In this document: piece by piece, positions 1 through 27,556 of the stretch
Position numbering within the stretch: the first letter of the stretch is position 1
How the letters are laid out: each line of letters begins with the position of its first letter
From: Bacteroidota bacterium
GTDB taxonomy: Bacteria; Bacteroidota; Bacteroidia; Chitinophagales; UBA2359
Direction of reading: 5' to 3'
Length of the DNA: 27,556 nt
Assembly: GCA_020631245.1 (NCBI GenBank)
Contig: JAHDHP010000017.1
Span: 1-27,556, forward strand
The notes under the pieces: model-generated
The model's input: the letters and a program-made list of their open reading frames with translations, nothing else
Databases searched by the model: none
Told to the model about the DNA's origin: nothing
Program-made: the position numbers and the translations under genes

Positions 1-56
1 CGTAGCTTCACAATGCTTCTGTTTCGTCAAGCTATCGCTACTATCCCTCACGCGAG
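1..56 (-). repeat. Truncated copy of the ~220-bp structured intergenic element (B-element), 5' part only, cut by the window edge
   Basis: Reverse complement of 1-56 gives 'cgcgtgagggatagtag..gcttgacgaaacag..ttgtgaagc'. This matches the 5' scaffold of the copies at 9727, 13683 (rc) and 24655. Confidence 0.6.
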
Positions 57-100
57 AAACGTGCGACGATTTACGTGCGACGTGCGACGGAAGTACTTTT
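57..100. repeat. Short repeat 'gacgatttacgtgcgacg(tgcgacg)gaagtactttt' (C-element). A second copy lies at 14188-14222 and inverted partial copies at 157-215.
   Basis: Near-identical string at 14188-14222. Inverted 'aaatcgtcg / gacgtaaatcgtcgcatcg' copies at 184-212. Confidence 0.5.
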
Positions 101-218
101 ATATTCATTATACTTTGTTTATTTTGCTTTGTCATCGCATCTCGCACAACCTTAATCGTAAATCGTCCCATCCTTAAATGCAAATCGTCGGACGTAAATC
201 GTCGCATCGTTCCATCGT

Positions 219-1202
219 CTATCTCCGCTTCTTCCGCTTCTTTTTCTTACTTCTCTTTTTCGCCTTTTTAATCACCTTCGCTGGTGGACCTTTCTCCTCC
301 GCTTCCCTCGTAAAGGTTTCTAGTAATGGAGACTCTGTAAATACTTTCTCCACCCATTTCCATTCGCCATCTGTCAATTCTAAGGCACGATAAGAACCAT
401 CTGGAATATACTGCGACTTATCCCTCGATTTAGCTGCATCTTCCGACTCAGGCACTAAATAATCAAAGACAATAGAATTTTTCAACTCATCATAATTCAA
501 ATTGACAATCGAGCCTTGTTTAAACTCTAAAAAGAAACGATTTACCAATTTCATTTCCTTCCGATCATTCTGTTCCCAAAAAACAGGATGACCAAAAACA
601 GGTTCTTGTTTAGCATTAAAATGCATAATGTCTACGAGCTTCTTATCCGTCTTATGATTAAAGCCATCCCATCCAAACAACAAATAGTAGGTCTTTCCTT
701 TATGCTCATAAGGTGTTAGGCTATAATACAAAGCTCCATACCAGTTTTTAGCACCTAAAGTTTTCGTTTCTGGTGCCCCTATTTCAGGAGATTTATCCAA
801 TAAAGGAATAAGTCGCAAATCACCTGGTTGATTAAACTGAATGGCTCCAAAATACTTATAGGTCAATCGAGCGGCATTCCGTTCATCTTGATCAATAACC
901 ATCCACGTAAAAATGCGAAACTTTTTGTCTGGTGTATCCAAAATAGATACATTTTCAAGGGAATCAAATGGGTAATAATACGAATTAGGGGTTTTGAGAG
1001 CTTCTACAAGTAAAGGAATGAATTGATAGTTGGCATCATACCGATCTTTTTCAACAGCCGAGGTACGAATTTTGCCAAATAGTTGCTGAAGACTGTCTTC
1101 ATATTGTTGTAATTTCAACAAATCAGCCGGCTTAATTTCTTTAGGTTGTGCAAGTAAATAGCTACATAGCAAACAAAAAGGAATGATTAACAGCTTTTTC
1201 AT
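219..1202 (-). CDS. Secreted hypothetical protein with a lysine/arginine-rich C-terminal tail
   Basis: 327-aa ORF. N-terminal signal peptide 'MKKLLIIPFCLLCSYLLAQ'. C-terminus 'KKAKKRSKKKKRKKRR'. No family recognised by eye. Confidence 0.7.
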   Translation of the reverse strand: MKKLLIIPFCLLCSYLLAQPKEIKPADLLKLQQYEDSLQQLFGKIRTSAVEKDRYDANYQFIPLLVEALKTPNSYYYPFDSLENVSILDTPDKKFRIFTWMVIDQDERNAARLTYKYFGAIQFNQPGDLRLIPLLDKSPEIGAPETKTLGAKNWYGALYYSLTPYEHKGKTYYLLFGWDGFNHKTDKKLVDIMHFNAKQEPVFGHPVFWEQNDRKEMKLVNRFFLEFKQGSIVNLNYDELKNSIVFDYLVPESEDAAKSRDKSQYIPDGSYRALELTDGEWKWVEKVFTESPLLETFTREAEEKGPPAKVIKKAKKRSKKKKRKKRR

Positions 1203-1420
1203 ATGTGGTTGTGTTATTTATTAATTAGATTATAGTATTTTTAGAGAACGTATTTTTTGACTTTTATAATACCTTTACGTAAAATCACATAGTTACATTC
1301 TTTGCTTTAGGCAGATTAAAAGAATAATATTTCATTATTAATTTCAGTTTGCCTTACCGAAACGAATTTAAAGAAAGAACTATTATTTTCACAAGAAACA
1401 AATCCTAATTCTCCTACATA

Positions 1421-3568
1421 TTGAAACAATTAATTACTTTTTTAATCAATAAACACCGACTAATTGTCACTTATGTCTTTGTGCTTATTATTATTGCATT
1501 GATTACACTCTTGTATCCGCGCACTAACTTCAAGTATGAGTATGAGTTGGGTAAACCCTGGAACTATGAAGACCTTTTGGCTCCTAGTACCTTCACTATC
1601 AAAAAGTTAGAAGATAGTGTAAAGGCAGAACAAATGCGACTTAGGGAGTCTTTTCGACCATTTTATACCAATAACCTATCCGAAAAAATGGTAGACGACA
1701 TTATTCTAAATGTTGCTCAAACCTATGAAACCCTAAAACTAGATACCAACTATAATGTCTCCTCAGTCGATTCAATCCGCTTTACACAAATAGCGCGAAG
1801 CCTTTTAGACACCATCTATAATCGAGGGGTTATCAACCTAGCCGATATACACAAACAACCAGATGGGGTAAGTCCAGATATTAAAGAACTCAATTACCTC
1901 ATTCGCCCCAATGAAATTGTCCGTCGTTCCTATTACAGCTTTTTCACTAGCCCTAGTTTTGCCTGCCGCTATATCGAAAAATACATCAAATCACTTCAAG
2001 ATACTAACGCACTGGCTATTCTACCTATTATGTGTGAAAGTCTCGAAGCAAATGTACTTTTTGACCAAGAGAAAACAGATGAAATTCAAAAAGCCTTGCT
2101 CGATGAAATTGTACCGACAGATGGGAAAGTTGTGCAAGGGGAGATCATTGTCATGCAAGGACAAGTTGTAACCAATGATTCGGAAACTAAAATTTATCAA
2201 AAGTTAAAAACAATAGAGGAACTGCTAAGTACGGCTCAAAGTGATACAGGCAATACCCACTTTCTCAATAAATATCGTCTTGATATAGGCTATTTCTTAA
2301 TCACTTTTACGCTACTAGGTATATTTATGTTTTTTATGCGCACCTTCGCGCGCCAACATATCACTCGATTACGAGAAATAGGCTTTTTACTCTTAGCCAT
2401 TTTATCTTTTCTCTATCTCGTATCCATCATTACAGAGTTGCAACAGGTTAGTATGCCTTTCCTAAGCCTCTATGTAATTCCTTTTTGTATCGTTCCTATT
2501 ATCGTTCGTAGCTTTTTTGGGAGCATGGTCGCTCATTATGTCCATATCATCATCATGACTCTCAGCTACTTCATTATCCCACTAGGATTTGAGTTTTTAC
2601 TCCTACATTTTATTGCGGGTTTAGTCGCCATTCTAACGAATGAAAAAACATATTACTGGTCGGATTTTTTCCGTTCAACAGCACTCATTTTCATTACCTA
2701 TTGCATTGGTTATTTTGCCCTATCATTAATCTATGCCAGTTCTATAGAAACCATCAAATGGCCCACCTTTGGATGGTTAGTAGTCAATGCGTTACTGACT
2801 CTCCTTGCCTTCCAATTGATTCCTATTTTTGAAAAGATATTTGGATTCCTTTCCAATATTACTCTCATGGAATTGGGAGATCTCAATAACCCACTTCTCA
2901 AGCAATTATCACAAAAAGCTCCTGGTACATTCTGGCACTCTCTACAAGTGTCTAACCTCGCCGAAGCAGCCTCCTCTGAAATTGGAGGAAATGCCATGCT
3001 TGCCAAAGTAGGAGCTTTATACCACGATATTGGTAAAATGCGAAACCCCGCTTATTTTATCGAAAACCAAAAAACAGCTCTTAATCCACATGATGATTTG
3101 CCCTACGAGGAAAGTGCACACATCATTATTGAGCATGTCACTTACGGAATCGAATTAGCGAAAAAAGAAAATCTCCCTAATATCATTATCGATTTTATCC
3201 GTACTCATCACGGAGATACACGTACCGAATATTTTTATCGACAGTATATCCAACAACATCCAGATGAGGTGATAGACGATCAACCATTCCGTTATCCAGG
3301 TCCACTCCCCTACTCTAAAGAAACAGCTATTGTGATGATGGCCGATTCAGTGGAGGCAGCCTCGCGTAGCCTCAAAAATCCCAATGAAGACGATATCAAC
3401 AATTTAGTAGAAGGGATTGTAGAAGGTAAAATTAAATTGAACCAATTTGTTAATTGTGACATTAGTTTCAAAGATATTACAGCTATCAAAAAAGTATTCA
3501 AACGTCAGTTAAGAAGTATCTATCACGTTAGAATCAGTTATCCTACTCTAGAAAAAAGCACTGTATAA
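1421..3568 (+). CDS. 7TM receptor with intracellular HD-domain hydrolase (PgpH/YqfF-like)
   Basis: 715 aa. Central block of multiple hydrophobic transmembrane helices. C-terminal HD motif 'HSLQVSNLAEAAS..GGNAMLAKVGALYHDIGK' and 'IRTHHGDT'. TTG start at 1421 because an in-frame stop at 1406 limits upstream extension. Confidence 0.85.
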   Translation: MKQLITFLINKHRLIVTYVFVLIIIALITLLYPRTNFKYEYELGKPWNYEDLLAPSTFTIKKLEDSVKAEQMRLRESFRPFYTNNLSEKMVDDIILNVAQTYETLKLDTNYNVSSVDSIRFTQIARSLLDTIYNRGVINLADIHKQPDGVSPDIKELNYLIRPNEIVRRSYYSFFTSPSFACRYIEKYIKSLQDTNALAILPIMCESLEANVLFDQEKTDEIQKALLDEIVPTDGKVVQGEIIVMQGQVVTNDSETKIYQKLKTIEELLSTAQSDTGNTHFLNKYRLDIGYFLITFTLLGIFMFFMRTFARQHITRLREIGFLLLAILSFLYLVSIITELQQVSMPFLSLYVIPFCIVPIIVRSFFGSMVAHYVHIIIMTLSYFIIPLGFEFLLLHFIAGLVAILTNEKTYYWSDFFRSTALIFITYCIGYFALSLIYASSIETIKWPTFGWLVVNALLTLLAFQLIPIFEKIFGFLSNITLMELGDLNNPLLKQLSQKAPGTFWHSLQVSNLAEAASSEIGGNAMLAKVGALYHDIGKMRNPAYFIENQKTALNPHDDLPYEESAHIIIEHVTYGIELAKKENLPNIIIDFIRTHHGDTRTEYFYRQYIQQHPDEVIDDQPFRYPGPLPYSKETAIVMMADSVEAASRSLKNPNEDDINNLVEGIVEGKIKLNQFVNCDISFKDITAIKKVFKRQLRSIYHVRISYPTLEKSTV

Positions 3569-3588
3569 TTTATTAATCCTATAACAAA

Positions 3589-5532
3589 ATGATTCCTCAA
3601 ACTACCATCGCTAGTATCATGGAAGCCGCTCGCATTGAAGAGGTGGTAGGTGATTTTGTTACACTCAAAAAAAGAGGAGTCAATTTCATAGCTTGTTGCC
3701 CTTTTCACAATGAAAAAACACCTTCCTTTACCGTTTCTCCTACCAAAAACATTTACAAATGTTTTGGCTGTGGTGAAGCAGGTAGTCCAACCAATTTTGT
3801 GATGGAGCATGAAAATATGACCTATCCTGATGCCCTCCGCTATCTCGCTCAAAAATACAATATAGAAATAGCAGAAGTAGATAACGAAAAAGGACGAGAA
3901 GAACGACAAGCAAGAGATAGTCTATTTATCATTAATAATTTTGCACAAGAACATTTTCAAAACAACCTACAACATACCGATGAAGGTATTAGTGTAGCAC
4001 TCAGTTATTTCCGCTCTAGAGGTTTTAGTGATACGACTATCCAAAAATTCCAACTCGGTTATAGTATCGAAGATTGGGATACCTTTATTAAGGCAGCTCA
4101 AGAAAAAGGATACCGCCTTGAACTACTCAAAAAGTTAGGACTCGCTGGTGAAAAAAATGGTCGTTTCTATCCTTTCTTTCGCGGACGTGTGATGTTTCCC
4201 ATTCACGGACTTTCTGGTAAAGTGGTGGCCTTTGCAGGTCGTACCCTCAAAAAGGAAAAGAAATCCCCCAAATATGTCAATTCTCCCGAAACAGAAATTT
4301 ACAACAAAAGTAAAGTACTCTATGGGATGTTCTTGGCCCGTCAGGAGGTCAGAAAACAAGATGATTGTATTCTAGTTGAAGGGTATACCGATGTTATTTC
4401 ACTCCATCAAGCAGGTATCGAAAATGTCGTTGCCTCCTCTGGAACCTCCCTTACTCCCGATCAAGTCCGCCTCATCAAACGCTACACACCCAATATCACT
4501 ATCCTCTATGATGGTGATGCAGCAGGTATCAAAGCAGCTCTCAGAGGCGTGGATATTATCCTTTCTGAAGGGATGAATGTGAAAGTAGTGATCCTTCCTG
4601 AAGGGGAAGATCCCGATTCCTTTGTACAAGCAAAAGGACGTACTGATTTTCTAGCTTATGTCAAAGAGACGCAAAAAGATTTCATCTTTTTTAAGGCAGA
4701 TCTTCTCCTAAAAGACGCAGGAGATGATCCAGTAAAAAAATCGGCAGTCATTCAAGATATAATTAAGACACTTGCTAAGATTCCCGACCCTATCAAACGG
4801 GCTTTATATGTCAGAGAATGTGCAAATCTGCTTGATATAAGTGAACGCTTGATCATTACCCAAACCAATAAGATCAAGTACAACCAAATTCAAAAAAACA
4901 AAGAAAGAAAAGAACTTCAAGCAGCACAAGAAGCTCATCTGCCTGCTAGTCTCCAAGAGTTAGAAGAAATTCAAAAAGCAGCTCCTAAAGAAATAAAAAA
5001 ACAAATTACTGGACTAGATGTATGCGAACGGGATTTAGTGCGTTTACTGCTTGAGTTTGGAGAAGAGTTTTATGACATTGATTACTATGTCGCTGTTTAT
5101 ATTATCCAACAAACATTGGACTTACCTCCTACCAATCCGATCTATCAAAAAATGGTGAATTTATATCGTCAACATTTAGAGGAAGGAAAAACACTCTCTA
5201 AAGATTTCTTCCTAGAATACCAAGACCCACAAATTAATAAAGCAACCATAGATCTCCTCTCTTCTCCTTATGAACTAAGTGAAAATTGGAAAATAAAACA
5301 TGAAATATTTGTAACTCAAATTGTTACAAACTTCAAACCTGAAGTAGAAAACTTAGTAGATCGTTATAAACTCAGATGGGTATTGAAAATGAAAGATGAA
5401 AATCAAGAAAAAATTAAACTAGCTCAAAAATCCAATGACTTAGATATAATAGAACTGTTGAAGAATCAATTACAATATGAAGAATGGATAAAACAATTAA
5501 CAAGTAAGTTAAAGGGAGTAATAATTCGGTAA
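3589..5532 (+). CDS. dnaG: DNA primase DnaG
   Basis: CHC2 zinc finger 'CCPFHNEKTPSFTVSPTKNIYKCFGCGEAG'. Toprim 'LVEGYTDVISLHQAGIENVVASSGTSLT' and 'LYDGDAAG'. 647 aa. Confidence 0.95.
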   Translation: MIPQTTIASIMEAARIEEVVGDFVTLKKRGVNFIACCPFHNEKTPSFTVSPTKNIYKCFGCGEAGSPTNFVMEHENMTYPDALRYLAQKYNIEIAEVDNEKGREERQARDSLFIINNFAQEHFQNNLQHTDEGISVALSYFRSRGFSDTTIQKFQLGYSIEDWDTFIKAAQEKGYRLELLKKLGLAGEKNGRFYPFFRGRVMFPIHGLSGKVVAFAGRTLKKEKKSPKYVNSPETEIYNKSKVLYGMFLARQEVRKQDDCILVEGYTDVISLHQAGIENVVASSGTSLTPDQVRLIKRYTPNITILYDGDAAGIKAALRGVDIILSEGMNVKVVILPEGEDPDSFVQAKGRTDFLAYVKETQKDFIFFKADLLLKDAGDDPVKKSAVIQDIIKTLAKIPDPIKRALYVRECANLLDISERLIITQTNKIKYNQIQKNKERKELQAAQEAHLPASLQELEEIQKAAPKEIKKQITGLDVCERDLVRLLLEFGEEFYDIDYYVAVYIIQQTLDLPPTNPIYQKMVNLYRQHLEEGKTLSKDFFLEYQDPQINKATIDLLSSPYELSENWKIKHEIFVTQIVTNFKPEVENLVDRYKLRWVLKMKDENQEKIKLAQKSNDLDIIELLKNQLQYEEWIKQLTSKLKGVIIR

Positions 5533-5787
5533 TATTATATATATAAACACTTCAAAAAACACTTCTTGTAGAAAAAGAATCCTACATTCATTTTTTCGCC
5601 ATATCATGAAACTTTTTTAAAAAAAACTCAGTTCTTTCAATACAAACCATTTGAAAAACCAATACTTACAAATAACAATGTAACGCTATATCCATTTATC
5701 TCTCCTGTGATATGAAGAAGCTTAATATCTACTAGCATCTTTTTTGCTATACATAAAAAGATATCATTCACCTATCCAAATACCTAC

Positions 5788-6459
5788 ATGACGGAACTCA
5801 TTCAACACGCATTTTCGCCAGCTAATATAATTCCCACCATACTATTATTAGTATGTATTTTTTATGGAATTATGGTCATACTGGGTGCATTAGATATTAG
5901 TTTTCTCGACTTTGACATTGATGCTGATGTAGACATAGATGCCGAAATTGATGTAGATGTTGACGTAGATGCAGATACCGATGTAGGCAGTAATAATGGT
6001 GGAGGTCTAATAGGAATTCTAAAGTTTTTCAATATAGGAGATATCCCCTTCATGATTTTTATGTGTATCCTAAGTCTTTCACTTTGGCCCTTATCTATTA
6101 CAGCCAATTACTTATTAGGAAACAGCAGTCTTTTACTCGGATTACTCCTATTAATCCCATTGCTTCTCGTCAGTTTATTTATCACAAAAATACTCTCTAC
6201 ACCACTGGTTAAAGTATTCAAACATATGAATACAGCTCATAAGGATGTAGACTTAATAGGCAGTATAGCCACCATTATATTACAAACTTCCAATCAAAAA
6301 ATAGGGCAAGCAGAAGTTGTCACACATGATAATAACTCTTTAGTAATCAATGTGCGAGCAACAGAAGATCAGATGCTAACAAAGGGTAGACAATGTCTCA
6401 TCATTGATAGACAAGAGGACGGTATCTATCTTGTAGAAGCATACGAAGGGAAGTTTTAA
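5788..6459 (+). CDS. NfeD-like membrane protein (YuaF/NfeD2-like partner of flotillin) with an acidic (D-I/V-D)n insert
   Basis: 223 aa. N-terminal transmembrane segments. C-terminal soluble beta-rich domain 'IGQAEVVTHDNNSLVINVRATEDQMLTKGRQCLIID'. Sits immediately upstream of the flotillin gene. Contains the repeat 'DFDIDADVDIDAEIDVDVDVDADTDV'. Confidence 0.75.
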   Translation: MTELIQHAFSPANIIPTILLLVCIFYGIMVILGALDISFLDFDIDADVDIDAEIDVDVDVDADTDVGSNNGGGLIGILKFFNIGDIPFMIFMCILSLSLWPLSITANYLLGNSSLLLGLLLLIPLLLVSLFITKILSTPLVKVFKHMNTAHKDVDLIGSIATIILQTSNQKIGQAEVVTHDNNSLVINVRATEDQMLTKGRQCLIIDRQEDGIYLVEAYEGKF

Positions 6460-6501
6460 TCTTTTTAGAATAATTTATAAAACCATAAATACACATTCTC
6501 T

Positions 6502-8613
6502 ATGTTCCCATCACTTGCTATAGTTATTGCCATTATTGCGGCTTTTTTCATTCTGGCCCTATTTGCCATGATGGCCTCTTTCTACAAAAAAGTAATCCAA
6601 GGACAAGCCATTGTACGTACAGGAGTTGGTGGTACTAAAATCGCCTTCGAACAAGGAATTTTTGTCTTCCCTGTTATCCATCGTGCCGAACTAATGGATA
6701 TATCCCTCAAAAAAGTAGAAATTGAACGTTTAGGAAAAGATGGACTTATTTGTATGGATAATCTTCGTGCAGATATTAAAGTAGTATTCTTTGTTCGAGT
6801 TAACCGTTCGGTTGAAGATGTGATTAAAGTAGCATCAACTATTGGTTGTGAGCGTTCTTCTAGCCCCGAAACATTAGTCAATCTCTTTGAAGCGAAGTTT
6901 TCAGAGGCATTGAAAACAGTTGGTAAACAGTTTGAATTTGTGGAGTTATATAACTCTAGAGAACGATTCAAACAGGAAATCCTAAATGTAATTGGTCGTG
7001 ACCTCAACGGATACATCCTTGATGATGCAGCTATTGATTACCTAGAGCAAACTCCTATTGAGCATTTGAAAGATAATAATATTTTAGATGCACAGGGGAT
7101 CAAAAAAATTGCAGAACTAACTGCTATTGAAAAAATCAAAGCGAACCAAATTCGTAGAGATGAAGAAAAAACAATTAGAAAGCAGGATGTAGAAGCACGA
7201 GAAGCGATTCTAGAACTAGAGCGACAATTGGCGGAAAAAGAAGAAATTCAAAAACGTGAAATTGCAAATATCGAATCGCGCGAACATGCAGAAATAGCAA
7301 AAGTTGCCGAAGAGGAAAGACTCAAATCAGAGCGGGCACGAATTGCTACTCAAGAGGAAATAGAAATAGCAGAAGAAAATAAACAACGACAAGTTATACT
7401 GGCTCTTAAACAAAAAGAACGTATCCAGGCTATCGAAACAGAGAAGGTGGAAAAAGATCGTTTACTAGAAGTAACAGAGCGAGAGAAAGTAGTAGAGCTT
7501 GCCAATATCGAGAAAGAAAAAGCACTCGAAGAAGAGCGCAAACAAATACAAGATGTTATTCGGGAGCGTATCGTTGTTGAAAAGACAGTAGTAGAAGAAG
7601 AAGAGAAAATCAAAGATACCAAAGCACTGGCTACAGCAGAACGTAATAAGCAAGTAGCTATCAAGCAAGCCGAGCAAATGGCACAAGAGGATTTAGTTAC
7701 TCGTACTAAAGCCGCTGAAGCCGATAAGATTGCTGCTGAAATGAAAGCCAAACAAATACTAATTGATGCAGAAGCTGCAAAACAAGCTGCTCTCAAAAAT
7801 GCAGAAGCTAAAAAGATTATGGCAGAAGCCAAAGCAGCTGAAGAAGCCGCAATTGGTATTTCTGAAGCGCAAGTGATCGAAGCAAAAGCCAATGCCCATG
7901 AAAGAGAAGGAACTGTAAACGCACTCATCGTCGAAAAGAAAGCCAAAGCAGACGCAATAGCTATTGAAGCTAAAGCCAAAGCAGAAGCTACTGGCATCGA
8001 AGCTAAAGCCAAAGCAGAGGAGCAACGCGGACTCATGGAGGCGAAAGTACTCGAAGAAAAAGGAAAAGCGGAAGCGAAAAGTATCCAAGAAAAGGCAGAG
8101 GCAATGAAACAATTAGATGGTGTTGGTAAAGAACATGAAGAGTTTAAGCTTCGCTTAGAAAAAGCCAAAGAAGTAGAATTGGCAGGTATCGACGCACAAA
8201 AAGATATTGCAGTGGTTCAAGCTGATGTAATGGCTGAAGCCTTGAAATCTACTAATATCGATATTGTTGGCGGTGAAACAATGTTCTTCGAGAATATTAT
8301 GAAAGCTGTAAGTCGCGGTAAAGCAATTGATACCATGATAGACAACAGTAAAACACTAGGCACCCTTAAGGAGCAAGTTCTCAATGGTGGTGGAAGTGAA
8401 GGAGGTGGTGATCCCATCGAAAATATAAGAAATATGATTGGACAATTTGGATTATCAACAGATGATGTAAAGAACCTAACCATCTCTGCCCTACTCCTCA
8501 AAATGAGTGGTTTGACGGATGATTCGAATATAAAAGAAAAACTGAGTAACCTCCTCAGTGCCGCTGAAAGCAGTGGACTGGCTAATACAAAGGTGAAGCA
8601 GATTGGCATATAA
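6502..8613 (+). CDS. Flotillin-like SPFH/Band-7 protein (FloT/YuaG-like) with a long Glu/Ala/Lys-rich coiled-coil
   Basis: N-terminal transmembrane segment plus SPFH block 'IVRTGVGGTKIAFEQGIFVFPVIHRAELMDISL'. ~350 aa of EA-rich repeats follow. C-terminal 'IDIVGGETMFFENIMKAV' tail. 703 aa. Confidence 0.9.
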   Translation: MFPSLAIVIAIIAAFFILALFAMMASFYKKVIQGQAIVRTGVGGTKIAFEQGIFVFPVIHRAELMDISLKKVEIERLGKDGLICMDNLRADIKVVFFVRVNRSVEDVIKVASTIGCERSSSPETLVNLFEAKFSEALKTVGKQFEFVELYNSRERFKQEILNVIGRDLNGYILDDAAIDYLEQTPIEHLKDNNILDAQGIKKIAELTAIEKIKANQIRRDEEKTIRKQDVEAREAILELERQLAEKEEIQKREIANIESREHAEIAKVAEEERLKSERARIATQEEIEIAEENKQRQVILALKQKERIQAIETEKVEKDRLLEVTEREKVVELANIEKEKALEEERKQIQDVIRERIVVEKTVVEEEEKIKDTKALATAERNKQVAIKQAEQMAQEDLVTRTKAAEADKIAAEMKAKQILIDAEAAKQAALKNAEAKKIMAEAKAAEEAAIGISEAQVIEAKANAHEREGTVNALIVEKKAKADAIAIEAKAKAEATGIEAKAKAEEQRGLMEAKVLEEKGKAEAKSIQEKAEAMKQLDGVGKEHEEFKLRLEKAKEVELAGIDAQKDIAVVQADVMAEALKSTNIDIVGGETMFFENIMKAVSRGKAIDTMIDNSKTLGTLKEQVLNGGGSEGGGDPIENIRNMIGQFGLSTDDVKNLTISALLLKMSGLTDDSNIKEKLSNLLSAAESSGLANTKVKQIGI

Positions 8614-8714
8614 TAAGAAAAGGATAAATAAATGCTTCCTTATCCCAGTTCATAAGCTTAACTAATAGAAGATTTTAAACCTCGTTTGTGTTCCTAAAAT
8701 TAACGAGTATTTAC

Positions 8715-8752
8715 AACCCTGATGACATTTATATGCATCAGGGTTTTGTTTA
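8715..8752 (+). terminator. Putative rho-independent terminator downstream of the flotillin gene
   Basis: 10-bp stem 'aaccctgatg'/'catcagggtt' with an 11-nt loop, followed by 'ttttgttta'. Confidence 0.55.
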
Positions 8753-8826
8753 TCTTTGAACTCTATTTATTTTTATATACTTAGACACTGTCTCCCTTAA
8801 TAGTATTCAACAAAGACCAATACCTA

Positions 8827-9726
8827 ATGAAACAATTATTCAATCTAGCCCTCGTCCTTTCCTTTTGCACATTTTTGATGAGTAGTTGCTCGCAACCCCC
8901 TACCGCAAAATTTTCGGCCTCCACTCCTGAAGAAACAGCCCCTGTTACTGTTCAATTTACAAACAGCTCTACCAATGCAGAAAAATACCTTTGGGATTTT
9001 GGAGACGGTAATACTTCCAATGAAGAATCTCCCAGTCATGAATACAAAAGAGGTGGTGAGTATACTGTAAAATTGACTGCTCGTAAAGGAGAAGAAAAAA
9101 GTACCTCTACTGCAACGATTACGATCAAAAGACAACCACGTAAAGTAGTCGAAATTAATACGCCATTTGGAGCCATGAAAGCAGAACTATTTAATGAAAC
9201 TCCAAAACACAGAGACAACTTTTTAAAACTAGCTCAAGAAGGCTATTTTGATAGCTTGCTATTTCACCGCGTTATTTCCTCTTTTATGATTCAAGGAGGT
9301 GATCCTGATTCTCGTAATGCCACTCCCGATCAACAACTCGGACAAGGAGGCCCTCCTTACACCATTCCTGCCGAAATTGTAGATGGCTTATATCACTTTA
9401 GAGGAGCTTTGAGTGCCGCACGTAAACCCGATATGATCAATCCTAAAAAAGAATCATCTGGCTCACAATTTTATGTGGTACAAGGAAACCCGATCAATGA
9501 CCAATTTTTAAATGCGATGGAAAGTCGCAAAAACTTTAAATACTCCGCTGAAGATCGTAAAAAGTATAGCAAATCAGGTGGTAGAGCCGAACTAGACCGC
9601 GACTACACGGTTTTTGGACAGGTAATCAGTGGTTTGGATGTTATTGATAAAATAGCGGCTGTAGAGAAAGGAGTAGCTGATCGCCCTGTAGAGGATGTCT
9701 GGATGACAGTGAAGGAGGTAAAATAA
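8827..9726 (+). CDS. Lipoprotein with a PKD domain fused to a cyclophilin-type peptidyl-prolyl cis-trans isomerase
   Basis: Lipobox 'FLMSSC'. PKD signature 'YLWDFGDGNTSNEESPSHEYKRGGEYTVKLTA'. Cyclophilin motifs 'FHRVISSFMIQGGDP' and 'FYVVQG'. Confidence 0.9.
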   Translation: MKQLFNLALVLSFCTFLMSSCSQPPTAKFSASTPEETAPVTVQFTNSSTNAEKYLWDFGDGNTSNEESPSHEYKRGGEYTVKLTARKGEEKSTSTATITIKRQPRKVVEINTPFGAMKAELFNETPKHRDNFLKLAQEGYFDSLLFHRVISSFMIQGGDPDSRNATPDQQLGQGGPPYTIPAEIVDGLYHFRGALSAARKPDMINPKKESSGSQFYVVQGNPINDQFLNAMESRKNFKYSAEDRKKYSKSGGRAELDRDYTVFGQVISGLDVIDKIAAVEKGVADRPVEDVWMTVKEVK

Positions 9727-9950
9727 TGAGTGAGGGATAGTAGTGGTAGCTTGACGAAACAGCCGCTTTGTGAAGTAATGACTAGCAGGGCTGACAGCGG
9801 AAGACACTGCTAGGCATATACTGAACTAGCGGATGTGAGACAACTACAAACGAATAGCCCGACCTGTATAAAAAAAGTGTGATTTTATGCCCCCAGCGAA
9901 GACGCTGGCGGGAACATGAAATCACACTTTTTTTATACAGGGCACTCCCA
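9727..9950 (+). repeat. B-element copy (structured intergenic repeat: conserved scaffold plus variable hairpin)
   Basis: 'gtgagggatagtagtggtagcttgacgaaa..ctagcagggctgac..gacactgctag..acaaacgaatagcccgacc'. A 22-bp perfect hairpin follows ('ctgtataaaaaaagtgtgattt' / 'aaatcacactttttttatacag'). Ends with 'gggcactccca'. Confidence 0.75.
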
Positions 9951-10303
9951 AAAGATAATTTATAAAAAAAATTATACCCACAAGAATTATCATAATAGGG
10001 TCATATAAAGGGCTTTTTGAAGTTTATTTAATCATCATAGTTTATTTTTTTGGCATTTATTGTAACTTATTTTTTTTAAAGGAGTCTACGTATACAAGCG
10101 GCTTTTTTAATAGTCAAGCTTACCTGTTTTTTACTAACCTACAGCAAGAGTTATTGTGTATGATCGTTTGTTATTAGCTACTATGAGTTAAGAGGATGCT
10201 TTCTCAAAATAGTAGCTATGCAACTACCTAATCATTGATACATTAGAGGTAGTGAATGTTGTTCAAAACTACTAACCCATTCATGCTCTAAAAACCCTGC
10301 TAC

Positions 10304-11149
10304 ATGCATATTCAAGGCCCTATAAATCCTGAAAATATTCAGCGAATGCGCGTGAGCGCGATCCTAAAGAAACTGCGACAATGTGGTATTCGTACAAATC
10401 TTAATCGATTTCGTGCGCAGCTCCCTAACTATCTGAGTGCTTCTGAAATAGGTGAAAAATGGTTGGCGGAATGCCGACTTTCAAAGTGGGATTTACGACG
10501 AGATTTTGTGTTTTATGCTCCCTTTGTGCTTTGGAAAAAATTACGCCCTCATCAAATGGGTTTACATATTTTAGATGCCCGTATTCACTATGGATATGAG
10601 CTTTTTCAAGAAGAAAATTTCGAAGAAGCTTGTATGCTTTGGTGGGATTGTTGGGAAAATCTAAAAGTAATGTTGCTCGATCATGATATTAAAGACTGGG
10701 ACGTATTAGAAGAACATGAGCCTAGCTTTTTTGGCTGGAAACAGTGGCAACAAGACCTCTCAAGGTTATTATTCGTAATGGCTGAAGGTGACTTATACTA
10801 TCATCAATGGCGATTACATCACAATCTAGAGGTACTCGAATTGATAGAAGATGATCCTGAAAATGAAGAGATTTGGCTGGCAATCATTGAATCTTACCTC
10901 GCTCTCGGAAATGAACGTAAGGCAGAGCAAATGGTGAATCGCTTTAACAAGTGTTTTCCAGATTCGGCTTGGGGCTATATCAGTTGGGCAGACATGTATG
11001 GTATTGCTCATCAACCCAATTACAAACTTCCATTCAATGCCCAAAAAGCATTTCGAATATATCAATTAGTTTTAGGCAAAATGGATCAGTTTGAAGAGAA
11101 AGGAATTGAGATCATTGTCAATAACCGCATTCAAGCGTTGGTGCAGTAA
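10304..11149 (+). CDS. Hypothetical cytoplasmic Trp-rich protein
   Basis: 281-aa ORF with ATG start. No recognisable motifs. Bounded by a B-element upstream and a terminator downstream. Confidence 0.6.
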   Translation: MHIQGPINPENIQRMRVSAILKKLRQCGIRTNLNRFRAQLPNYLSASEIGEKWLAECRLSKWDLRRDFVFYAPFVLWKKLRPHQMGLHILDARIHYGYELFQEENFEEACMLWWDCWENLKVMLLDHDIKDWDVLEEHEPSFFGWKQWQQDLSRLLFVMAEGDLYYHQWRLHHNLEVLELIEDDPENEEIWLAIIESYLALGNERKAEQMVNRFNKCFPDSAWGYISWADMYGIAHQPNYKLPFNAQKAFRIYQLVLGKMDQFEEKGIEIIVNNRIQALVQ

Positions 11150-11440
11150 CAAAGCACCAAGATACATGACATTAAAATGACACAAAAAGAATAAACAGTC
11201 AATAATTTGTCACATTTGTTAATTTCCTATTATAATTAGTCTTTCAATTATAAATTTATATCCAATTAATCAATGTAACAATTTGTTTTTTTACTAATTG
11301 TAAAATTGAAAGCCCTCTAGGAAAGGTGGTTGATTAGGAATTAATTTCTTTGACCACTTTTTTCAATCGAATTTAAGAAAAGAATAAAGGGGTAGAAACA
11401 GACTGACAACAACAATTTATTTCCCCTTTATATACTTACT

Positions 11441-11495
11441 TGTGCAGGGGTGCACAAAATGCGCAATACTTCAAAAGAGGTGTTGCGCTTTTTTA
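11441..11495 (+). terminator. Tandem hairpins with a T-run. Putative intrinsic terminator between convergent genes.
   Basis: 'tgtgcaggggtgcaca' hairpin. Then 'gcgcaatacttcaaaagaggtgttgcgc' (stem gcgcaa/ttgcgc) followed by 'tttttt'. Confidence 0.5.
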
Positions 11496-11631
11496 GTTTA
11501 CCTTAAGTTGCTCTCAAAACTCCTGCTTTTAGCTCCTCTAGTTGCTTTTCTTTACTCACCTGATGTTCTTCAAAAAACCATAAGTACCTGAACATAAATT
11601 ATACTATTCTCCATGTACTTATGTTGGGTAT

Positions 11632-13662
11632 TTAAAGGATAATCACTCCAGGTAACTTCTCTTGTAAGTTTGCTATTTCAAACCCCTTTCTTCGATCTAG
11701 CAAACCACCTACATTAATGCGTTTTAAGTTAGGCAATTGACTTATTACCTCTGGTAACTCACTAAAGCTAGTATGCTTTATATCTAAATAAGTGAGGTTT
11801 TCCAATTGAGCAAAATCAGCAGGTAATGAGGAAATCCAAGTAAATCCAAGATATAATTGTTGTAGGTTTTTGAGACGCCCAATTCCTTCGGGCATAGAAC
11901 GAAACTCATGATGACTAAGTATTAAACATTCTATATCTTCTAATTCATAGATGATAGTCGGAAATTCTTTTAGAGACATATATTGCAGGTTCAAGCGTTT
12001 TTGGTTGTAAAGAGGACTCAAGATTTCCATCTTTTTTTCCTTCGACACCTCTTTGCTTTCCAACAAAATATCCGCACAACGATTATAACGCTTATACACT
12101 ACCTCCGCTATTTTCCAAGCTGGGATACCACTTGTTCGTGCGTTATCATCCATTTTTCGACGCAGAAAGTAAGCCATTTTATTAGGCTCAAATTTTTTAT
12201 GCTTCAACTTCATCGCTGACTGCATCTTTTCATCTCCATACAACTTTAACAACTTCTTGGCTTCTGCTCGATTAGTCCGACTTGTTCCAATCAAATAATT
12301 GATATACACTAATGGAATGAGTTCTTTGGGCAATCCTCCTCCTCGCATCATTTGTAAAGCAATTCCCACATTATCATCATCACCCGTTTTCATTAAGGTC
12401 TCAATCTGTTCGATGAAACCATTCTCCTCGACTGTCGCATCCAATAAATAGGCATCTTCTACTTCATTAAAGTAGCTCTGTAATTCTACATCTGTTACAA
12501 AAACAATCCCCTCTTTGCCCAATCCTTCTACATACTTACTATGCTTTCCAAGCAATACATGGGTGGTATTTTTAGTCACCTTCGACCCTAATTTTGCTTG
12601 TAAGCCTTCTAGTTTTTCTTTGATTTCTTTGCGGGTAAAAATAGCCCGACCAAACATTGCCAACTCGTCACCTGCCTGAATAGGCCGGTCTTTTAACGAA
12701 GGACTTTTTAAATACTTCTTTGCATTTTTAAAAGCACGTTCACTATTCATGGGCAAAATAGCCGCTATTTCTGCTCGCGAATAAGTCGTTAACAAATCTT
12801 CTTTTGCCCCCTCATATACTTCGTAAATCGGATATCGCATTTCTTTGGGAACCTTCTTCTTACCTAGAAATTCCAACAAATCATTAAAGTCTCTTTCTGT
12901 TATCCCTGCTGGAAGAATATTCGCTCCTACAGAAACTCGTGATAATTTTGGAAAATAAAGTAAGCTTTTCTGAAAGCCTTCTATTCGATTTCTAAAAATG
13001 CTTAAAAATTCAAGGGCTTCTAGTTGGGTCAAAAAATCAGGTATAGTAGTCAATTGATTCGCTCCAATAACCAAATCTCTCAAAGCACTACATTTACTCA
13101 ATTCTGCTGGCAATTCTGTTAGCTCCATACGTCCTGCGTATAATTGCTCCAATTTGGTCAATTGACCTATTTTGGGGGAAAGAACCTTGATTGGGTTTTG
13201 AGGAATACGTAAAAAAACTAGATTTTCTAAATCGAATAACTCATCGGGTAATTCGGTTAACAGGTTGTTGCCAAGTATTAGGTGCTTTAAGCTTTTACAT
13301 TTTCCAATTTCAGGTGGAATAACAGTCAATTGGTTACCACTTATATCCAAGTACTCTAACTGTGTTAAATTACCAATACTTGCAGGTATTTCTTTGATCT
13401 TATTACTAGAAACATTCAAACGTTTTAGCGACGGGAAATCACCTAAGTTACTAGGAAGTGCTTCCAGCTTATTGTTGTTGTAATTAATATACTCTAGCTT
13501 CGTTAACTGCACCAACTCTGCTGGAAATTCGCTCATCGCATTGTAAGCAAAATTCAATGACTCCAAATTCACACATTCCAATATATTTTTAGGAAAATGT
13601 TTTCGATTGGTACTTTGTTTATATATAGCTTTTATCTCTTTAGGATCTTCGTTTAATTTCAT
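11632..13662 (-). CDS. LRR protein paralog 1. N- and C-terminal leucine-rich repeats flank a central BRCT-like / 'GGGLP' module.
   Basis: 676 aa. Repeats of the form 'LxxLxLxxNxLxxLPxxIGxL'. Central 'KNTTHVLLGKHSKYVEGLG' (BRCT-like) and 'ALQMMRGGGLPKELIPLVYINYL'. Shares its architecture with the ORFs at 22350-24623 and 24878-27319. Confidence 0.85.
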   Translation of the reverse strand: MKLNEDPKEIKAIYKQSTNRKHFPKNILECVNLESLNFAYNAMSEFPAELVQLTKLEYINYNNNKLEALPSNLGDFPSLKRLNVSSNKIKEIPASIGNLTQLEYLDISGNQLTVIPPEIGKCKSLKHLILGNNLLTELPDELFDLENLVFLRIPQNPIKVLSPKIGQLTKLEQLYAGRMELTELPAELSKCSALRDLVIGANQLTTIPDFLTQLEALEFLSIFRNRIEGFQKSLLYFPKLSRVSVGANILPAGITERDFNDLLEFLGKKKVPKEMRYPIYEVYEGAKEDLLTTYSRAEIAAILPMNSERAFKNAKKYLKSPSLKDRPIQAGDELAMFGRAIFTRKEIKEKLEGLQAKLGSKVTKNTTHVLLGKHSKYVEGLGKEGIVFVTDVELQSYFNEVEDAYLLDATVEENGFIEQIETLMKTGDDDNVGIALQMMRGGGLPKELIPLVYINYLIGTSRTNRAEAKKLLKLYGDEKMQSAMKLKHKKFEPNKMAYFLRRKMDDNARTSGIPAWKIAEVVYKRYNRCADILLESKEVSKEKKMEILSPLYNQKRLNLQYMSLKEFPTIIYELEDIECLILSHHEFRSMPEGIGRLKNLQQLYLGFTWISSLPADFAQLENLTYLDIKHTSFSELPEVISQLPNLKRINVGGLLDRRKGFEIANLQEKLPGVIIL

Positions 13663-13682
13663 ATCTATTTATTTTTATTTTT

Positions 13683-13897
13683 TGGGCGTGCCCCCATTTT
13701 TGCCAATCAAGCTGTTAGGTTTTCCCAAGCTGACAGGTTTTGATTGGCAAAAATGGGGTCGGGCTTTCGGCTAATAGTTGTCTCTTAGTAGCCTGTTCAG
13801 CTAAACGCCTAGCAGTGTCTTCCTTCGTCAGCCCTGCTAGTCGAAGCTTCACAAGGCTCCTACTTCGCCAATCTTCCGCCTCTATCCCTCACGCGAG
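13683..13897 (-). repeat. B-element copy in inverted orientation, ending ~20 bp upstream of the LRR paralog 1 start codon
   Basis: Reverse complement reads 'tcgcgtgagggatag..gactagcagggctgacgaaggaagacactgctag..agcccgacc', then the hairpin 'catttttgccaatcaa..ttgattggcaaaaatg', then 'gggggcacgccca'. Confidence 0.75.
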
Positions 13898-14097
13898 ACA
13901 ATGACTGAATGAGCGAATGACTGCATGATTGAATGAGTGTTACGCAGATATTTTAATAAGAATACTTTTGTCCCAAAGGGACATTATCTTTAACTTGAGG
14001 CACCGCCTCAAGCAATAAAATCAGCCCGAAACGTCTATGTCCTGAAGGGACAAAAGCACTAAGACAGAACTTCTTAAGCAAGACAAGTTTATTAGCC

Positions 14098-14272
14098 ATT
14101 ATACATCGTTTATTATCGAATGTATCGCTTTTACAAAGGTATAACGCGTAAGGGCATCCCTTGTGGGTGCCTCCGATGGAACGATTGACGATTTACGTGC
14201 GACGAAGGTACTTTTTTCCTTCACTATACATCGTATATTGTCAAATGAATCGCCTTTATAAGGAACAACACC
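14098..14272. repeat. Pair of ~50-bp direct repeats (D-elements, 'ttatacatcgtttattatcgaatgtatcgcttttacaaaggtataac') flanking a C-element copy (14188-14222)
   Basis: 14100-14150 and 14223-14272 align directly with a few substitutions. 'gacgatttacgtgcgacgaaggtactttt' at 14188-14222 matches 64-100. Confidence 0.5.
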
Positions 14273-14694
14273 AGACAATGATAGTACAAATAAGATCTAT
14301 CTTATCTCTAAGAAAATCTGTGGTTAATCAATTCTTTTTGAAGAAAAATAATTCCTTTTTTTTGTACATTCGGGAACTATAATTACCTTTAGTGCTGTTA
14401 TATAAACGTGGCTGTTCACAAATACCTACACAATACCATTCCAACAGGTATTATTTTTGTGTTAACAGTGTTAATTAACCATTTTTTATTTCCCTATCAA
14501 TTTCACCAACTTCCTTTTTTTATGATGACTAGGATCAGGTAATATTATTTTTTACAAGCATTTTGCCATATTTCCCAAATATGTTGCAAAGAAAGAAAAG
14601 TTTATCTATTTCCTAATTATCAAACTCTACAAAGATTATCTAACCTAAAGATACTCTTTTAGGAATCCTTTGTTTGGCAGAAATCTACTAATCC

Positions 14695-17600
14695 ATGCAG
14701 TTAATACAAGAAGTCCATTTGCATTTCCAAGATGCAAAGTCTGATAAGGTTTACGAAGTATATTTATACGAAGTAGGCAACGACCAATATCTCGTCAACT
14801 TCAAATACGGACGTCGAGGAGCCAATTTAAAAGAAGGCACCAAAACGGATCAACCTGTAAACCGAGCAAAGGCAGATAGTATATTTGAGAAGTTAGTAAG
14901 TTCCAAAACAAAGAAAGGTTATCAACAAGTACAAACTAATACTACTTCCTCCACTCCTCCCCCTCCAAGTTCCAATTGGGATCGTGAAGCTGCCACACAT
15001 GTCTTATTAACTTATCTTCAAGAAGCAATTAATAATCCAACGTCAAAGCCTTCTGAGCCAAAGAAAGACACTACTAATTCAAACAATAATAATCGTAATA
15101 AACCGCAGTCAGTTTGGGGAGCAATTACCAAATGGATAAAAGGGGAAGATACGACAAACAATAATCCTACTAGTAGTGCCACAAATGATGATACACCTCG
15201 TCAGCGACCAATAAGTCGAATTGTATGGCGTGTTGGAGAATTGCGTATAAAAGAAGCAACTCCACTCCTACTTCAGCTTCCTATTACCGACAAAATAATC
15301 GATCAATATAGCCTTGTTTGGGCATTGGGACGATGTGGTGATCCGAGTGCGATCCCTACTTTAGAAAATATGTTATCTGCTAAAGATGGGATTCCAGCCG
15401 TTCAACTATTGGCTGCCGAAGCCAAAATGGCTTTACTCGATAAAGCGGGGCAAAAATCTTGGAGTGAAGTGCTATTCAAAGCCCTTCCTATTGCCTTCCA
15501 AAATCATATACAAACTGAAAATATTGGAGGATTAATCAACTCCATCAATGAGCAAATAGAAGATAAAAAAGAAGCCTATCAACTCATTGCACATCTCTAC
15601 CTTATTTCTAACCATTATACAACTGCCAAACAAGCTGTTCATCAATGGGTGCAGGCTGCTCCTTTCAAAGGAAGTGGTTATTTCAAAAGTATTCGACAAT
15701 TATATAAAACAGCAGAATTCCGAGATGATGCAGCTTTATGGGGCTTGATAGTTCATCGTGTCTACACTTCTCGCGCTCCTTTCTACATCACTACTTGGAG
15801 TTATTACTATCGTAATGATGGTAAGATTCACTGTAACTCCGTGTTTTTCCCGAATGAAAATAGCAAGCGCAAAGGCTATGACAAGGATTACAACTATGTG
15901 CGTGGTGATTATATTCGAACTTTAGATGAGGTAAAAAAACCCAATTCACGGCTTGGCTTTTCGGAAGGAAGCAAAAAATATATTCAAAAACGAAGCTGGC
16001 GTGTTATCAAACGTCAAGCAGAAGCTGGAGAAGCAATGACCTATGTAAAAATGGCGGTTGGCTTTTTACTTGCCTTCACTGATGAGGACAAACAAGACAT
16101 TCCTCCTTTCGAATTTTATCGTTACAAACGCGTAGATGGTCGCTGGCGAAGTATTCGAGAATTGATCCACTACCCACCCTATGCTAACTATAGCACCTTT
16201 AATCATATTCTATATAGCAATAGCCCTCGTTTCGAATACCGAAACAATAATAATTGGGTGTATAAAAAAGAGGTGAGTAAAGATACGCCAGCTCCTACTA
16301 CTCGTGAAGAAGCTTACCCGCATTTCTGGGATGAAATACCACAAGGCATCCTTCACCTATTAGCAGAAAGCAACTGTGAAGCAGTCAATGAATTTGCTGT
16401 AAAAGCAGCAAAAGCGAATCTTAATAAGATAACTCCTCTCATCAATGTAGCATTTATCAAATTGCTACTCAATAAAAAATACAAGGATACTGCCTTATTG
16501 AGCATTGAACTAGCCAAAGCAATTTATGACCCATCTAATCCAGATACAGAGCTTATTTTAGCTCTCTTGAATGCAGTTGTACCAGAAGCGCGAAATTTAG
16601 GACTAGAGTGGTTACGCGTACAAAAAGATTTTTATTTCCAAGATGCTGATTTTGTAACGGCTTGTGTATTCAATCCTCATAAAGATATTCAAGAGGAATT
16701 AGACAACTTGCTAGGTAATCATACCTTTAGTGATGATCTAAATACTGCTATTGTTGCCAAAGTAACCGCTCGTTTATTGGCTTATCCTGCCGAAGTTACC
16801 GACGAAGATCGAAAAGCGATATTACAGGCAGCCGAATACCTCAATAAACACTTTACAGCTACACTTCAGCAAACGAGTATACAAACCATTCAGGATTTCT
16901 TGGACCACCCTGTTTCTGAGGTCAAAGTTTTTGGAGCCAAAATATTACTCAATCACCCTACTGATATAAAAGACTTACCTGAACAAACCATTGCTTCATT
17001 GATTAATGGGGAGTCAGCAGAAATGCGAGCAGTAGGAACACAATTACTAGGAAAACTTCCAAAAGAAGAATTACTAAAGAAGCAAGAATTACTAAAAGAA
17101 CTGTGTTTATCACCTCATCCAGAGGTACGTCAAAGCATCCAAAAAGTCATTGCCGAATTAGCCAATGAAAACAAGGAGTTTGGAGATAGTTTTACCCAAC
17201 AAATTGTTCCTCAATTATTGAAGCGAGAAGAACACGAAGGACGTGATACAGATATAAGTACCCTATTAAAAGATCATTTGAGTGCGCATCTACCTACCAT
17301 TCCTTTGCGTATGATTCTCAAATTGATTTACTCGCCTCGCCAAGCTGCCAATCAAATGGGTGGATATTTACTGGTCAGCCATGTTAAAGAACCTGACCTG
17401 AAAATGCGACAAATTGTACGCTTGGCAAATCATGAAATGCAGGAAATACGCGATTGGGTAAAAGCAGCTTACAATAATAATATTCCACGAGTTAAATACG
17501 AACTCAAAGAATCGATTCGCTTAGTGGATGCCAAATGGGATGATAGTCGTGAGTTCGCTTTCAACTATTTCCGTCAACAACTGAGCAAAGAAGATTGGAC

Positions 17601-18075
17601 GCCAGATATTTTGGTGAGTATTTGTGATAGTGTCAATGTACCTGTACAGCAATTTGGGAAAGAAATGATTACTCGCTTTTTTGAAGAGAAAAACGGCGAA
17701 CAATATCTCCTTCAGCTTAGTCAACATCCTACTGCTGATCTCCAAAGCTTTGCCACCAATTACTTGGATCGTTTCGCCTCTGATAATCCAGAAAATATCG
17801 TCAAACTAGAATTATATTTCGTTACTGTACTATCTGGTGTTAATAAGTCAAGAGTGGCTAAAAAACGCATCTTCGAATTCTTGAGAAAAGAGGGTTTGAA
17901 GAGTGAAGAAACAGCTAAACTGGTAGCGGGAATCCTAAAAAGACAATCAGCTACTATGGCAATTGGAGATAAGGCAAAGTGTATCAGTATTATGCGTGAT
18001 TTAGATGCCATTTATCCGAATTTAGAGTTGCCAATAAAGGTAAAAGAAGTAGCAGATTTCCCAATAAATACGTAA
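14695..18075 (+). CDS. WGR-domain protein with an S/T/N/P-rich linker, HEAT-like repeats and a long C-terminal region (MolR / DUF4132-like architecture)
   Basis: N-terminal WGR signature 'KVYEVYLYEVGNDQYLVNFKYGRRGANLKEGTK..KGYQQV'. Low-complexity segment at ~aa 80-180. PBS-lyase/HEAT-like 'WALGRCGDPSAIPTLENML'. 1126 aa, ATG start. Confidence 0.85.
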   Translation: MQLIQEVHLHFQDAKSDKVYEVYLYEVGNDQYLVNFKYGRRGANLKEGTKTDQPVNRAKADSIFEKLVSSKTKKGYQQVQTNTTSSTPPPPSSNWDREAATHVLLTYLQEAINNPTSKPSEPKKDTTNSNNNNRNKPQSVWGAITKWIKGEDTTNNNPTSSATNDDTPRQRPISRIVWRVGELRIKEATPLLLQLPITDKIIDQYSLVWALGRCGDPSAIPTLENMLSAKDGIPAVQLLAAEAKMALLDKAGQKSWSEVLFKALPIAFQNHIQTENIGGLINSINEQIEDKKEAYQLIAHLYLISNHYTTAKQAVHQWVQAAPFKGSGYFKSIRQLYKTAEFRDDAALWGLIVHRVYTSRAPFYITTWSYYYRNDGKIHCNSVFFPNENSKRKGYDKDYNYVRGDYIRTLDEVKKPNSRLGFSEGSKKYIQKRSWRVIKRQAEAGEAMTYVKMAVGFLLAFTDEDKQDIPPFEFYRYKRVDGRWRSIRELIHYPPYANYSTFNHILYSNSPRFEYRNNNNWVYKKEVSKDTPAPTTREEAYPHFWDEIPQGILHLLAESNCEAVNEFAVKAAKANLNKITPLINVAFIKLLLNKKYKDTALLSIELAKAIYDPSNPDTELILALLNAVVPEARNLGLEWLRVQKDFYFQDADFVTACVFNPHKDIQEELDNLLGNHTFSDDLNTAIVAKVTARLLAYPAEVTDEDRKAILQAAEYLNKHFTATLQQTSIQTIQDFLDHPVSEVKVFGAKILLNHPTDIKDLPEQTIASLINGESAEMRAVGTQLLGKLPKEELLKKQELLKELCLSPHPEVRQSIQKVIAELANENKEFGDSFTQQIVPQLLKREEHEGRDTDISTLLKDHLSAHLPTIPLRMILKLIYSPRQAANQMGGYLLVSHVKEPDLKMRQIVRLANHEMQEIRDWVKAAYNNNIPRVKYELKESIRLVDAKWDDSREFAFNYFRQQLSKEDWTPDILVSICDSVNVPVQQFGKEMITRFFEEKNGEQYLLQLSQHPTADLQSFATNYLDRFASDNPENIVKLELYFVTVLSGVNKSRVAKKRIFEFLRKEGLKSEETAKLVAGILKRQSATMAIGDKAKCISIMRDLDAIYPNLELPIKVKEVADFPINT

Positions 18076-18080
18076 TGTAG

Positions 18081-18100
18081 AGACCTTGCGTGCAAGGTCT
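18081..18100 (+). other. Short perfect hairpin between the WGR and SWIM genes
   Basis: 'agaccttgcgtgcaaggtct' is an 8-9-bp palindromic stem. No T-run follows, so it is not called a terminator. Confidence 0.3.
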
Positions 18101-18163
18101 AAATAAAAATATTACGTACAACATCTGATTCGCCAATAAACAAAATAAAAAATAACACCCAAT

Positions 18164-19804
18164 ATGTTATTCAATTACAAATATAGTGGAAGTACTTCAG
18201 TAGAGAGCAATAGTAGCTCTACCAATATGTCTTTCGCACCAGATACGCTTCGAGAACCCACCTTTTTTCGAGGTACACTAGCCAAAAACATTCCCTTTCG
18301 GGAAGCTATCTCTGCGCTTCATGATGTAGTAGTATCTGACCTACGTTGGAAACCCAAAGATCGCGAGGAATATAAAGCTTGGGCAGCACAACAAGAACAA
18401 CTATACCTAGAAACGATACAGTCTCAAAAAAGTGCTAATGAGGAAAAAATTAAGGAAGTACGTGCCAAGTTAAATGTCTTAAATGACCAGTCAAATGCCA
18501 TCATGGCTCCTTATTATACTGCACGACGAAAGTACTTCGACTATATCTACAAAAAAGATCGTGACGCTTGGTTTGTACTAGATCCAGTCATTACTGTACA
18601 CCCTGACGAAATCTTTTACGAGTGTTTTAGCCAAGATGAATCCACTTATGGACGCTTGGGTTGTAGCTATGAGGTCTTTAAAAATATCAACGAATTTGAG
18701 TGCGGTACTACGAATATCGACTACTCGGATGCCCTATACAAAGAATTTCAAAAAATACGCGACTACAAAGAAACTGACTTTGTTGTTGACCCAAGTGGCT
18801 TTGAAGTAACCACTGAAAACGAAGACACTTACAAAGAGCTAAAGATTGACCTCCCAGATAGTTGGGTACGTGGCTTCTTACAAGTAAGCTCAGCCATGAC
18901 ACTCGACACTACTGAGTTTAATCTACATCCTCTCGATGTCTACAATTTCTTATTCATTCTCAAACGTTTCAAAGAGAAAAAAGGACCTCGTTCCATTCGC
19001 TTCAAATTGAAACCAGGAGCACCTATCAAAGCTGTGTTTGAGCCGTGGAATTATGAAATAGTTTGTGATCGTAGTATTTACCCAGGAAACGAAGAGAAAG
19101 AAATCCGCATTTGGGGACGCCGTCGCCTACTAATTTTGGAACGTCTTATTCCTGTAACCAAAACCTTCAAAGTACGCCTTTTAGGAACAGGACTCCCCTC
19201 TTTCTTTATCGCTGATTTAGGAAATATGTCCTTTACATTAGGTTTATCGGGCTGGACTAAAAACGACTGGTCACGAGCAGGCAATTTCGACTTGATGGCT
19301 CCACGTGCCGAAGTCGATTTATTCACCAAGAACAAAGTCTTCCAATCACTCAAAGAAGACTGGCGCATGTCGGCAGATGATTTGTCGAAGAAAATGAAAC
19401 TCGACAAAGCCATCATTACAGGTGCATTATCTGCCTACACACAAGCAGGAAGTGTTATGTACGATATGAACAAAGACATGTATCGAGTACGAGAGCTAAG
19501 TCGTGAGCCACTACCTTTTGAGAAGCTTCGTTTTTCGAATGAGCGTGAACAACTTGCCAACGAATACCTCAAAGATGAGGCAGTAAAAGTGGAAGTAGAA
19601 TATCCAGGTGATGGCGTGAAAAAACTGAAAGGAGTGGTTGAAAGTCGCTCCAATCGAAAGAAATTTAATACCGAATTGGTGATTGATGGCGACCAGCGTT
19701 TGGTCAAAGCCAACTGCAATTGCCGATTCATACAAAAAAACAAATTGTTTAAAGGTCCTTGTGAGCATATTCTAGCCACCCGCTTAAAAAGCAATCAAGG
19801 ATAA
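18164..19804 (+). CDS. SWIM zinc-finger protein (YehQ-like)
   Basis: C-terminal CxC-x(n)-CxH signature 'CNCRFIQKNKLFKGPCEHILATRL'. 546 aa. Its stop codon lies about 10 bp before the first unit of the repeat array. Confidence 0.8.
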   Translation: MLFNYKYSGSTSVESNSSSTNMSFAPDTLREPTFFRGTLAKNIPFREAISALHDVVVSDLRWKPKDREEYKAWAAQQEQLYLETIQSQKSANEEKIKEVRAKLNVLNDQSNAIMAPYYTARRKYFDYIYKKDRDAWFVLDPVITVHPDEIFYECFSQDESTYGRLGCSYEVFKNINEFECGTTNIDYSDALYKEFQKIRDYKETDFVVDPSGFEVTTENEDTYKELKIDLPDSWVRGFLQVSSAMTLDTTEFNLHPLDVYNFLFILKRFKEKKGPRSIRFKLKPGAPIKAVFEPWNYEIVCDRSIYPGNEEKEIRIWGRRRLLILERLIPVTKTFKVRLLGTGLPSFFIADLGNMSFTLGLSGWTKNDWSRAGNFDLMAPRAEVDLFTKNKVFQSLKEDWRMSADDLSKKMKLDKAIITGALSAYTQAGSVMYDMNKDMYRVRELSREPLPFEKLRFSNEREQLANEYLKDEAVKVEVEYPGDGVKKLKGVVESRSNRKKFNTELVIDGDQRLVKANCNCRFIQKNKLFKGPCEHILATRLKSNQG

Positions 19805-19814
19805 ACAAACGAAA

Positions 19815-20001
19815 GAGCTTGCAATCTATGGGCGGTGTATCACCGCTTTTGTTGACAATCTTAGCATACACCACTAGCCGTCTCTTTAAGATGCGATCTA
19901 GCACTACTATCGGGTTTTCTGGCTCGATTTCATAAATCAAAACCCGATAGTAGTGCGAGATCGCTTGGAGTTGAGTCATCTAGTACCGAGCTTCATCGAA
20001 G
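19815..20001 (+). ncRNA. Array unit 1 (putative retron ncRNA). Unique hairpin at 19893-19974.
   Basis: 26-bp stem 'gcgatctagcactactatcgggtttt' / 'aaaacccgatagtagtgcgagatcgc' with one mismatch. 20-nt loop 'ctggctcgatttcataaatc'. Confidence 0.6.
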
Positions 20002-20055
20002 CCTTTTCGTTTCATTCTTTATTTCGTTATTTGACATTTTTAAAACCATACGCAC

Positions 20056-20242
20056 GAGCTTGCAATCTATGGGCGGTGTTTCGCCGTTTTTGTTGACAAT
20101 CTTAGCATACACCACTAGCTACCTCTTTAAGTTGCGTACTATCAGATATATTCGGTTTTCTGTTTGGCTTTCGTCAAGCTAAACCGAATATATCTAATCG
20201 TCCGCTTGGAGTTGAGTCATCTAGTACCGAGCTTCATCGAAG
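20056..20242 (+). ncRNA. Array unit 2. Unique hairpin at 20134-20205.
   Basis: Basal 'gcg/cgc', then an interior loop. 15-bp perfect stem 'agatatattcggttt' / 'aaaccgaatatatct'. Loop 'tctgtttggctttcgtcaagct'. Confidence 0.6.
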
Positions 20243-20276
20243 TACACGCGTATGGTTCTCGTAATTTACACCTACT

Positions 20277-20465
20277 GAGCTTGCAATCTTTGGGTAGTGT
20301 TTCGCTACTCTTGTATACAATCTTAGCATACACCACTGGCCACCTCTTTAAGGTGCGAGACAATGCAAGATGGTGCAGTTTTCGGCATGTCTTTCGTAAA
20401 GAAAAACTGCACCATCTTACAGTCTCGCTTGGAGTTGAGTCGTCCAGTTCTGAGCTTCATCGAAG
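20277..20465 (+). ncRNA. Array unit 3. Unique hairpin at 20355-20427.
   Basis: 'gcgagac' / 'gtctcgc' basal stem, then an interior loop. 16-bp stem 'aagatggtgcagtttt' / 'aaaactgcaccatctt'. Loop 'cggcatgtctttcgtaaagaa'. Confidence 0.6.
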
Positions 20466-20508
20466 TAAACAGGTGTAAATTACTTATTCAACTATTTCAC
20501 ACAAGAAA

Positions 20509-20696
20509 GAGCTTGCAATCTTTGGGCGGTGTATCACCGCTTTTGCTGACAATCTTAGCACACATCACTGACTGCCTCTTTAAGTTGCGTGATAGACAAC
20601 TATGTCGGAATTCCTGTTCGGTTTTCGTAAACCGATTTCCGACATAGTTATCATCCCGCTTGGAGTTGAGCCATCCAGTACCGAGCTTCATCGAAG
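20509..20696 (+). ncRNA. Array unit 4. Unique hairpin at 20587-20659.
   Basis: Basal 'gcg/cgc', then an interior loop. 14-bp stem 'aactatgtcggaa' / 'ttccgacatagtt'. Loop 'ttcctgttcggttttcgtaaaccgat' with the nested mini-hairpin cggttt/aaaccg. Confidence 0.6.
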
Positions 20697-20759
20697 TACA
20701 CTTGTTGTGAATAGTTGATTTTTTAACACCACTTTTTCTCATTAAAAAATTGTTTTATT

Positions 20760-22283
20760 TTGTCTCAACCCAAAACTCGACAAGAACTATACGAACAAAT
20801 TCGTCAAACATCTAAGGCAGAGTTTATTTTATCAGAAATGATTCGACTTGGATTTTGGGAGGAAGGAGATGGGCAACCTTCTCTTCCTACTGCATTCATT
20901 AAAGAACGTGCTGATTTACACCGTGAACTCAGCAAGTTGATGTCTACTGCGCGAAAGCTGGACAATCCAGACCAAGTGCTAAAAGAGTATCGTCAAAAAC
21001 GCCTTAAAGAGTCGAACGAAAAACAACAGGAAAATCGAGAAAGACGAGAAAAAGAACGCTTAGAACGAGCCGAAAAATGGAAGGAGCGAAAAAGTAAAGA
21101 GATTGTTTACTTAGGTGAAGAAATTTCAGGTGGATTAAATGAAACCGACGCGAATGAAGAACAACTCAAGCGTTTTGGTTTACCCAACTTTGAAAACGCT
21201 GCGATTTTAGCGGAAGCAATGGGAATTGATTTGGGGAAATTGCGCTTTTTGGCTTACAACCGTAAAGTGAGTAAGGTATCGCACTACAAACGCTTTTACA
21301 TGGCTAAAAAGTCGGGAGGCAAACGACTCATTTCTGCTCCGATGCCACAGCTCAAAGGTGCCCAATATTGGGTATTAGAAAACATTCTAAACAAAGTCAA
21401 TATTCACGAAGGGGCGCATGGTTTCCGTCAAGGGCATTCGATTGTCTCTAATGCTCAAAATCACGTCGGACAGGATGTAGTGATTAACTTCGATTTCAAA
21501 GATTTTTTTCCCACTATTACTTTTAAGCGGGTAAAAGGCTGTTTTGTCAACTTGGGCTATTCGGAGCAAATCGCAACCATCTTTGCAGCCCTTTGCACCG
21601 AACCCGATGTAGATGAGGTCGAAATGGATGGACATACTTATTATGTCGCTAAAGGACCGCGTCACCTTCCACAAGGCGCGCCTACCAGTCCTGCATTGAC
21701 CAATATAATTTGCTATAAACTTGATGCACGCATGGCGGGTATGTGCAAAGTGCTAGGTTTTAATTATTCGCGTTATGCGGATGATATGAGTTTTTCTGCT
21801 TCAGGTGATGCGGTTAAAGATGTGGGACGACTCATTTGGTCGGTTCATCAAACTGCCGAATCGGAAGGCTTTATGATTCATCCTGATAAAACGCGGGTGA
21901 TGCGCAAAAACCAACAGCAAGAGGTGACTGGCATTGTCGTGAATGAGCAATTGGGGATTGATCGGAAGGAGTTGAAAAAATTTCGAGCTTTATTACACCA
22001 AATTCGCCAAACAGGTATGGCTGGTAAGACCTGGGGGGCTGGTAAGGATTTGGCTGCTTCTATCTGGGGTTATGCTAATTTTGTGGCGATGGTCAAACCT
22101 GAAAAGGGGGCAAAATTGGTCGCTGAAGTGAAGCAAATTTTAGGTAAACAAACGCCTAGTAAGCCTGCTGGTTCGTCGGAAGGAGAAAAAGATTTGGCTC
22201 GTAAAATTGCAGCGGAGAAGGAACGATTAGAGCAAAAGAAGAAGGAGGAAGATGATAAAAAAGATAATTGGAAAATGTGGTAA
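20760..22283 (+). CDS. Retron-type reverse transcriptase with a ~160-aa N-terminal coiled-coil extension and a ~100-aa K/E-rich C-terminal extension
   Basis: RT motifs 'KRLISAPMPQLKGAQYWVLENIL', 'FRQGHSIVSNAQNHVGQDVVINFDFKDFFPTI' (NAxxH), 'LPQGAPTSPALTNI', 'YSRYADDMSFS' (YADD) and 'QEVTGIVVNEQLGI' (VTG). The ORF begins at a TTG at 20760. The first in-frame ATG is at 20838. Confidence 0.85.
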   Translation: MSQPKTRQELYEQIRQTSKAEFILSEMIRLGFWEEGDGQPSLPTAFIKERADLHRELSKLMSTARKLDNPDQVLKEYRQKRLKESNEKQQENRERREKERLERAEKWKERKSKEIVYLGEEISGGLNETDANEEQLKRFGLPNFENAAILAEAMGIDLGKLRFLAYNRKVSKVSHYKRFYMAKKSGGKRLISAPMPQLKGAQYWVLENILNKVNIHEGAHGFRQGHSIVSNAQNHVGQDVVINFDFKDFFPTITFKRVKGCFVNLGYSEQIATIFAALCTEPDVDEVEMDGHTYYVAKGPRHLPQGAPTSPALTNIICYKLDARMAGMCKVLGFNYSRYADDMSFSASGDAVKDVGRLIWSVHQTAESEGFMIHPDKTRVMRKNQQQEVTGIVVNEQLGIDRKELKKFRALLHQIRQTGMAGKTWGAGKDLAASIWGYANFVAMVKPEKGAKLVAEVKQILGKQTPSKPAGSSEGEKDLARKIAAEKERLEQKKKEEDDKKDNWKMW

Positions 22284-22340
22284 ACACGGAGTGCACAGAG
22301 AGGGGAACACGGAGCGCACAGAGAGGGGAACACGGAGCGC
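22284..22340. repeat. Short tandem repeat of ~22 bp, about 2.6 copies ('acacggagcgcacagagaggggaac')
   Basis: 'aacacggagtgcacagagaggggaacacggagcgcacagagaggggaacacggagcgca' lies between the RT stop and the convergent LRR gene stop. Confidence 0.6.
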
Positions 22341-22349
22341 ATGAACGGG

Positions 22350-24623
22350 CTATAAGTCCCAGCCATACTCTTCTTGAAATCGTTGATTGTTTTTAAGTTC
22401 TCTTTGAAAAACTTTATGATAATGATGGTAGCAGAAATAGAATATCGGTAAGTGATCTATTTCTGCTTCTTTTGTTTGTAGCTTTATTTTTCTATTATTA
22501 TCTATCTCATCTAAGTTAGGATTGAAAAGTTGATGTTTTCTAGCCATTACCTTCCTTATTTTTTCGGAACCATATAAACGCAATAAATTGGCGGCTGCCT
22601 GTTTATTGGTTTTGTCTTCAGCCAATTTATAAATTGCTAGTAATAGTGGTACTATTTTTTTGGGTACTCCTCCCCCTTCCAGCATTCCTAGACCTATAGC
22701 TACATTTTCTGCTTCTGGATTTACTAATAAATTAATGAGCATTGATAAATCTACCATTTCATCTTCCGCAAGGAGGAAAGGGGTTTCATGTTGATGGAGA
22801 AATTGAAGGAACTGTGGTTCTAAAAAGAAGACCAATCGTTCTTTATTTAGATCTTTGGTAATTGGTACATTTTTACCTAGTAAAACATGCGTTGTATTAT
22901 CAGTAATTTTAGTGGTGGAAGCAATATTTAAGTCTGTCAATTTTTCCCTGATTTCTTTTCTGGCGTGAACCGTCTTACCTAATATCAATACTTCTGAATT
23001 TTCTGTAAGTGGTTGTTCGGAAAAGGTGGGCGACTGTACCGCTAGATTCACAGCTGCTTTATGTTTTAATTCGGAAACGGGGAAAAATAAAGCGGGTAGT
23101 AAATCTACTCGTTTTAATTGCACAATCTGCTCCTCTTGTTCATTTAAAATGTGTAGCATATTTCGCTGTACCTGCCACGGTATTTGCTCTTTCCACTTGG
23201 AGAGAGCTTGTACGAATAAAAAGTAAGCACGTGTTAATAAAATAGGTTCTTCGAAATCAGTAATTCCTAGTCCTTTTAATTCATAATCAGGTGTAACTAT
23301 TATTTTTTTAGGAATCCATGAAGCTAAAGCAGGGTAAGTTTCTATAAGCGTAGCTAGTTTTCGAAAATAGAAAGCTCCTGTAGGAATATTTTCGAGATGT
23401 TTATTGGTGAGCGATACCGTTTTTATATGCTTGGCTAATGCTAGTGAAATGGGATAGGTTTTAAGTGGATTATCCTGAGCACAGATCATACGACACTTAG
23501 GCAGATCGCCAATGGTCTCTGGAAGCGATTCGAGTTTATTTTTACGACAATCTAAGAATTTGAGTTTAGGAAGCTGTCCTATTTCATTAGGGAGTTTATT
23601 AAACTCTCCCCAAGCCATATTTAAAGATTCTAAGCTGGTGAGTTGCCCAATACTGGAAGGAAGTGTCTCCATTTGACTATTGTTCAATTGGAGTAATTTT
23701 AGCTTCTTGAGCTTTCCAATGGTAGGTGGCAGACTTTTGAGGGGGGTAGCAGCTAATTGTAAGTTTTCGAGTTTGGGCAAGTTACCTATTTCAAGGGGTA
23801 AATCTTGGAGTGGGTTATGATTAAGATTTAAGATCTTTAGGTGGTTTAAGTTTTCAATGCTTACAGGGAGCGTTTGGAGTTGGCAATAAGCCAGTGATAA
23901 TGTATTTAAACGCATCATATCTCCTATTGATGCGGGAAGTTCAGTCAGTGGATTTTCTTGTATACTCAGTTCTTTAAGTTTGTGAAGTTTGCCAATGGTG
24001 TTGGGTAGTCTTGTGAGTTTGTTTTTATTCAAGTCTAGTAGTTCTAAGTATTGGAGATAGGCTATCTCATTAGGAAGCTCTTTAAGTTGATTGTTGGTAA
24101 GATTTAATCGCTGCAAGAGGCGCATGTTTCCTATTTCTCTGGGTAGTGTTTCTAGGTGATTACCCAGCAAATGTAAAGCGATTAACTCATGGAAATCGCT
24201 AATAGTTGTGGGAAGTGTTTTTAGATAATTGTGGGACAGATTTAATTCAAAGAGCCGTTTTAATTGTCCCATTTCGAGGGGTAGTGTTTGTAATTGGTTA
24301 TTAGACACATCGAGCAATCGGAGGTGCTTTAATTGTCCTATTTCGGGGGGTAATTGTGTTAGTTTATTCCAAGTAAGTTTGAGTACACGTAGCTTTTTAA
24401 GTTGCCCAATTTCGGGGGGTAAACTGTTGAGTTGATTGCTGCTAAGATCAAGTGTTTCAAGGTTTTTAAATTGACCAATTTCAGGTGGTAAACTGGTAAG
24501 GTGATTGTTGGACAGATTTAATTCCTGCACAGCTCCGCCTTTACCGAATATTTCGGCAGGTATTTCGGTAAGCTGTTGATGATTGAATTTGAGTTGCATG
24601 GAGGAATGAATAGAACATGCCAT
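22350..24623 (-). CDS. LRR protein paralog 2. ~350 aa of N-terminal LRRs plus a C-terminal BRCT-like / 'GGGVP' module.
   Basis: 757 aa. About 14 repeats of the form 'LxxLPPEIGQLKxLxxLxLxxNxL'. 'DNTTHVLLGKNVPITKDL' and 'GLGMLEGGGVPKKIVPLLLAIYKL' are shared with the other two paralogs. Confidence 0.85.
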   Translation of the reverse strand: MACSIHSSMQLKFNHQQLTEIPAEIFGKGGAVQELNLSNNHLTSLPPEIGQFKNLETLDLSSNQLNSLPPEIGQLKKLRVLKLTWNKLTQLPPEIGQLKHLRLLDVSNNQLQTLPLEMGQLKRLFELNLSHNYLKTLPTTISDFHELIALHLLGNHLETLPREIGNMRLLQRLNLTNNQLKELPNEIAYLQYLELLDLNKNKLTRLPNTIGKLHKLKELSIQENPLTELPASIGDMMRLNTLSLAYCQLQTLPVSIENLNHLKILNLNHNPLQDLPLEIGNLPKLENLQLAATPLKSLPPTIGKLKKLKLLQLNNSQMETLPSSIGQLTSLESLNMAWGEFNKLPNEIGQLPKLKFLDCRKNKLESLPETIGDLPKCRMICAQDNPLKTYPISLALAKHIKTVSLTNKHLENIPTGAFYFRKLATLIETYPALASWIPKKIIVTPDYELKGLGITDFEEPILLTRAYFLFVQALSKWKEQIPWQVQRNMLHILNEQEEQIVQLKRVDLLPALFFPVSELKHKAAVNLAVQSPTFSEQPLTENSEVLILGKTVHARKEIREKLTDLNIASTTKITDNTTHVLLGKNVPITKDLNKERLVFFLEPQFLQFLHQHETPFLLAEDEMVDLSMLINLLVNPEAENVAIGLGMLEGGGVPKKIVPLLLAIYKLAEDKTNKQAAANLLRLYGSEKIRKVMARKHQLFNPNLDEIDNNRKIKLQTKEAEIDHLPIFYFCYHHYHKVFQRELKNNQRFQEEYGWDL

Positions 24624-24654
24624 CTAATCATGGGCACTCACAAGGAATGCTTTT

Positions 24655-24870
24655 TCGCGTGAGGGATAGTAGTGGTAGCTTAGCGAAGTAGAAAGGTAAT
24701 GAGGCTTGGACTAGCAGGGCTGACGAAGGAAGACACTGCTAGTACTTTAGCCGAATACTTTTTCTACGAGGTAACTACAAACGGATAGCCCGACCTCATT
24801 TTTGCCCATACAGATGCCACCAGCGTCCTGGCTGGTAGCATCTGTATGGGCAAAAATGGGGGCACGCCCA
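24655..24870 (+). repeat. B-element copy between two LRR genes
   Basis: 'tcgcgtgagggatagtagtggtagctt..gactagcagggctgacgaaggaagacactgctag..caaacggatagcccgacc'. Hairpin 'tttttgcccatacagatgc' / 'gcatctgtatgggcaaaaa'. Ends with 'gggggcacgccca'. Confidence 0.75.
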
Positions 24871-24877
24871 GATAAAT

Positions 24878-27319
24878 CTATGGCACAAAAATAATTTCAC
24901 AGTAGGGAATGATTTCTTGTCCTAACTGATAGAGTAATCGCTTTTGTTCTGGGTTAGTAGCTGAAAGGGTTAATTTACGTAAATTTTGCAGTTGTTGAAA
25001 GGATTCAGGGATTTCGGTGATATTATTATGAGAAATATCGAGGGTTTGGAGTTTGGTAAGTGGCGTTAATTCTTCTAAATCCCCATTATCTAGTTGAATA
25101 TCTCGTAGTATTAATTGACGTAACTGTGTTAGATTACTGAGTCCTTTGATTTGAAATTCATTATCTATTTCTGATAGTTCGAGTGATTCCAAGCCTTTGA
25201 TTTGAAATATATTATCTTGGAAACTATTGATCGCTTTTCTACCTCGCCAAACGATTTTTTTGAGGGCATTTAGCTCGGTAAAAGATGGTGGCATTTTCCA
25301 AAGACTGTTATGAATTAGTTGTAGTTCTTCTAATTGTTGAAGCTGATGTATATTCTTGGGCAAACTACCTAACATCGTTTTTTGAATAATGAGTTGGCGC
25401 AAGTTGGTCATGTTTCCGAGGGAATCTTGATCGGTTCCGCCCCAATAACAATCATTTATTTTTAAGATTTCCCAACGATTTTGTTGCCCAATAATGACAG
25501 GAAAATTGTCGAACCGCATATTATCAAGGCTCAATTCCTTGTTCACTTCGTACATAGAAAGTATCTGTAACTTACCACTGTCTTCGATATAGGTATCTTC
25601 CAACAATAAAGCGTGTATGTTGGACTTTACTCGCTCGATGAGGTGTTTGGTAAGGAGTGTTTGATCTAAATTTGTTTGTTTGGCAAGTAACTGAATCTTT
25701 TTGCCGATGGGTTCTGGATGTGGATCGTCGAGTCGCCAATTTGAATTGAGTGCGTAACTAAGTAAATAGGAGCCATTGAGTTGTAGTAATTTCCTTAAAT
25801 TTGTCCTTACTTTTCCTTTGGAAGTTTTGAAAATAACCATTAATAAGGGAAGCATTTCGGGAGGTACGCCTCCTCCTCGTAGCATTTCGATGGCTAATAA
25901 TATATTTTCATTTGTTTGATTATTAAGCAATATACTTACCTTTTTAACTAATGTTTCTCGCTCTTCATTCTCGCTCATTTTGATATATGCTTCTTCTTTT
26001 TCTTCGAGAAAAAAGAGTAATTGTTGTTCGTTGAGAAAAATTAAATTGCTGTAATTTAATGCGGGCATTTTTGTTTTGACGAACTTTCCAATGAGGACAT
26101 GGCTGGTATCTTTGTCGAAGGTATTGCTATACTTTATCTGTTGGGCTTCCAGCCGTTCTTGAATGGTTTTCTTTTTTTGTATAGTGTTTCCTAAAAAGGT
26201 AATTTTACTAGCTGACGATAGGTTTTGAGCATCAAAATGTTTACAAAGTGTTTGGACAATATTGTCTTGTACTATTTTGTGTGGGAAATGGAGGTATTCG
26301 AGTAGAAAATTGTGTGGTAATTGTTGAATATAGTCTTGGTTGTTGACAAATATTTGAAAGAGAGAATAACGAATTGAGAACGATGTATCTTGTTTTTTAA
26401 AACAGCGAATGAGCTTGTAAAATATGCGGTAATGTGGATCGGGCATAAATTTCTCATGCCCTTTTATATGCTTAATATTATTGAGTTGGAGTAACTCAAG
26501 GGGCATCTCCGTAATATTGGTTCCGCCTATTGCTAGGCTACGCAGCTTTTTTAACTTGCCAAATGTGGTAGGTAATTTTTGGATGGGATTGTTTGATAGT
26601 CCTAGTAATTTGAGTTGTTTGTAGTTGCCAATGTTTTGGGGTAATTTTTGAATTTGGTTATCATTTAGCTTTAGATTTTCGATGGTACTTTTTTGTTCAC
26701 TTCCTATTTCGGCTAAGGCAATGATTTTGTTTTTGGTAGCAACGATGGTATGCATGGAAGAATTGGATAATAAGGCAGCGGGTAAAATGCTTAATTGGTT
26801 TTCCTCTAACCATATTTCTTTTAGTTTTGGAGCGGTTCCTAGTCCTTTCTCAATTATGCTAATTGAATTGCAATTGACATTGATGATTTTGAGCTGTGGC
26901 AATTGAGATAAAATAGCAGGTAATATTTCCAGCTTATTACTTTGTATGACTAACTCCTCCAAGTTTTCACATTCTAAAATCTCTTCTCCAATATGACTTA
27001 TTTTATTAAAGCTTAGATCGAGCTTTTTGAGATATTTGAAATGTTCGATTCCTTTAGGCAAAGCCGTTAAGCGATTGTTTTGCATTTTCAAATGAGTAAG
27101 CTTGGTACAATCGCTAATACTTGGAGGAAATACTAATGTATTGGCGTCTCCGTATAAATTACGAATACTTAAGGACTCTAATTGCCTCAAATTTCCAATT
27201 TCTTTGGGTATTTCTTTGATGTCGTTATTACCCAATATTAAGGTTTTCAGCTTGGTATACTCAAATACCTCGGCAGGTATTTTATCCATTTTTTTATAGG
27301 AGAGATCGAGACGGGGCAT
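24878..27319 (-). CDS. LRR protein paralog 3. N- and C-terminal LRR blocks flank the central BRCT-like / 'GGGVP' module.
   Basis: 813 aa. 'KDTSHVLIGKFVKTKMP' and 'LAIEMLRGGGVPPEMLPLLMVIFK' are shared with the other paralogs. LRRs 'LxxLxLxxNxIxxLPxxxGxL' at both ends. Confidence 0.85.
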   Translation of the reverse strand: MPRLDLSYKKMDKIPAEVFEYTKLKTLILGNNDIKEIPKEIGNLRQLESLSIRNLYGDANTLVFPPSISDCTKLTHLKMQNNRLTALPKGIEHFKYLKKLDLSFNKISHIGEEILECENLEELVIQSNKLEILPAILSQLPQLKIINVNCNSISIIEKGLGTAPKLKEIWLEENQLSILPAALLSNSSMHTIVATKNKIIALAEIGSEQKSTIENLKLNDNQIQKLPQNIGNYKQLKLLGLSNNPIQKLPTTFGKLKKLRSLAIGGTNITEMPLELLQLNNIKHIKGHEKFMPDPHYRIFYKLIRCFKKQDTSFSIRYSLFQIFVNNQDYIQQLPHNFLLEYLHFPHKIVQDNIVQTLCKHFDAQNLSSASKITFLGNTIQKKKTIQERLEAQQIKYSNTFDKDTSHVLIGKFVKTKMPALNYSNLIFLNEQQLLFFLEEKEEAYIKMSENEERETLVKKVSILLNNQTNENILLAIEMLRGGGVPPEMLPLLMVIFKTSKGKVRTNLRKLLQLNGSYLLSYALNSNWRLDDPHPEPIGKKIQLLAKQTNLDQTLLTKHLIERVKSNIHALLLEDTYIEDSGKLQILSMYEVNKELSLDNMRFDNFPVIIGQQNRWEILKINDCYWGGTDQDSLGNMTNLRQLIIQKTMLGSLPKNIHQLQQLEELQLIHNSLWKMPPSFTELNALKKIVWRGRKAINSFQDNIFQIKGLESLELSEIDNEFQIKGLSNLTQLRQLILRDIQLDNGDLEELTPLTKLQTLDISHNNITEIPESFQQLQNLRKLTLSATNPEQKRLLYQLGQEIIPYCEIIFVP

Positions 27320-27556
27320 AATCGAAGTACTTTTTAAGGAACGATAATTAAATAACTTTACATTTTTGGCTGTTTCTTTTTGCCTCTAGCTGTGTTAGAA
27401 AGCCTCGCTGATGCGCTGCAGCTTGGCATCCGCAAGCGGTTCACTCCGCTTGAATGTCCACTGGACATTCAAAAATGCTATTGCATTTTATCGCTCGTTC
27501 ATGCCTTGCTAGAAACAAAAATAATCTAACCAAATAATTGTAAACTTATTTTATCA

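Follow-up and report, generated by a model that had tools for sequence, protein, structure and literature searches.

A Dispersed Family of Structured Intergenic Elements, Most Likely Acting as RNA, in a Bacteroidota Lineage

Introduction

Four copies of a dispersed repeat, the B-element, lie in the window, by which we mean the whole 27.5-kb stretch of DNA that was analysed, and they belong to a family which we read, with about even confidence, as an amplified and selectively maintained family of structured RNAs, set in BIME-like mosaics, derived from a small RNA of Bacteroidota and Chlorobiota and provided with an exchangeable hairpin arm (P3). The family has a common fold that is specific to one strand, an invariant apex, homologues without P3, neither target-site duplications (TSDs) nor terminal inverted repeats (TIRs), and a placement that is random with respect to genes. 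We infer transcription of the B-element solely from its strand-specific pairing, and the promoter signs are weak and heterogeneous.

As a rule, the dispersed repeats of bacteria consist of short palindromes or derivatives of IS elements and not of amplified non-coding RNA (ncRNA) genes. The B-element defines a class of structured RNA with no entry in Rfam, which is present in several Bacteroidota and Chlorobiota genomes with unusually clean covariation and, in its P3-less form, is of low copy number in other genomes among the matches listed. In one lineage, copies of this RNA have become so numerous that one occurs about every 5–7 kb, with the structure retained in every copy examined. If the copies are expressed, they would make up, to our knowledge, the largest paralogous small-RNA family known in bacteria, and if a spread via RNA is true, the element would be a bacterial analogue of SINEs. 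The B-element also accounts for the fragmented assemblies of these genomes, since contigs end inside its copies.

Architecture of the B-Element and Its Copies in the Window

The B-element is a three-way junction comprising P1, a 5-bp closing helix that joins both ends; P2, a rod of about 130 nt in which variable, covarying helices are set between invariant non-Watson–Crick internal loops; and P3, after which come a 3' CCA and an A-rich tail. Repeat finding and alignment recovered the same blocks in four copies, B1 to B4, so that both the copies reported by the first-pass annotation and the conserved sequence blocks it named proved correct, with limits now refined to 1–53, 9728–9950, 13683–13894 and 24657–24870. 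The motif GTGAGGGATAG occurs four times in the window, at 41–51 and 13882–13892 on the minus strand and at 9730 and 24659 on the plus strand (expected 0.21), the 32-nt core CTAGCAGGGCTGACNNNGGAAGACACTGCTAG occurs three times (expected 0), and a profile search of the window found no further degenerate copy beyond the four.

B1 is a truncated copy at 1–53 on the minus strand (nhmmer E 2.4e-08, profile positions 1–52), consisting of the 5' strand of P1 (49–53, GCGTG) and the 5' half of the P2 rod, with the remainder lying past the window start. The plus-strand copy B2 extends from 9728 to 9947, with its CCA at 9948–9950, and starts 2 nt after the stop codon of a PPIase gene. Its P1 is formed by 9728–9732 (GAGTG) and 9943–9947 (CACTC, compensatory), its P2 rod occupies 9734–9863 with the invariant apex at 9788–9807, and its P3 hairpin at 9864–9942, of 79 nt and 35 pairs, belongs to class 1, of the A-run/GC-stem/T-run type; the minimum free energy (MFE) of the copy is −99.9 kcal/mol (z −11). 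B3 lies on the minus strand at 13686–13894, with its CCA at 13683–13685, the 5' and 3' strands of P1 at 13890–13894 and 13686–13690, the P2 rod at 13758–13888, the apex at 13815–13834, and a class 4 P3 hairpin of 67 nt at 13691–13757. It has in common with copy L002 of the metagenome-assembled genome (MAG) described below the basal-loop subfamily AGGCGGAAGA / AUUAGCCGAAAG. The start codon of an LRR gene, at 13662, is 23 nt downstream of the end of B3, which is the copy that had been said to end about 20 bp upstream of a start codon. B4 is found on the plus strand at 24657–24867, with its CCA at 24868–24870 (MFE −105.3 kcal/mol, z −9.7), the strands of P1 at 24657–24661 and 24863–24867, the P2 rod at 24663–24794, the apex at 24717–24736, and a class 3 P3 hairpin of 68 nt at 24795–24862. 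It is flanked by two minus-strand LRR genes and is antisense to both, with a divergent start codon only 33 nt from its start; given that start so near by and a position within, and antisense to, a probable LRR operon, its sense strand may never be transcribed.

Each full copy in the window folds alone into the common three-way junction, with an energy 5–11 SD below those of shuffles. The pairing of the two ends, GCGUG with CACGC and, in B2, GAGUG with CACUC, had been overlooked in the first-pass annotation, which described each copy as carrying a different perfect hairpin of 17–22 bp. The copies do differ in a long hairpin, which is larger than this (67–79 nt, 26–35 pairs) and near-perfect instead of perfect, about 6% of its pairs across the family being G·U; the first ~13 nt of the P3 stem are common to B3 and B4.

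Conservation of the Fold, the Apex and the Ends

Covariation was assessed in an alignment of 52 sequences from which P3 had been excised. RNAalifold predicted 43 pairs in it, 31 of which show compensatory double changes. An explicit count over 39 pairs found that 96.3% of cells pair, as against 83.4% in column shuffles, with double changes in 31 of the 39 pairs and 273 double-change cells, as against 80 in the shuffles; none of 500 shuffles reached the observed covariation on any measure, and when the partner columns were slid by 1–3 positions, pairing fell to 25–39% of cells. All of the P1 variants are compensated (GCGUA/UACGC, GCGCA/UGCGC, GUGUG/CACAC, GCAUG/CAUGC, GAGUG/CACUC), and their 3' strands (UACGC, UGCGC, CACAC, CAUGC, CACUC) lie at the homologous site between P3 and CCA; P1 was found by demanding complementarity, and its 100% pairing is therefore partly circular. 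The first-pass annotation had allowed for the case that nothing beyond terminal inverted repeats would be conserved in structure; a covarying P1/P2 structure was found in the copies examined.

The pairing is also specific to one strand. G·U exceeds A·C by about 62 to 3 in P1 and P2 and by 82 to 11 in P3, and the sense fold is more stable than the antisense fold in 50 of 51 copies, which together indicate that the structure matters in one single strand. As judged from these features of the sequence, the B-element most likely acts as a single strand, namely as RNA. G·T wobbles could also be tolerated in a single-stranded DNA intermediate, and selection on source copies alone, as in a selfish element, could produce much of the covariation.

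The apex of P2, GGGCUGAC-NNN-GGAAGACAC, is identical in all 73 of the 73 copies covering it, an invariance that is partly an ascertainment effect, since most of the apex-bearing copies were found via the apex motif; its central triplet varies (GAA in 38 copies, AGC in 20, GGA in 9 and others in 6). Five copies detected by the profile alone, outside the search pattern, also retain the exact apex, and in four of these the stem pair adjoining it has changed from A-U to G-C, a compensatory replacement. The loops AUAGUA opposite GGAUAG and GGU opposite ACAA are likewise invariant in P2, and both A6, between P1 and P2, and the GAC preceding P3 are fixed. The helices, unlike the loops and the apex, are only about 80% identical between copies. 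The invariant apex has the look of a putative binding site and, with its ascertainment as a caveat, the pattern as a whole may be read as purifying selection on candidate binding surfaces in individual copies.

At the ends of the element, G1 is invariant (51 of 51 copies), 47 of 48 copies have a pyrimidine at position −1, and in 43 of 51 copies P1 is succeeded by CCA; A makes up 56% of the 10 nt beyond CCA in either gene context. Judged by what is generally known of RNase P substrates, these Y/G1...C-CCA ends resemble a tRNA-like end and may form a putative RNase P processing signal. ARAGORN reported no tRNA and no tmRNA.

The Exchangeable P3 Arm

P3 is a long near-perfect hairpin of 45–103 nt in 49 copies. 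It is dispensable, since the MAG copies L005 and L038 keep just CCGAAGG or CCGUAAGG in its place. About eight recurring sequence classes are found, with a common stem base and divergence towards the tip, and those of the window occur in the MAG as well (B2 with L037 and L003, B3 with L041 and L030, B4 with L060), so that the P3 repertoire is limited and conserved, not hypervariable. The class of P3 is uncorrelated with the similarity of the scaffolds (Spearman rho 0.06), and the scaffolds that are most alike (93–95% identity) usually bear differing classes; as P3 class is independent of scaffold, the P2 and P3 modules reassort. No P3 sequence was found outside B copies in the sampled DNA, save the short tip motif CCAGCG-NNNN-CGCUGG. 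The idea that P3 is an independent palindromic repeat was rejected, as it is confined to B copies apart from this motif.

P3 hairpins of classes 1 and 3 have the A-run/GC-stem/T-run form of bidirectional terminators and resemble a stand-alone terminator at 11461–11488, and about half of the P3 classes are U-run...A-run stems with no trailing U tract.

Multicopy and P3-Less Relatives in Other Genomes

An apex-motif scan was run on one genome per species, and 56 of the at least 60 matches listed came from Bacteroidetes bacterium MAG-134 (JAHDCM01). The first-pass annotation had proposed that all copies be counted and aligned, and a profile search of 345 kb of DNA fetched from this related MAG revealed at least 68 more copies with the same fold, many of them at contig ends. 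The elements alone match between the window and MAG-134, at 77–92% identity, and the window is therefore not part of the JAHDCM01 assembly; no genes are common to the window and the fetched MAG loci, among which there are no orthologous loci. Full-length copies number 51 and range from 151 to 246 nt. Near-identical copies are absent, the most similar scaffolds being about 95% identical, and the B-element is probably present in hundreds of copies per genome. Exact-protein look-ups of the flanking genes of the window retrieved only short Logan contigs (SRR14415273-75); those checked among the contigs bearing these genes (L061, L063/L066) end inside B copies, and no empty site was found among the short contigs checked against the window. 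Viral contigs, phage records and plasmid records gave no B-element match.

The matches listed outside MAG-134 were in a Rhizobiaceae bin of the same study (L019), Bacteroidia (L034), Chlorobiota (L036) and Bacteroidales (L056), and a metagenome scan built to pass over the multicopy type added a single P3-less relative, L062. The relatives L034, L036, L062 and L056 form a closed rod with the fold and apex of the B-element, and their helices differ by compensatory changes; the closing stem of L034 is present in the centroid structure and not in the minimum-energy one. P3 is missing from L034, L062 and L056, and a short hairpin takes its place in L036. L062 and L056, which were left out of profile building, score nhmmer E values of 1e-20 and 1e-10. 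These relatives lie in unrelated gene contexts in Bacteroidota and Chlorobiota: L034 and L036 are upstream of one operon type (DUF1858/DUF2249/TusA, COX1-like, FeS-assembly protein and Rrf2), the metagenomic L062 precedes an ORF that reads like a glutamyl-tRNA synthetase with a HIGH-type N-terminus, RFAPSPTGPLHIGG, and L056 is upstream of a giant FG-GAP/MBG/T9SS protein. The ancestral form would thus have been a stand-alone RNA of about 145 nt, a P3-less rod of low copy number among the matches listed. No Rfam family, whether SRP, 6S, riboswitch, ribozyme or Bacteroidetes motif, reached its gathering threshold in the window or in the relatives L034, L036 and L056, and at E values up to 10, B2 and L034 gave nothing but spurious miRNA-type hairpin matches.

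Placement Relative to Genes

All copies examined are intergenic. Among the 26 copies for which both neighbours were called, the ratio of tandem to divergent to convergent gene pairs is 14:7:5, which equals the random expectation; the orientation of copies relative to genes is unbiased, and more than a quarter of the copies lie between divergent gene starts. In 25 of 48 copies, the 3' (P3) end faces a convergent gene, whose stop codon is at a median distance of about 17 nt; from a co-oriented start, the 3' end is 20–290 nt away, with two copies at −15 and −12 nt. The neighbours in the MAG represent 109 Pfam families over 66 proteins, none of which occurs more than twice, and no enrichment of LRR, transposase or RT genes was found among these 66 proteins. 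The earlier description of the copies as intergenic and adjacent to LRR genes is accordingly accurate for the window, and the association with LRR genes is incidental, reflecting local gene content.

Origin and Spread of the Family

The window also contains a Type XIII retron at 14695–22283 (PADLOC: WGR_XIII 1093 bits, SWIM_XIII 779 bits, RT_XIII 645 bits), of the kind described by Mestre et al. 2020 (PMC7736814). The gene for its Type XIII RT lies at 20760–22283, and directly upstream of it is an msr-msd array of four tandem units of about 232 nt (19803–20700), all of which have a long a1/a2 and an msd hairpin of their own. The first-pass annotation saw the same plan in these units and in the B-element, and the topology does agree, both having a closing inverted repeat, conserved stem-loops and a variable long hairpin adjoining the 3' closing strand, with the RT and its four cognate units lying 2.4–20 kb from B copies. 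The copies might then be orphan retron ncRNAs, in which P2 would stand for the msr, P3 for the msd and P1 for a1/a2, and which the Type XIII RT would reverse-transcribe in trans. We hold this to be highly improbable, since the units are the retron's own msr-msd array and have no sequence similarity to the B-element, P1 is followed by A, not by the branching G, in 51 of 51 copies, and P1 has merely 5 bp and is nearly constant, in contrast to the unit-specific long a1/a2. Moreover, the B hairpin is dispensable, and the natural P3-less members and the outgroups have no msd to copy. The copy nearest the RT, B4, is 2.4 kb beyond it with an LRR gene between, and neither an RT nor any other retron gene was found next to the 68 MAG copies. 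The RT-mediated spread that the first-pass annotation considered is speculative.

Similarly little probability attaches to a classical MITE, that is, an IS deletion derivative moved by a TIR-recognising transposase, whose likeness to the B-element consists in its size (~200 bp), its many intergenic copies and the complementary 5-nt ends. The longest direct repeats in the 30-nt flanks of 38 copies average 4.42 nt, compared with 4.48 ± 0.13 nt in shuffled pairings, so that the TSDs which the first-pass annotation could not define are indeed absent beyond chance, and the inverted similarity of the flanks past P1 is at background level (4.63 versus 4.62 in the control). The 5 nt at either end show the covariation of a helix, for which transposase-binding TIRs have no need; conservation tracks structure and not the termini; no parent IS and no transposase among the neighbours were found; and homologous single RNAs exist in other phyla. 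A selfish non-autonomous element of another kind, with the folded single strand as the substrate mobilised in trans, is a possible but rather unlikely explanation, under which the covariation would reflect selection on source copies, not function at each locus. It could spread by an RNA route, as a SINE-like retroposon from an ncRNA gene primed at the 3' CCA or A-rich tail, or by a single-stranded DNA route in the manner of IS200/IS605 or RAYT. Such an element would fit the many copies with contig breaks at them, the random orientation and intergenic type, the unrelated neighbouring genes, the descent from a low-copy ncRNA, the A-rich tail after CCA, the reassortment of P2 with P3, which template switching would produce, and the RT gene in the window; it fits poorly with the lack of TSDs and of near-identical copies, and with the apex, which is unmutated even in the unascertained copies and thereby argues for selection on individual copies. 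Furthermore, similarity often runs into the 5' flank (arrays, promoter-like modules), which would be missing from a transcript that begins at P1; copies on both strands occur within 27 kb, in contrast to IS200/605-type elements; and there is no RT or transposase among the 66 neighbouring genes or in the 345 kb sampled, nor was a RAYT (TnpA-REP) gene seen among neighbours in the 27.5-kb window and 345 kb of the MAG.

It is likewise doubtful, in our estimation, that the B-element acts in cis from between genes, like REP/BIME, ERIC or Correia repeats, and forms part of neighbouring mRNAs, with P3, folding on either strand, as a terminator, insulator or 3'-end stabiliser. The strictly intergenic placement, the short distance of P3 from convergent stop codons, the terminator form of class 1 and class 3 P3 and the embedding of copies in BIME-like mosaics of short repeats would all suit this role. 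Against it, the arrangement of neighbouring genes is random and orientation unbiased, the copies between divergent starts occupy places that call for no terminator, a trailing U tract is absent from about half of the P3 classes, and a terminator leaves unexplained the 130-nt rod with its invariant loops, the sense-specific G·U pairs and the P3-less homologues in other phyla. Of the three options entertained in the first-pass annotation, orphan structured RNAs are thus the best fit, a REP/BIME-like element applies only loosely, and a MITE does not apply.

A REP/BIME unit is a short imperfect palindrome (20–40 nt), and such units cluster into mosaics at the 3' ends of genes. Like the REP/BIME and ERIC/IRU elements of Proteobacteria, the B-element has tens to hundreds of intergenic copies without TSDs, forms hairpins whose pairing is retained by compensatory change, and occurs in mosaics with other short motifs and in alternating orientation; it differs from them as a ~200-nt three-way junction with a 130-nt rod and invariant loops and apex, in having no gene 3'-end bias and P3-less homologues in other phyla, and in that no RAYT partner has been identified for it. 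Eukaryotic SINEs, which derive from tRNA, 7SL or 5S RNA genes and for which we know of no bacterial precedent, are comparable as amplified small structured RNA genes with an A-rich 3' tail and subfamilies, dispersed in both orientations, whereas the B-element has neither TSDs nor an identified RT partner, and its copies look individually constrained and often have their 5' flanks in common. The B ancestor, a rod of about 145 nt with paired termini and a stand-alone gene, recalls 4.5S/SRP and 6S RNA, and the conserved, irregular B apex with its potential for tandem G·A pairs recalls SRP domain IV (GGAAG...); unlike these RNAs, the B-element is multicopy in the lineage of the window, it gave no Rfam SRP or 6S match even at E values up to 10, and it has no central bubble of the 6S type.

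The reading that we prefer, the amplified and maintained RNA family, may be outlined as follows. A P3-less rod RNA of about 145 nt would have been amplified to tens or hundreds of copies in the lineage of the window and JAHDCM01, which would also have gained P3 as an expansion arm whose classes reassort freely with the P2 scaffold. Transcription of the sense strand would begin at promoter-like modules upstream of some copies and reach the others by read-through, and trimming of the transcript would leave a compact RNA bounded by P1. The invariant loops of P2 and the apex might, by conjecture, bind a common protein partner, and P3 might, equally by conjecture, provide stability or class identity. 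Copies would multiply and reshuffle at the DNA level, through recombination or gene conversion within mosaic intergenic repeats, and their spread would involve neither cut-and-paste transposition nor the retron. A bolder version, which we put forward as tentative and rather improbable, is that a conserved ~145-nt RNP-type RNA has given rise to hundreds of individually maintained genes, in each of which an invariant scaffold for protein binding would be joined to a double-stranded P3 arm drawn from a limited, exchangeable set. They would constitute either a modular RNA system with P3 as the determinant of specificity, or the first bacterial SINE-like family of ncRNA-derived repeats to spread by way of its folded RNA.

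Repeats and Promoter-Like Sites in the 5' Flanks

The 5' side of the copies is longer and is usually filled with other repeats. The arrays found there are made of 7–8-nt units (AATCGTTCA, TCATTCAN, GTCGCAC, GGTTGAAC) that switch orientation, and such an array can itself fold into a hairpin; the flanks also hold small hairpins such as GGGCGACCACAAGGGAUCGCCC. On the minus strand at 13895–13945, 8-nt direct repeats of the form C-A/G-N-TCATT reach P1 of B3. A 5'-flank mosaic of the B3 type precedes most copies of the family.

No promoter motif of either the Bacteroidetes TAnnTTTG or the TATAAT type was found at a fixed distance across copies, and a TATAATG...AAAAG module is present upstream of a minority of copies, B1 included. 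The mosaic in front of B1 (54–135, minus strand) is composed of GTCGCAC/CGTAAATCGT repeats and the module AAAAGTACTTCCGTCGCACG. Within it, a sigma-70-like site running from 135 to 107 on the minus strand (ATGACA-17-TATAAT, 11/12) is the best match of this kind within the first 9.5 kb of the window. The B1 module is found again at 14180–14215 on the minus strand and upstream of several MAG copies.

Repeat Arrays and Upstream Modules Flanking the B-Elements

The B-element, a dispersed structured repeat of about 200 nt, is adjoined in the window by arrays of 7–8-nt direct repeats at 13895–13945 (−) and 54–100 (−), and such arrays also reach the element from its 5' flank in most copies of the related Bacteroidetes bacterium MAG-134 (e.g., loci L037, L040, L016 and L008). 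Repeat units beside the element include TCATTCAN, AATCGTTCA, GTCGCAC and GGTTGAAC; the array at L040 has a 22-nt unit present at least four times. Since the arrays often switch orientation, the flank is able to form a hairpin of its own, and TGATTGG, a reverse-complement repeat type, lies 3' of some copies. Intergenic heptamer repeats of unknown function have been reported in some Bacteroidetes, cyanobacteria and Beggiatoaceae (PMC4679880).

A further stretch of the window, 14130–14260 (−), matches the mosaic upstream of the B copy at the window's start (54–135 (−)), comprising TATAGTG...AAAAAAGTACCTTCGTCGCACGTAAATCGT... and then the hairpin GGCACCCACAAGGGATGCC, after which GCGTTATACC stands in place of the B body. 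This stretch may be an unoccupied or decayed B site.

Two other elements were observed at 150–400 of MAG locus L014 and, in L026, upstream of the minus-strand B copy. One is a tandem repeat of about 50 nt (TATGGTCGCCCATTCTGGGCTATAAAAAAATTACCCTATTTTTTCTC); the other is a conserved module, CAGCCTAGCCGCTG...ACCACCAGCGATGACGCTGGCGG, located between a TATAATG box and the heptamer array, which could be another small structured RNA.

B Copies and Assembly Breaks

Logan contigs of the window's organism (L061 and L063/L066, SRR14415273), compared with the window, break inside B copies; because these public short-read contigs stop there, the family is seen to fragment assemblies. A 2.5-kb contig assigned to 'Rhizobiaceae' MAG-184 (L019, JAHDEP010000312.1) carries a terminal B copy of the kind typical of the Bacteroidetes MAG, which comes from the same study as MAG-184; the contig is probably mis-binned.

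Neighbouring Features of the Window

A complete Type XIII retron, encoding a WGR/HEAT protein, a SWIM protein and a reverse transcriptase, occupies 14695–22283, with not one but four tandem msr-msd units between the SWIM and reverse transcriptase genes (19803–20700), each having its own a1/a2 pair and an msd hairpin differing from those of the other units. At 11461–11488 (+), between convergent genes, a solitary hairpin has the form of an intrinsic terminator, with GCGCAATAC...GTGTTGCGC and then TTTTTT; it resembles the GCGCAAT... core of the class 1 long (P3) hairpins of the B-element. The LRR proteins at 11632–13662 (−) and 24878–27319 (−) match the BRCT domain weakly, with E-values of 2.6e-05 and 2.2e-04, respectively; this combination is unusual for bacteria.

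Follow-up and report, generated by a model that had tools for sequence, protein, structure and literature searches.

The question raised by this locus was what kind of system is formed by a reverse transcriptase (RT) gene, the array of ncRNA units before it, and the two genes for WGR and SWIM proteins that precede the array, and how its parts might work together. The window, that is, the whole stretch of DNA analyzed, is 27,556 nt long and comes from a Bacteroidota metagenome-assembled genome (MAG). A preliminary description had presented the cluster as a candidate novel effector module and suggested that a retron with such partners would be an undescribed system.

Organization of the locus

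The three co-oriented genes and four ncRNA-like units of the preliminary description were recovered, with the open reading frames exact to the nucleotide. All lie on the + strand: the gene for the WGR and HEAT/ARM accessory protein (14695–18075; 1126 aa, ATG start), the gene for the SWIM-finger protein (18164–19804; 546 aa, ATG start), four structured ncRNA units of ~235 nt each, and the retron RT gene (20760–22283; 507 aa, TTG start). The tight spacing also stood: 88 nt separate the WGR stop from the SWIM start, the conserved core of unit 1 begins 10 nt past the SWIM stop codon, which the 5′ flank of that unit overlaps, and 41 nt lie between the 3′ arm of unit 4 and the RT start. A convergent LRR gene (22350–24623) is found 66 nt past the RT stop. 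The intergenic region upstream of the WGR gene (13663–14694, 1032 nt) had been called repeat-laden; it does contain repeats, but they are modest: a 19-nt inverted repeat without mismatches, a direct repeat of 40 nt, and short 8/16-nt tandem repeats.

A regular-expression scan (TAnnTTTG) pointed weakly to a candidate Bacteroidota-type −7 promoter box, TATTTTTG, at 14452–14459 on the + strand, ~240 nt 5′ of the WGR gene. The same scan gave no box within 14880–19131, inside the ncRNA array, or before the RT gene. Scans for sigma-70 promoters and terminators were not above shuffled sequences; the host belongs to the Bacteroidota.

Identity and conservation of the module

All three proteins matched PADLOC type XIII models over their full length. 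The 1126-aa protein matched WGR_XIII with E = 0 (residues 1–1120), the 546-aa protein matched SWIM_XIII with 3.3e-235, and the RT matched RT_XIII with 2.4e-194 (645 bits; next model 8e-100, 333 bits). Mestre et al. 2020 (PMC7736814) based their definition of type XIII on RT clade 10, comprising Retron-Mxa1/Mx162, Mxa2/Mx65, Sau1/Sa163, and Nex2/Ne144. Its SWIM partner is of the cluster-114 type, with a central DEDE motif, a winged helix, and a C-terminal SWIM finger CxCx12CxH, and its second partner is a preceding WGR-like and HEAT/ARM protein, cluster 216 (PMC7736814). The locus agrees with this definition gene for gene, including the CxCx12CxH finger and the gene order. We conclude that it is almost certainly a chromosomal type XIII retron, from the family to which the classical myxobacterial retrons Mx162 and Mx65 belong. 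This retron type, listed in both PADLOC and DefenseFinder, has the WGR/HEAT–SWIM pair as its signature accessory module; the earlier proposal of an undescribed system and a novel effector module fails, because the same combination was defined as type XIII in 2020 (PMC7736814) and has HMMs in PADLOC. Our literature searches found neither a mechanistic study of type XIII nor experimental evidence for phage defense by any type XIII retron. The type is distributed patchily over many phyla; its inheritance correlates with 16S, as expected for vertical descent, and a role other than defense has been suggested (PMC7736814).

The order WGR/HEAT, SWIM, ncRNA(s), RT was found in related loci L001, L003, L005 (Desulfonema), L006 (Rhodocytophaga), L007, and L089 (Nannocystis). 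The same co-oriented order holds in genomes of Bacteroidota, Desulfobacterota, and Myxococcota, and it also holds in most metagenome loci. The co-localization anticipated in the preliminary description was borne out by a survey of 50 informative metagenome loci fetched via the SWIM protein: the RT gene adjoined the SWIM gene in 40 of the 50 (downstream in 37, upstream in 3), and the WGR/HEAT gene immediately preceded the SWIM gene in 40 of 42. No RT was present within 5 kb in the other 10 loci, 7 of which still had an ncRNA unit, mostly directly after the SWIM gene. Because the gene order recurs across phyla and metagenome loci, there is good reason to tie the WGR/SWIM pair functionally to the retron. 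The window neighbors of the retron are genes for LRR proteins, dnaG, and genes for a cyclophilin and TPR proteins, and do not make up a defense island. Flanking LRR/BRCT-like genes were considered as part of the system and rejected, because they are absent from L005–L007 and L089, although L001, the closest relative, has kept them.

The ncRNA array

The four units occupy 19792–20026 (unit 1, an msr-msd unit; core 19815–20002, msd hairpin 19893–19964), 20033–20267 (unit 2; core 20056–20244, msd hairpin 20134–20205), 20255–20490 (unit 3; core 20277–20467, msd hairpin 20356–20429), and 20486–20721 (unit 4; core 20509–20698, msd hairpin 20590–20657), all on the + strand. Their covariance-model scores were 254, 247, 244, and 251 bits, respectively. 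The array is well above chance, with direct-repeat families of four copies and model scores of 244–254 bits at E ~1e-57.

Each unit is flanked by its own a2/a1 inverted repeat. In unit 1, which folds at −80 kcal/mol, the arms of this unit-specific repeat (inverted repeat I1) are 26 nt long and form a flank duplex; unit 2 has its own arms (I2) and a cognate duplex of −16.5 kcal/mol. Unit 3 has arms at 20261–20273 and 20471–20483 (I3 and I6; 13 nt, 100% complementary; −18.1 kcal/mol), and unit 4 at 20488–20505 and 20701–20718 (I4 and I5; −18.8 kcal/mol). Pairing is specific to the unit, with a mean of −20.7 kcal/mol for cognate duplexes against −7.4 kcal/mol for noncognate ones.

Within arrays the scaffold is 86–93% identical, whereas the arms of the msd stem are 35–45% identical and still form 26–30 bp. 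Compensatory changes occurred in 29 of 68 consensus pairs among the four window copies. The structure was kept in 15 units from six loci, where 30 of 45 pairs had compensatory changes. Arrays of 2–7 units recur among related loci, and their msd stem is hypervariable and always paired. Two stems have counterparts in L001: that of unit 2 has an orthologue with 83% identity, and that of unit 4 is 94% identical to L001 unit 3.

A covariance model built from the window units found one unit at the same position in the Nannocystis locus (82 bits). By this match, rather than by the Mx162 sequence itself, the window ncRNAs can be assigned to the type XIII family. No curated Rfam family could be assigned to the ncRNA, because Rfam gave only sub-threshold miRNA-like matches on the hairpins. 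Natural ncRNA arrays were not mentioned in the searchable papers.

The accessory proteins and the reverse transcriptase

The WGR domain occupies aa 7–81 of the first protein (nt 14713–14937, + strand; Pfam WGR, E 1.5e-7). WGR domains have a role in PARPs. The remainder of the protein is a HEAT/ARM solenoid (Pfam HEAT_2, 3.7e-7; PADLOC HEAT-ARM_XIII, 1e-41), and a search of PDB sequences returned only designed alpha-Rep HEAT proteins. The protein had been called DUF4132-like, a label that has to be dropped: DUF4132 (PF13569) gave no match even at E ≤ 10, and BLASTP against E. coli YehI gave nothing. This partner is fast-evolving, with homologues at 33–52% identity and a median identity of 34%.

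The SWIM protein is the conserved member of the pair. Its sequences from Bacteroidota, Cyanobacteria, Desulfobacterota, and Myxococcota share ~60% identity (median 62% across phyla, unusually high for an immune effector), and a further protein search seeded with divergent representatives returned only this conserved clade. Its finger, C518-x-C520-x12-C533-x-H535 (nt 19715–19768, + strand; Pfam aa 507–538, E 1e-4), lies in a predicted C-terminal beta domain. The predicted layout ahead of it, on the same strand, is an N-terminal region with long helices (aa ~68–131), a PCNA-like two-domain clamp at aa about 140–365 (nt ~18581–19258), a range taken from the secondary-structure pattern, and a winged helix at aa ~385–445 (nt ~19316–19498). 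The protein is thus predicted to adopt the two-domain fold of a clamp monomer, similar to PCNA and 9-1-1. The prediction was made without templates; AF2 with 33 close homologues gave a pLDDT of 58, and a larger alignment rescued the model. Searches of PDB sequences with the SWIM protein gave no match, and neither phmmer nor a profile search against them found clamp homology. The SWIM protein was also examined for an RNase H-like catalytic fold that bears the acidic motif, as in DDE/Mutator-like transposases, and no such fold was seen. Residues D140, D148, E153, D186, and E225 are invariant, and a passive clamp does not account for them. No clamp-loader-like gene is evident in the locus, and the literature searched held no relevant link between retrons and clamps.

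In the RT, the Pfam domain RVT_1 was matched at E 3e-24, and the motifs typical of retron RTs were found on the + strand at nt 21450–21464 (NAQNH), 21774–21785 (YADD), and 21924–21932 (VTG). The closest solved structure is that of the Ec86 RT (8e-44). The protein has an N-terminal extension of ~130 aa and ends, after a low-complexity linker, in a conserved tail N-W-K-M-W (nt 22266–22280, + strand). The pattern W-[KRNQD]-[LMIFV]-[WFLVT] forms the extreme C-terminus in 46 of 53 related RTs, where it follows a variable K/P/E-rich linker; it looks like a tethered docking peptide.

Proposed mechanism and alternatives

All retron types characterized so far are anti-phage systems, and their general logic is an autoinhibited complex of msDNA, RT, and effector that is triggered by phage (PMC13376987). 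Following this logic, we infer the interactions and output below for an msDNA-bound, clamp-like sensor complex, a scheme that we hold tentatively and rate as plausible yet somewhat short of probable. The whole cluster would be transcribed as a single unit, and the RT would reverse-transcribe the msd of each of the four self-contained ncRNAs, giving four msDNAs that have a common scaffold and are set apart by ~19 bp within the long stem of the hairpin. Rather than a nuclease toxin, the SWIM protein would be a PCNA/9-1-1-like clamp module to which a winged helix and a SWIM finger are fused. It may bind the duplex stem or a junction of the msDNA, and the C-terminal W-K-(L/M)-W tail of the RT may tether it, much as polymerases bind their clamps. 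The WGR domain of the HEAT/ARM protein might recognize a nucleic-acid end or branch, and the fast-evolving solenoid could serve as a protein-interaction or sensing surface. The complex of msDNA, RT, clamp, and WGR/HEAT protein would then act as a guard whose state changes when phage factors modify, degrade, or bind the msDNA, and several msDNA variants would widen its sensing range. The change of state might release the DNA-end- or duplex-binding proteins to block replication or growth; this output step is a guess, because neither accessory protein has a recognizable toxic or enzymatic domain. The earlier remark that neither resembles the usual retron effectors agrees with this. Several observations speak against the scheme: the surroundings of the locus are not a defense island, the SWIM protein is strongly conserved and the type vertically inherited, ten surveyed loci have no RT nearby, clamp homology is absent at the sequence level, and the invariant acidic residues do not fit a passive clamp.

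The same type XIII complex might instead have a domesticated cellular role, for example in sensing or regulating DNA ends or replication stress in the manner of a checkpoint; the msDNA would then be the inbuilt ligand of both a 9-1-1-like clamp and a PARP-like WGR reader. Vertical inheritance and the non-defense functions already suggested (PMC7736814), the cross-phylum conservation of the SWIM protein, the housekeeping genes around the window locus and related loci, and folds that recall eukaryotic DNA-damage sensors all favor such a role. However, the patchy distribution over many phyla, the fast-evolving WGR/HEAT protein, and the varying ncRNA copy number are typical of conflict systems, and every characterized retron type is anti-phage (PMC13376987). 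We regard a cellular role as possible but rather unlikely. Mestre et al. (PMC7736814) inferred a DEDE nuclease, and on that reading the SWIM protein would be a transposase-derived, toxic effector that the msDNA keeps inactive or guides. The invariant motif D140-x7-D148-x4-E153-x32-D186-x38-E225, whose spacing departs by at most one residue from the published Dx7[D]x4Ex30-32Dx37E, speaks for a nuclease, as do the SWIM fingers known from Mutator-type transposases (PMC7736814), but the fold predicted for this region is that of a clamp, and we consider a nuclease unlikely.

A further reading takes the four variable msd stems of the array as guides of the spacer kind, directed at particular foreign sequences and read by the WGR and SWIM proteins. 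A hypervariable stem cassette in a constant scaffold and arrays of up to seven units would suit such guides, but the variable parts are self-complementary hairpins and had no above-chance match elsewhere in the window or among the 50,697 records of a phage collection (best E 0.9), a weak test because the collection covers environmental Bacteroidota phages poorly; we judge spacer-like guides very unlikely. It is scarcely credible that the WGR–SWIM pair is an autonomous module merely located beside a retron. The model for that reading is E. coli K-12, in which the genes yehF (WGR), yehH/molR, yehI (DUF4132), yehLMP (MoxR/VWA), and yehQ (SWIM) form a co-oriented cluster without an RT or ncRNA, and the metagenome loci lacking a nearby RT could be cited in its favor. 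Most of those loci keep an ncRNA unit, however, and in 40 of the 50 the RT gene is adjacent. In addition, the WGR protein has no DUF4132, and the window has no MoxR or VWA (AAA/VWA) partner genes. The analogy to MolR and YehQ drawn in the preliminary description holds for the small WGR and SWIM domains and goes no further: hhalign of the SWIM protein with YehQ gave a probability of 1.2% over 31 columns, with the finger (30 aa) alone aligned, and the WGR domain was matched only at E 0.02. Homology to YehQ, YehI, and YehF beyond these domains, including full-length similarity, was rejected by the hhalign and BLASTP comparisons.

Returning to the sensor complex, its most specific form would make type XIII retrons machines in which a SWIM ring or half-ring sits on the msDNA hairpin, the WKLW tail tethers it to the RT, the WGR–HEAT protein reads the branched end, and arrays with a hypervariable stem supply a repertoire of ligands of differing specificities. 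In this full form the idea is unlikely to hold; if true, it would be a new retron effector principle and the first natural multi-template retron.

Comparison with known systems

The earliest retrons to be discovered belong to type XIII, which is among the most widespread types. The leads offered by this locus are the predicted sliding-clamp fold, for a protein that the literature takes to be a transposase-like nuclease, the conserved RT tail, and the natural tandem ncRNA arrays. The locus has in common with published type XIII retrons (PMC7736814) the RT subfamily, the SWIM protein with winged helix, DEDE-type motif, and finger, the preceding WGR/HEAT protein, and an RT-adjacent ncRNA. It differs in having four tandem ncRNA units, where the published description implies just one, and a Bacteroidota MAG as host in place of a myxobacterium. 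Like the characterized tripartite retrons (for example Ec86/Eco1 type II-A, Ec78 type I-A, and type IX), it joins accessory genes in a single operon to an RT and a structured ncRNA that has a2/a1 arms and an msd hairpin, and by analogy control of the accessory proteins by msDNA is likely. Unlike those retrons, it has accessory proteins without an NDT, ATPase/HNH, Toprim, TIR, protease, or HEPN domain, and its RT has long N- and C-terminal extensions.

The predicted clamp module has its nearest known counterparts in the PCNA, 9-1-1, and beta sliding clamps and in herpesvirus processivity factors that bind the C-terminal tail of a polymerase. It has no detectable sequence homology to them and forms one protein with a coiled coil, a winged helix, and a SWIM finger, and the motif in the RT tail differs from both the PIP box and QL[SD]LF. 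The engineered multitrons (PMC10370050) resemble the locus in having tandem msd templates served by one RT. Multitrons are synthetic, whereas the array described here is natural, each unit has its own msr and a2/a1 arms, and only the stem cassette varies; natural multi-template retrons of this kind could inform multiplexed retron editing.

Identity of the retron locus

The coding part of the retron cluster consists of three genes on the + strand, and our ORF calls placed them exactly where the preliminary description had: a gene for a 1126-aa protein with Pfam matches to WGR (amino acids 7−81) and HEAT repeats (14695−18075), a gene for a 546-aa protein with a C-terminal Pfam SWIM finger (18164−19804), and a gene for a 507-aa retron reverse transcriptase (RT) with a TTG start and a Pfam RVT_1 match (20760−22283). 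The retron-specific motifs NAxxH (as NAQNH), YADD, and VTG were all present in the RT. When PADLOC models were used, the WGR/HEAT protein matched WGR_XIII over residues 1−1120 (E = 0), the SWIM protein matched SWIM_XIII (3e-235), and the RT matched RT_XIII (2e-194), which scored twice as high as the next-best RT model.

These three models go back to the classification of retrons by Mestre et al. (2020; PMC7736814), in which type XIII has three parts. Its RTs correspond to RT clade 10, with the experimentally known retrons Mx162, Mx65, Sa163, and Ne144; a linked protein combines a winged helix with a centrally placed DEDE motif and a SWIM finger of the form CxCx12CxH at its C-terminus; and ahead of this comes a WGR-like protein with HEAT/ARM repeats. 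In the window protein the finger is C518-x-C520-x12-C533-x-H535, and the invariant acidic residues (D140, D148, E153, D186, and E225) have a spacing that differs from the published motif by at most one residue. All of the testable defining features were found, and we assign the locus to retron type XIII. The proposal that it represents an undescribed system is thus withdrawn, the type having already been catalogued. The window corresponds to an entire NCBI contig of 27,556 nt, and its nearest relatives were Bacteroidota/Chitinophagales MAGs.

Transcription and genomic surroundings

The cluster is tightly packed, with 88 nt between the WGR and SWIM genes, 10 nt from the SWIM stop codon to the conserved core of the first ncRNA unit, 41 nt from the 3′ arm of the last unit to the RT start, and 66 nt from the RT stop to a convergent LRR gene. 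A motif scan for the Bacteroidota-type −7 box (TAnnTTTG) found a single one 5′ of the cluster, at 14452, and none inside the ncRNA array or before the RT gene. A sigma-70 promoter scan of the window, whose host belongs to the Bacteroidota, performed no better than with shuffled sequences. The packing and the placement of the −7 box are weakly consistent with a single transcription unit.

The 1-kb intergenic region upstream of the WGR gene (13663−14694) had been called repeat-laden; we found few short repeats there, including a perfect 19-nt inverted repeat (13692−13710 and 13740−13758), an 8/16-nt tandem (13900−13936), and two 40-nt direct repeats (at 14097 and 14222). The short interval that separates the RT stop codon from the convergent LRR gene is filled by 2.6 copies of the 23-nt tandem repeat AACACGGAGCGCACAGAGAGGGG (22283−22341; 97% matches). 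Three paralogous LRR proteins, all encoded on the − strand (11632−13662, 22350−24623, and 24878−27319), flank the retron on both sides and show weak BRCT-like similarity (E = 2e-4 to 8e-3). The LRR gene 3′ of the RT is kept in the closest relative, locus L001 (56% identity), and is absent from more distant retron loci. The same contig carries ordinary chromosomal genes for a 7TM-HD receptor (1421−3568) and DnaG primase (3589−5532), and the retron is therefore chromosomal, outside any obvious mobile element or defence island.

Conservation of the gene order

The order WGR/HEAT, SWIM, ncRNA(s), RT was kept in L001, L003, L005 (Desulfonema ishimotonii), L006 (Rhodocytophaga aerolata), L007, and L089 (Nannocystis sp.), with RT identities to the window of 87% (L001), 62% (L007), and 57% (L003). 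For a broader survey, 80 metagenome loci were fetched by means of the SWIM protein, and RT counts were made for the 50 with at least 3 kb of downstream sequence. An RT gene lay directly 3′ of the SWIM gene in 37 of these 50; three had the order RT-WGR-SWIM, and in ten an RT was absent from the nearest 5 kb. Of 42 informative loci, 40 had a WGR/HEAT homologue directly 5′ of the SWIM gene. The preliminary description would have been refuted had homologous RTs never adjoined WGR or SWIM genes; the opposite was observed, and its view that the WGR/SWIM pair is functionally linked to the retron is upheld by this conserved order, even as its claim of novelty is not. Median identities to the window over 45 loci were 62% for SWIM, 54% for RT, and 34% for WGR/HEAT; judged from these sequence identities, the three proteins evolve at strongly different rates, WGR/HEAT fastest.

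An ncRNA unit was still present in seven of the ten RT-less loci, mostly directly 3′ of the SWIM gene. Either an RT works in trans at these loci or they are decaying, and under neither reading do they point to an independent WGR-SWIM module. The seven (L027, L043, L059, L067, L076, L079, and L081, which lack an RT for up to 5 kb) each retain SWIM together with one or more units that look intact, and an upstream WGR/HEAT homologue was detected in all except L043 and L079. Unrelated genes (Fe-ADH, DUF72, Calx-beta, exosortase) lie 3′ of the unit in L027, L043, and L059, and L076 has a second unit 5′ of its WGR gene. In L045, L050, and L084 the order is RT, WGR/HEAT, SWIM, the RT ends in DWWNIL, and no ncRNA was detected within the fetched stretch. 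L030 (5001−7906) encodes a SWIM-family homologue (63% identical) whose next gene codes for a C-5 cytosine DNA methylase, with no WGR/HEAT gene, ncRNA, or RT nearby. In L001 the SWIM protein (92%) and RT are intact, and the WGR/HEAT protein (477−3080; 77% identical) lacks about 285 residues in frame (window residues ~776−1059), which could reflect either genuine loss of part of the solenoid or an error in assembling the MAG. In L005 a predicted gene of 147 aa with no Pfam match (9687−10130) separates SWIM from the array.

The ncRNA array

Four repeats of ~235 nt lie between the SWIM and RT genes, and their conserved 5′ and 3′ modules form repeat families of 81 and 91 nt with four copies each. 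Every unit is a full retron ncRNA in itself, with unit-specific a2/a1 flanking inverted repeats, a conserved 5′ msr part holding a small conserved hairpin, a central long msd hairpin with arms of 19−26 nt, and a conserved 3′ part. A covariance model derived from the window units scored each copy at 244−254 bits, with compensatory double changes among the four copies in 29 of 68 consensus pairs; it also recovered the single unit of the myxobacterial L089. Over 15 units from six loci, the consensus structure had 45 pairs (compensatory changes in 30), and the duplex of a unit's own 5′ and 3′ flanks averaged −20.7 kcal/mol vs. −7.4 for non-cognate flanks, so the flanking arms are cognate. Small ORFs of 81−104 aa overlapping the array (20164−20478 and 20363−20647, + strand; 20497−20742, − strand) are almost certainly spurious.

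Window and L001 have four units apiece. Among the surveyed loci, 25 had one unit between SWIM and RT, eight had two, one had none, and single loci had three (L011), four (L065), or seven (L023). Within each array the scaffold is 85−99% identical and a ~19-nt segment of each msd stem arm is just 30−47% identical; despite this variability the msd hairpin was paired in all cases (23−30 bp). Three of the four window stems have L001 orthologues (83, 80, and 94% identity), although the order of two units is swapped, and the first stem has none there. The largest array, L023 (5480−8183), has seven full units and one partial unit before the RT and a ~970-nt stretch without units (7124−8098); the stems of its units 5 and 6 do not differ, suggesting a recent duplication.

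The SWIM protein and the RT tail

No PDB sequence relatives of the SWIM protein were found. An initial AlphaFold model, for which 33 close homologues were used, was of low quality (pLDDT 58), yet its Foldseek matches were exclusively sliding clamps; with 146 homologues the model improved to pLDDT 76.7 and pTM 0.74. The clamp module was placed at about residues 140−365 by four helices alternating with beta sheets, and the protein is predicted to be clamp-like. The invariant basic residues K197, R199, R236, and R319−R321 lie on or beside the modelled helices and would suit a DNA-facing inner clamp surface.

Type XIII RTs have a long C-terminal extension past the region aligned with Ec86 RT. Of 53 complete RT ORFs in the surveyed loci, 46 carried W-[KRNQD]-[LMIFV]-[WFLVT] at the extreme C-terminus, typically as PWWKLW (NWKMW in the window), preceded by a variable K/P/E-rich linker. 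Many polymerases dock on clamps through a short conserved aromatic C-terminal motif behind a disordered linker. Taken together, the RT tail and the neighbouring clamp-like fold, two independent observations, suggest by analogy that a tether may join the RT to the SWIM protein. We found no literature linking retrons to clamps.

Possible function

We tentatively propose, as a possibility short of an even chance, that the locus encodes a clamp-held msDNA guard complex that is perturbed by phage. The RT would make four msDNAs, and the clamp-like SWIM protein would hold both the duplex of the msDNA and the tail of the RT. An end or branch might be read by the WGR domain, and the interaction or sensing surface would be the HEAT/ARM solenoid, which evolves fastest. 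Phage factors would disturb this guard, with growth or replication arrest as the output, and the ncRNA array would broaden the range of msDNA ligands.

A checkpoint-like role outside defence, to which we give about one chance in four in all, would fit vertical inheritance (PMC7736814), the extreme conservation of the SWIM protein, and contexts outside defence islands. It is rather improbable, at roughly one chance in five, that the SWIM protein is a DEDE-nuclease effector. The invariant acidic motif supports this reading, and the predicted clamp fold does not account for those residues, but that fold opposes a nuclease, and the best 60 structure matches included no RNase H-like or transposase structures, which counts against the published DEDE-transposase origin. 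That the msd stems act as spacer-like guides is very unlikely; comparison of the stems with the rest of the window and with a phage collection in which environmental Bacteroidota phages are thinly represented gave nothing above chance. A WGR-SWIM module independent of the RT we consider scarcely credible.

Comparison with known systems

In E. coli K-12, yehF (WGR family), yehH (a pseudogene), yehI (DUF4132), yehLMP (MoxR, VWA), and yehQ (SWIM) form one co-oriented cluster, so the suggested MolR/YehQ analogy holds for the clustering of WGR and SWIM genes. The similarity is confined to small domains: the YehF match to the window covered only the WGR domain (E = 0.02), and alignment of the SWIM-family profile to YehQ was limited to the ~30-residue finger, at 1% probability. 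The label DUF4132-like for the large protein is likewise unsupported, BLASTP of the window proteins against YehI giving no match and a DUF4132 domain search none up to E = 10. The two clusters use the same two small nucleic-acid-binding domains and are not one family.

Tandem or multiple ncRNAs are not mentioned by Mestre et al. (PMC7736814) or in the 2026 SPIRE retron survey, and the retron arrays that we found in the literature were engineered ones only. New leads on an old, uncharacterised retron type come from prediction and comparative analysis, in the form of a clamp fold predicted for the SWIM protein and the tail of the RT. Compared with type XIII as published, the locus differs in having a four-unit ncRNA array, and such arrays recur in the family.

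Follow-up and report, generated by a model that had tools for sequence, protein, structure and literature searches.

The 27,556-nucleotide stretch of Bacteroidota DNA analyzed here (the window) probably carries a type XIII retron operon, in the order WGR/HEAT - SWIM - [msr-msd]x4 - RT. Its four template RNAs would each be complete and fold independently, where a retron usually has a single one. Retrons have been described and engineered as one reverse transcriptase (RT) with one template RNA. No report of natural retron template arrays was found in the literature, in agreement with the sequence-only reading of this DNA, which knew of no such natural organization. The type XIII retron genes and the single-copy layout are already known; the new element, of which we found no description, would be a conserved natural lineage with several complete templates per RT.

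Gene Content of the Locus

Three protein-coding genes frame the array:

14695–18075, forward strand: WGR and HEAT/ARM accessory gene of a type XIII retron (PADLOC WGR_XIII, E = 0, residues 1–1120; Pfam WGR and HEAT_2)
18164–19804, forward strand: SWIM-domain accessory gene, putative DEDE nuclease/effector (PADLOC SWIM_XIII, E = 3e-235; Pfam SWIM)
20760–22283, forward strand: retron RT, type XIII, clade 10 (PADLOC RT_XIII, E = 2.4e-194; Pfam RVT_1)

Type XIII retrons correspond to RT clade 10, with Mx162, Mx65, Sa163 and Ne144 as members, and the protein features that define them were taken from Mestre et al. 2020 (PMC7736814). All of these were present: the RT matched the clade 10 model RT_XIII, the SWIM protein combined a Zn-finger (CxCx12CxH, residues 518–535) with a DEDE motif (D-x7-D-x4-E...D...E from D140, by motif scan), and the WGR-like and HEAT/ARM protein was encoded upstream. 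The RT_XIII match spanned residues 2–500 of the RT, with the runner-up PADLOC model at 1e-100, and placed the protein within the retron clades. The retron-lineage motifs NAxxH (as SNAQNH) and VTG, together with QGxxxSP (as QGAPTSP) and YADD, were all found, as the sequence-only reading had reported. The closest solved structures in the PDB were the retron Ec86 and Ec67 RTs, and the top NCBIfam matches were the retron St85 and Ec67 families, both under the cut-off. Among PDB structures, the SWIM protein had no relative, and the WGR/HEAT protein matched designed repeat proteins only.

Layout of the Array

The gap from the SWIM stop (19804) to the RT start (20760) was filled by four co-oriented homologous units, and the HMM and covariance model (CM) matches confirmed this arrangement with periods of 241, 221 and 232 nt. 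The features of the array are as follows:

19807–20012, forward strand: ncRNA unit 1 (a2 19807–19815; core 19816–20001; msr hairpin 19830–19848; msd approximately 19873–20001; a1 20003–20012)
19893–19918/19939–19964, forward strand: upper msd stem arms of unit 1 (inverted-repeat analysis)
20044–20257, forward strand: ncRNA unit 2 (a2 20044–20053; core 20057–20242; upper msd arms 20134–20158/20181–20205; a1 20248–20257)
20261–20483, forward strand: ncRNA unit 3 (a2 20261–20273; core 20278–20465; upper msd arms 20359–20382/20403–20426; a1 20471–20483)
20488–20718, forward strand: ncRNA unit 4 (a2 20488–20505; core 20510–20696; upper msd arms 20595–20613/20634–20652; a1 20701–20718)

In every unit, conserved sequence on the 5' side and in the 3' tail enclosed a different long hairpin, and the mean column identity among the four was 75%. 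The extent of approximately 190 nt first given to the units was correct for the cores, but the full units measured 206–231 nt, the supposed spacer holding the a2/a1 sequences of each unit. At two of the three junctions, neighboring units were only 3–4 nt apart, counted from the a1 of one to the a2 of the following one. The shared 5' scaffold and 3' tail were likewise conserved as described, although the scaffold was approximately 80 nt long and not 100. The long hairpin was present and different each time; its arms, thought to be perfectly paired, were 88–96% complementary with small internal mismatches.

Minus-strand ORFs over the array (20164–20478, 20363–20647 and 20497–20742) were rejected as genes as they crossed unit boundaries and variable stems. 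An Rfam scan of the whole window at E<=1 returned no retron family, the only matches being spurious miRNA-type hairpins. Scans for sigma-70 promoters, for terminators and for the Bacteroidetes -7 motif TAnnTTTG showed no enrichment and no motif within the array.

Structure and Covariation of the Units

The four window units, which lie next to the RT and in its orientation, adopted the canonical fold of a retron ncRNA, in which the a2/a1 stem closes a structure made up of msr hairpins and one long msd hairpin (z-scores of -5.7 to -7.2, with none of 200 shuffled sequences as stable). Unit 1 had a minimum free energy (MFE) of -77.6 kcal/mol (z -7.16; CM score 174.5 bits), its fold being closed by the a2/a1 stem of inverted repeat I1. 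The values were -69.9 kcal/mol, z -5.74 and 162.5 bits for unit 2, with the a2/a1 duplex AACCAUACGC/GCGUAUGGUU. For unit 3 they were -80.2 kcal/mol, z -6.37 and 173.6 bits, with a fully complementary a2/a1 of 13 nt (100%; inverted repeat I6), and for unit 4 -80.8 kcal/mol, z -7.13 and 169 bits, with an a2/a1 of 18 nt (inverted repeat I5). The search for a1/a2 inverted repeats, which had been suggested as a check, thus gave each window unit its own flanking repeat of 9–18 bp adjoining the conserved core; across all loci such a repeat was found in 54 units, with a median of 16 bp.

Both the msr and the long msd hairpins were accompanied by covariation. In a plain MAFFT alignment, 80.9% of the cells were paired as compared to 64.4% after shuffling, and the covariation score was 0.462 against 0.186 for shuffled and 0.11–0.19 for slid controls. 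The CM alignment gave 94.2% paired cells and a score of 0.693 (0.181 shuffled); such an alignment is biased towards its own structure, and the plain MAFFT alignment agrees with it. Within the msd hairpin, an interior loop was conserved and a mini-hairpin at the apex covaried. Single-sequence folding had also suggested a third msr helix and a small 3' hairpin; these were 61% and 70% paired, lacked support from covariation and were discarded. Two positions are candidates for the branching G. One is the G located 4 nt before UUGC (19815, 20056, 20277 and 20509), found in most family members and missing in a few; the other is the G of AGC (19817, 20058, 20279 and 20511), AGC being conserved in close relatives only.

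The distribution of G-U pairs was very uneven: their share reached 17.7% in the msr hairpin and 7.2% in a2/a1, against 0/404 in the lower and 9/1320 in the upper msd helices. Watson-Crick pairs made up nearly the whole of the msd helices, which in this respect resemble stems of DNA; this would be expected of an msd that has to pair in the complementary DNA strand as well. Comparing helices that tolerate G-U pairs with those that are Watson-Crick-only offers a way to map, from sequence only, the reverse-transcribed part of a retron ncRNA.

The Array in Related Loci

HMM and CM searches over approximately 650 kb of related loci (numbered with the prefix L) detected the unit only in the interval from the SWIM gene to the RT and only on the plus strand, and no copy was found elsewhere in these loci or in the 27.5-kb window. 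The ncRNA family was single-copy in 19 related loci, at the same canonical position upstream of RT_XIII-like RTs. Judged from sequence, the window units are members of this family; they are putative type XIII ncRNAs, their homology to a validated msDNA template being indirect, by way of RT type and shared position.

Within the Bacteroidota RT clade to which the window belongs, arrays occurred in each of the 13 loci, with two to about eight units and RT identities down to 55%, an outcome that bears out the expectation of a conserved association in related genomes. There were four units in the window and in L001, three in L093, two in each of L003, L005, L009, L016, L095 and L096, at least two in L094 and in L097, 8–9 in L007 and 7–8 in L008. 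In the L007 array, one unit was degenerate, another was disrupted, and two had identical stems following a recent duplication; the array also contained a Flavo-1-type element that is genuinely MITE-like. Several contigs stopped within arrays.

An alternative in which the repeats would be a selfish tandem insertion with no relation to the RT (MITE/REP-like or of another kind), or an artifact of assembly, appears extremely improbable. Tandem repeats are prone to misassembly, several contigs do end inside arrays, and the Flavo-1-type element provides one true MITE-like case in L007. A dispersed repeat is nevertheless refuted by the lack of dispersed copies in the window and in the approximately 650 kb of loci, all matches lying on the RT strand in the SWIM–RT interval. 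In addition, the single-copy form occupies the canonical retron ncRNA position in the 19 loci, the window units differ from one another, and independent assemblies, L001 among them, show the array again. It is also improbable, though less so, that a single unit (for instance the RT-proximal one) is the working template, the others being decaying duplicates or RNA-only decoys or regulators of RT loading. All described natural retrons have one ncRNA each (PMC7736814), and the L007 array does contain degenerate and disrupted units. The RT-distal units, however, kept all 26 family-invariant columns and their own a2/a1 stems. Their msd was 95.3% paired with 0.1% G-U, nearly as in single-copy units (95.4% and 0.6%), numerous compensatory changes separated orthologous distal units, and the arrays persist down to the 55% RT identity mentioned above.

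Evolution of the Variable Stems

The msd stem had been taken as hypervariable, a view that the comparison of orthologues overturned: orthologous stems were 77–99% identical while the 4-fold sites of the RT were 41% identical. Window unit 2 was orthologous to L001 unit b (hairpins 82% identical), and the hairpin of window unit 4 was 91% identical to that of L001 unit c. Distinct stem types were 91–99% identical across genomes in which the RT synonymous sites were saturated, and related genomes kept different subsets of three shared stem types. Within one array the stems were 54–64% alike, whereas the scaffolds were 80–100% alike; that the stems remain diverged despite similar scaffolds indicates that gene conversion does not erase them. 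By these comparisons the stems are stable and not evolutionarily hypervariable: they differ among paralogous units and are conserved far above neutral sites in orthologues.

Two readings of this pattern accept that all the units are reverse transcribed. In the first, the array serves dosage or robustness only, and the stems differ by paralogue drift, or by a divergence that limits recombination, without separate roles. We regard this as possible, if rather doubtful. Watson-Crick pairing is the sole structural requirement seen, and the slow evolution of a strictly paired stem could be enough to explain the high identity of orthologues; the identical-stem pair of L007 and the unit 1 stems, which are only approximately 57–62% identical between the window and L001, point in the same direction. 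It is less easily reconciled with distinct stem types being maintained despite saturated synonymous sites, with the retention of different subsets without homogenization, and with the larger divergence of stems than of scaffolds inside an array. In the second reading, the array would be a germline-encoded msDNA repertoire, in which the upper stems act individually as sequence-specific sensors or baits directed at distinct phage factors or distinct SWIM/WGR effector partners; duplication, loss and shuffling of cassettes would reshape the repertoire between strains. This more speculative proposal seems unlikely at present; if it were true, the retron would be a multi-specificity immune locus and not a single-ligand switch.

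Proposed Model for Multi-Template Reverse Transcription

We infer the following scheme for transcription, priming, the msDNA products and the coupling to effectors. The spacing of the locus suggests that the array would be co-transcribed with the flanking genes. Each unit would close on itself by its specific a2/a1 stem of 9–18 bp, preventing mispairing with neighboring units, and the single RT would recognize the msr part, which is conserved and comprises the UUGCA motif, an 8-bp hairpin and the lower msd helices, likewise conserved. Priming from the candidate G beside a2, the RT would copy the msd from approximately the conserved ...CGAAG back to approximately the ACUAG helix. Most likely, one RT would make four distinct msDNAs of approximately 130 nt each, sharing a common lower stem and differing in an upper stem of 19–26 bp. 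The size range of the Ne144 and Mx162 msDNAs includes this value. By analogy with other retrons, the msDNA–RT complexes would presumably hold or inform the SWIM/WGR effector proteins.

If confirmed, the model implies that a natural retron RT serves several templates. Distinct stems kept over long evolutionary times raise a testable question, namely whether the sequence identity of the msDNA matters. The arrays also provide a way into type XIII retrons, to our knowledge the oldest known retron group (Mx162), for which we know of no function.

Comparison with Known Systems

A superficial likeness exists with CRISPR arrays, in which conserved repeats alternate with unit-specific segments and the copy number varies among strains. 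The segments of the retron arrays are instead self-complementary hairpins, stably inherited in orthologues and without cas genes. A CRISPR array was rejected, as no cas or other defense models matched the neighboring genes and no foreign-derived spacers were present. No match was obtained when phage and plasmid collections were searched with the array by BLAST. When 19–20-nt exact stem arms were compared with IMG/VR, a single match was obtained, in a phage structural gene (L092 7858–7877); it stopped at 20 nt, approximately 0.1–1 such matches being expected by chance (a rough estimate), and it was therefore rejected as protospacer-like.

In a preprint (bioRxiv 10.64898/2026.09.22.753630), the term "ncRNA array" appeared 10 times and DRT systems 18 times, so that tandem ncRNAs beside defense RTs may have a precedent. 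In the same preprint, "retron" appeared twice and "SWIM", "XIII" and "msDNA" never, and type XIII retron arrays are apparently not among its subjects.

With the type XIII retrons, the locus shares the RT family, the SWIM/DEDE and WGR-HEAT/ARM accessory genes, and an ncRNA that immediately precedes the RT in the same orientation and has a2/a1, an msr hairpin and a long msd hairpin. It differs in the number of templates, the described members having one msr-msd per RT, the window four and its relatives two to about eight. It differs also in that each array unit has its own a2/a1 and a stably inherited upper msd stem, msDNA being predicted in the Bacteroidota clade.

In E. coli, a single retron RT uses engineered tandem msr-msd arrays (PMC10370050), which supports the feasibility of several templates in nature. 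In these multitrons, as would be the case here, tandem units lie on one transcript and one RT uses each separately to give different RT-DNAs. Multitrons are synthetic constructs derived from retron Eco1, loaded with donor cargo and built from identical msr and a1/a2 repeats, whereas the natural arrays have unit-specific a2/a1 stems and diverged scaffolds. These two properties, which would limit misfolding and recombination, may supply natural design rules for multiplexed retron editors.

The Flanking Genes and the Type of the Retron

The four ncRNA units share their strand with the flanking RT, SWIM and WGR genes. Judged by their profile matches, these three genes make up the type XIII retron signature.

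Features of the window retron locus (all on the plus strand)
14695–18075, WGR/HEAT ORF: PADLOC WGR_XIII, E 0; Pfam WGR, HEAT
18164–19804, SWIM ORF: PADLOC SWIM_XIII, E 3.3e-235; Pfam SWIM
19807–19815 with 20003–20012, unit 1 a2/a1, unit-specific inverted repeat
19816–20001, unit 1 conserved core
20044–20053 with 20248–20257, unit 2 a2/a1, unit-specific inverted repeat
20057–20242, unit 2 conserved core
20261–20273 with 20471–20483, unit 3 a2/a1, inverted repeat, 13/13 complementary
20278–20465, unit 3 conserved core
20488–20505 with 20701–20718, unit 4 a2/a1, unit-specific inverted repeat
20510–20696, unit 4 conserved core
20760–22283, RT ORF: PADLOC RT_XIII, E 2.4e-194; Pfam RVT_1
Conserved cores: profile HMM and covariance model.

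The sequence-only reading had placed the RT among the retrons. This was borne out by the PADLOC type XIII match, by the motifs SNAQNH, QGAPTSP, YADD and VTG, all found in the window RT, and by its closest solved structures, the RTs of retrons Ec86, Ec67 and Ec78. The SWIM protein contained both the CxCx12CxH and the D-x7-D-x4-E...D...E motifs given for the type XIII partner protein (Mestre et al. 2020, PMC7736814), a type to which Mx162, Mx65, Sa163 and Ne144 are assigned (PMC7736814).

The retron operon was flanked by three paralogous large proteins with leucine-rich repeats and a BRCT domain, none of which had a defence-system HMM match:
11632–13662, minus strand, LRR + BRCT protein
22350–24623, minus strand, LRR + BRCT protein
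24878–27319, minus strand, LRR + BRCT protein
The gap between the RT and the convergent LRR gene was occupied by a 23-nt tandem repeat, AACACGGAGCGCACAGAGAGGGG (22283–22341, 2.6 copies, 97% matches), beginning at the RT stop codon. Elsewhere in the window, a hairpin of about 35 bp that was almost perfectly paired (9857–9943, MFE -54.4 kcal/mol, z -12.3) was located downstream of a cyclophilin/PKD gene; its 'mir-553' Rfam matches, on both strands, were spurious.

Organization of the Four Units

The four co-oriented homologous units described from the sequence, in the interval that runs from the SWIM ORF stop (19804) to the TTG codon opening the RT ORF (20760), were confirmed by the profile HMM and the covariance model, which gave no further match in the 27.5-kb window. 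The hairpins were also recovered by an independent inverted-repeat scan (arms of 19–26 nt, 88–96% complementary). The units shared a mean column identity of 75%, with about 80 nt conserved at the 5' end, about 41 nt at the 3' end and a unit-specific central hairpin of about 70 nt. The array was not picked up by Tandem Repeats Finder because the copies are too divergent.

The seeming spacers held unit-specific inverted repeats adjoining the conserved core, corresponding to a2/a1, with a median flanking duplex of 16 bp over 54 units from all loci. When folded with flanks, as proposed earlier, every window unit was closed by its own a2/a1 stem and formed an msr hairpin followed by a long msd hairpin (z-scores of -7.2, -5.7, -6.4 and -7.1 for units 1 to 4). 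Each thus appears to be a complete retron ncRNA of canonical layout. Since the gap between a1 and the next a2 was just 3–4 nt at two junctions, the array would most simply be read as one transcript; neither of two promoter scans of the array was informative.

Covariation and the Predicted DNA Product

When 35 units were aligned with plain MAFFT, 80.9% of cells were paired versus 64.4% in shuffles, and the covariation score was 0.462 versus 0.186 for shuffled and 0.11–0.19 for slid partners. The model-based alignment of 50 matches, which is biased towards its own structure, gave 94.2% paired cells, a score of 0.693 versus 0.181 shuffled, and double changes at 47 of 53 pairs. A short CUU/AAG helix, with swaps between C-G and U-A, extended the closing stem.

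A G-U pair in RNA becomes a C-A mismatch in the cDNA, and covariation limited to Watson-Crick pairs is therefore expected in the msd if its helices have to form in the cDNA strand as well. The G-U fraction was 17.7% in the msr hairpin and 7.2% in a2/a1; G-U pairs numbered 0/404 in the lower long-range msd helices and 9/1320 in the upper msd stem. In window unit 1, the Watson-Crick-only stretch extended from about 19873 to 20001, a boundary that would predict an msDNA of roughly 130 nt.

The RT-distal units of arrays (msd 95.3% paired, 0.1% G-U) are, as far as sequence can tell, indistinguishable from single-copy templates (95.4% and 0.6%), and the 26 family-invariant columns were kept in all four window units. 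It is likely that the four units act as independent templates giving four msDNAs, and the computational evidence supports the earlier multi-msd interpretation.

For the msd stem of unit 3, the 5' arm had an exact 20-nt match in a phage structural-gene region (IMGVR_UViG_3300028591_001542, locus L092, 7858–7877). The match did not extend further, and by a rough estimate is within the chance number for four such queries.

Arrays in Related Loci

RT relatives were gathered from genome, metagenome and assembly collections. In these loci, HMM and covariance model searches found the ncRNA element solely in the SWIM–RT gap and in the same orientation as the RT.

Copy number of the ncRNA element (L numbers, fetched loci)
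Single copy, 19 loci: L010 (Emticicia agri), L011, L012, L014, L015, L017–L019, L022–L026, L029, L031–L033, L042, L055
Two units: L003, L005, L009, L016, L095, L096
At least two units, cut by contig ends: L094, L097
Three units: L093
Four units: window, L001
Large arrays: L007 (8–9 units), L008 (7–8 units)

In a neighbour-joining RT tree that covered six of the array loci (window, L001, L003, L005, L009 and L016), these formed one clade; L007 and L093–L097, the latter five fetched later, were assigned to this clade by their pairwise RT identities of 55–92%. Source names within the clade were Bacteroidetes, Chitinophagales and Saprospiraceae. With arrays beside the RT in all 13 loci, an array is the normal state for the clade. 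The alternative named earlier, that the units are a MITE-like insertion, is refuted, the element being confined, in the window and the related loci, to the SWIM–RT gap on the RT strand and the arrays being clade-wide. In other parts of the tree, L013 and L030 seem to represent separate duplications. The single-copy locus of E. agri had an extra gene (L010 2614–4059), with a WGR domain and a beta-propeller, between the WGR/HEAT and SWIM genes.

Inheritance and Dynamics of the Units

The window and L001 RTs were 87% identical in protein and 41% at 4-fold sites. Identity of the best-matching hairpins was 82% for unit 2 and L001b, 77–78% for unit 3 and L001d and 91% for unit 4 and L001c, and was about 57–62%, with many compensatory changes, for unit 1 and L001a; paralogous stems within the window were 54–64% identical. 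Likewise, L009.2 and L096.2 were 94% identical although their RTs were 78% identical, and L094.1 and L097.2 97% identical although their RTs were 82% identical. Such high orthologue identity, set against the low identity at RT 4-fold sites, argues that the stems differ among paralogues yet are stably inherited, and their earlier description as hypervariable does not hold. Distinct, stable stems could reflect either sequence-specific roles or just slow compensatory evolution.

Units 3 and 4 were in swapped order between the window and L001. L007 exceeded L008 by one unit, a 96%-identical duplicate, although the two RT proteins were identical. In L016, L095, L097 and L094, differing pairs were drawn from three stem types on mosaic scaffolds, a pattern that fits unit loss by unequal recombination. 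Contig ends fell within the arrays in independent short-read assemblies (L006, L094, L097 and L091, the last being another assembly that contains the RT of the window). Since the arrays are cut off on several contigs, copy numbers from metagenomes are minimum values, and such arrays are probably under-counted in metagenomes.

In L007, the RT-proximal unit (5452–5934) was interrupted by about 370 nt of inserted sequence between its 5' part (5452–5483) and its 3' part (5853–5934), and the preceding unit (4697–4875) had a degenerate 5' end. This array also contained, at 4900–5345, an element with a long hairpin (about 450 nt), which was likewise present directly upstream of the L002 RT (L002 1–310). 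Its arms gave sub-threshold Rfam Flavo-1 matches on opposite strands (39.7 bits, gathering score 42), a pattern that suggests a MITE-like insertion. It had CTACTATCGGG in common with the window unit 1 msd stem, which may be due to chance.

Comparison with Known Systems

Full-text literature searches, of incomplete coverage, returned no natural retron with tandem ncRNAs, and an earlier description elsewhere is possible. Tandem ncRNAs are unmentioned in the type XIII description (PMC7736814), in a 2026 survey (10.64898/2026.05.14.725207) and in the retron census. The term 'ncRNA array' is used in a DRT context by a preprint (bioRxiv 10.64898/2026.09.22.753630) from which the words SWIM, XIII and msDNA are absent. 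By its gene content, the window locus belongs to the type XIII retrons and departs from the described one-template organization. The nearest precedent is the engineered multitrons (PMC10370050), in which arrayed msr-msd are usable by one RT.

Follow-up and report, generated by a model that had tools for sequence, protein, structure and literature searches.

Retrons are usually treated as one reverse transcriptase (RT) with one template RNA. The retron non-coding RNA (ncRNA) as a rule holds one to three short msr hairpins and one long, stable msd stem-loop; the guanosine that primes reverse transcription lies at the 3' end of the a1 repeat, classically within nAGC, and the defining product is msDNA, a branched RNA-DNA molecule with a 2'-5' linkage. 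For most retron types it is not yet clear, to our knowledge, what the msDNA sequence itself does.

Type XIII retrons (RT clade 10) include the classical retrons of myxobacteria, Mx162/Retron-Mxa1, Mx65/Mxa2, Sa163/Sau1 and Ne144/Nex2 (PMC7736814). Mx65, which was placed in this type by Mestre et al. 2020 (PMC7736814), has GAGC as its priming context (PMC6868368). For type XIII, a solved structure, a published mechanism or a defence function was not found in the literature. Several template units served by a single RT are known from engineering: in the 'arrayed ncRNA multitrons', msr-msd units of retron Eco1 are placed one after another so that a single RT can be used for multiplex editing (PMC10370050). 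Natural arrays are unmentioned in that paper, in which the words natural, naturally and native are absent.

In the 27.5-kb stretch of DNA analysed here (the window), the interval between a SWIM gene and an RT gene very probably holds a tandem array of four intact type XIII retron msr-msd ncRNA genes, at 19807-20717. The type XIII features present are a clade 10 RT on the same strand, SWIM and WGR/HEAT accessory genes, a1/a2 repeats, an msr hairpin and a long msd stem-loop. The RT family and the accessory genes are shared with described type XIII retrons, and the units resemble type XIII ncRNA, by its published description, in their terminal inverted repeats, short msr hairpin and long msd stem-loop; the canonical architecture published for retron msr-msd RNA has the same layout (PMC7736814, PMC6868368). 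The difference lies in the number and individuality of the units: described type XIII members are depicted with one msr-msd per RT, whereas the window has four and its Bacteroidota clade two to seven, each window unit with its own a1/a2 repeat and msd stem cassette.

Results

Gene context of the array

The type XIII accessory gene for a WGR/HEAT-repeat protein (14695..18075, + strand; PADLOC WGR_XIII, E = 0; Pfam WGR and HEAT_2) is followed by the SWIM zinc-finger accessory gene (18164..19804, + strand; PADLOC SWIM_XIII, E = 3.3e-235; Pfam SWIM), the four units and the RT gene (20760..22283, + strand, TTG start; PADLOC RT_XIII, E = 2.4e-194; Pfam RVT_1). The four-unit stretch (19806-20720) is flanked by the SWIM and RT genes, both on the + strand; the RT and the units lie on the same strand, and ~45 nt separate the end of unit 4 from the RT start codon. 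The operon order, WGR/HEAT, SWIM, array and RT, is also found in four related loci (L090 and L092-L094). The RT_XIII profile spans RT residues 2-500, including the N-terminal extension typical of type XIII, and the closest solved structure to the window RT is that of the Ec86 RT (E = 7.7e-44); the structure search found no solved structures for the SWIM or WGR proteins.

In the promoter and terminator scan, sigma-70-like and terminator-like sites were not above shuffle frequency. The Bacteroidota -7 motif TAnnTTTG does not occur within the array and shows no enrichment across the window; one weak match, at 14452, underlies the co-transcription proposed below.

Anatomy of the four units

The array consists of four head-to-tail units of ~235 nt each (19806-20720), all on the + strand and all matched by R1, a covariance model that we built from 19 units. 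Unit 1 (19807..20012) is closed by a1 at 19807-19820 and a2 at 19999-20012 (duplex energy -15 kcal/mol), matches R1 at 19815-20004 with 184 bits, and has its candidate priming G at 19821. In unit 2 (20044..20257), a1 at 20044-20061 and a2 at 20240-20257 form the inverted repeat aaccatacgc/gcgtatggtt (-17.4 kcal/mol); the R1 match covers 20056-20245 (175 bits), and the candidate priming G is 20062. Unit 3 (20261..20483) carries the repeat gtaatttacacct/aggtgtaaattac, with a1 at 20261-20282, a2 at 20463-20483 (-19.8 kcal/mol), the candidate priming G at 20283 and an R1 match at 20277-20468 (188 bits); its minimum free energy (MFE) fold (z = -6.0) contains the stem formed by a1 and a2 as well as both the msr and the long msd hairpins. 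Unit 4 (20489..20717) is closed by caactatttcacacaag/cttgttgtgaatagttg, with a1 at 20489-20514 and a2 at 20694-20717 (-19.2 kcal/mol); its candidate priming G is 20515, its R1 match lies at 20509-20699 (178.5 bits), and its MFE fold, also of retron shape, has z = -7.0.

The closing repeat is thus specific to each unit, and its sequences are fully diverged among the four. Its inner end is a conserved CUU/AAG helix (helix 1) that covaries across the family, and the G right after this helix, the fourth letter of CTTGC, is invariant in 84/84 homologues and likely to be the 2'-OH priming guanosine. The G of GAGC is the alternative candidate: the window units also carry this motif, the context reported for the G in Mx65 (PMC6868368), but its AGC is not conserved in relatives, unlike the G of TTGC.

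The candidate priming G is followed by an 8-bp msr hairpin (19830-19848 on the + strand in unit 1) and a conserved linker. Next come a helix in which the 3' part of msr pairs with the 3' flank of msd (the msr/msd-flank helix, or helix 3; in unit 1, 19873-19884 pairs with 19973-19984) and then the long msd hairpin. Covariation in the msr hairpin, reported in a preliminary description of this DNA, is borne out: the arms are gcggtg/caccgc in units 1 and 4 and gtagtg/cgctac in unit 3, and unit 2 has gcggtg/cgccgt, which includes wobble pairs. That description had further pointed to a 6-nt segment between accact and ctctttaag that differs in every unit. The segments do all differ (agccgt, agctac, ggccac and gactgc), but the flank in unit 4 is atcact rather than accact. 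The variable segment belongs to helix 3 and covaries with its partner strand (TAG/CTA, TGG/CCA; CAG/CTG in the related locus L001).

Scaffold identity among the four units is 86% on the 5' side and 90% on the 3' side. From the 36 family-conserved positions, defined by at least 90% conservation in 65 single-copy loci, 31-33 are kept in all four window units (31 in unit 1, 32 in unit 2), and the deviations are common to the lineage; by this measure none of the four looks decayed.

The msd hairpins

The interval first singled out for compensatory change, 19893-20659, coincides exactly with the span of the four hairpins, from the start of hairpin 1 to the end of hairpin 4. Judged from its sequence surroundings, each long hairpin flagged there is the msd template of a complete msr-msd unit. 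Hairpin 1 (19893..19964, + strand) has 30 pairs and -41.0 kcal/mol (z = -9.2) and folds as its DNA complement too; hairpins 2 (20134..20205, +; 29 pairs, -31.1 kcal/mol, z = -7.0), 3 (20355..20428, +; 29 pairs, -36.8 kcal/mol, z = -7.3) and 4 (20587..20659, +; 28 pairs, -31.5 kcal/mol, z = -6.2) follow, the z-scores of -6.2 to -9.2 being relative to shuffled sequences. The stems had been described as near-perfectly self-complementary yet almost unalike, and so they are: the 5' arms of the middle stems have pairwise identities of 24-67%, and for 5 of the 6 pairs shuffled arms match just as well, units 2 and 4 being the exception (P = 0.03 against shuffled arms).

The apex motif is retained as originally given, with tttcataaa in unit 1 (TTTCATAAA, 19928-19936, + strand) and tttcgtcaa, tttcgtaaa and tttcgtaaa in units 2, 3 and 4. 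What had been called a loop motif (TTTCGTAAA) consists largely of a short TTT/AAA stem that caps the hairpin and encloses a 3-nt loop, and a conserved TTYCNG bulge lies below this capping stem-loop. Conservation of the apex module throughout the family lends plausibility to the earlier suggestion that the apex may be a contact site for a protein or the RT.

Covariation across the family

RNAalifold folded the four window units into 56 pairs, with changes on both sides in 20; for 19 units, changes on both sides were found in 30 of 46 pairs. The RT-protein scans yielded 4 genome loci, 80 metagenome loci and 10 further contigs (of ~4,350 RT homologues), and R1 had one or more matches just ahead of the RT gene, in every case on its strand, in ~73 of 85 sources and in 9 of 10 later loci. 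By R1, a unit is ~190 nt long, usually 187-192 nt, and longer only with an insertion at the msd apex. In an 86-sequence alignment with 85 distinct homologues, which was fitted to the model and leans toward its structure (a bias that is lessened, though not removed, by a control with slid partners and by independent MFE folding, both of which argue for a real signal), 95.7% of cells are paired, versus 66% with partners shuffled and 33-43% with partners slid; changes on both sides occur in 42 of 46 pairs, and the covariation score is 0.764 versus 0.20. Instead of being lost upon the addition of homologues, covariation in this model-fitted alignment is strengthened. The fixed position and length of the hairpins in relatives also speak against recent, independent palindrome insertions. 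Family conservation, covariation and the scarcity of wobble pairs in msd described below together support the original proposal of a functional RNA or single-stranded DNA structure that is under selection and linked to the RT.

An R1 search with filters off gave no match in L002, L007, L020, L037, L040, L048 and L049; in these loci, either the upstream sequence is missing or a different RNA is used. At gathering thresholds Rfam had no match in the whole window, and Rfam 15 holds no matching family; at E values up to 10, the array region gave sub-threshold miRNA-precursor hairpin noise only. No other copies of the unit were found in the 27.5-kb window, and 12-mers from the stems have no meaningful recurrence.

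Wobble avoidance in the msd hairpin

A G.U pair in RNA becomes a C-A mismatch in cDNA, so a stem that also has to fold as DNA is expected to contain Watson-Crick pairs only. The share of G.U among cells is 16.0% in the msr hairpin and 1.0% in the msd hairpin (11.7% and 2.8% with de novo MFE folds). This scarcity in msd agrees with copying of the stem into DNA, and the predicted cDNAs form the same hairpins under DNA parameters (z = -5 to -8). In helix 3, 0% of 840 cells are G.U, which suggests that the RT may also read through the 5' strand of this helix. If helix 3 is copied, the msDNA would be ~126-135 nt long and would comprise, besides the variable hairpin, an outer helix and an 8x8 internal loop that is conserved; overall, the predicted length is roughly 110-135 nt.

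Tandem arrays in relatives

Most type XIII loci (~65 of those scanned) have one unit. In a neighbour-joining tree of the RTs, a whole Bacteroidota clade has arrays, with 2-7 units per RT. The window and L001 have four units each and L005 has three; L003, L006 and L038 have two each, as do L090, L092, L093 and L094, and L091 has at least two. Clade members with enough upstream sequence and an R1-type RNA have at least two units, except L089, which has one. Two units each are also present in L016 and L031, elsewhere in the RT tree. The largest arrays, in L085 (7 complete and 2 partial units) and L086 (6 complete and 2 partial), have an identical RT protein and are one whole unit apart. In L085, unit 6 shares its msd with unit 5 but has another msr hairpin, and it looks like a product of unequal crossing-over.

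Evolution of the stem cassettes

The RT proteins of the window and L001 are 87% identical, and only 41% of 4-fold sites match. All four window units have counterparts in L001, the last two in swapped order. The middle stem of window unit 2 is essentially unchanged in unit 2 of L001, and that of window unit 4 is identical to the stem of L001 unit 3. Window unit 3 and L001 unit 4 differ by three compensatory pair changes, and about half of the unit 1 stem is replaced relative to its counterpart. For the last two units, the two loci have entirely different a1/a2 repeats.

A similar pattern is seen among L006, L038, L091 and L092, where the RTs are 83-91% identical with a 4-fold identity of 0.27-0.47. 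Four cassette types occur there in varying combinations and positions (A+B in L006, C+D in L038, C+B in L091 and D+B in L092), and the cassettes are near-identical even where msr hairpins, helix 3 and a1/a2 differ. The units of L085 have scaffolds with 95-97% identity to one another; for their cassette arms the average is 55% (33-100%, with one identical duplicated pair). Cassette switching by strand flipping, with A resembling the reverse complement of C, was considered but found no support: 4 flipped pairs exceeded the 99th percentile versus 2.5 expected.

These patterns allow two readings. Purifying selection may act on discrete cassette sequences, with units being gained, lost and reshuffled; or the stems may simply change very slowly, through compensatory changes for which no G.U intermediate is tolerated, together with recombination between scaffolds of high similarity.

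Discussion

We propose the following mechanism for the array. The four units would be transcribed together with the operon, and each would fold by its own a1/a2 pair, with the conserved msr hairpin and linker forming the scaffold by which the RT would be expected to recognise it. The single RT would then prime at the G of every unit and copy the msd region. The outcome would be four msDNAs with a common 5' leader (CGATGAAGCTC...) and a common apical module, but with different middle stems of ~17-20 bp. The stem would pair in the RNA template and again in the DNA product, and its sequence would be free to vary between units; covariation is expected in this case because the stem must pair in both. 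On the evidence of the sequences, one enzyme probably makes several different small DNAs. That one RT could serve several units is feasible because the engineered multitron array works in this way (PMC10370050).

An alternative is that one unit only, such as that nearest the RT, works as template and that the others are duplicated relics or regulatory decoys. Indeed, a single unit suffices in most type XIII loci (~65 of those scanned), and units can decay, since L085 and L086 hold two partial, degenerate units. We consider this unlikely for the window, where 31-33 of the 36 conserved positions are kept in all four units with lineage-wide deviations, and where each unit has its own complementary a1/a2 despite full divergence. 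The four counterparts in L001, at 41% RT 4-fold identity, and the at least two units in clade members with enough upstream sequence and R1-type RNA, bar L089, likewise argue against relics. The chance that the hairpins are generic palindromes, such as REP- or MITE-like repeats, terminators or attenuators unrelated to reverse transcription, is close to nil. It is true that long, G+C-poor intergenic palindromes are common, that Rfam yields weak, generic hairpin (miRNA precursor) matches only and that the terminator scan marks two small stems in the region; but the long hairpins are without T-tails and the terminator-like sites are at shuffle level, the 190-nt scaffold is confined to the upstream side of type XIII RTs and without exception shares their strand, the 27.5-kb window holds no further copies, and G.U scarcity in the msd but not the msr stem would be unexpected of an RNA-only element.

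The alternation of a conserved scaffold with variable cassettes, the 7 versus 6 units in samples sharing an identical RT protein and the reshuffling of cassettes between arrays could also recall an adaptive system, CRISPR-like or similar to a diversity-generating retroelement (DGR), with cassettes acquired from or targeting foreign DNA. Such a system is very improbable here. The window is without cas genes, a DGR-style template/variable repeat pair or a target gene; the RT is of the retron type, and the variable part is self-complementary. An exact search with the 20-22-nt stem sequences of the four units gave 0 matches each in 2.9 million IMG/VR viral contigs, and a blastn comparison of the array with 50,697 phage genomes produced a single 30-nt chance match (E = 1). 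Moreover, the cassettes persist across lineages with near-saturated synonymous sites, the opposite of rapid spacer turnover. A CRISPR array was accordingly rejected on the lack of cas domains in the window, the self-complementary variable parts and the lack of viral or phage matches, and a DGR because the RT scores as type XIII rather than DGR and the units are non-coding; the differences between units are compensatory stem changes and are not adenine-specific. The likeness to CRISPR arrays (alternating conserved and variable segments, gain and loss of units, reshuffling) is therefore an analogy only: the arrays described here have no cas genes and no protospacer-like matches, their palindromic stem lies inside a 190-nt structured unit, and their cassettes are conserved over long divergence.

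With four templates for one RT as the preferred reading, the hairpins themselves are ordinary type XIII msd stems, and their covariation is what that kind of element predicts. What appears to be new is that such units occur naturally in tandem, each with closing repeats of its own and with cassettes that have diversified, an arrangement that we have not found described. No report of natural retron ncRNA arrays was found in the literature, including the main retron surveys; only engineered arrays came to light. A bioRxiv preprint of September 2026 (10.64898/2026.09.22.753630), in which 'ncRNA array' occurs 10 times, 'DRT' 18 times, 'retron' 2 times and 'msd', 'WGR', 'SWIM' and 'type XIII' 0 times, probably deals with DRT systems but might overlap.

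The arrays may represent a natural repertoire of msDNA 'specificities', with the double-stranded middle stem as a sequence-specific determinant, a possibility that we put forward tentatively and hold to be the less probable outcome. In this case the stem may serve as a decoy or sensor for phage DNA-binding or DNA-modifying proteins, or for a transposase-like SWIM effector, and lineages may keep, lose and reshuffle discrete cassette types. Pointers in this direction are the cassettes that are almost unchanged at an RT 4-fold identity of 36-47% with a1/a2 flanks diverged or replaced, the cassette combinations A+B, C+B, C+D and D+B, and the contrast between scaffolds and cassettes in L085. A natural lineage with one RT and 2-7 templates, whose differences are nearly confined to the closing repeats and a short double-stranded cassette, offers a direct experimental handle on the job of the msDNA stem.

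The arrays are also design material for multiplexed retron editing. Like the multitrons (PMC10370050), they have head-to-tail msr-msd units, a different msd in each and a single RT; the multitrons are synthetic and built on a type II-A retron, whereas the natural arrays have differing a1/a2. Because these pairs differ in sequence, a unit should pair within itself more readily than with other units of the same transcript. Across 15 units from other arrays, a1 and a2 are again unique complementary flanks, with RNAduplex energies of -10 to -43 kcal/mol.

Helix 3 and variation among the msr-msd units

Helix 3, the pairing of the 3′ part of the msr with the 3′ flank of the msd, lies at 19873-19884 with 19973-19984 in unit 1 of the window, and in alignment A5 its share of G.U pairs is 0% over 840 cells, below even that of the msd hairpin. 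This absence of G.U suggests that helix 3 is also part of the predicted DNA product.

Among the units of loci with related RTs, one of 216 nt (L085:233-448) and one of 240 nt (L031:2678-2917) exceed the usual ~190 nt. In both, the extra length consists of insertions in the apex, the stem-loop capping the msd hairpin; therefore, the apex tolerates added sequence. A 13-mer of the unit 2 apex in the window, TTTCGTCAAGCTA, recurs twice elsewhere in the window in opposite orientations, at 22-34 (+) and 9747-9759 (-), and this may be due to chance.

The variable middle stem of the msd hairpin, the cassette, carries a CACTAC/GTAGTG core in 4 of ~22 distinct types, on either arm: in unit 1 of the window, in L038 unit 1/L091 unit 1, in L038 unit 2/L092 unit 1 and in L093 unit 2/L094 unit 2. 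With a significance of ~0.04, itself a rough post-hoc estimate, this recurrence in the sequences is only suggestive.

Array size also varies. L085 and L086, from two samples, encode an identical RT protein, yet have 7 and 6 complete units, respectively, besides two partial units in each (compared over L085:233-2937 and L086:505-2937). Units 5 and 6 of L085 share one msd and differ in the msr hairpin, and unit 6 seems to have arisen by unequal crossing-over.

Loci with other candidate RNAs

A second structured element, a long imperfect hairpin of ~450 nt (z = -6.2), precedes the RT, with the array or the contig start on its other side (L085:1900-2400 and L002:1-330). Its 3′ end is ACGAAG, like that of an msr-msd unit, and it has the 12-mer CTACTATCGGGT in common with the stem of unit 1 in the window; R1, the covariance model of the msr-msd RNA, did not detect it in these two regions. 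L087 may belong to this type as well. In the RT subclade of L020, L022, L037, L040, L048 and L049, which adjoins L016 and L031 in the RT tree, no R1-type RNA was found within 3.5 kb upstream, even with filters off, and L040 has different direct repeats in its place (1938-2769). These six loci may use another ncRNA.

Surroundings of the retron operon

Three large leucine-rich-repeat proteins flank the operon, all on the (-) strand (11632-13662, 22350-24623 and 24878-27319); two of the three also contain a BRCT domain, and none matches a PADLOC model. Tandem repeats lie within ORFs 5788-6459 (30 bp, at 5926-5986) and 6502-8613 (33 bp, at 7939-8018), neither of which has a Pfam match. A further 23-bp tandem repeat, AACACGGAGCGCACAGAGAGGGG (22283-22341; 2.6 copies, 97% matches), begins at the RT stop codon and lies in the gap ahead of the convergent leucine-rich-repeat gene.

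Follow-up and report, generated by a model that had tools for sequence, protein, structure and literature searches.

A type XIII retron reverse transcriptase with a TTG start and extended, helical termini in a Bacteroidota contig

The reverse transcriptase (RT) gene at positions 20760 to 22283 (+) of the analyzed window, a 27,556-nt stretch of a Bacteroidota contig (JAHDHP010000017.1), encodes a protein with long charged segments on both sides of its catalytic core and lacks an ATG at its first codon. This raises the questions of where translation begins, to which retron the gene belongs and what the additional segments contribute. A preliminary description had regarded them as coiled coils that could mediate oligomerization or take the place of an absent effector. 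On balance, we consider it probable that the locus is a complete type XIII retron whose RT starts at a TTG codon and carries an extra N-terminal binding arm as well as a C-terminal membrane tether.

Retron type, partner genes and catalytic core

Judged from its sequence, ORF 20760-22283 (+; 507 aa; stop codon 22281-22283) belongs to a complete type XIII retron of the Mx162 family, whose RT it encodes. The PADLOC profile RT_XIII matched with E=2.4e-194 and 644.7 bits and aligned from residue 2 to residue 500 with profile positions 9-459 of 469, while the runner-up model reached 333 bits (E 8e-100) and all of the top 25 matches were retron RT models. By this profile score the protein falls into RT clade 10, i.e., type XIII, which comprises Retron-Mxa1 (Mx162), Mxa2 (Mx65), Sau1 (Sa163) and Nex2 (Ne144) (Mestre 2020, PMC7736814); the likeness to Mx162 is one of type XIII profile and published membership rather than of sequence-to-sequence comparison. 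In an NCBIfam search, the RT matched nothing beyond generic models of retron or group II RTs, all of which scored below their cut-offs. A database protein identical to the window RT (P0001) is likewise 507 aa in length.

Both protein partners of type XIII RTs were present immediately upstream, in the operon order WGR-HEAT gene, SWIM gene, four tandem msr-msd RNAs and RT. The first gene (14695-18075, +) encodes a 1126-aa WGR and HEAT/ARM-repeat protein, the type XIII accessory protein, which matched PADLOC WGR_XIII over aa 1-1120 (E=0) as well as Pfam WGR (aa 7-81) and HEAT and corresponds to the linked WGR-like and HEAT/ARM protein of cluster 216. The second (18164-19804, +) encodes a 546-aa SWIM zinc-finger protein, the 'primary' associated protein of type XIII (cluster 114), with matches to PADLOC SWIM_XIII over aa 1-542 (3.3e-235) and Pfam SWIM at aa 507-538. 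NCBIfam contained no match for either of these proteins, and PDB sequence searches returned zero matches for the SWIM protein and designed alpha-repeat proteins only for the WGR-HEAT protein. Among 80 related loci, about 58 kept the order of WGR, SWIM, ncRNA and RT. According to Mestre 2020 (PMC7736814), the WGR-like and HEAT/ARM partner occurs in many type XIII members and the RTs of this type co-evolve with it. Since the WGR-HEAT and SWIM genes are both present and syntenic, no effector is missing from the locus, and the earlier suggestion that the RT extensions replace one did not hold.

The locus shares with the described type XIII retrons (Mestre 2020, PMC7736814) the full-length RT profile match, both partner genes in the same order, an ncRNA directly upstream of the RT and an RT N-terminus extended as in the myxobacterial members. 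In contrast to the known members, which are myxobacterial and have one ncRNA unit, the host here belongs to the Bacteroidota (Saprospiraceae-like) and four tandem units are present. The window RT is ordinary for its family, and the locus leaves the classification unchanged. Two LRR/BRCT-like genes located downstream were considered as further parts of the system and rejected, as no homologue was found across the 80 related loci; the closest relative (L081) alone has one, which reflects synteny by descent. Predicted promoter and terminator sites in the region were no more numerous than in shuffled sequences.

The RT core and thumb span aa 132-464 (21153-22151, +), as delimited by invariant columns, Foldseek and phmmer. 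The core had previously been placed from around aa 165, which is roughly right, with Pfam RVT_1 covering aa 183-393 and the alignment of the Ec86 RT extending over aa 132-416 (phmmer, 7.7e-44). The motifs NAxxH (N231, A232, H235), QGAPTSP, YADD (aa 339-342, nt 21774-21785) and VTG (aa 389-391, nt 21924-21932) were identified, among them YADD as the catalytic box and NAxxH and VTG as motifs specific to retron RTs. In a 50-sequence alignment, N231, A232, H235, Y339, A340, D341, D342, T390 and G391 were invariant and V389 was at least 90% conserved. An AF2 model of the RT, built from a 50-sequence alignment (pLDDT 85.6), had the Ec86 RT as its best Foldseek match (7v9x_A, E=4e-26, TM 0.79 target-normalized, 30% identity). 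The best PDB relatives were all retron RTs, and the Foldseek matches obtained with the full model were confined to RT cores.

Compared to the RT of Retron-Eco1 (Ec86), the closest solved structure (7v9x, 7v9u, 8qbk), the core, thumb, NAxxH, YADD and VTG are the same, whereas the Ec86 RT, with about 320 aa, is without a counterpart of window aa 1-131 or 465-507 and its effector is a protein of another kind (type II-A). The RT of Retron-Eco2 (Ec67) resembles the window RT more closely in overall layout, with N- and C-terminal additions to the core (PMC6868368; core similarity 1.4e-33). However, the C-terminal addition of Ec67 is reported to be a fused Toprim nuclease effector, while the window RT ends in a 43-aa spacer and motif and its effectors are encoded separately.

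Start codon and distribution of the extensions

The first in-frame ATG of the ORF is located at 20838, as described before, and corresponds to M27. An in-frame TAA at 20724 leaves the TTG at 20760 as the sole ATG, GTG or TTG start upstream of the conserved residues. In the family alignment, 12 residues conserved at 90% or more precede the first ATG, and M27 is an invariant internal methionine. The related locus L082 carries an ATG at the homologous codon (MSQPRTRQEL), and the RT of the nearest relative, L081, has a TTG start too. Because a relative has an ATG at that very codon and conserved residues lie ahead of the first ATG, these comparisons assign the start of RT translation to the TTG at 20760. 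The 507-aa ORF thus exists as initially drawn, and the reservation expressed about its N-terminus was settled in favor of the TTG.

Relative to Ec86-type RTs, the window RT has about 130 extra residues at the N-terminus, where the Ec86 RT aligns only from aa 132, and about 45 at the C-terminus. The extra terminal segments previously noted in comparison to most retron RTs were therefore borne out by this alignment and by the AF2 model, in which helices were predicted at aa 7-16, 19-29, 42-68, 70-113 and 474-498. Both charged strings quoted at the outset, KRLKESNEKQQENRERREKERLERAEKWKERKSKE (aa 80-114) and KIAAEKERLEQKKKEEDDKKDNWKMW (aa 482-507), are present, and the predicted helices together with the charge content indicate that these segments are truly helical and highly charged.

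The extensions are widespread in the family. All homologues among the matches listed (n=120) were 466-592 aa in length, with the best local alignment spanning 89-100% of the query, and more than 100 full-length homologues aligned with the window RT including both ends; the Myxococcota loci aligned from RT residue 2-4. An extended N-terminus has also been noted for the Mx162, Mx65, Sa163 and Ne144 RTs (Simon 2019, PMC6868368). Since both ends align to the RT_XIII profile and to more than 100 homologues, they are not chance features, and these alignments show both extensions to be hallmarks of the type XIII RT family. The preliminary description had held that its reading would fall if such extensions were common in a known retron type with a defined function. 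The first part applies, as they are common in the known type XIII, while no defined function for this type, either by experiment or by solved structure, was found in the sources searched. Likewise, no experiment on the effector mechanism, the localization or the role of the extensions was found in the literature searched, and Pfam searches with the isolated N- and C-terminal extensions at E<=10 gave nothing near threshold.

Features of the N- and C-terminal extensions

The N-terminal extension (aa 1-131; 20760-21152, +), as delimited by the family alignment, the AF2 helices and the start of the Ec86 alignment, consists of a conserved head (aa 5-35, TRQELYxxIR...EM.RLGFW), an amphipathic helix (aa 42-68) and a charged helix (aa 70-113). 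M27, G31, F32, W33, P40, W107, G119 and S123 were invariant across phyla. The charged helix (44 residues; 20967-21098, +), predicted with a pLDDT of 80-94, was characterized through its charge pairs and column statistics. It contains 28 charged residues (17 K/R and 11 D/E), 13 i/i+4 opposite-charge pairs and six large hydrophobic residues, a composition that together with the predicted helix corresponds to that of an ER/K single helix. R78, R81, K88, R100 and K111 form a basic stripe with positions 86, 93, 95 and 103, and the respective columns were conserved as basic at 0.84-1.00. The segment hence resembles a single helix of the ER/K type, one face of which is basic and conserved.

A different reading follows the original suggestion, in which the charged helices at both termini form coiled coils and thereby oligomerize the RT or replace a missing effector. 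It can draw on the long uninterrupted AF2 helices 70-113 and 474-498, on the heptad-like hydrophobic pattern of helix 42-68 (a/d occupancy 0.75) and on the oligomeric assemblies in which other retron RTs work, judging by the titles of the solved Ec86, Eco2 and Eco8 complexes. However, the best hydrophobic a/d heptad occupancy was 0.25 for aa 70-113, 0.17 for aa 83-103 and 0.43 for aa 474-498, and aa 83-103 contain one large hydrophobic residue and no family-conserved hydrophobic column. As charged helices that lack a heptad hydrophobic seam, 70-113 and 474-498 are therefore not classical coiled coils, which contradicts the N-terminal 'coiled-coil' of the preliminary description. With the C-terminal helix sequence not conserved at all and the stand-alone effectors in place, coiled coils in either role appear quite improbable.

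When the N-terminal extension was folded alone with AF2, the pTM was low (0.40) and a Foldseek comparison against the PDB gave no match better than E=4.7. The N-terminal module may provide the RT with an additional binding arm, which would hold the family-specific ncRNA/msDNA via its basic stripe or else the WGR-HEAT partner.

The C-terminal extension begins with a spacer (aa 465-503; 22152-22268, +), in which a disordered stretch (pLDDT <50 at aa 467-476) is followed by a K/E-rich helix (aa 474-498, nt 22179-22253; pLDDT 51-81). It ends in the Trp/Lys motif WKMW (22269-22280, +; family consensus KPxWK[LMF]W), a putative membrane-targeting or docking element. The alignment of the spacer was gap-rich and variable, its sequence was not conserved in the family, and the tails of related RTs were of low complexity and variable in length. 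Among 197 non-identical family members, the terminal W-motif was observed in 114, amphipathic K/L/F/W tails in about 17 (e.g., NFFGKLKKLFGG and GGLFGRLLKKLFGK) and a terminal hydrophobic TM-like helix in 13 (Kyte-Doolittle 19-residue mean 1.9-2.6), while 41 members, mostly cyanobacterial, had tail-less RTs and WGR and SWIM were mostly kept.

The membrane-targeting sequence of E. coli MinD, KGFLKRLFGG (PMC5471200), is similarly located at the extreme C-terminus and amphipathic with basic and hydrophobic residues, and some orthologous RT tails, namely NFFGKLKKLFGG and GGLFGRLLKKLFGK, are near-copies of it. In contrast, the window tail is a Trp/Lys motif (DNWKMW) with no MinD-type helix, and its membrane binding is a proposal. 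Because orthologs carry MinD-like or TM-like tails at the position of the motif, the family comparison suggests that the C-terminal end of the RT is a membrane tether, in which the spacer and motif would hold the RT-msDNA complex at the cytoplasmic membrane, on its inner side. Disorder of the tail in the AF2 model is as expected of a linear motif. DNWKMW, the motif of the window RT, is short and represents a weaker version of the family consensus KKPWWKLW, and judged by these residues the window tail would by itself be a marginal membrane anchor. As 41 of the 197 members are tail-less, tethering would be dispensable in some lineages. A search of the literature for membrane-anchored retron RTs retrieved nothing relevant.

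Instead of lipid, the Trp/Lys motif could contact a partner protein, e.g., the WGR protein through its HEAT/ARM solenoid, as a docking peptide on a leash formed by the charged spacer. Basic linear peptides are common ligands of ARM/HEAT solenoids, and the motif is short, conserved, preceded by lysines (KKKPWWKLW) and disordered in the monomer model. Docking would be in agreement with the co-evolution of type XIII RTs and the WGR-HEAT protein (PMC7736814) and with the finding that all six loci without WGR or SWIM within 8 kb upstream have tail-less RTs. On the other hand, orthologous 20-residue hydrophobic or MinD-like helices fit lipid better than a protein pocket, and many cyanobacterial RTs without a tail adjoin WGR and SWIM (L017, L021, L026, L038, L039, L042 and L063), which makes docking the rather unlikely alternative to a membrane tether. 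That the extensions are retained but neutral linkers or low-complexity drift without a specific role might be argued from the highly variable length and composition of the spacer and from the lack of a domain or fold match for either extension. This is scarcely credible, however, given the N-terminal residues invariant across phyla, the conserved basic positions and the terminal motif shared by the majority of the members.

The msr-msd array and a proposed mode of action

Four tandem msr-msd units (all +) are located in the 955-nt gap that precedes the RT; their scaffold is conserved while the stems are diversified and compensated. They were identified by nhmmer and each has a candidate branching G: unit 1, which has a1/a2 flanks of its own, at 19795-20020 (G 19821; family match 19818-20001), unit 2 at 20036-20262 (G 20062), unit 3 at 20257-20484 (G 20283) and unit 4 at 20485-20722 (G 20515). 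Unit 4, which was also detected as inverted repeat I5, has 18-nt a1/a2 arms (20488-20505 and 20701-20718), and 41 nt separate its end from the start of the RT. Single-unit folding resulted in z values of -6.85 for unit 1 and -6.65 for unit 4. Within the structure common to the four units, compensatory changes affected 28 of 67 pairs, and the a1/a2 and msd stems differ from unit to unit yet are still paired. Family-wide, 88% of the cells were paired, compared to 34-48% in slid controls, and the covariation score of 0.58 (<=0.17 in slid controls) was reached by none of 500 shuffles. The adjacent ncRNA with a1/a2 repeats, msr hairpins and a long msd hairpin that is expected of a retron was thus present. 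In alignment A3, G28 directly after the a1 stem (CTT-G-CAA) was at least 90% conserved and G205 directly before the a2 stem (AC-G-AAGG) was invariant; the priming guanosine (candidate branch G) was recognized by position alone.

The same RNA, about 183 nt in length, preceded the RT in 70 of the 80 related loci, including those of Myxococcota, and relatives carry between one and eight ncRNA units that vary in copy number and order. With a unit core of about 183 nt, the msDNA should be shorter than the 162 nt of Mx162. An Rfam search of 19000-22600 at E<=1 found no retron family; its matches were confined to sub-threshold resemblances of the msd stems to miRNA hairpins. Phage-derived, spacer-like msd stems were considered and dismissed, as the 5' stem arms of the four units (23-24 nt) had 0 matches each in IMG/VR; since the scan covered exact matches only, this is a weak negative for a phage origin. 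No natural retron ncRNA arrays were found in the literature searched. The engineered 'multitrons' (PMC10370050) similarly combine tandem msr-msd units on one transcript with one RT, and their units can be reverse-transcribed independently, but those arrays are synthetic, whereas the array in the window is natural and in an operon with its RT.

In the mode of action that we propose by analogy to characterized retrons, the RT would reverse-transcribe every msd to msDNA, with the G that follows the a1 stem as the priming residue, and the RT-msDNA complex would restrain the SWIM/WGR-HEAT effector pair until infection disturbs the complex.

The first retrons ever found, Mx162, belong to type XIII. 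In a recent metagenome survey, this type was the third most abundant group (10.64898/2026.05.14.725207), and no assigned role for the extensions of its RTs and no mechanism were found in the literature searched. The present analysis provides three leads: the N-terminal helix appears to be a basic-faced single helix rather than a coiled coil, the C-terminal end resembles a membrane anchor across the family, and natural tandem ncRNA arrays exist, with stems that are diversified and compensated. Such natural arrays offer design rules for multiplexed retron editors. Only tentatively, we propose that in the Saprospiraceae-like lineage a single membrane-tethered type XIII RT works on a natural and rapidly evolving array of four to eight msr-msd units, with the resulting msDNA repertoire widening what the SWIM/WGR-HEAT pair senses or guards. 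If true, the diversified msd and a1/a2 stems on a retained scaffold would represent a natural 'multitron' repertoire of msDNAs.

Family assignment and start codon of the reverse transcriptase

The reverse transcriptase (RT) encoded by ORF 20760..22283 on the forward strand (507 aa, TTG start in the ORF listing) was matched over its full length by the PADLOC model RT_XIII (E=2.4e-194, aa 2-500 on profile positions 9-459 of 469; next model 8e-100); an alignment to retron RT families had been proposed in a preliminary description of this ORF. The retron is of type XIII, RT clade 10, in the classification of Mestre et al. 2020, where Mx162, Mx65, Sa163 and Ne144 are the described members (PMC7736814), and its RT is an ordinary member of this known, classified family. 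More than 4,400 RT homologues were found at E<=1e-10, the best 120 of which span 466-592 aa with 89-100% query coverage, and the family's hosts include Saprospiraceae, Chitinophaga, cyanobacteria, Acidobacteriota, Myxococcota, Methylobacterium and Vibrio among others, the genomes nearest to the window being Saprospiraceae MAGs, which makes a Bacteroidota origin probable.

Upstream of the RT lie the WGR-HEAT gene (14695-18075; WGR_XIII with E=0 in PADLOC, WGR and HEAT in Pfam) and the SWIM gene (18164-19804; SWIM_XIII with E=3.3e-235 in PADLOC, SWIM in Pfam), so that the stand-alone effector initially suspected to be missing is not missing. The order WGR-HEAT, SWIM, ncRNA, RT was observed in about 58 of the 80 related loci, while most others were contigs too short to show it. 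Six loci (L032, L034, L046, L052, L068 and L079, RT at 8001 each) carried neither WGR nor SWIM within 8 kb upstream; five are cyanobacterial, and the C-termini of all six RTs fall into the tail-less class described below. In L081, the nearest relative, the match of the WGR-HEAT gene (L081:372-2963) to the window protein was confined to residues 1-775 and 1060-1121, and the gene was absent from the called genes, which may reflect a disruption or an assembly fault there.

Upstream of the first in-frame ATG at 20838 (M27), TTG 20760 is the sole canonical start, given an in-frame TAA at 20724. Twelve residues conserved at 90% or more in the 50-sequence family alignment, including R7, Q8, Y11, I14, R15, E21 and L24, precede this ATG, and the methionine it encodes, M27, is invariant and internal. 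Relatives of the RT begin M-x-(x)-QP[KR]TRQELY; the homologous locus L082 has an ATG at the exact codon of the window TTG, L081 (87% identity) also starts with TTG, and a database protein identical to the ORF is likewise 507 aa long. Judged from these conserved residues and relatives, the TTG at 20760, from which the ORF had been drawn, is the correct start.

The RT stop codon is followed directly by a tandem repeat with a 23-nt unit (AACACGGAGCGCACAGAGAGGGG; 22283-22341, 2.6 copies, 97% match) in the short gap to a convergent gene for a leucine-rich-repeat (LRR) protein (22350-24623, reverse strand, 757 aa), followed by a second one (24878-27319, reverse strand, 813 aa), each with a weak BRCT-like match mid-protein. 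These two genes were rejected as system members, since neither protein matched a PADLOC model and no homologue was found at any of the 80 related retron loci. L081 carries a 56%-identical homologue in the same convergent position.

Terminal extensions of the reverse transcriptase

The Pfam RVT_1 match covers aa 183-393, and the closest solved protein, the retron Ec86 RT, aligned to aa 132-416, so that the ORF product is longer than a minimal retron RT by about 130 residues at the N-terminus and about 45 at the C-terminus. Extensions at both ends had been claimed from the sequence, and the charged stretches quoted for them are present at aa 80-114 and aa 482-507. An AF2 model of the full ORF built from the 50-sequence alignment (mean pLDDT 85.6, pTM 0.69) predicted helical extensions around an Ec86-like core: N-terminal helices at 7-16, 19-29, 42-68 and 70-113, an RT and thumb at 133-464, then a disordered stretch, a helix at 474-498 and a disordered end. 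The core was supported by the Foldseek match 7v9x_A (E=4e-26, TM 0.79 normalised to the target).

The N-terminal extension is conserved across phyla, with M27, G31, F32, W33, P40, W107, G119 and S123 invariant, and in Myxococcota loci the RT match begins at residue 2-4. Simon et al. 2019 described the Mx162, Mx65, Sa163 and Ne144 RTs as extended by an N-terminal region without known function (PMC6868368); the extension is thus a known feature and a family hallmark. The presumed coiled coil is not a classical one: helix 70-113 contains 28 charged but 6 large hydrophobic residues among its 44, hydrophobic occupancy of the a/d positions in its best heptad register is 0.25 (0.17 over aa 83-103), and the family alignment column statistics gave no conserved hydrophobic column within aa 83-103. 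Its 13 i/i+4 opposite-charge pairs are characteristic of an ER/K single helix. Basic character is conserved at 0.84-1.00 at positions 78, 81, 86, 88, 93, 95, 100, 103 and 111, which share one helix face with S85, T92, A104 and W107. With an a/d occupancy of 0.75, helix 42-68 is amphipathic; it probably packs against the head of the extension. The isolated extension matched no Pfam domain and, modelled alone (pTM 0.40), no PDB fold in Foldseek. We infer that it serves as an additional arm with which the RT binds either the family-specific ncRNA/msDNA or the WGR-HEAT partner, a protein reported to co-evolve with type XIII RTs (Mestre et al. 2020; PMC7736814).

The sequence of the K/E-rich C-terminal helix is not conserved; beyond about aa 460, family RTs carry a low-complexity linker of variable length, and the conserved part of the tail is its extreme end (consensus KPxWK[LMF]W). 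When the C-termini of 197 non-identical members were sorted into classes, 114 carried this terminal W-motif and a dozen more had close variants such as DWWNVV. Amphipathic basic/hydrophobic tails (e.g. NFFGKLKKLFGG, GGLFGRLLKKLFGK, GLKSLLNKFWKK and IIWKLLGKIGGKKK) were found in about 17 members, two of them almost identical to the membrane-targeting sequence of E. coli MinD, KGFLKRLFGG (PMC5471200), and 13 members, including Methylobacterium, Vibrio penaeicida and Yokenella, ended in a hydrophobic helix (Kyte-Doolittle 19-residue mean 1.9-2.6). Another 41 members, mostly cyanobacterial, lacked a tail, which marks the element as dispensable in some lineages. Among these classes, one and the same position behind a flexible spacer can be filled by the Trp/Lys motif, by a MinD-like helix or by a transmembrane-like helix, and the simplest explanation for this is that the C-terminal element targets the membrane. 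The main rival reading has the motif docking on a partner protein instead; the window's own version (DNWKMW) is short. Putative membrane targeting of the type XIII RT tail had no precedent in the literature searched.

A tandem array of retron ncRNAs

Four direct repeats, each about 221-241 nt long, lie in the 955 nt that separate the SWIM gene from the RT; repetition and folding identify them as four tandem msr-msd units (19795-20722, forward strand). Every repeat folds as a retron ncRNA (fold z-scores of single units -6.7 and -6.9), with an a1/a2 closing stem particular to each unit, a conserved two-hairpin msr, a long msd hairpin whose lower stem is unit-specific, and a conserved 3' segment. 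Identity among the units is 84% for the msr and 93% for the 3' segment vs 44% and 36% for the msd stem arms and 47% and 40% for the a1/a2 flanks, yet the diverged stems remain paired, with compensatory changes in 28 of 67 pairs. A conserved G after a1 (CTT-G-CAA), opposed by a likewise conserved G before a2, yields candidate branching Gs at 19821, 20062, 20283 and 20515.

Seeded with the four units, an nhmmer profile detected the same RNA of about 183 nt in 70 of the 80 related loci, just upstream of the RT. Over 75 units, 88% of cells were paired vs 34-48% in slid controls, and the covariation score of 0.58 (<=0.17 in slid controls) was reached by none of 500 shuffles. Copy number was one in 57 of the 70 loci, two in 12 and three in one. 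In L017, L026, L063 and L032, the ncRNA was not next to the RT but 2-5 kb further upstream.

L081 (5003-5877) has four units like the window, but one is replaced and two are swapped in order. L082 (3236-5940) has seven units, two of them identical, plus an eighth with a long insert, while L083 (3508-5934), from another sample and encoding the same RT protein, lacks the duplicated unit. The L082 unit nearest the RT (5449-5940, about 490 nt) retains the conserved 5' part at 5449-5495 and 3' part at 5869-5940, which implies an msd that is either very long or split by an insertion. From these sequence comparisons, such natural arrays are dynamic and confined to the Saprospiraceae-like branch of the window. 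Engineered 'multitrons' have demonstrated that arrayed units are usable by one RT (PMC10370050); no report of natural retron ncRNA arrays was found in the literature searched. Searches of IMG/VR for exact matches gave no phage match to the msd stems.

Proposed mechanism and significance

At the sequence level, the RT is catalytically intact, the four ncRNA templates are structurally intact and the two partner proteins are syntenic. By analogy with characterised retrons, the RT would prime from the G after a1 of each unit and copy the unit's conserved 3' segment together with its msd hairpin into msDNA, and the RT-msDNA complex would hold or regulate the SWIM/WGR-HEAT pair until perturbed by infection. 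Mestre et al. considered the SWIM protein a putative nuclease with a DEDE motif and winged helix, and credited the partner's HEAT/ARM repeats with a capacity to bind protein as well as nucleic acid (PMC7736814). The N-terminal arm would provide an added binding surface, and the C-terminal tail would place the RT-msDNA complex at the membrane. The literature searched contained no defence test on any type XIII retron, and a PDB sequence search found no solved structure of the type XIII RT, SWIM or WGR-HEAT proteins. What this computational, as yet unconfirmed analysis would add to the known family is a family-wide pattern of C-terminal anchors and the occurrence of natural ncRNA arrays.
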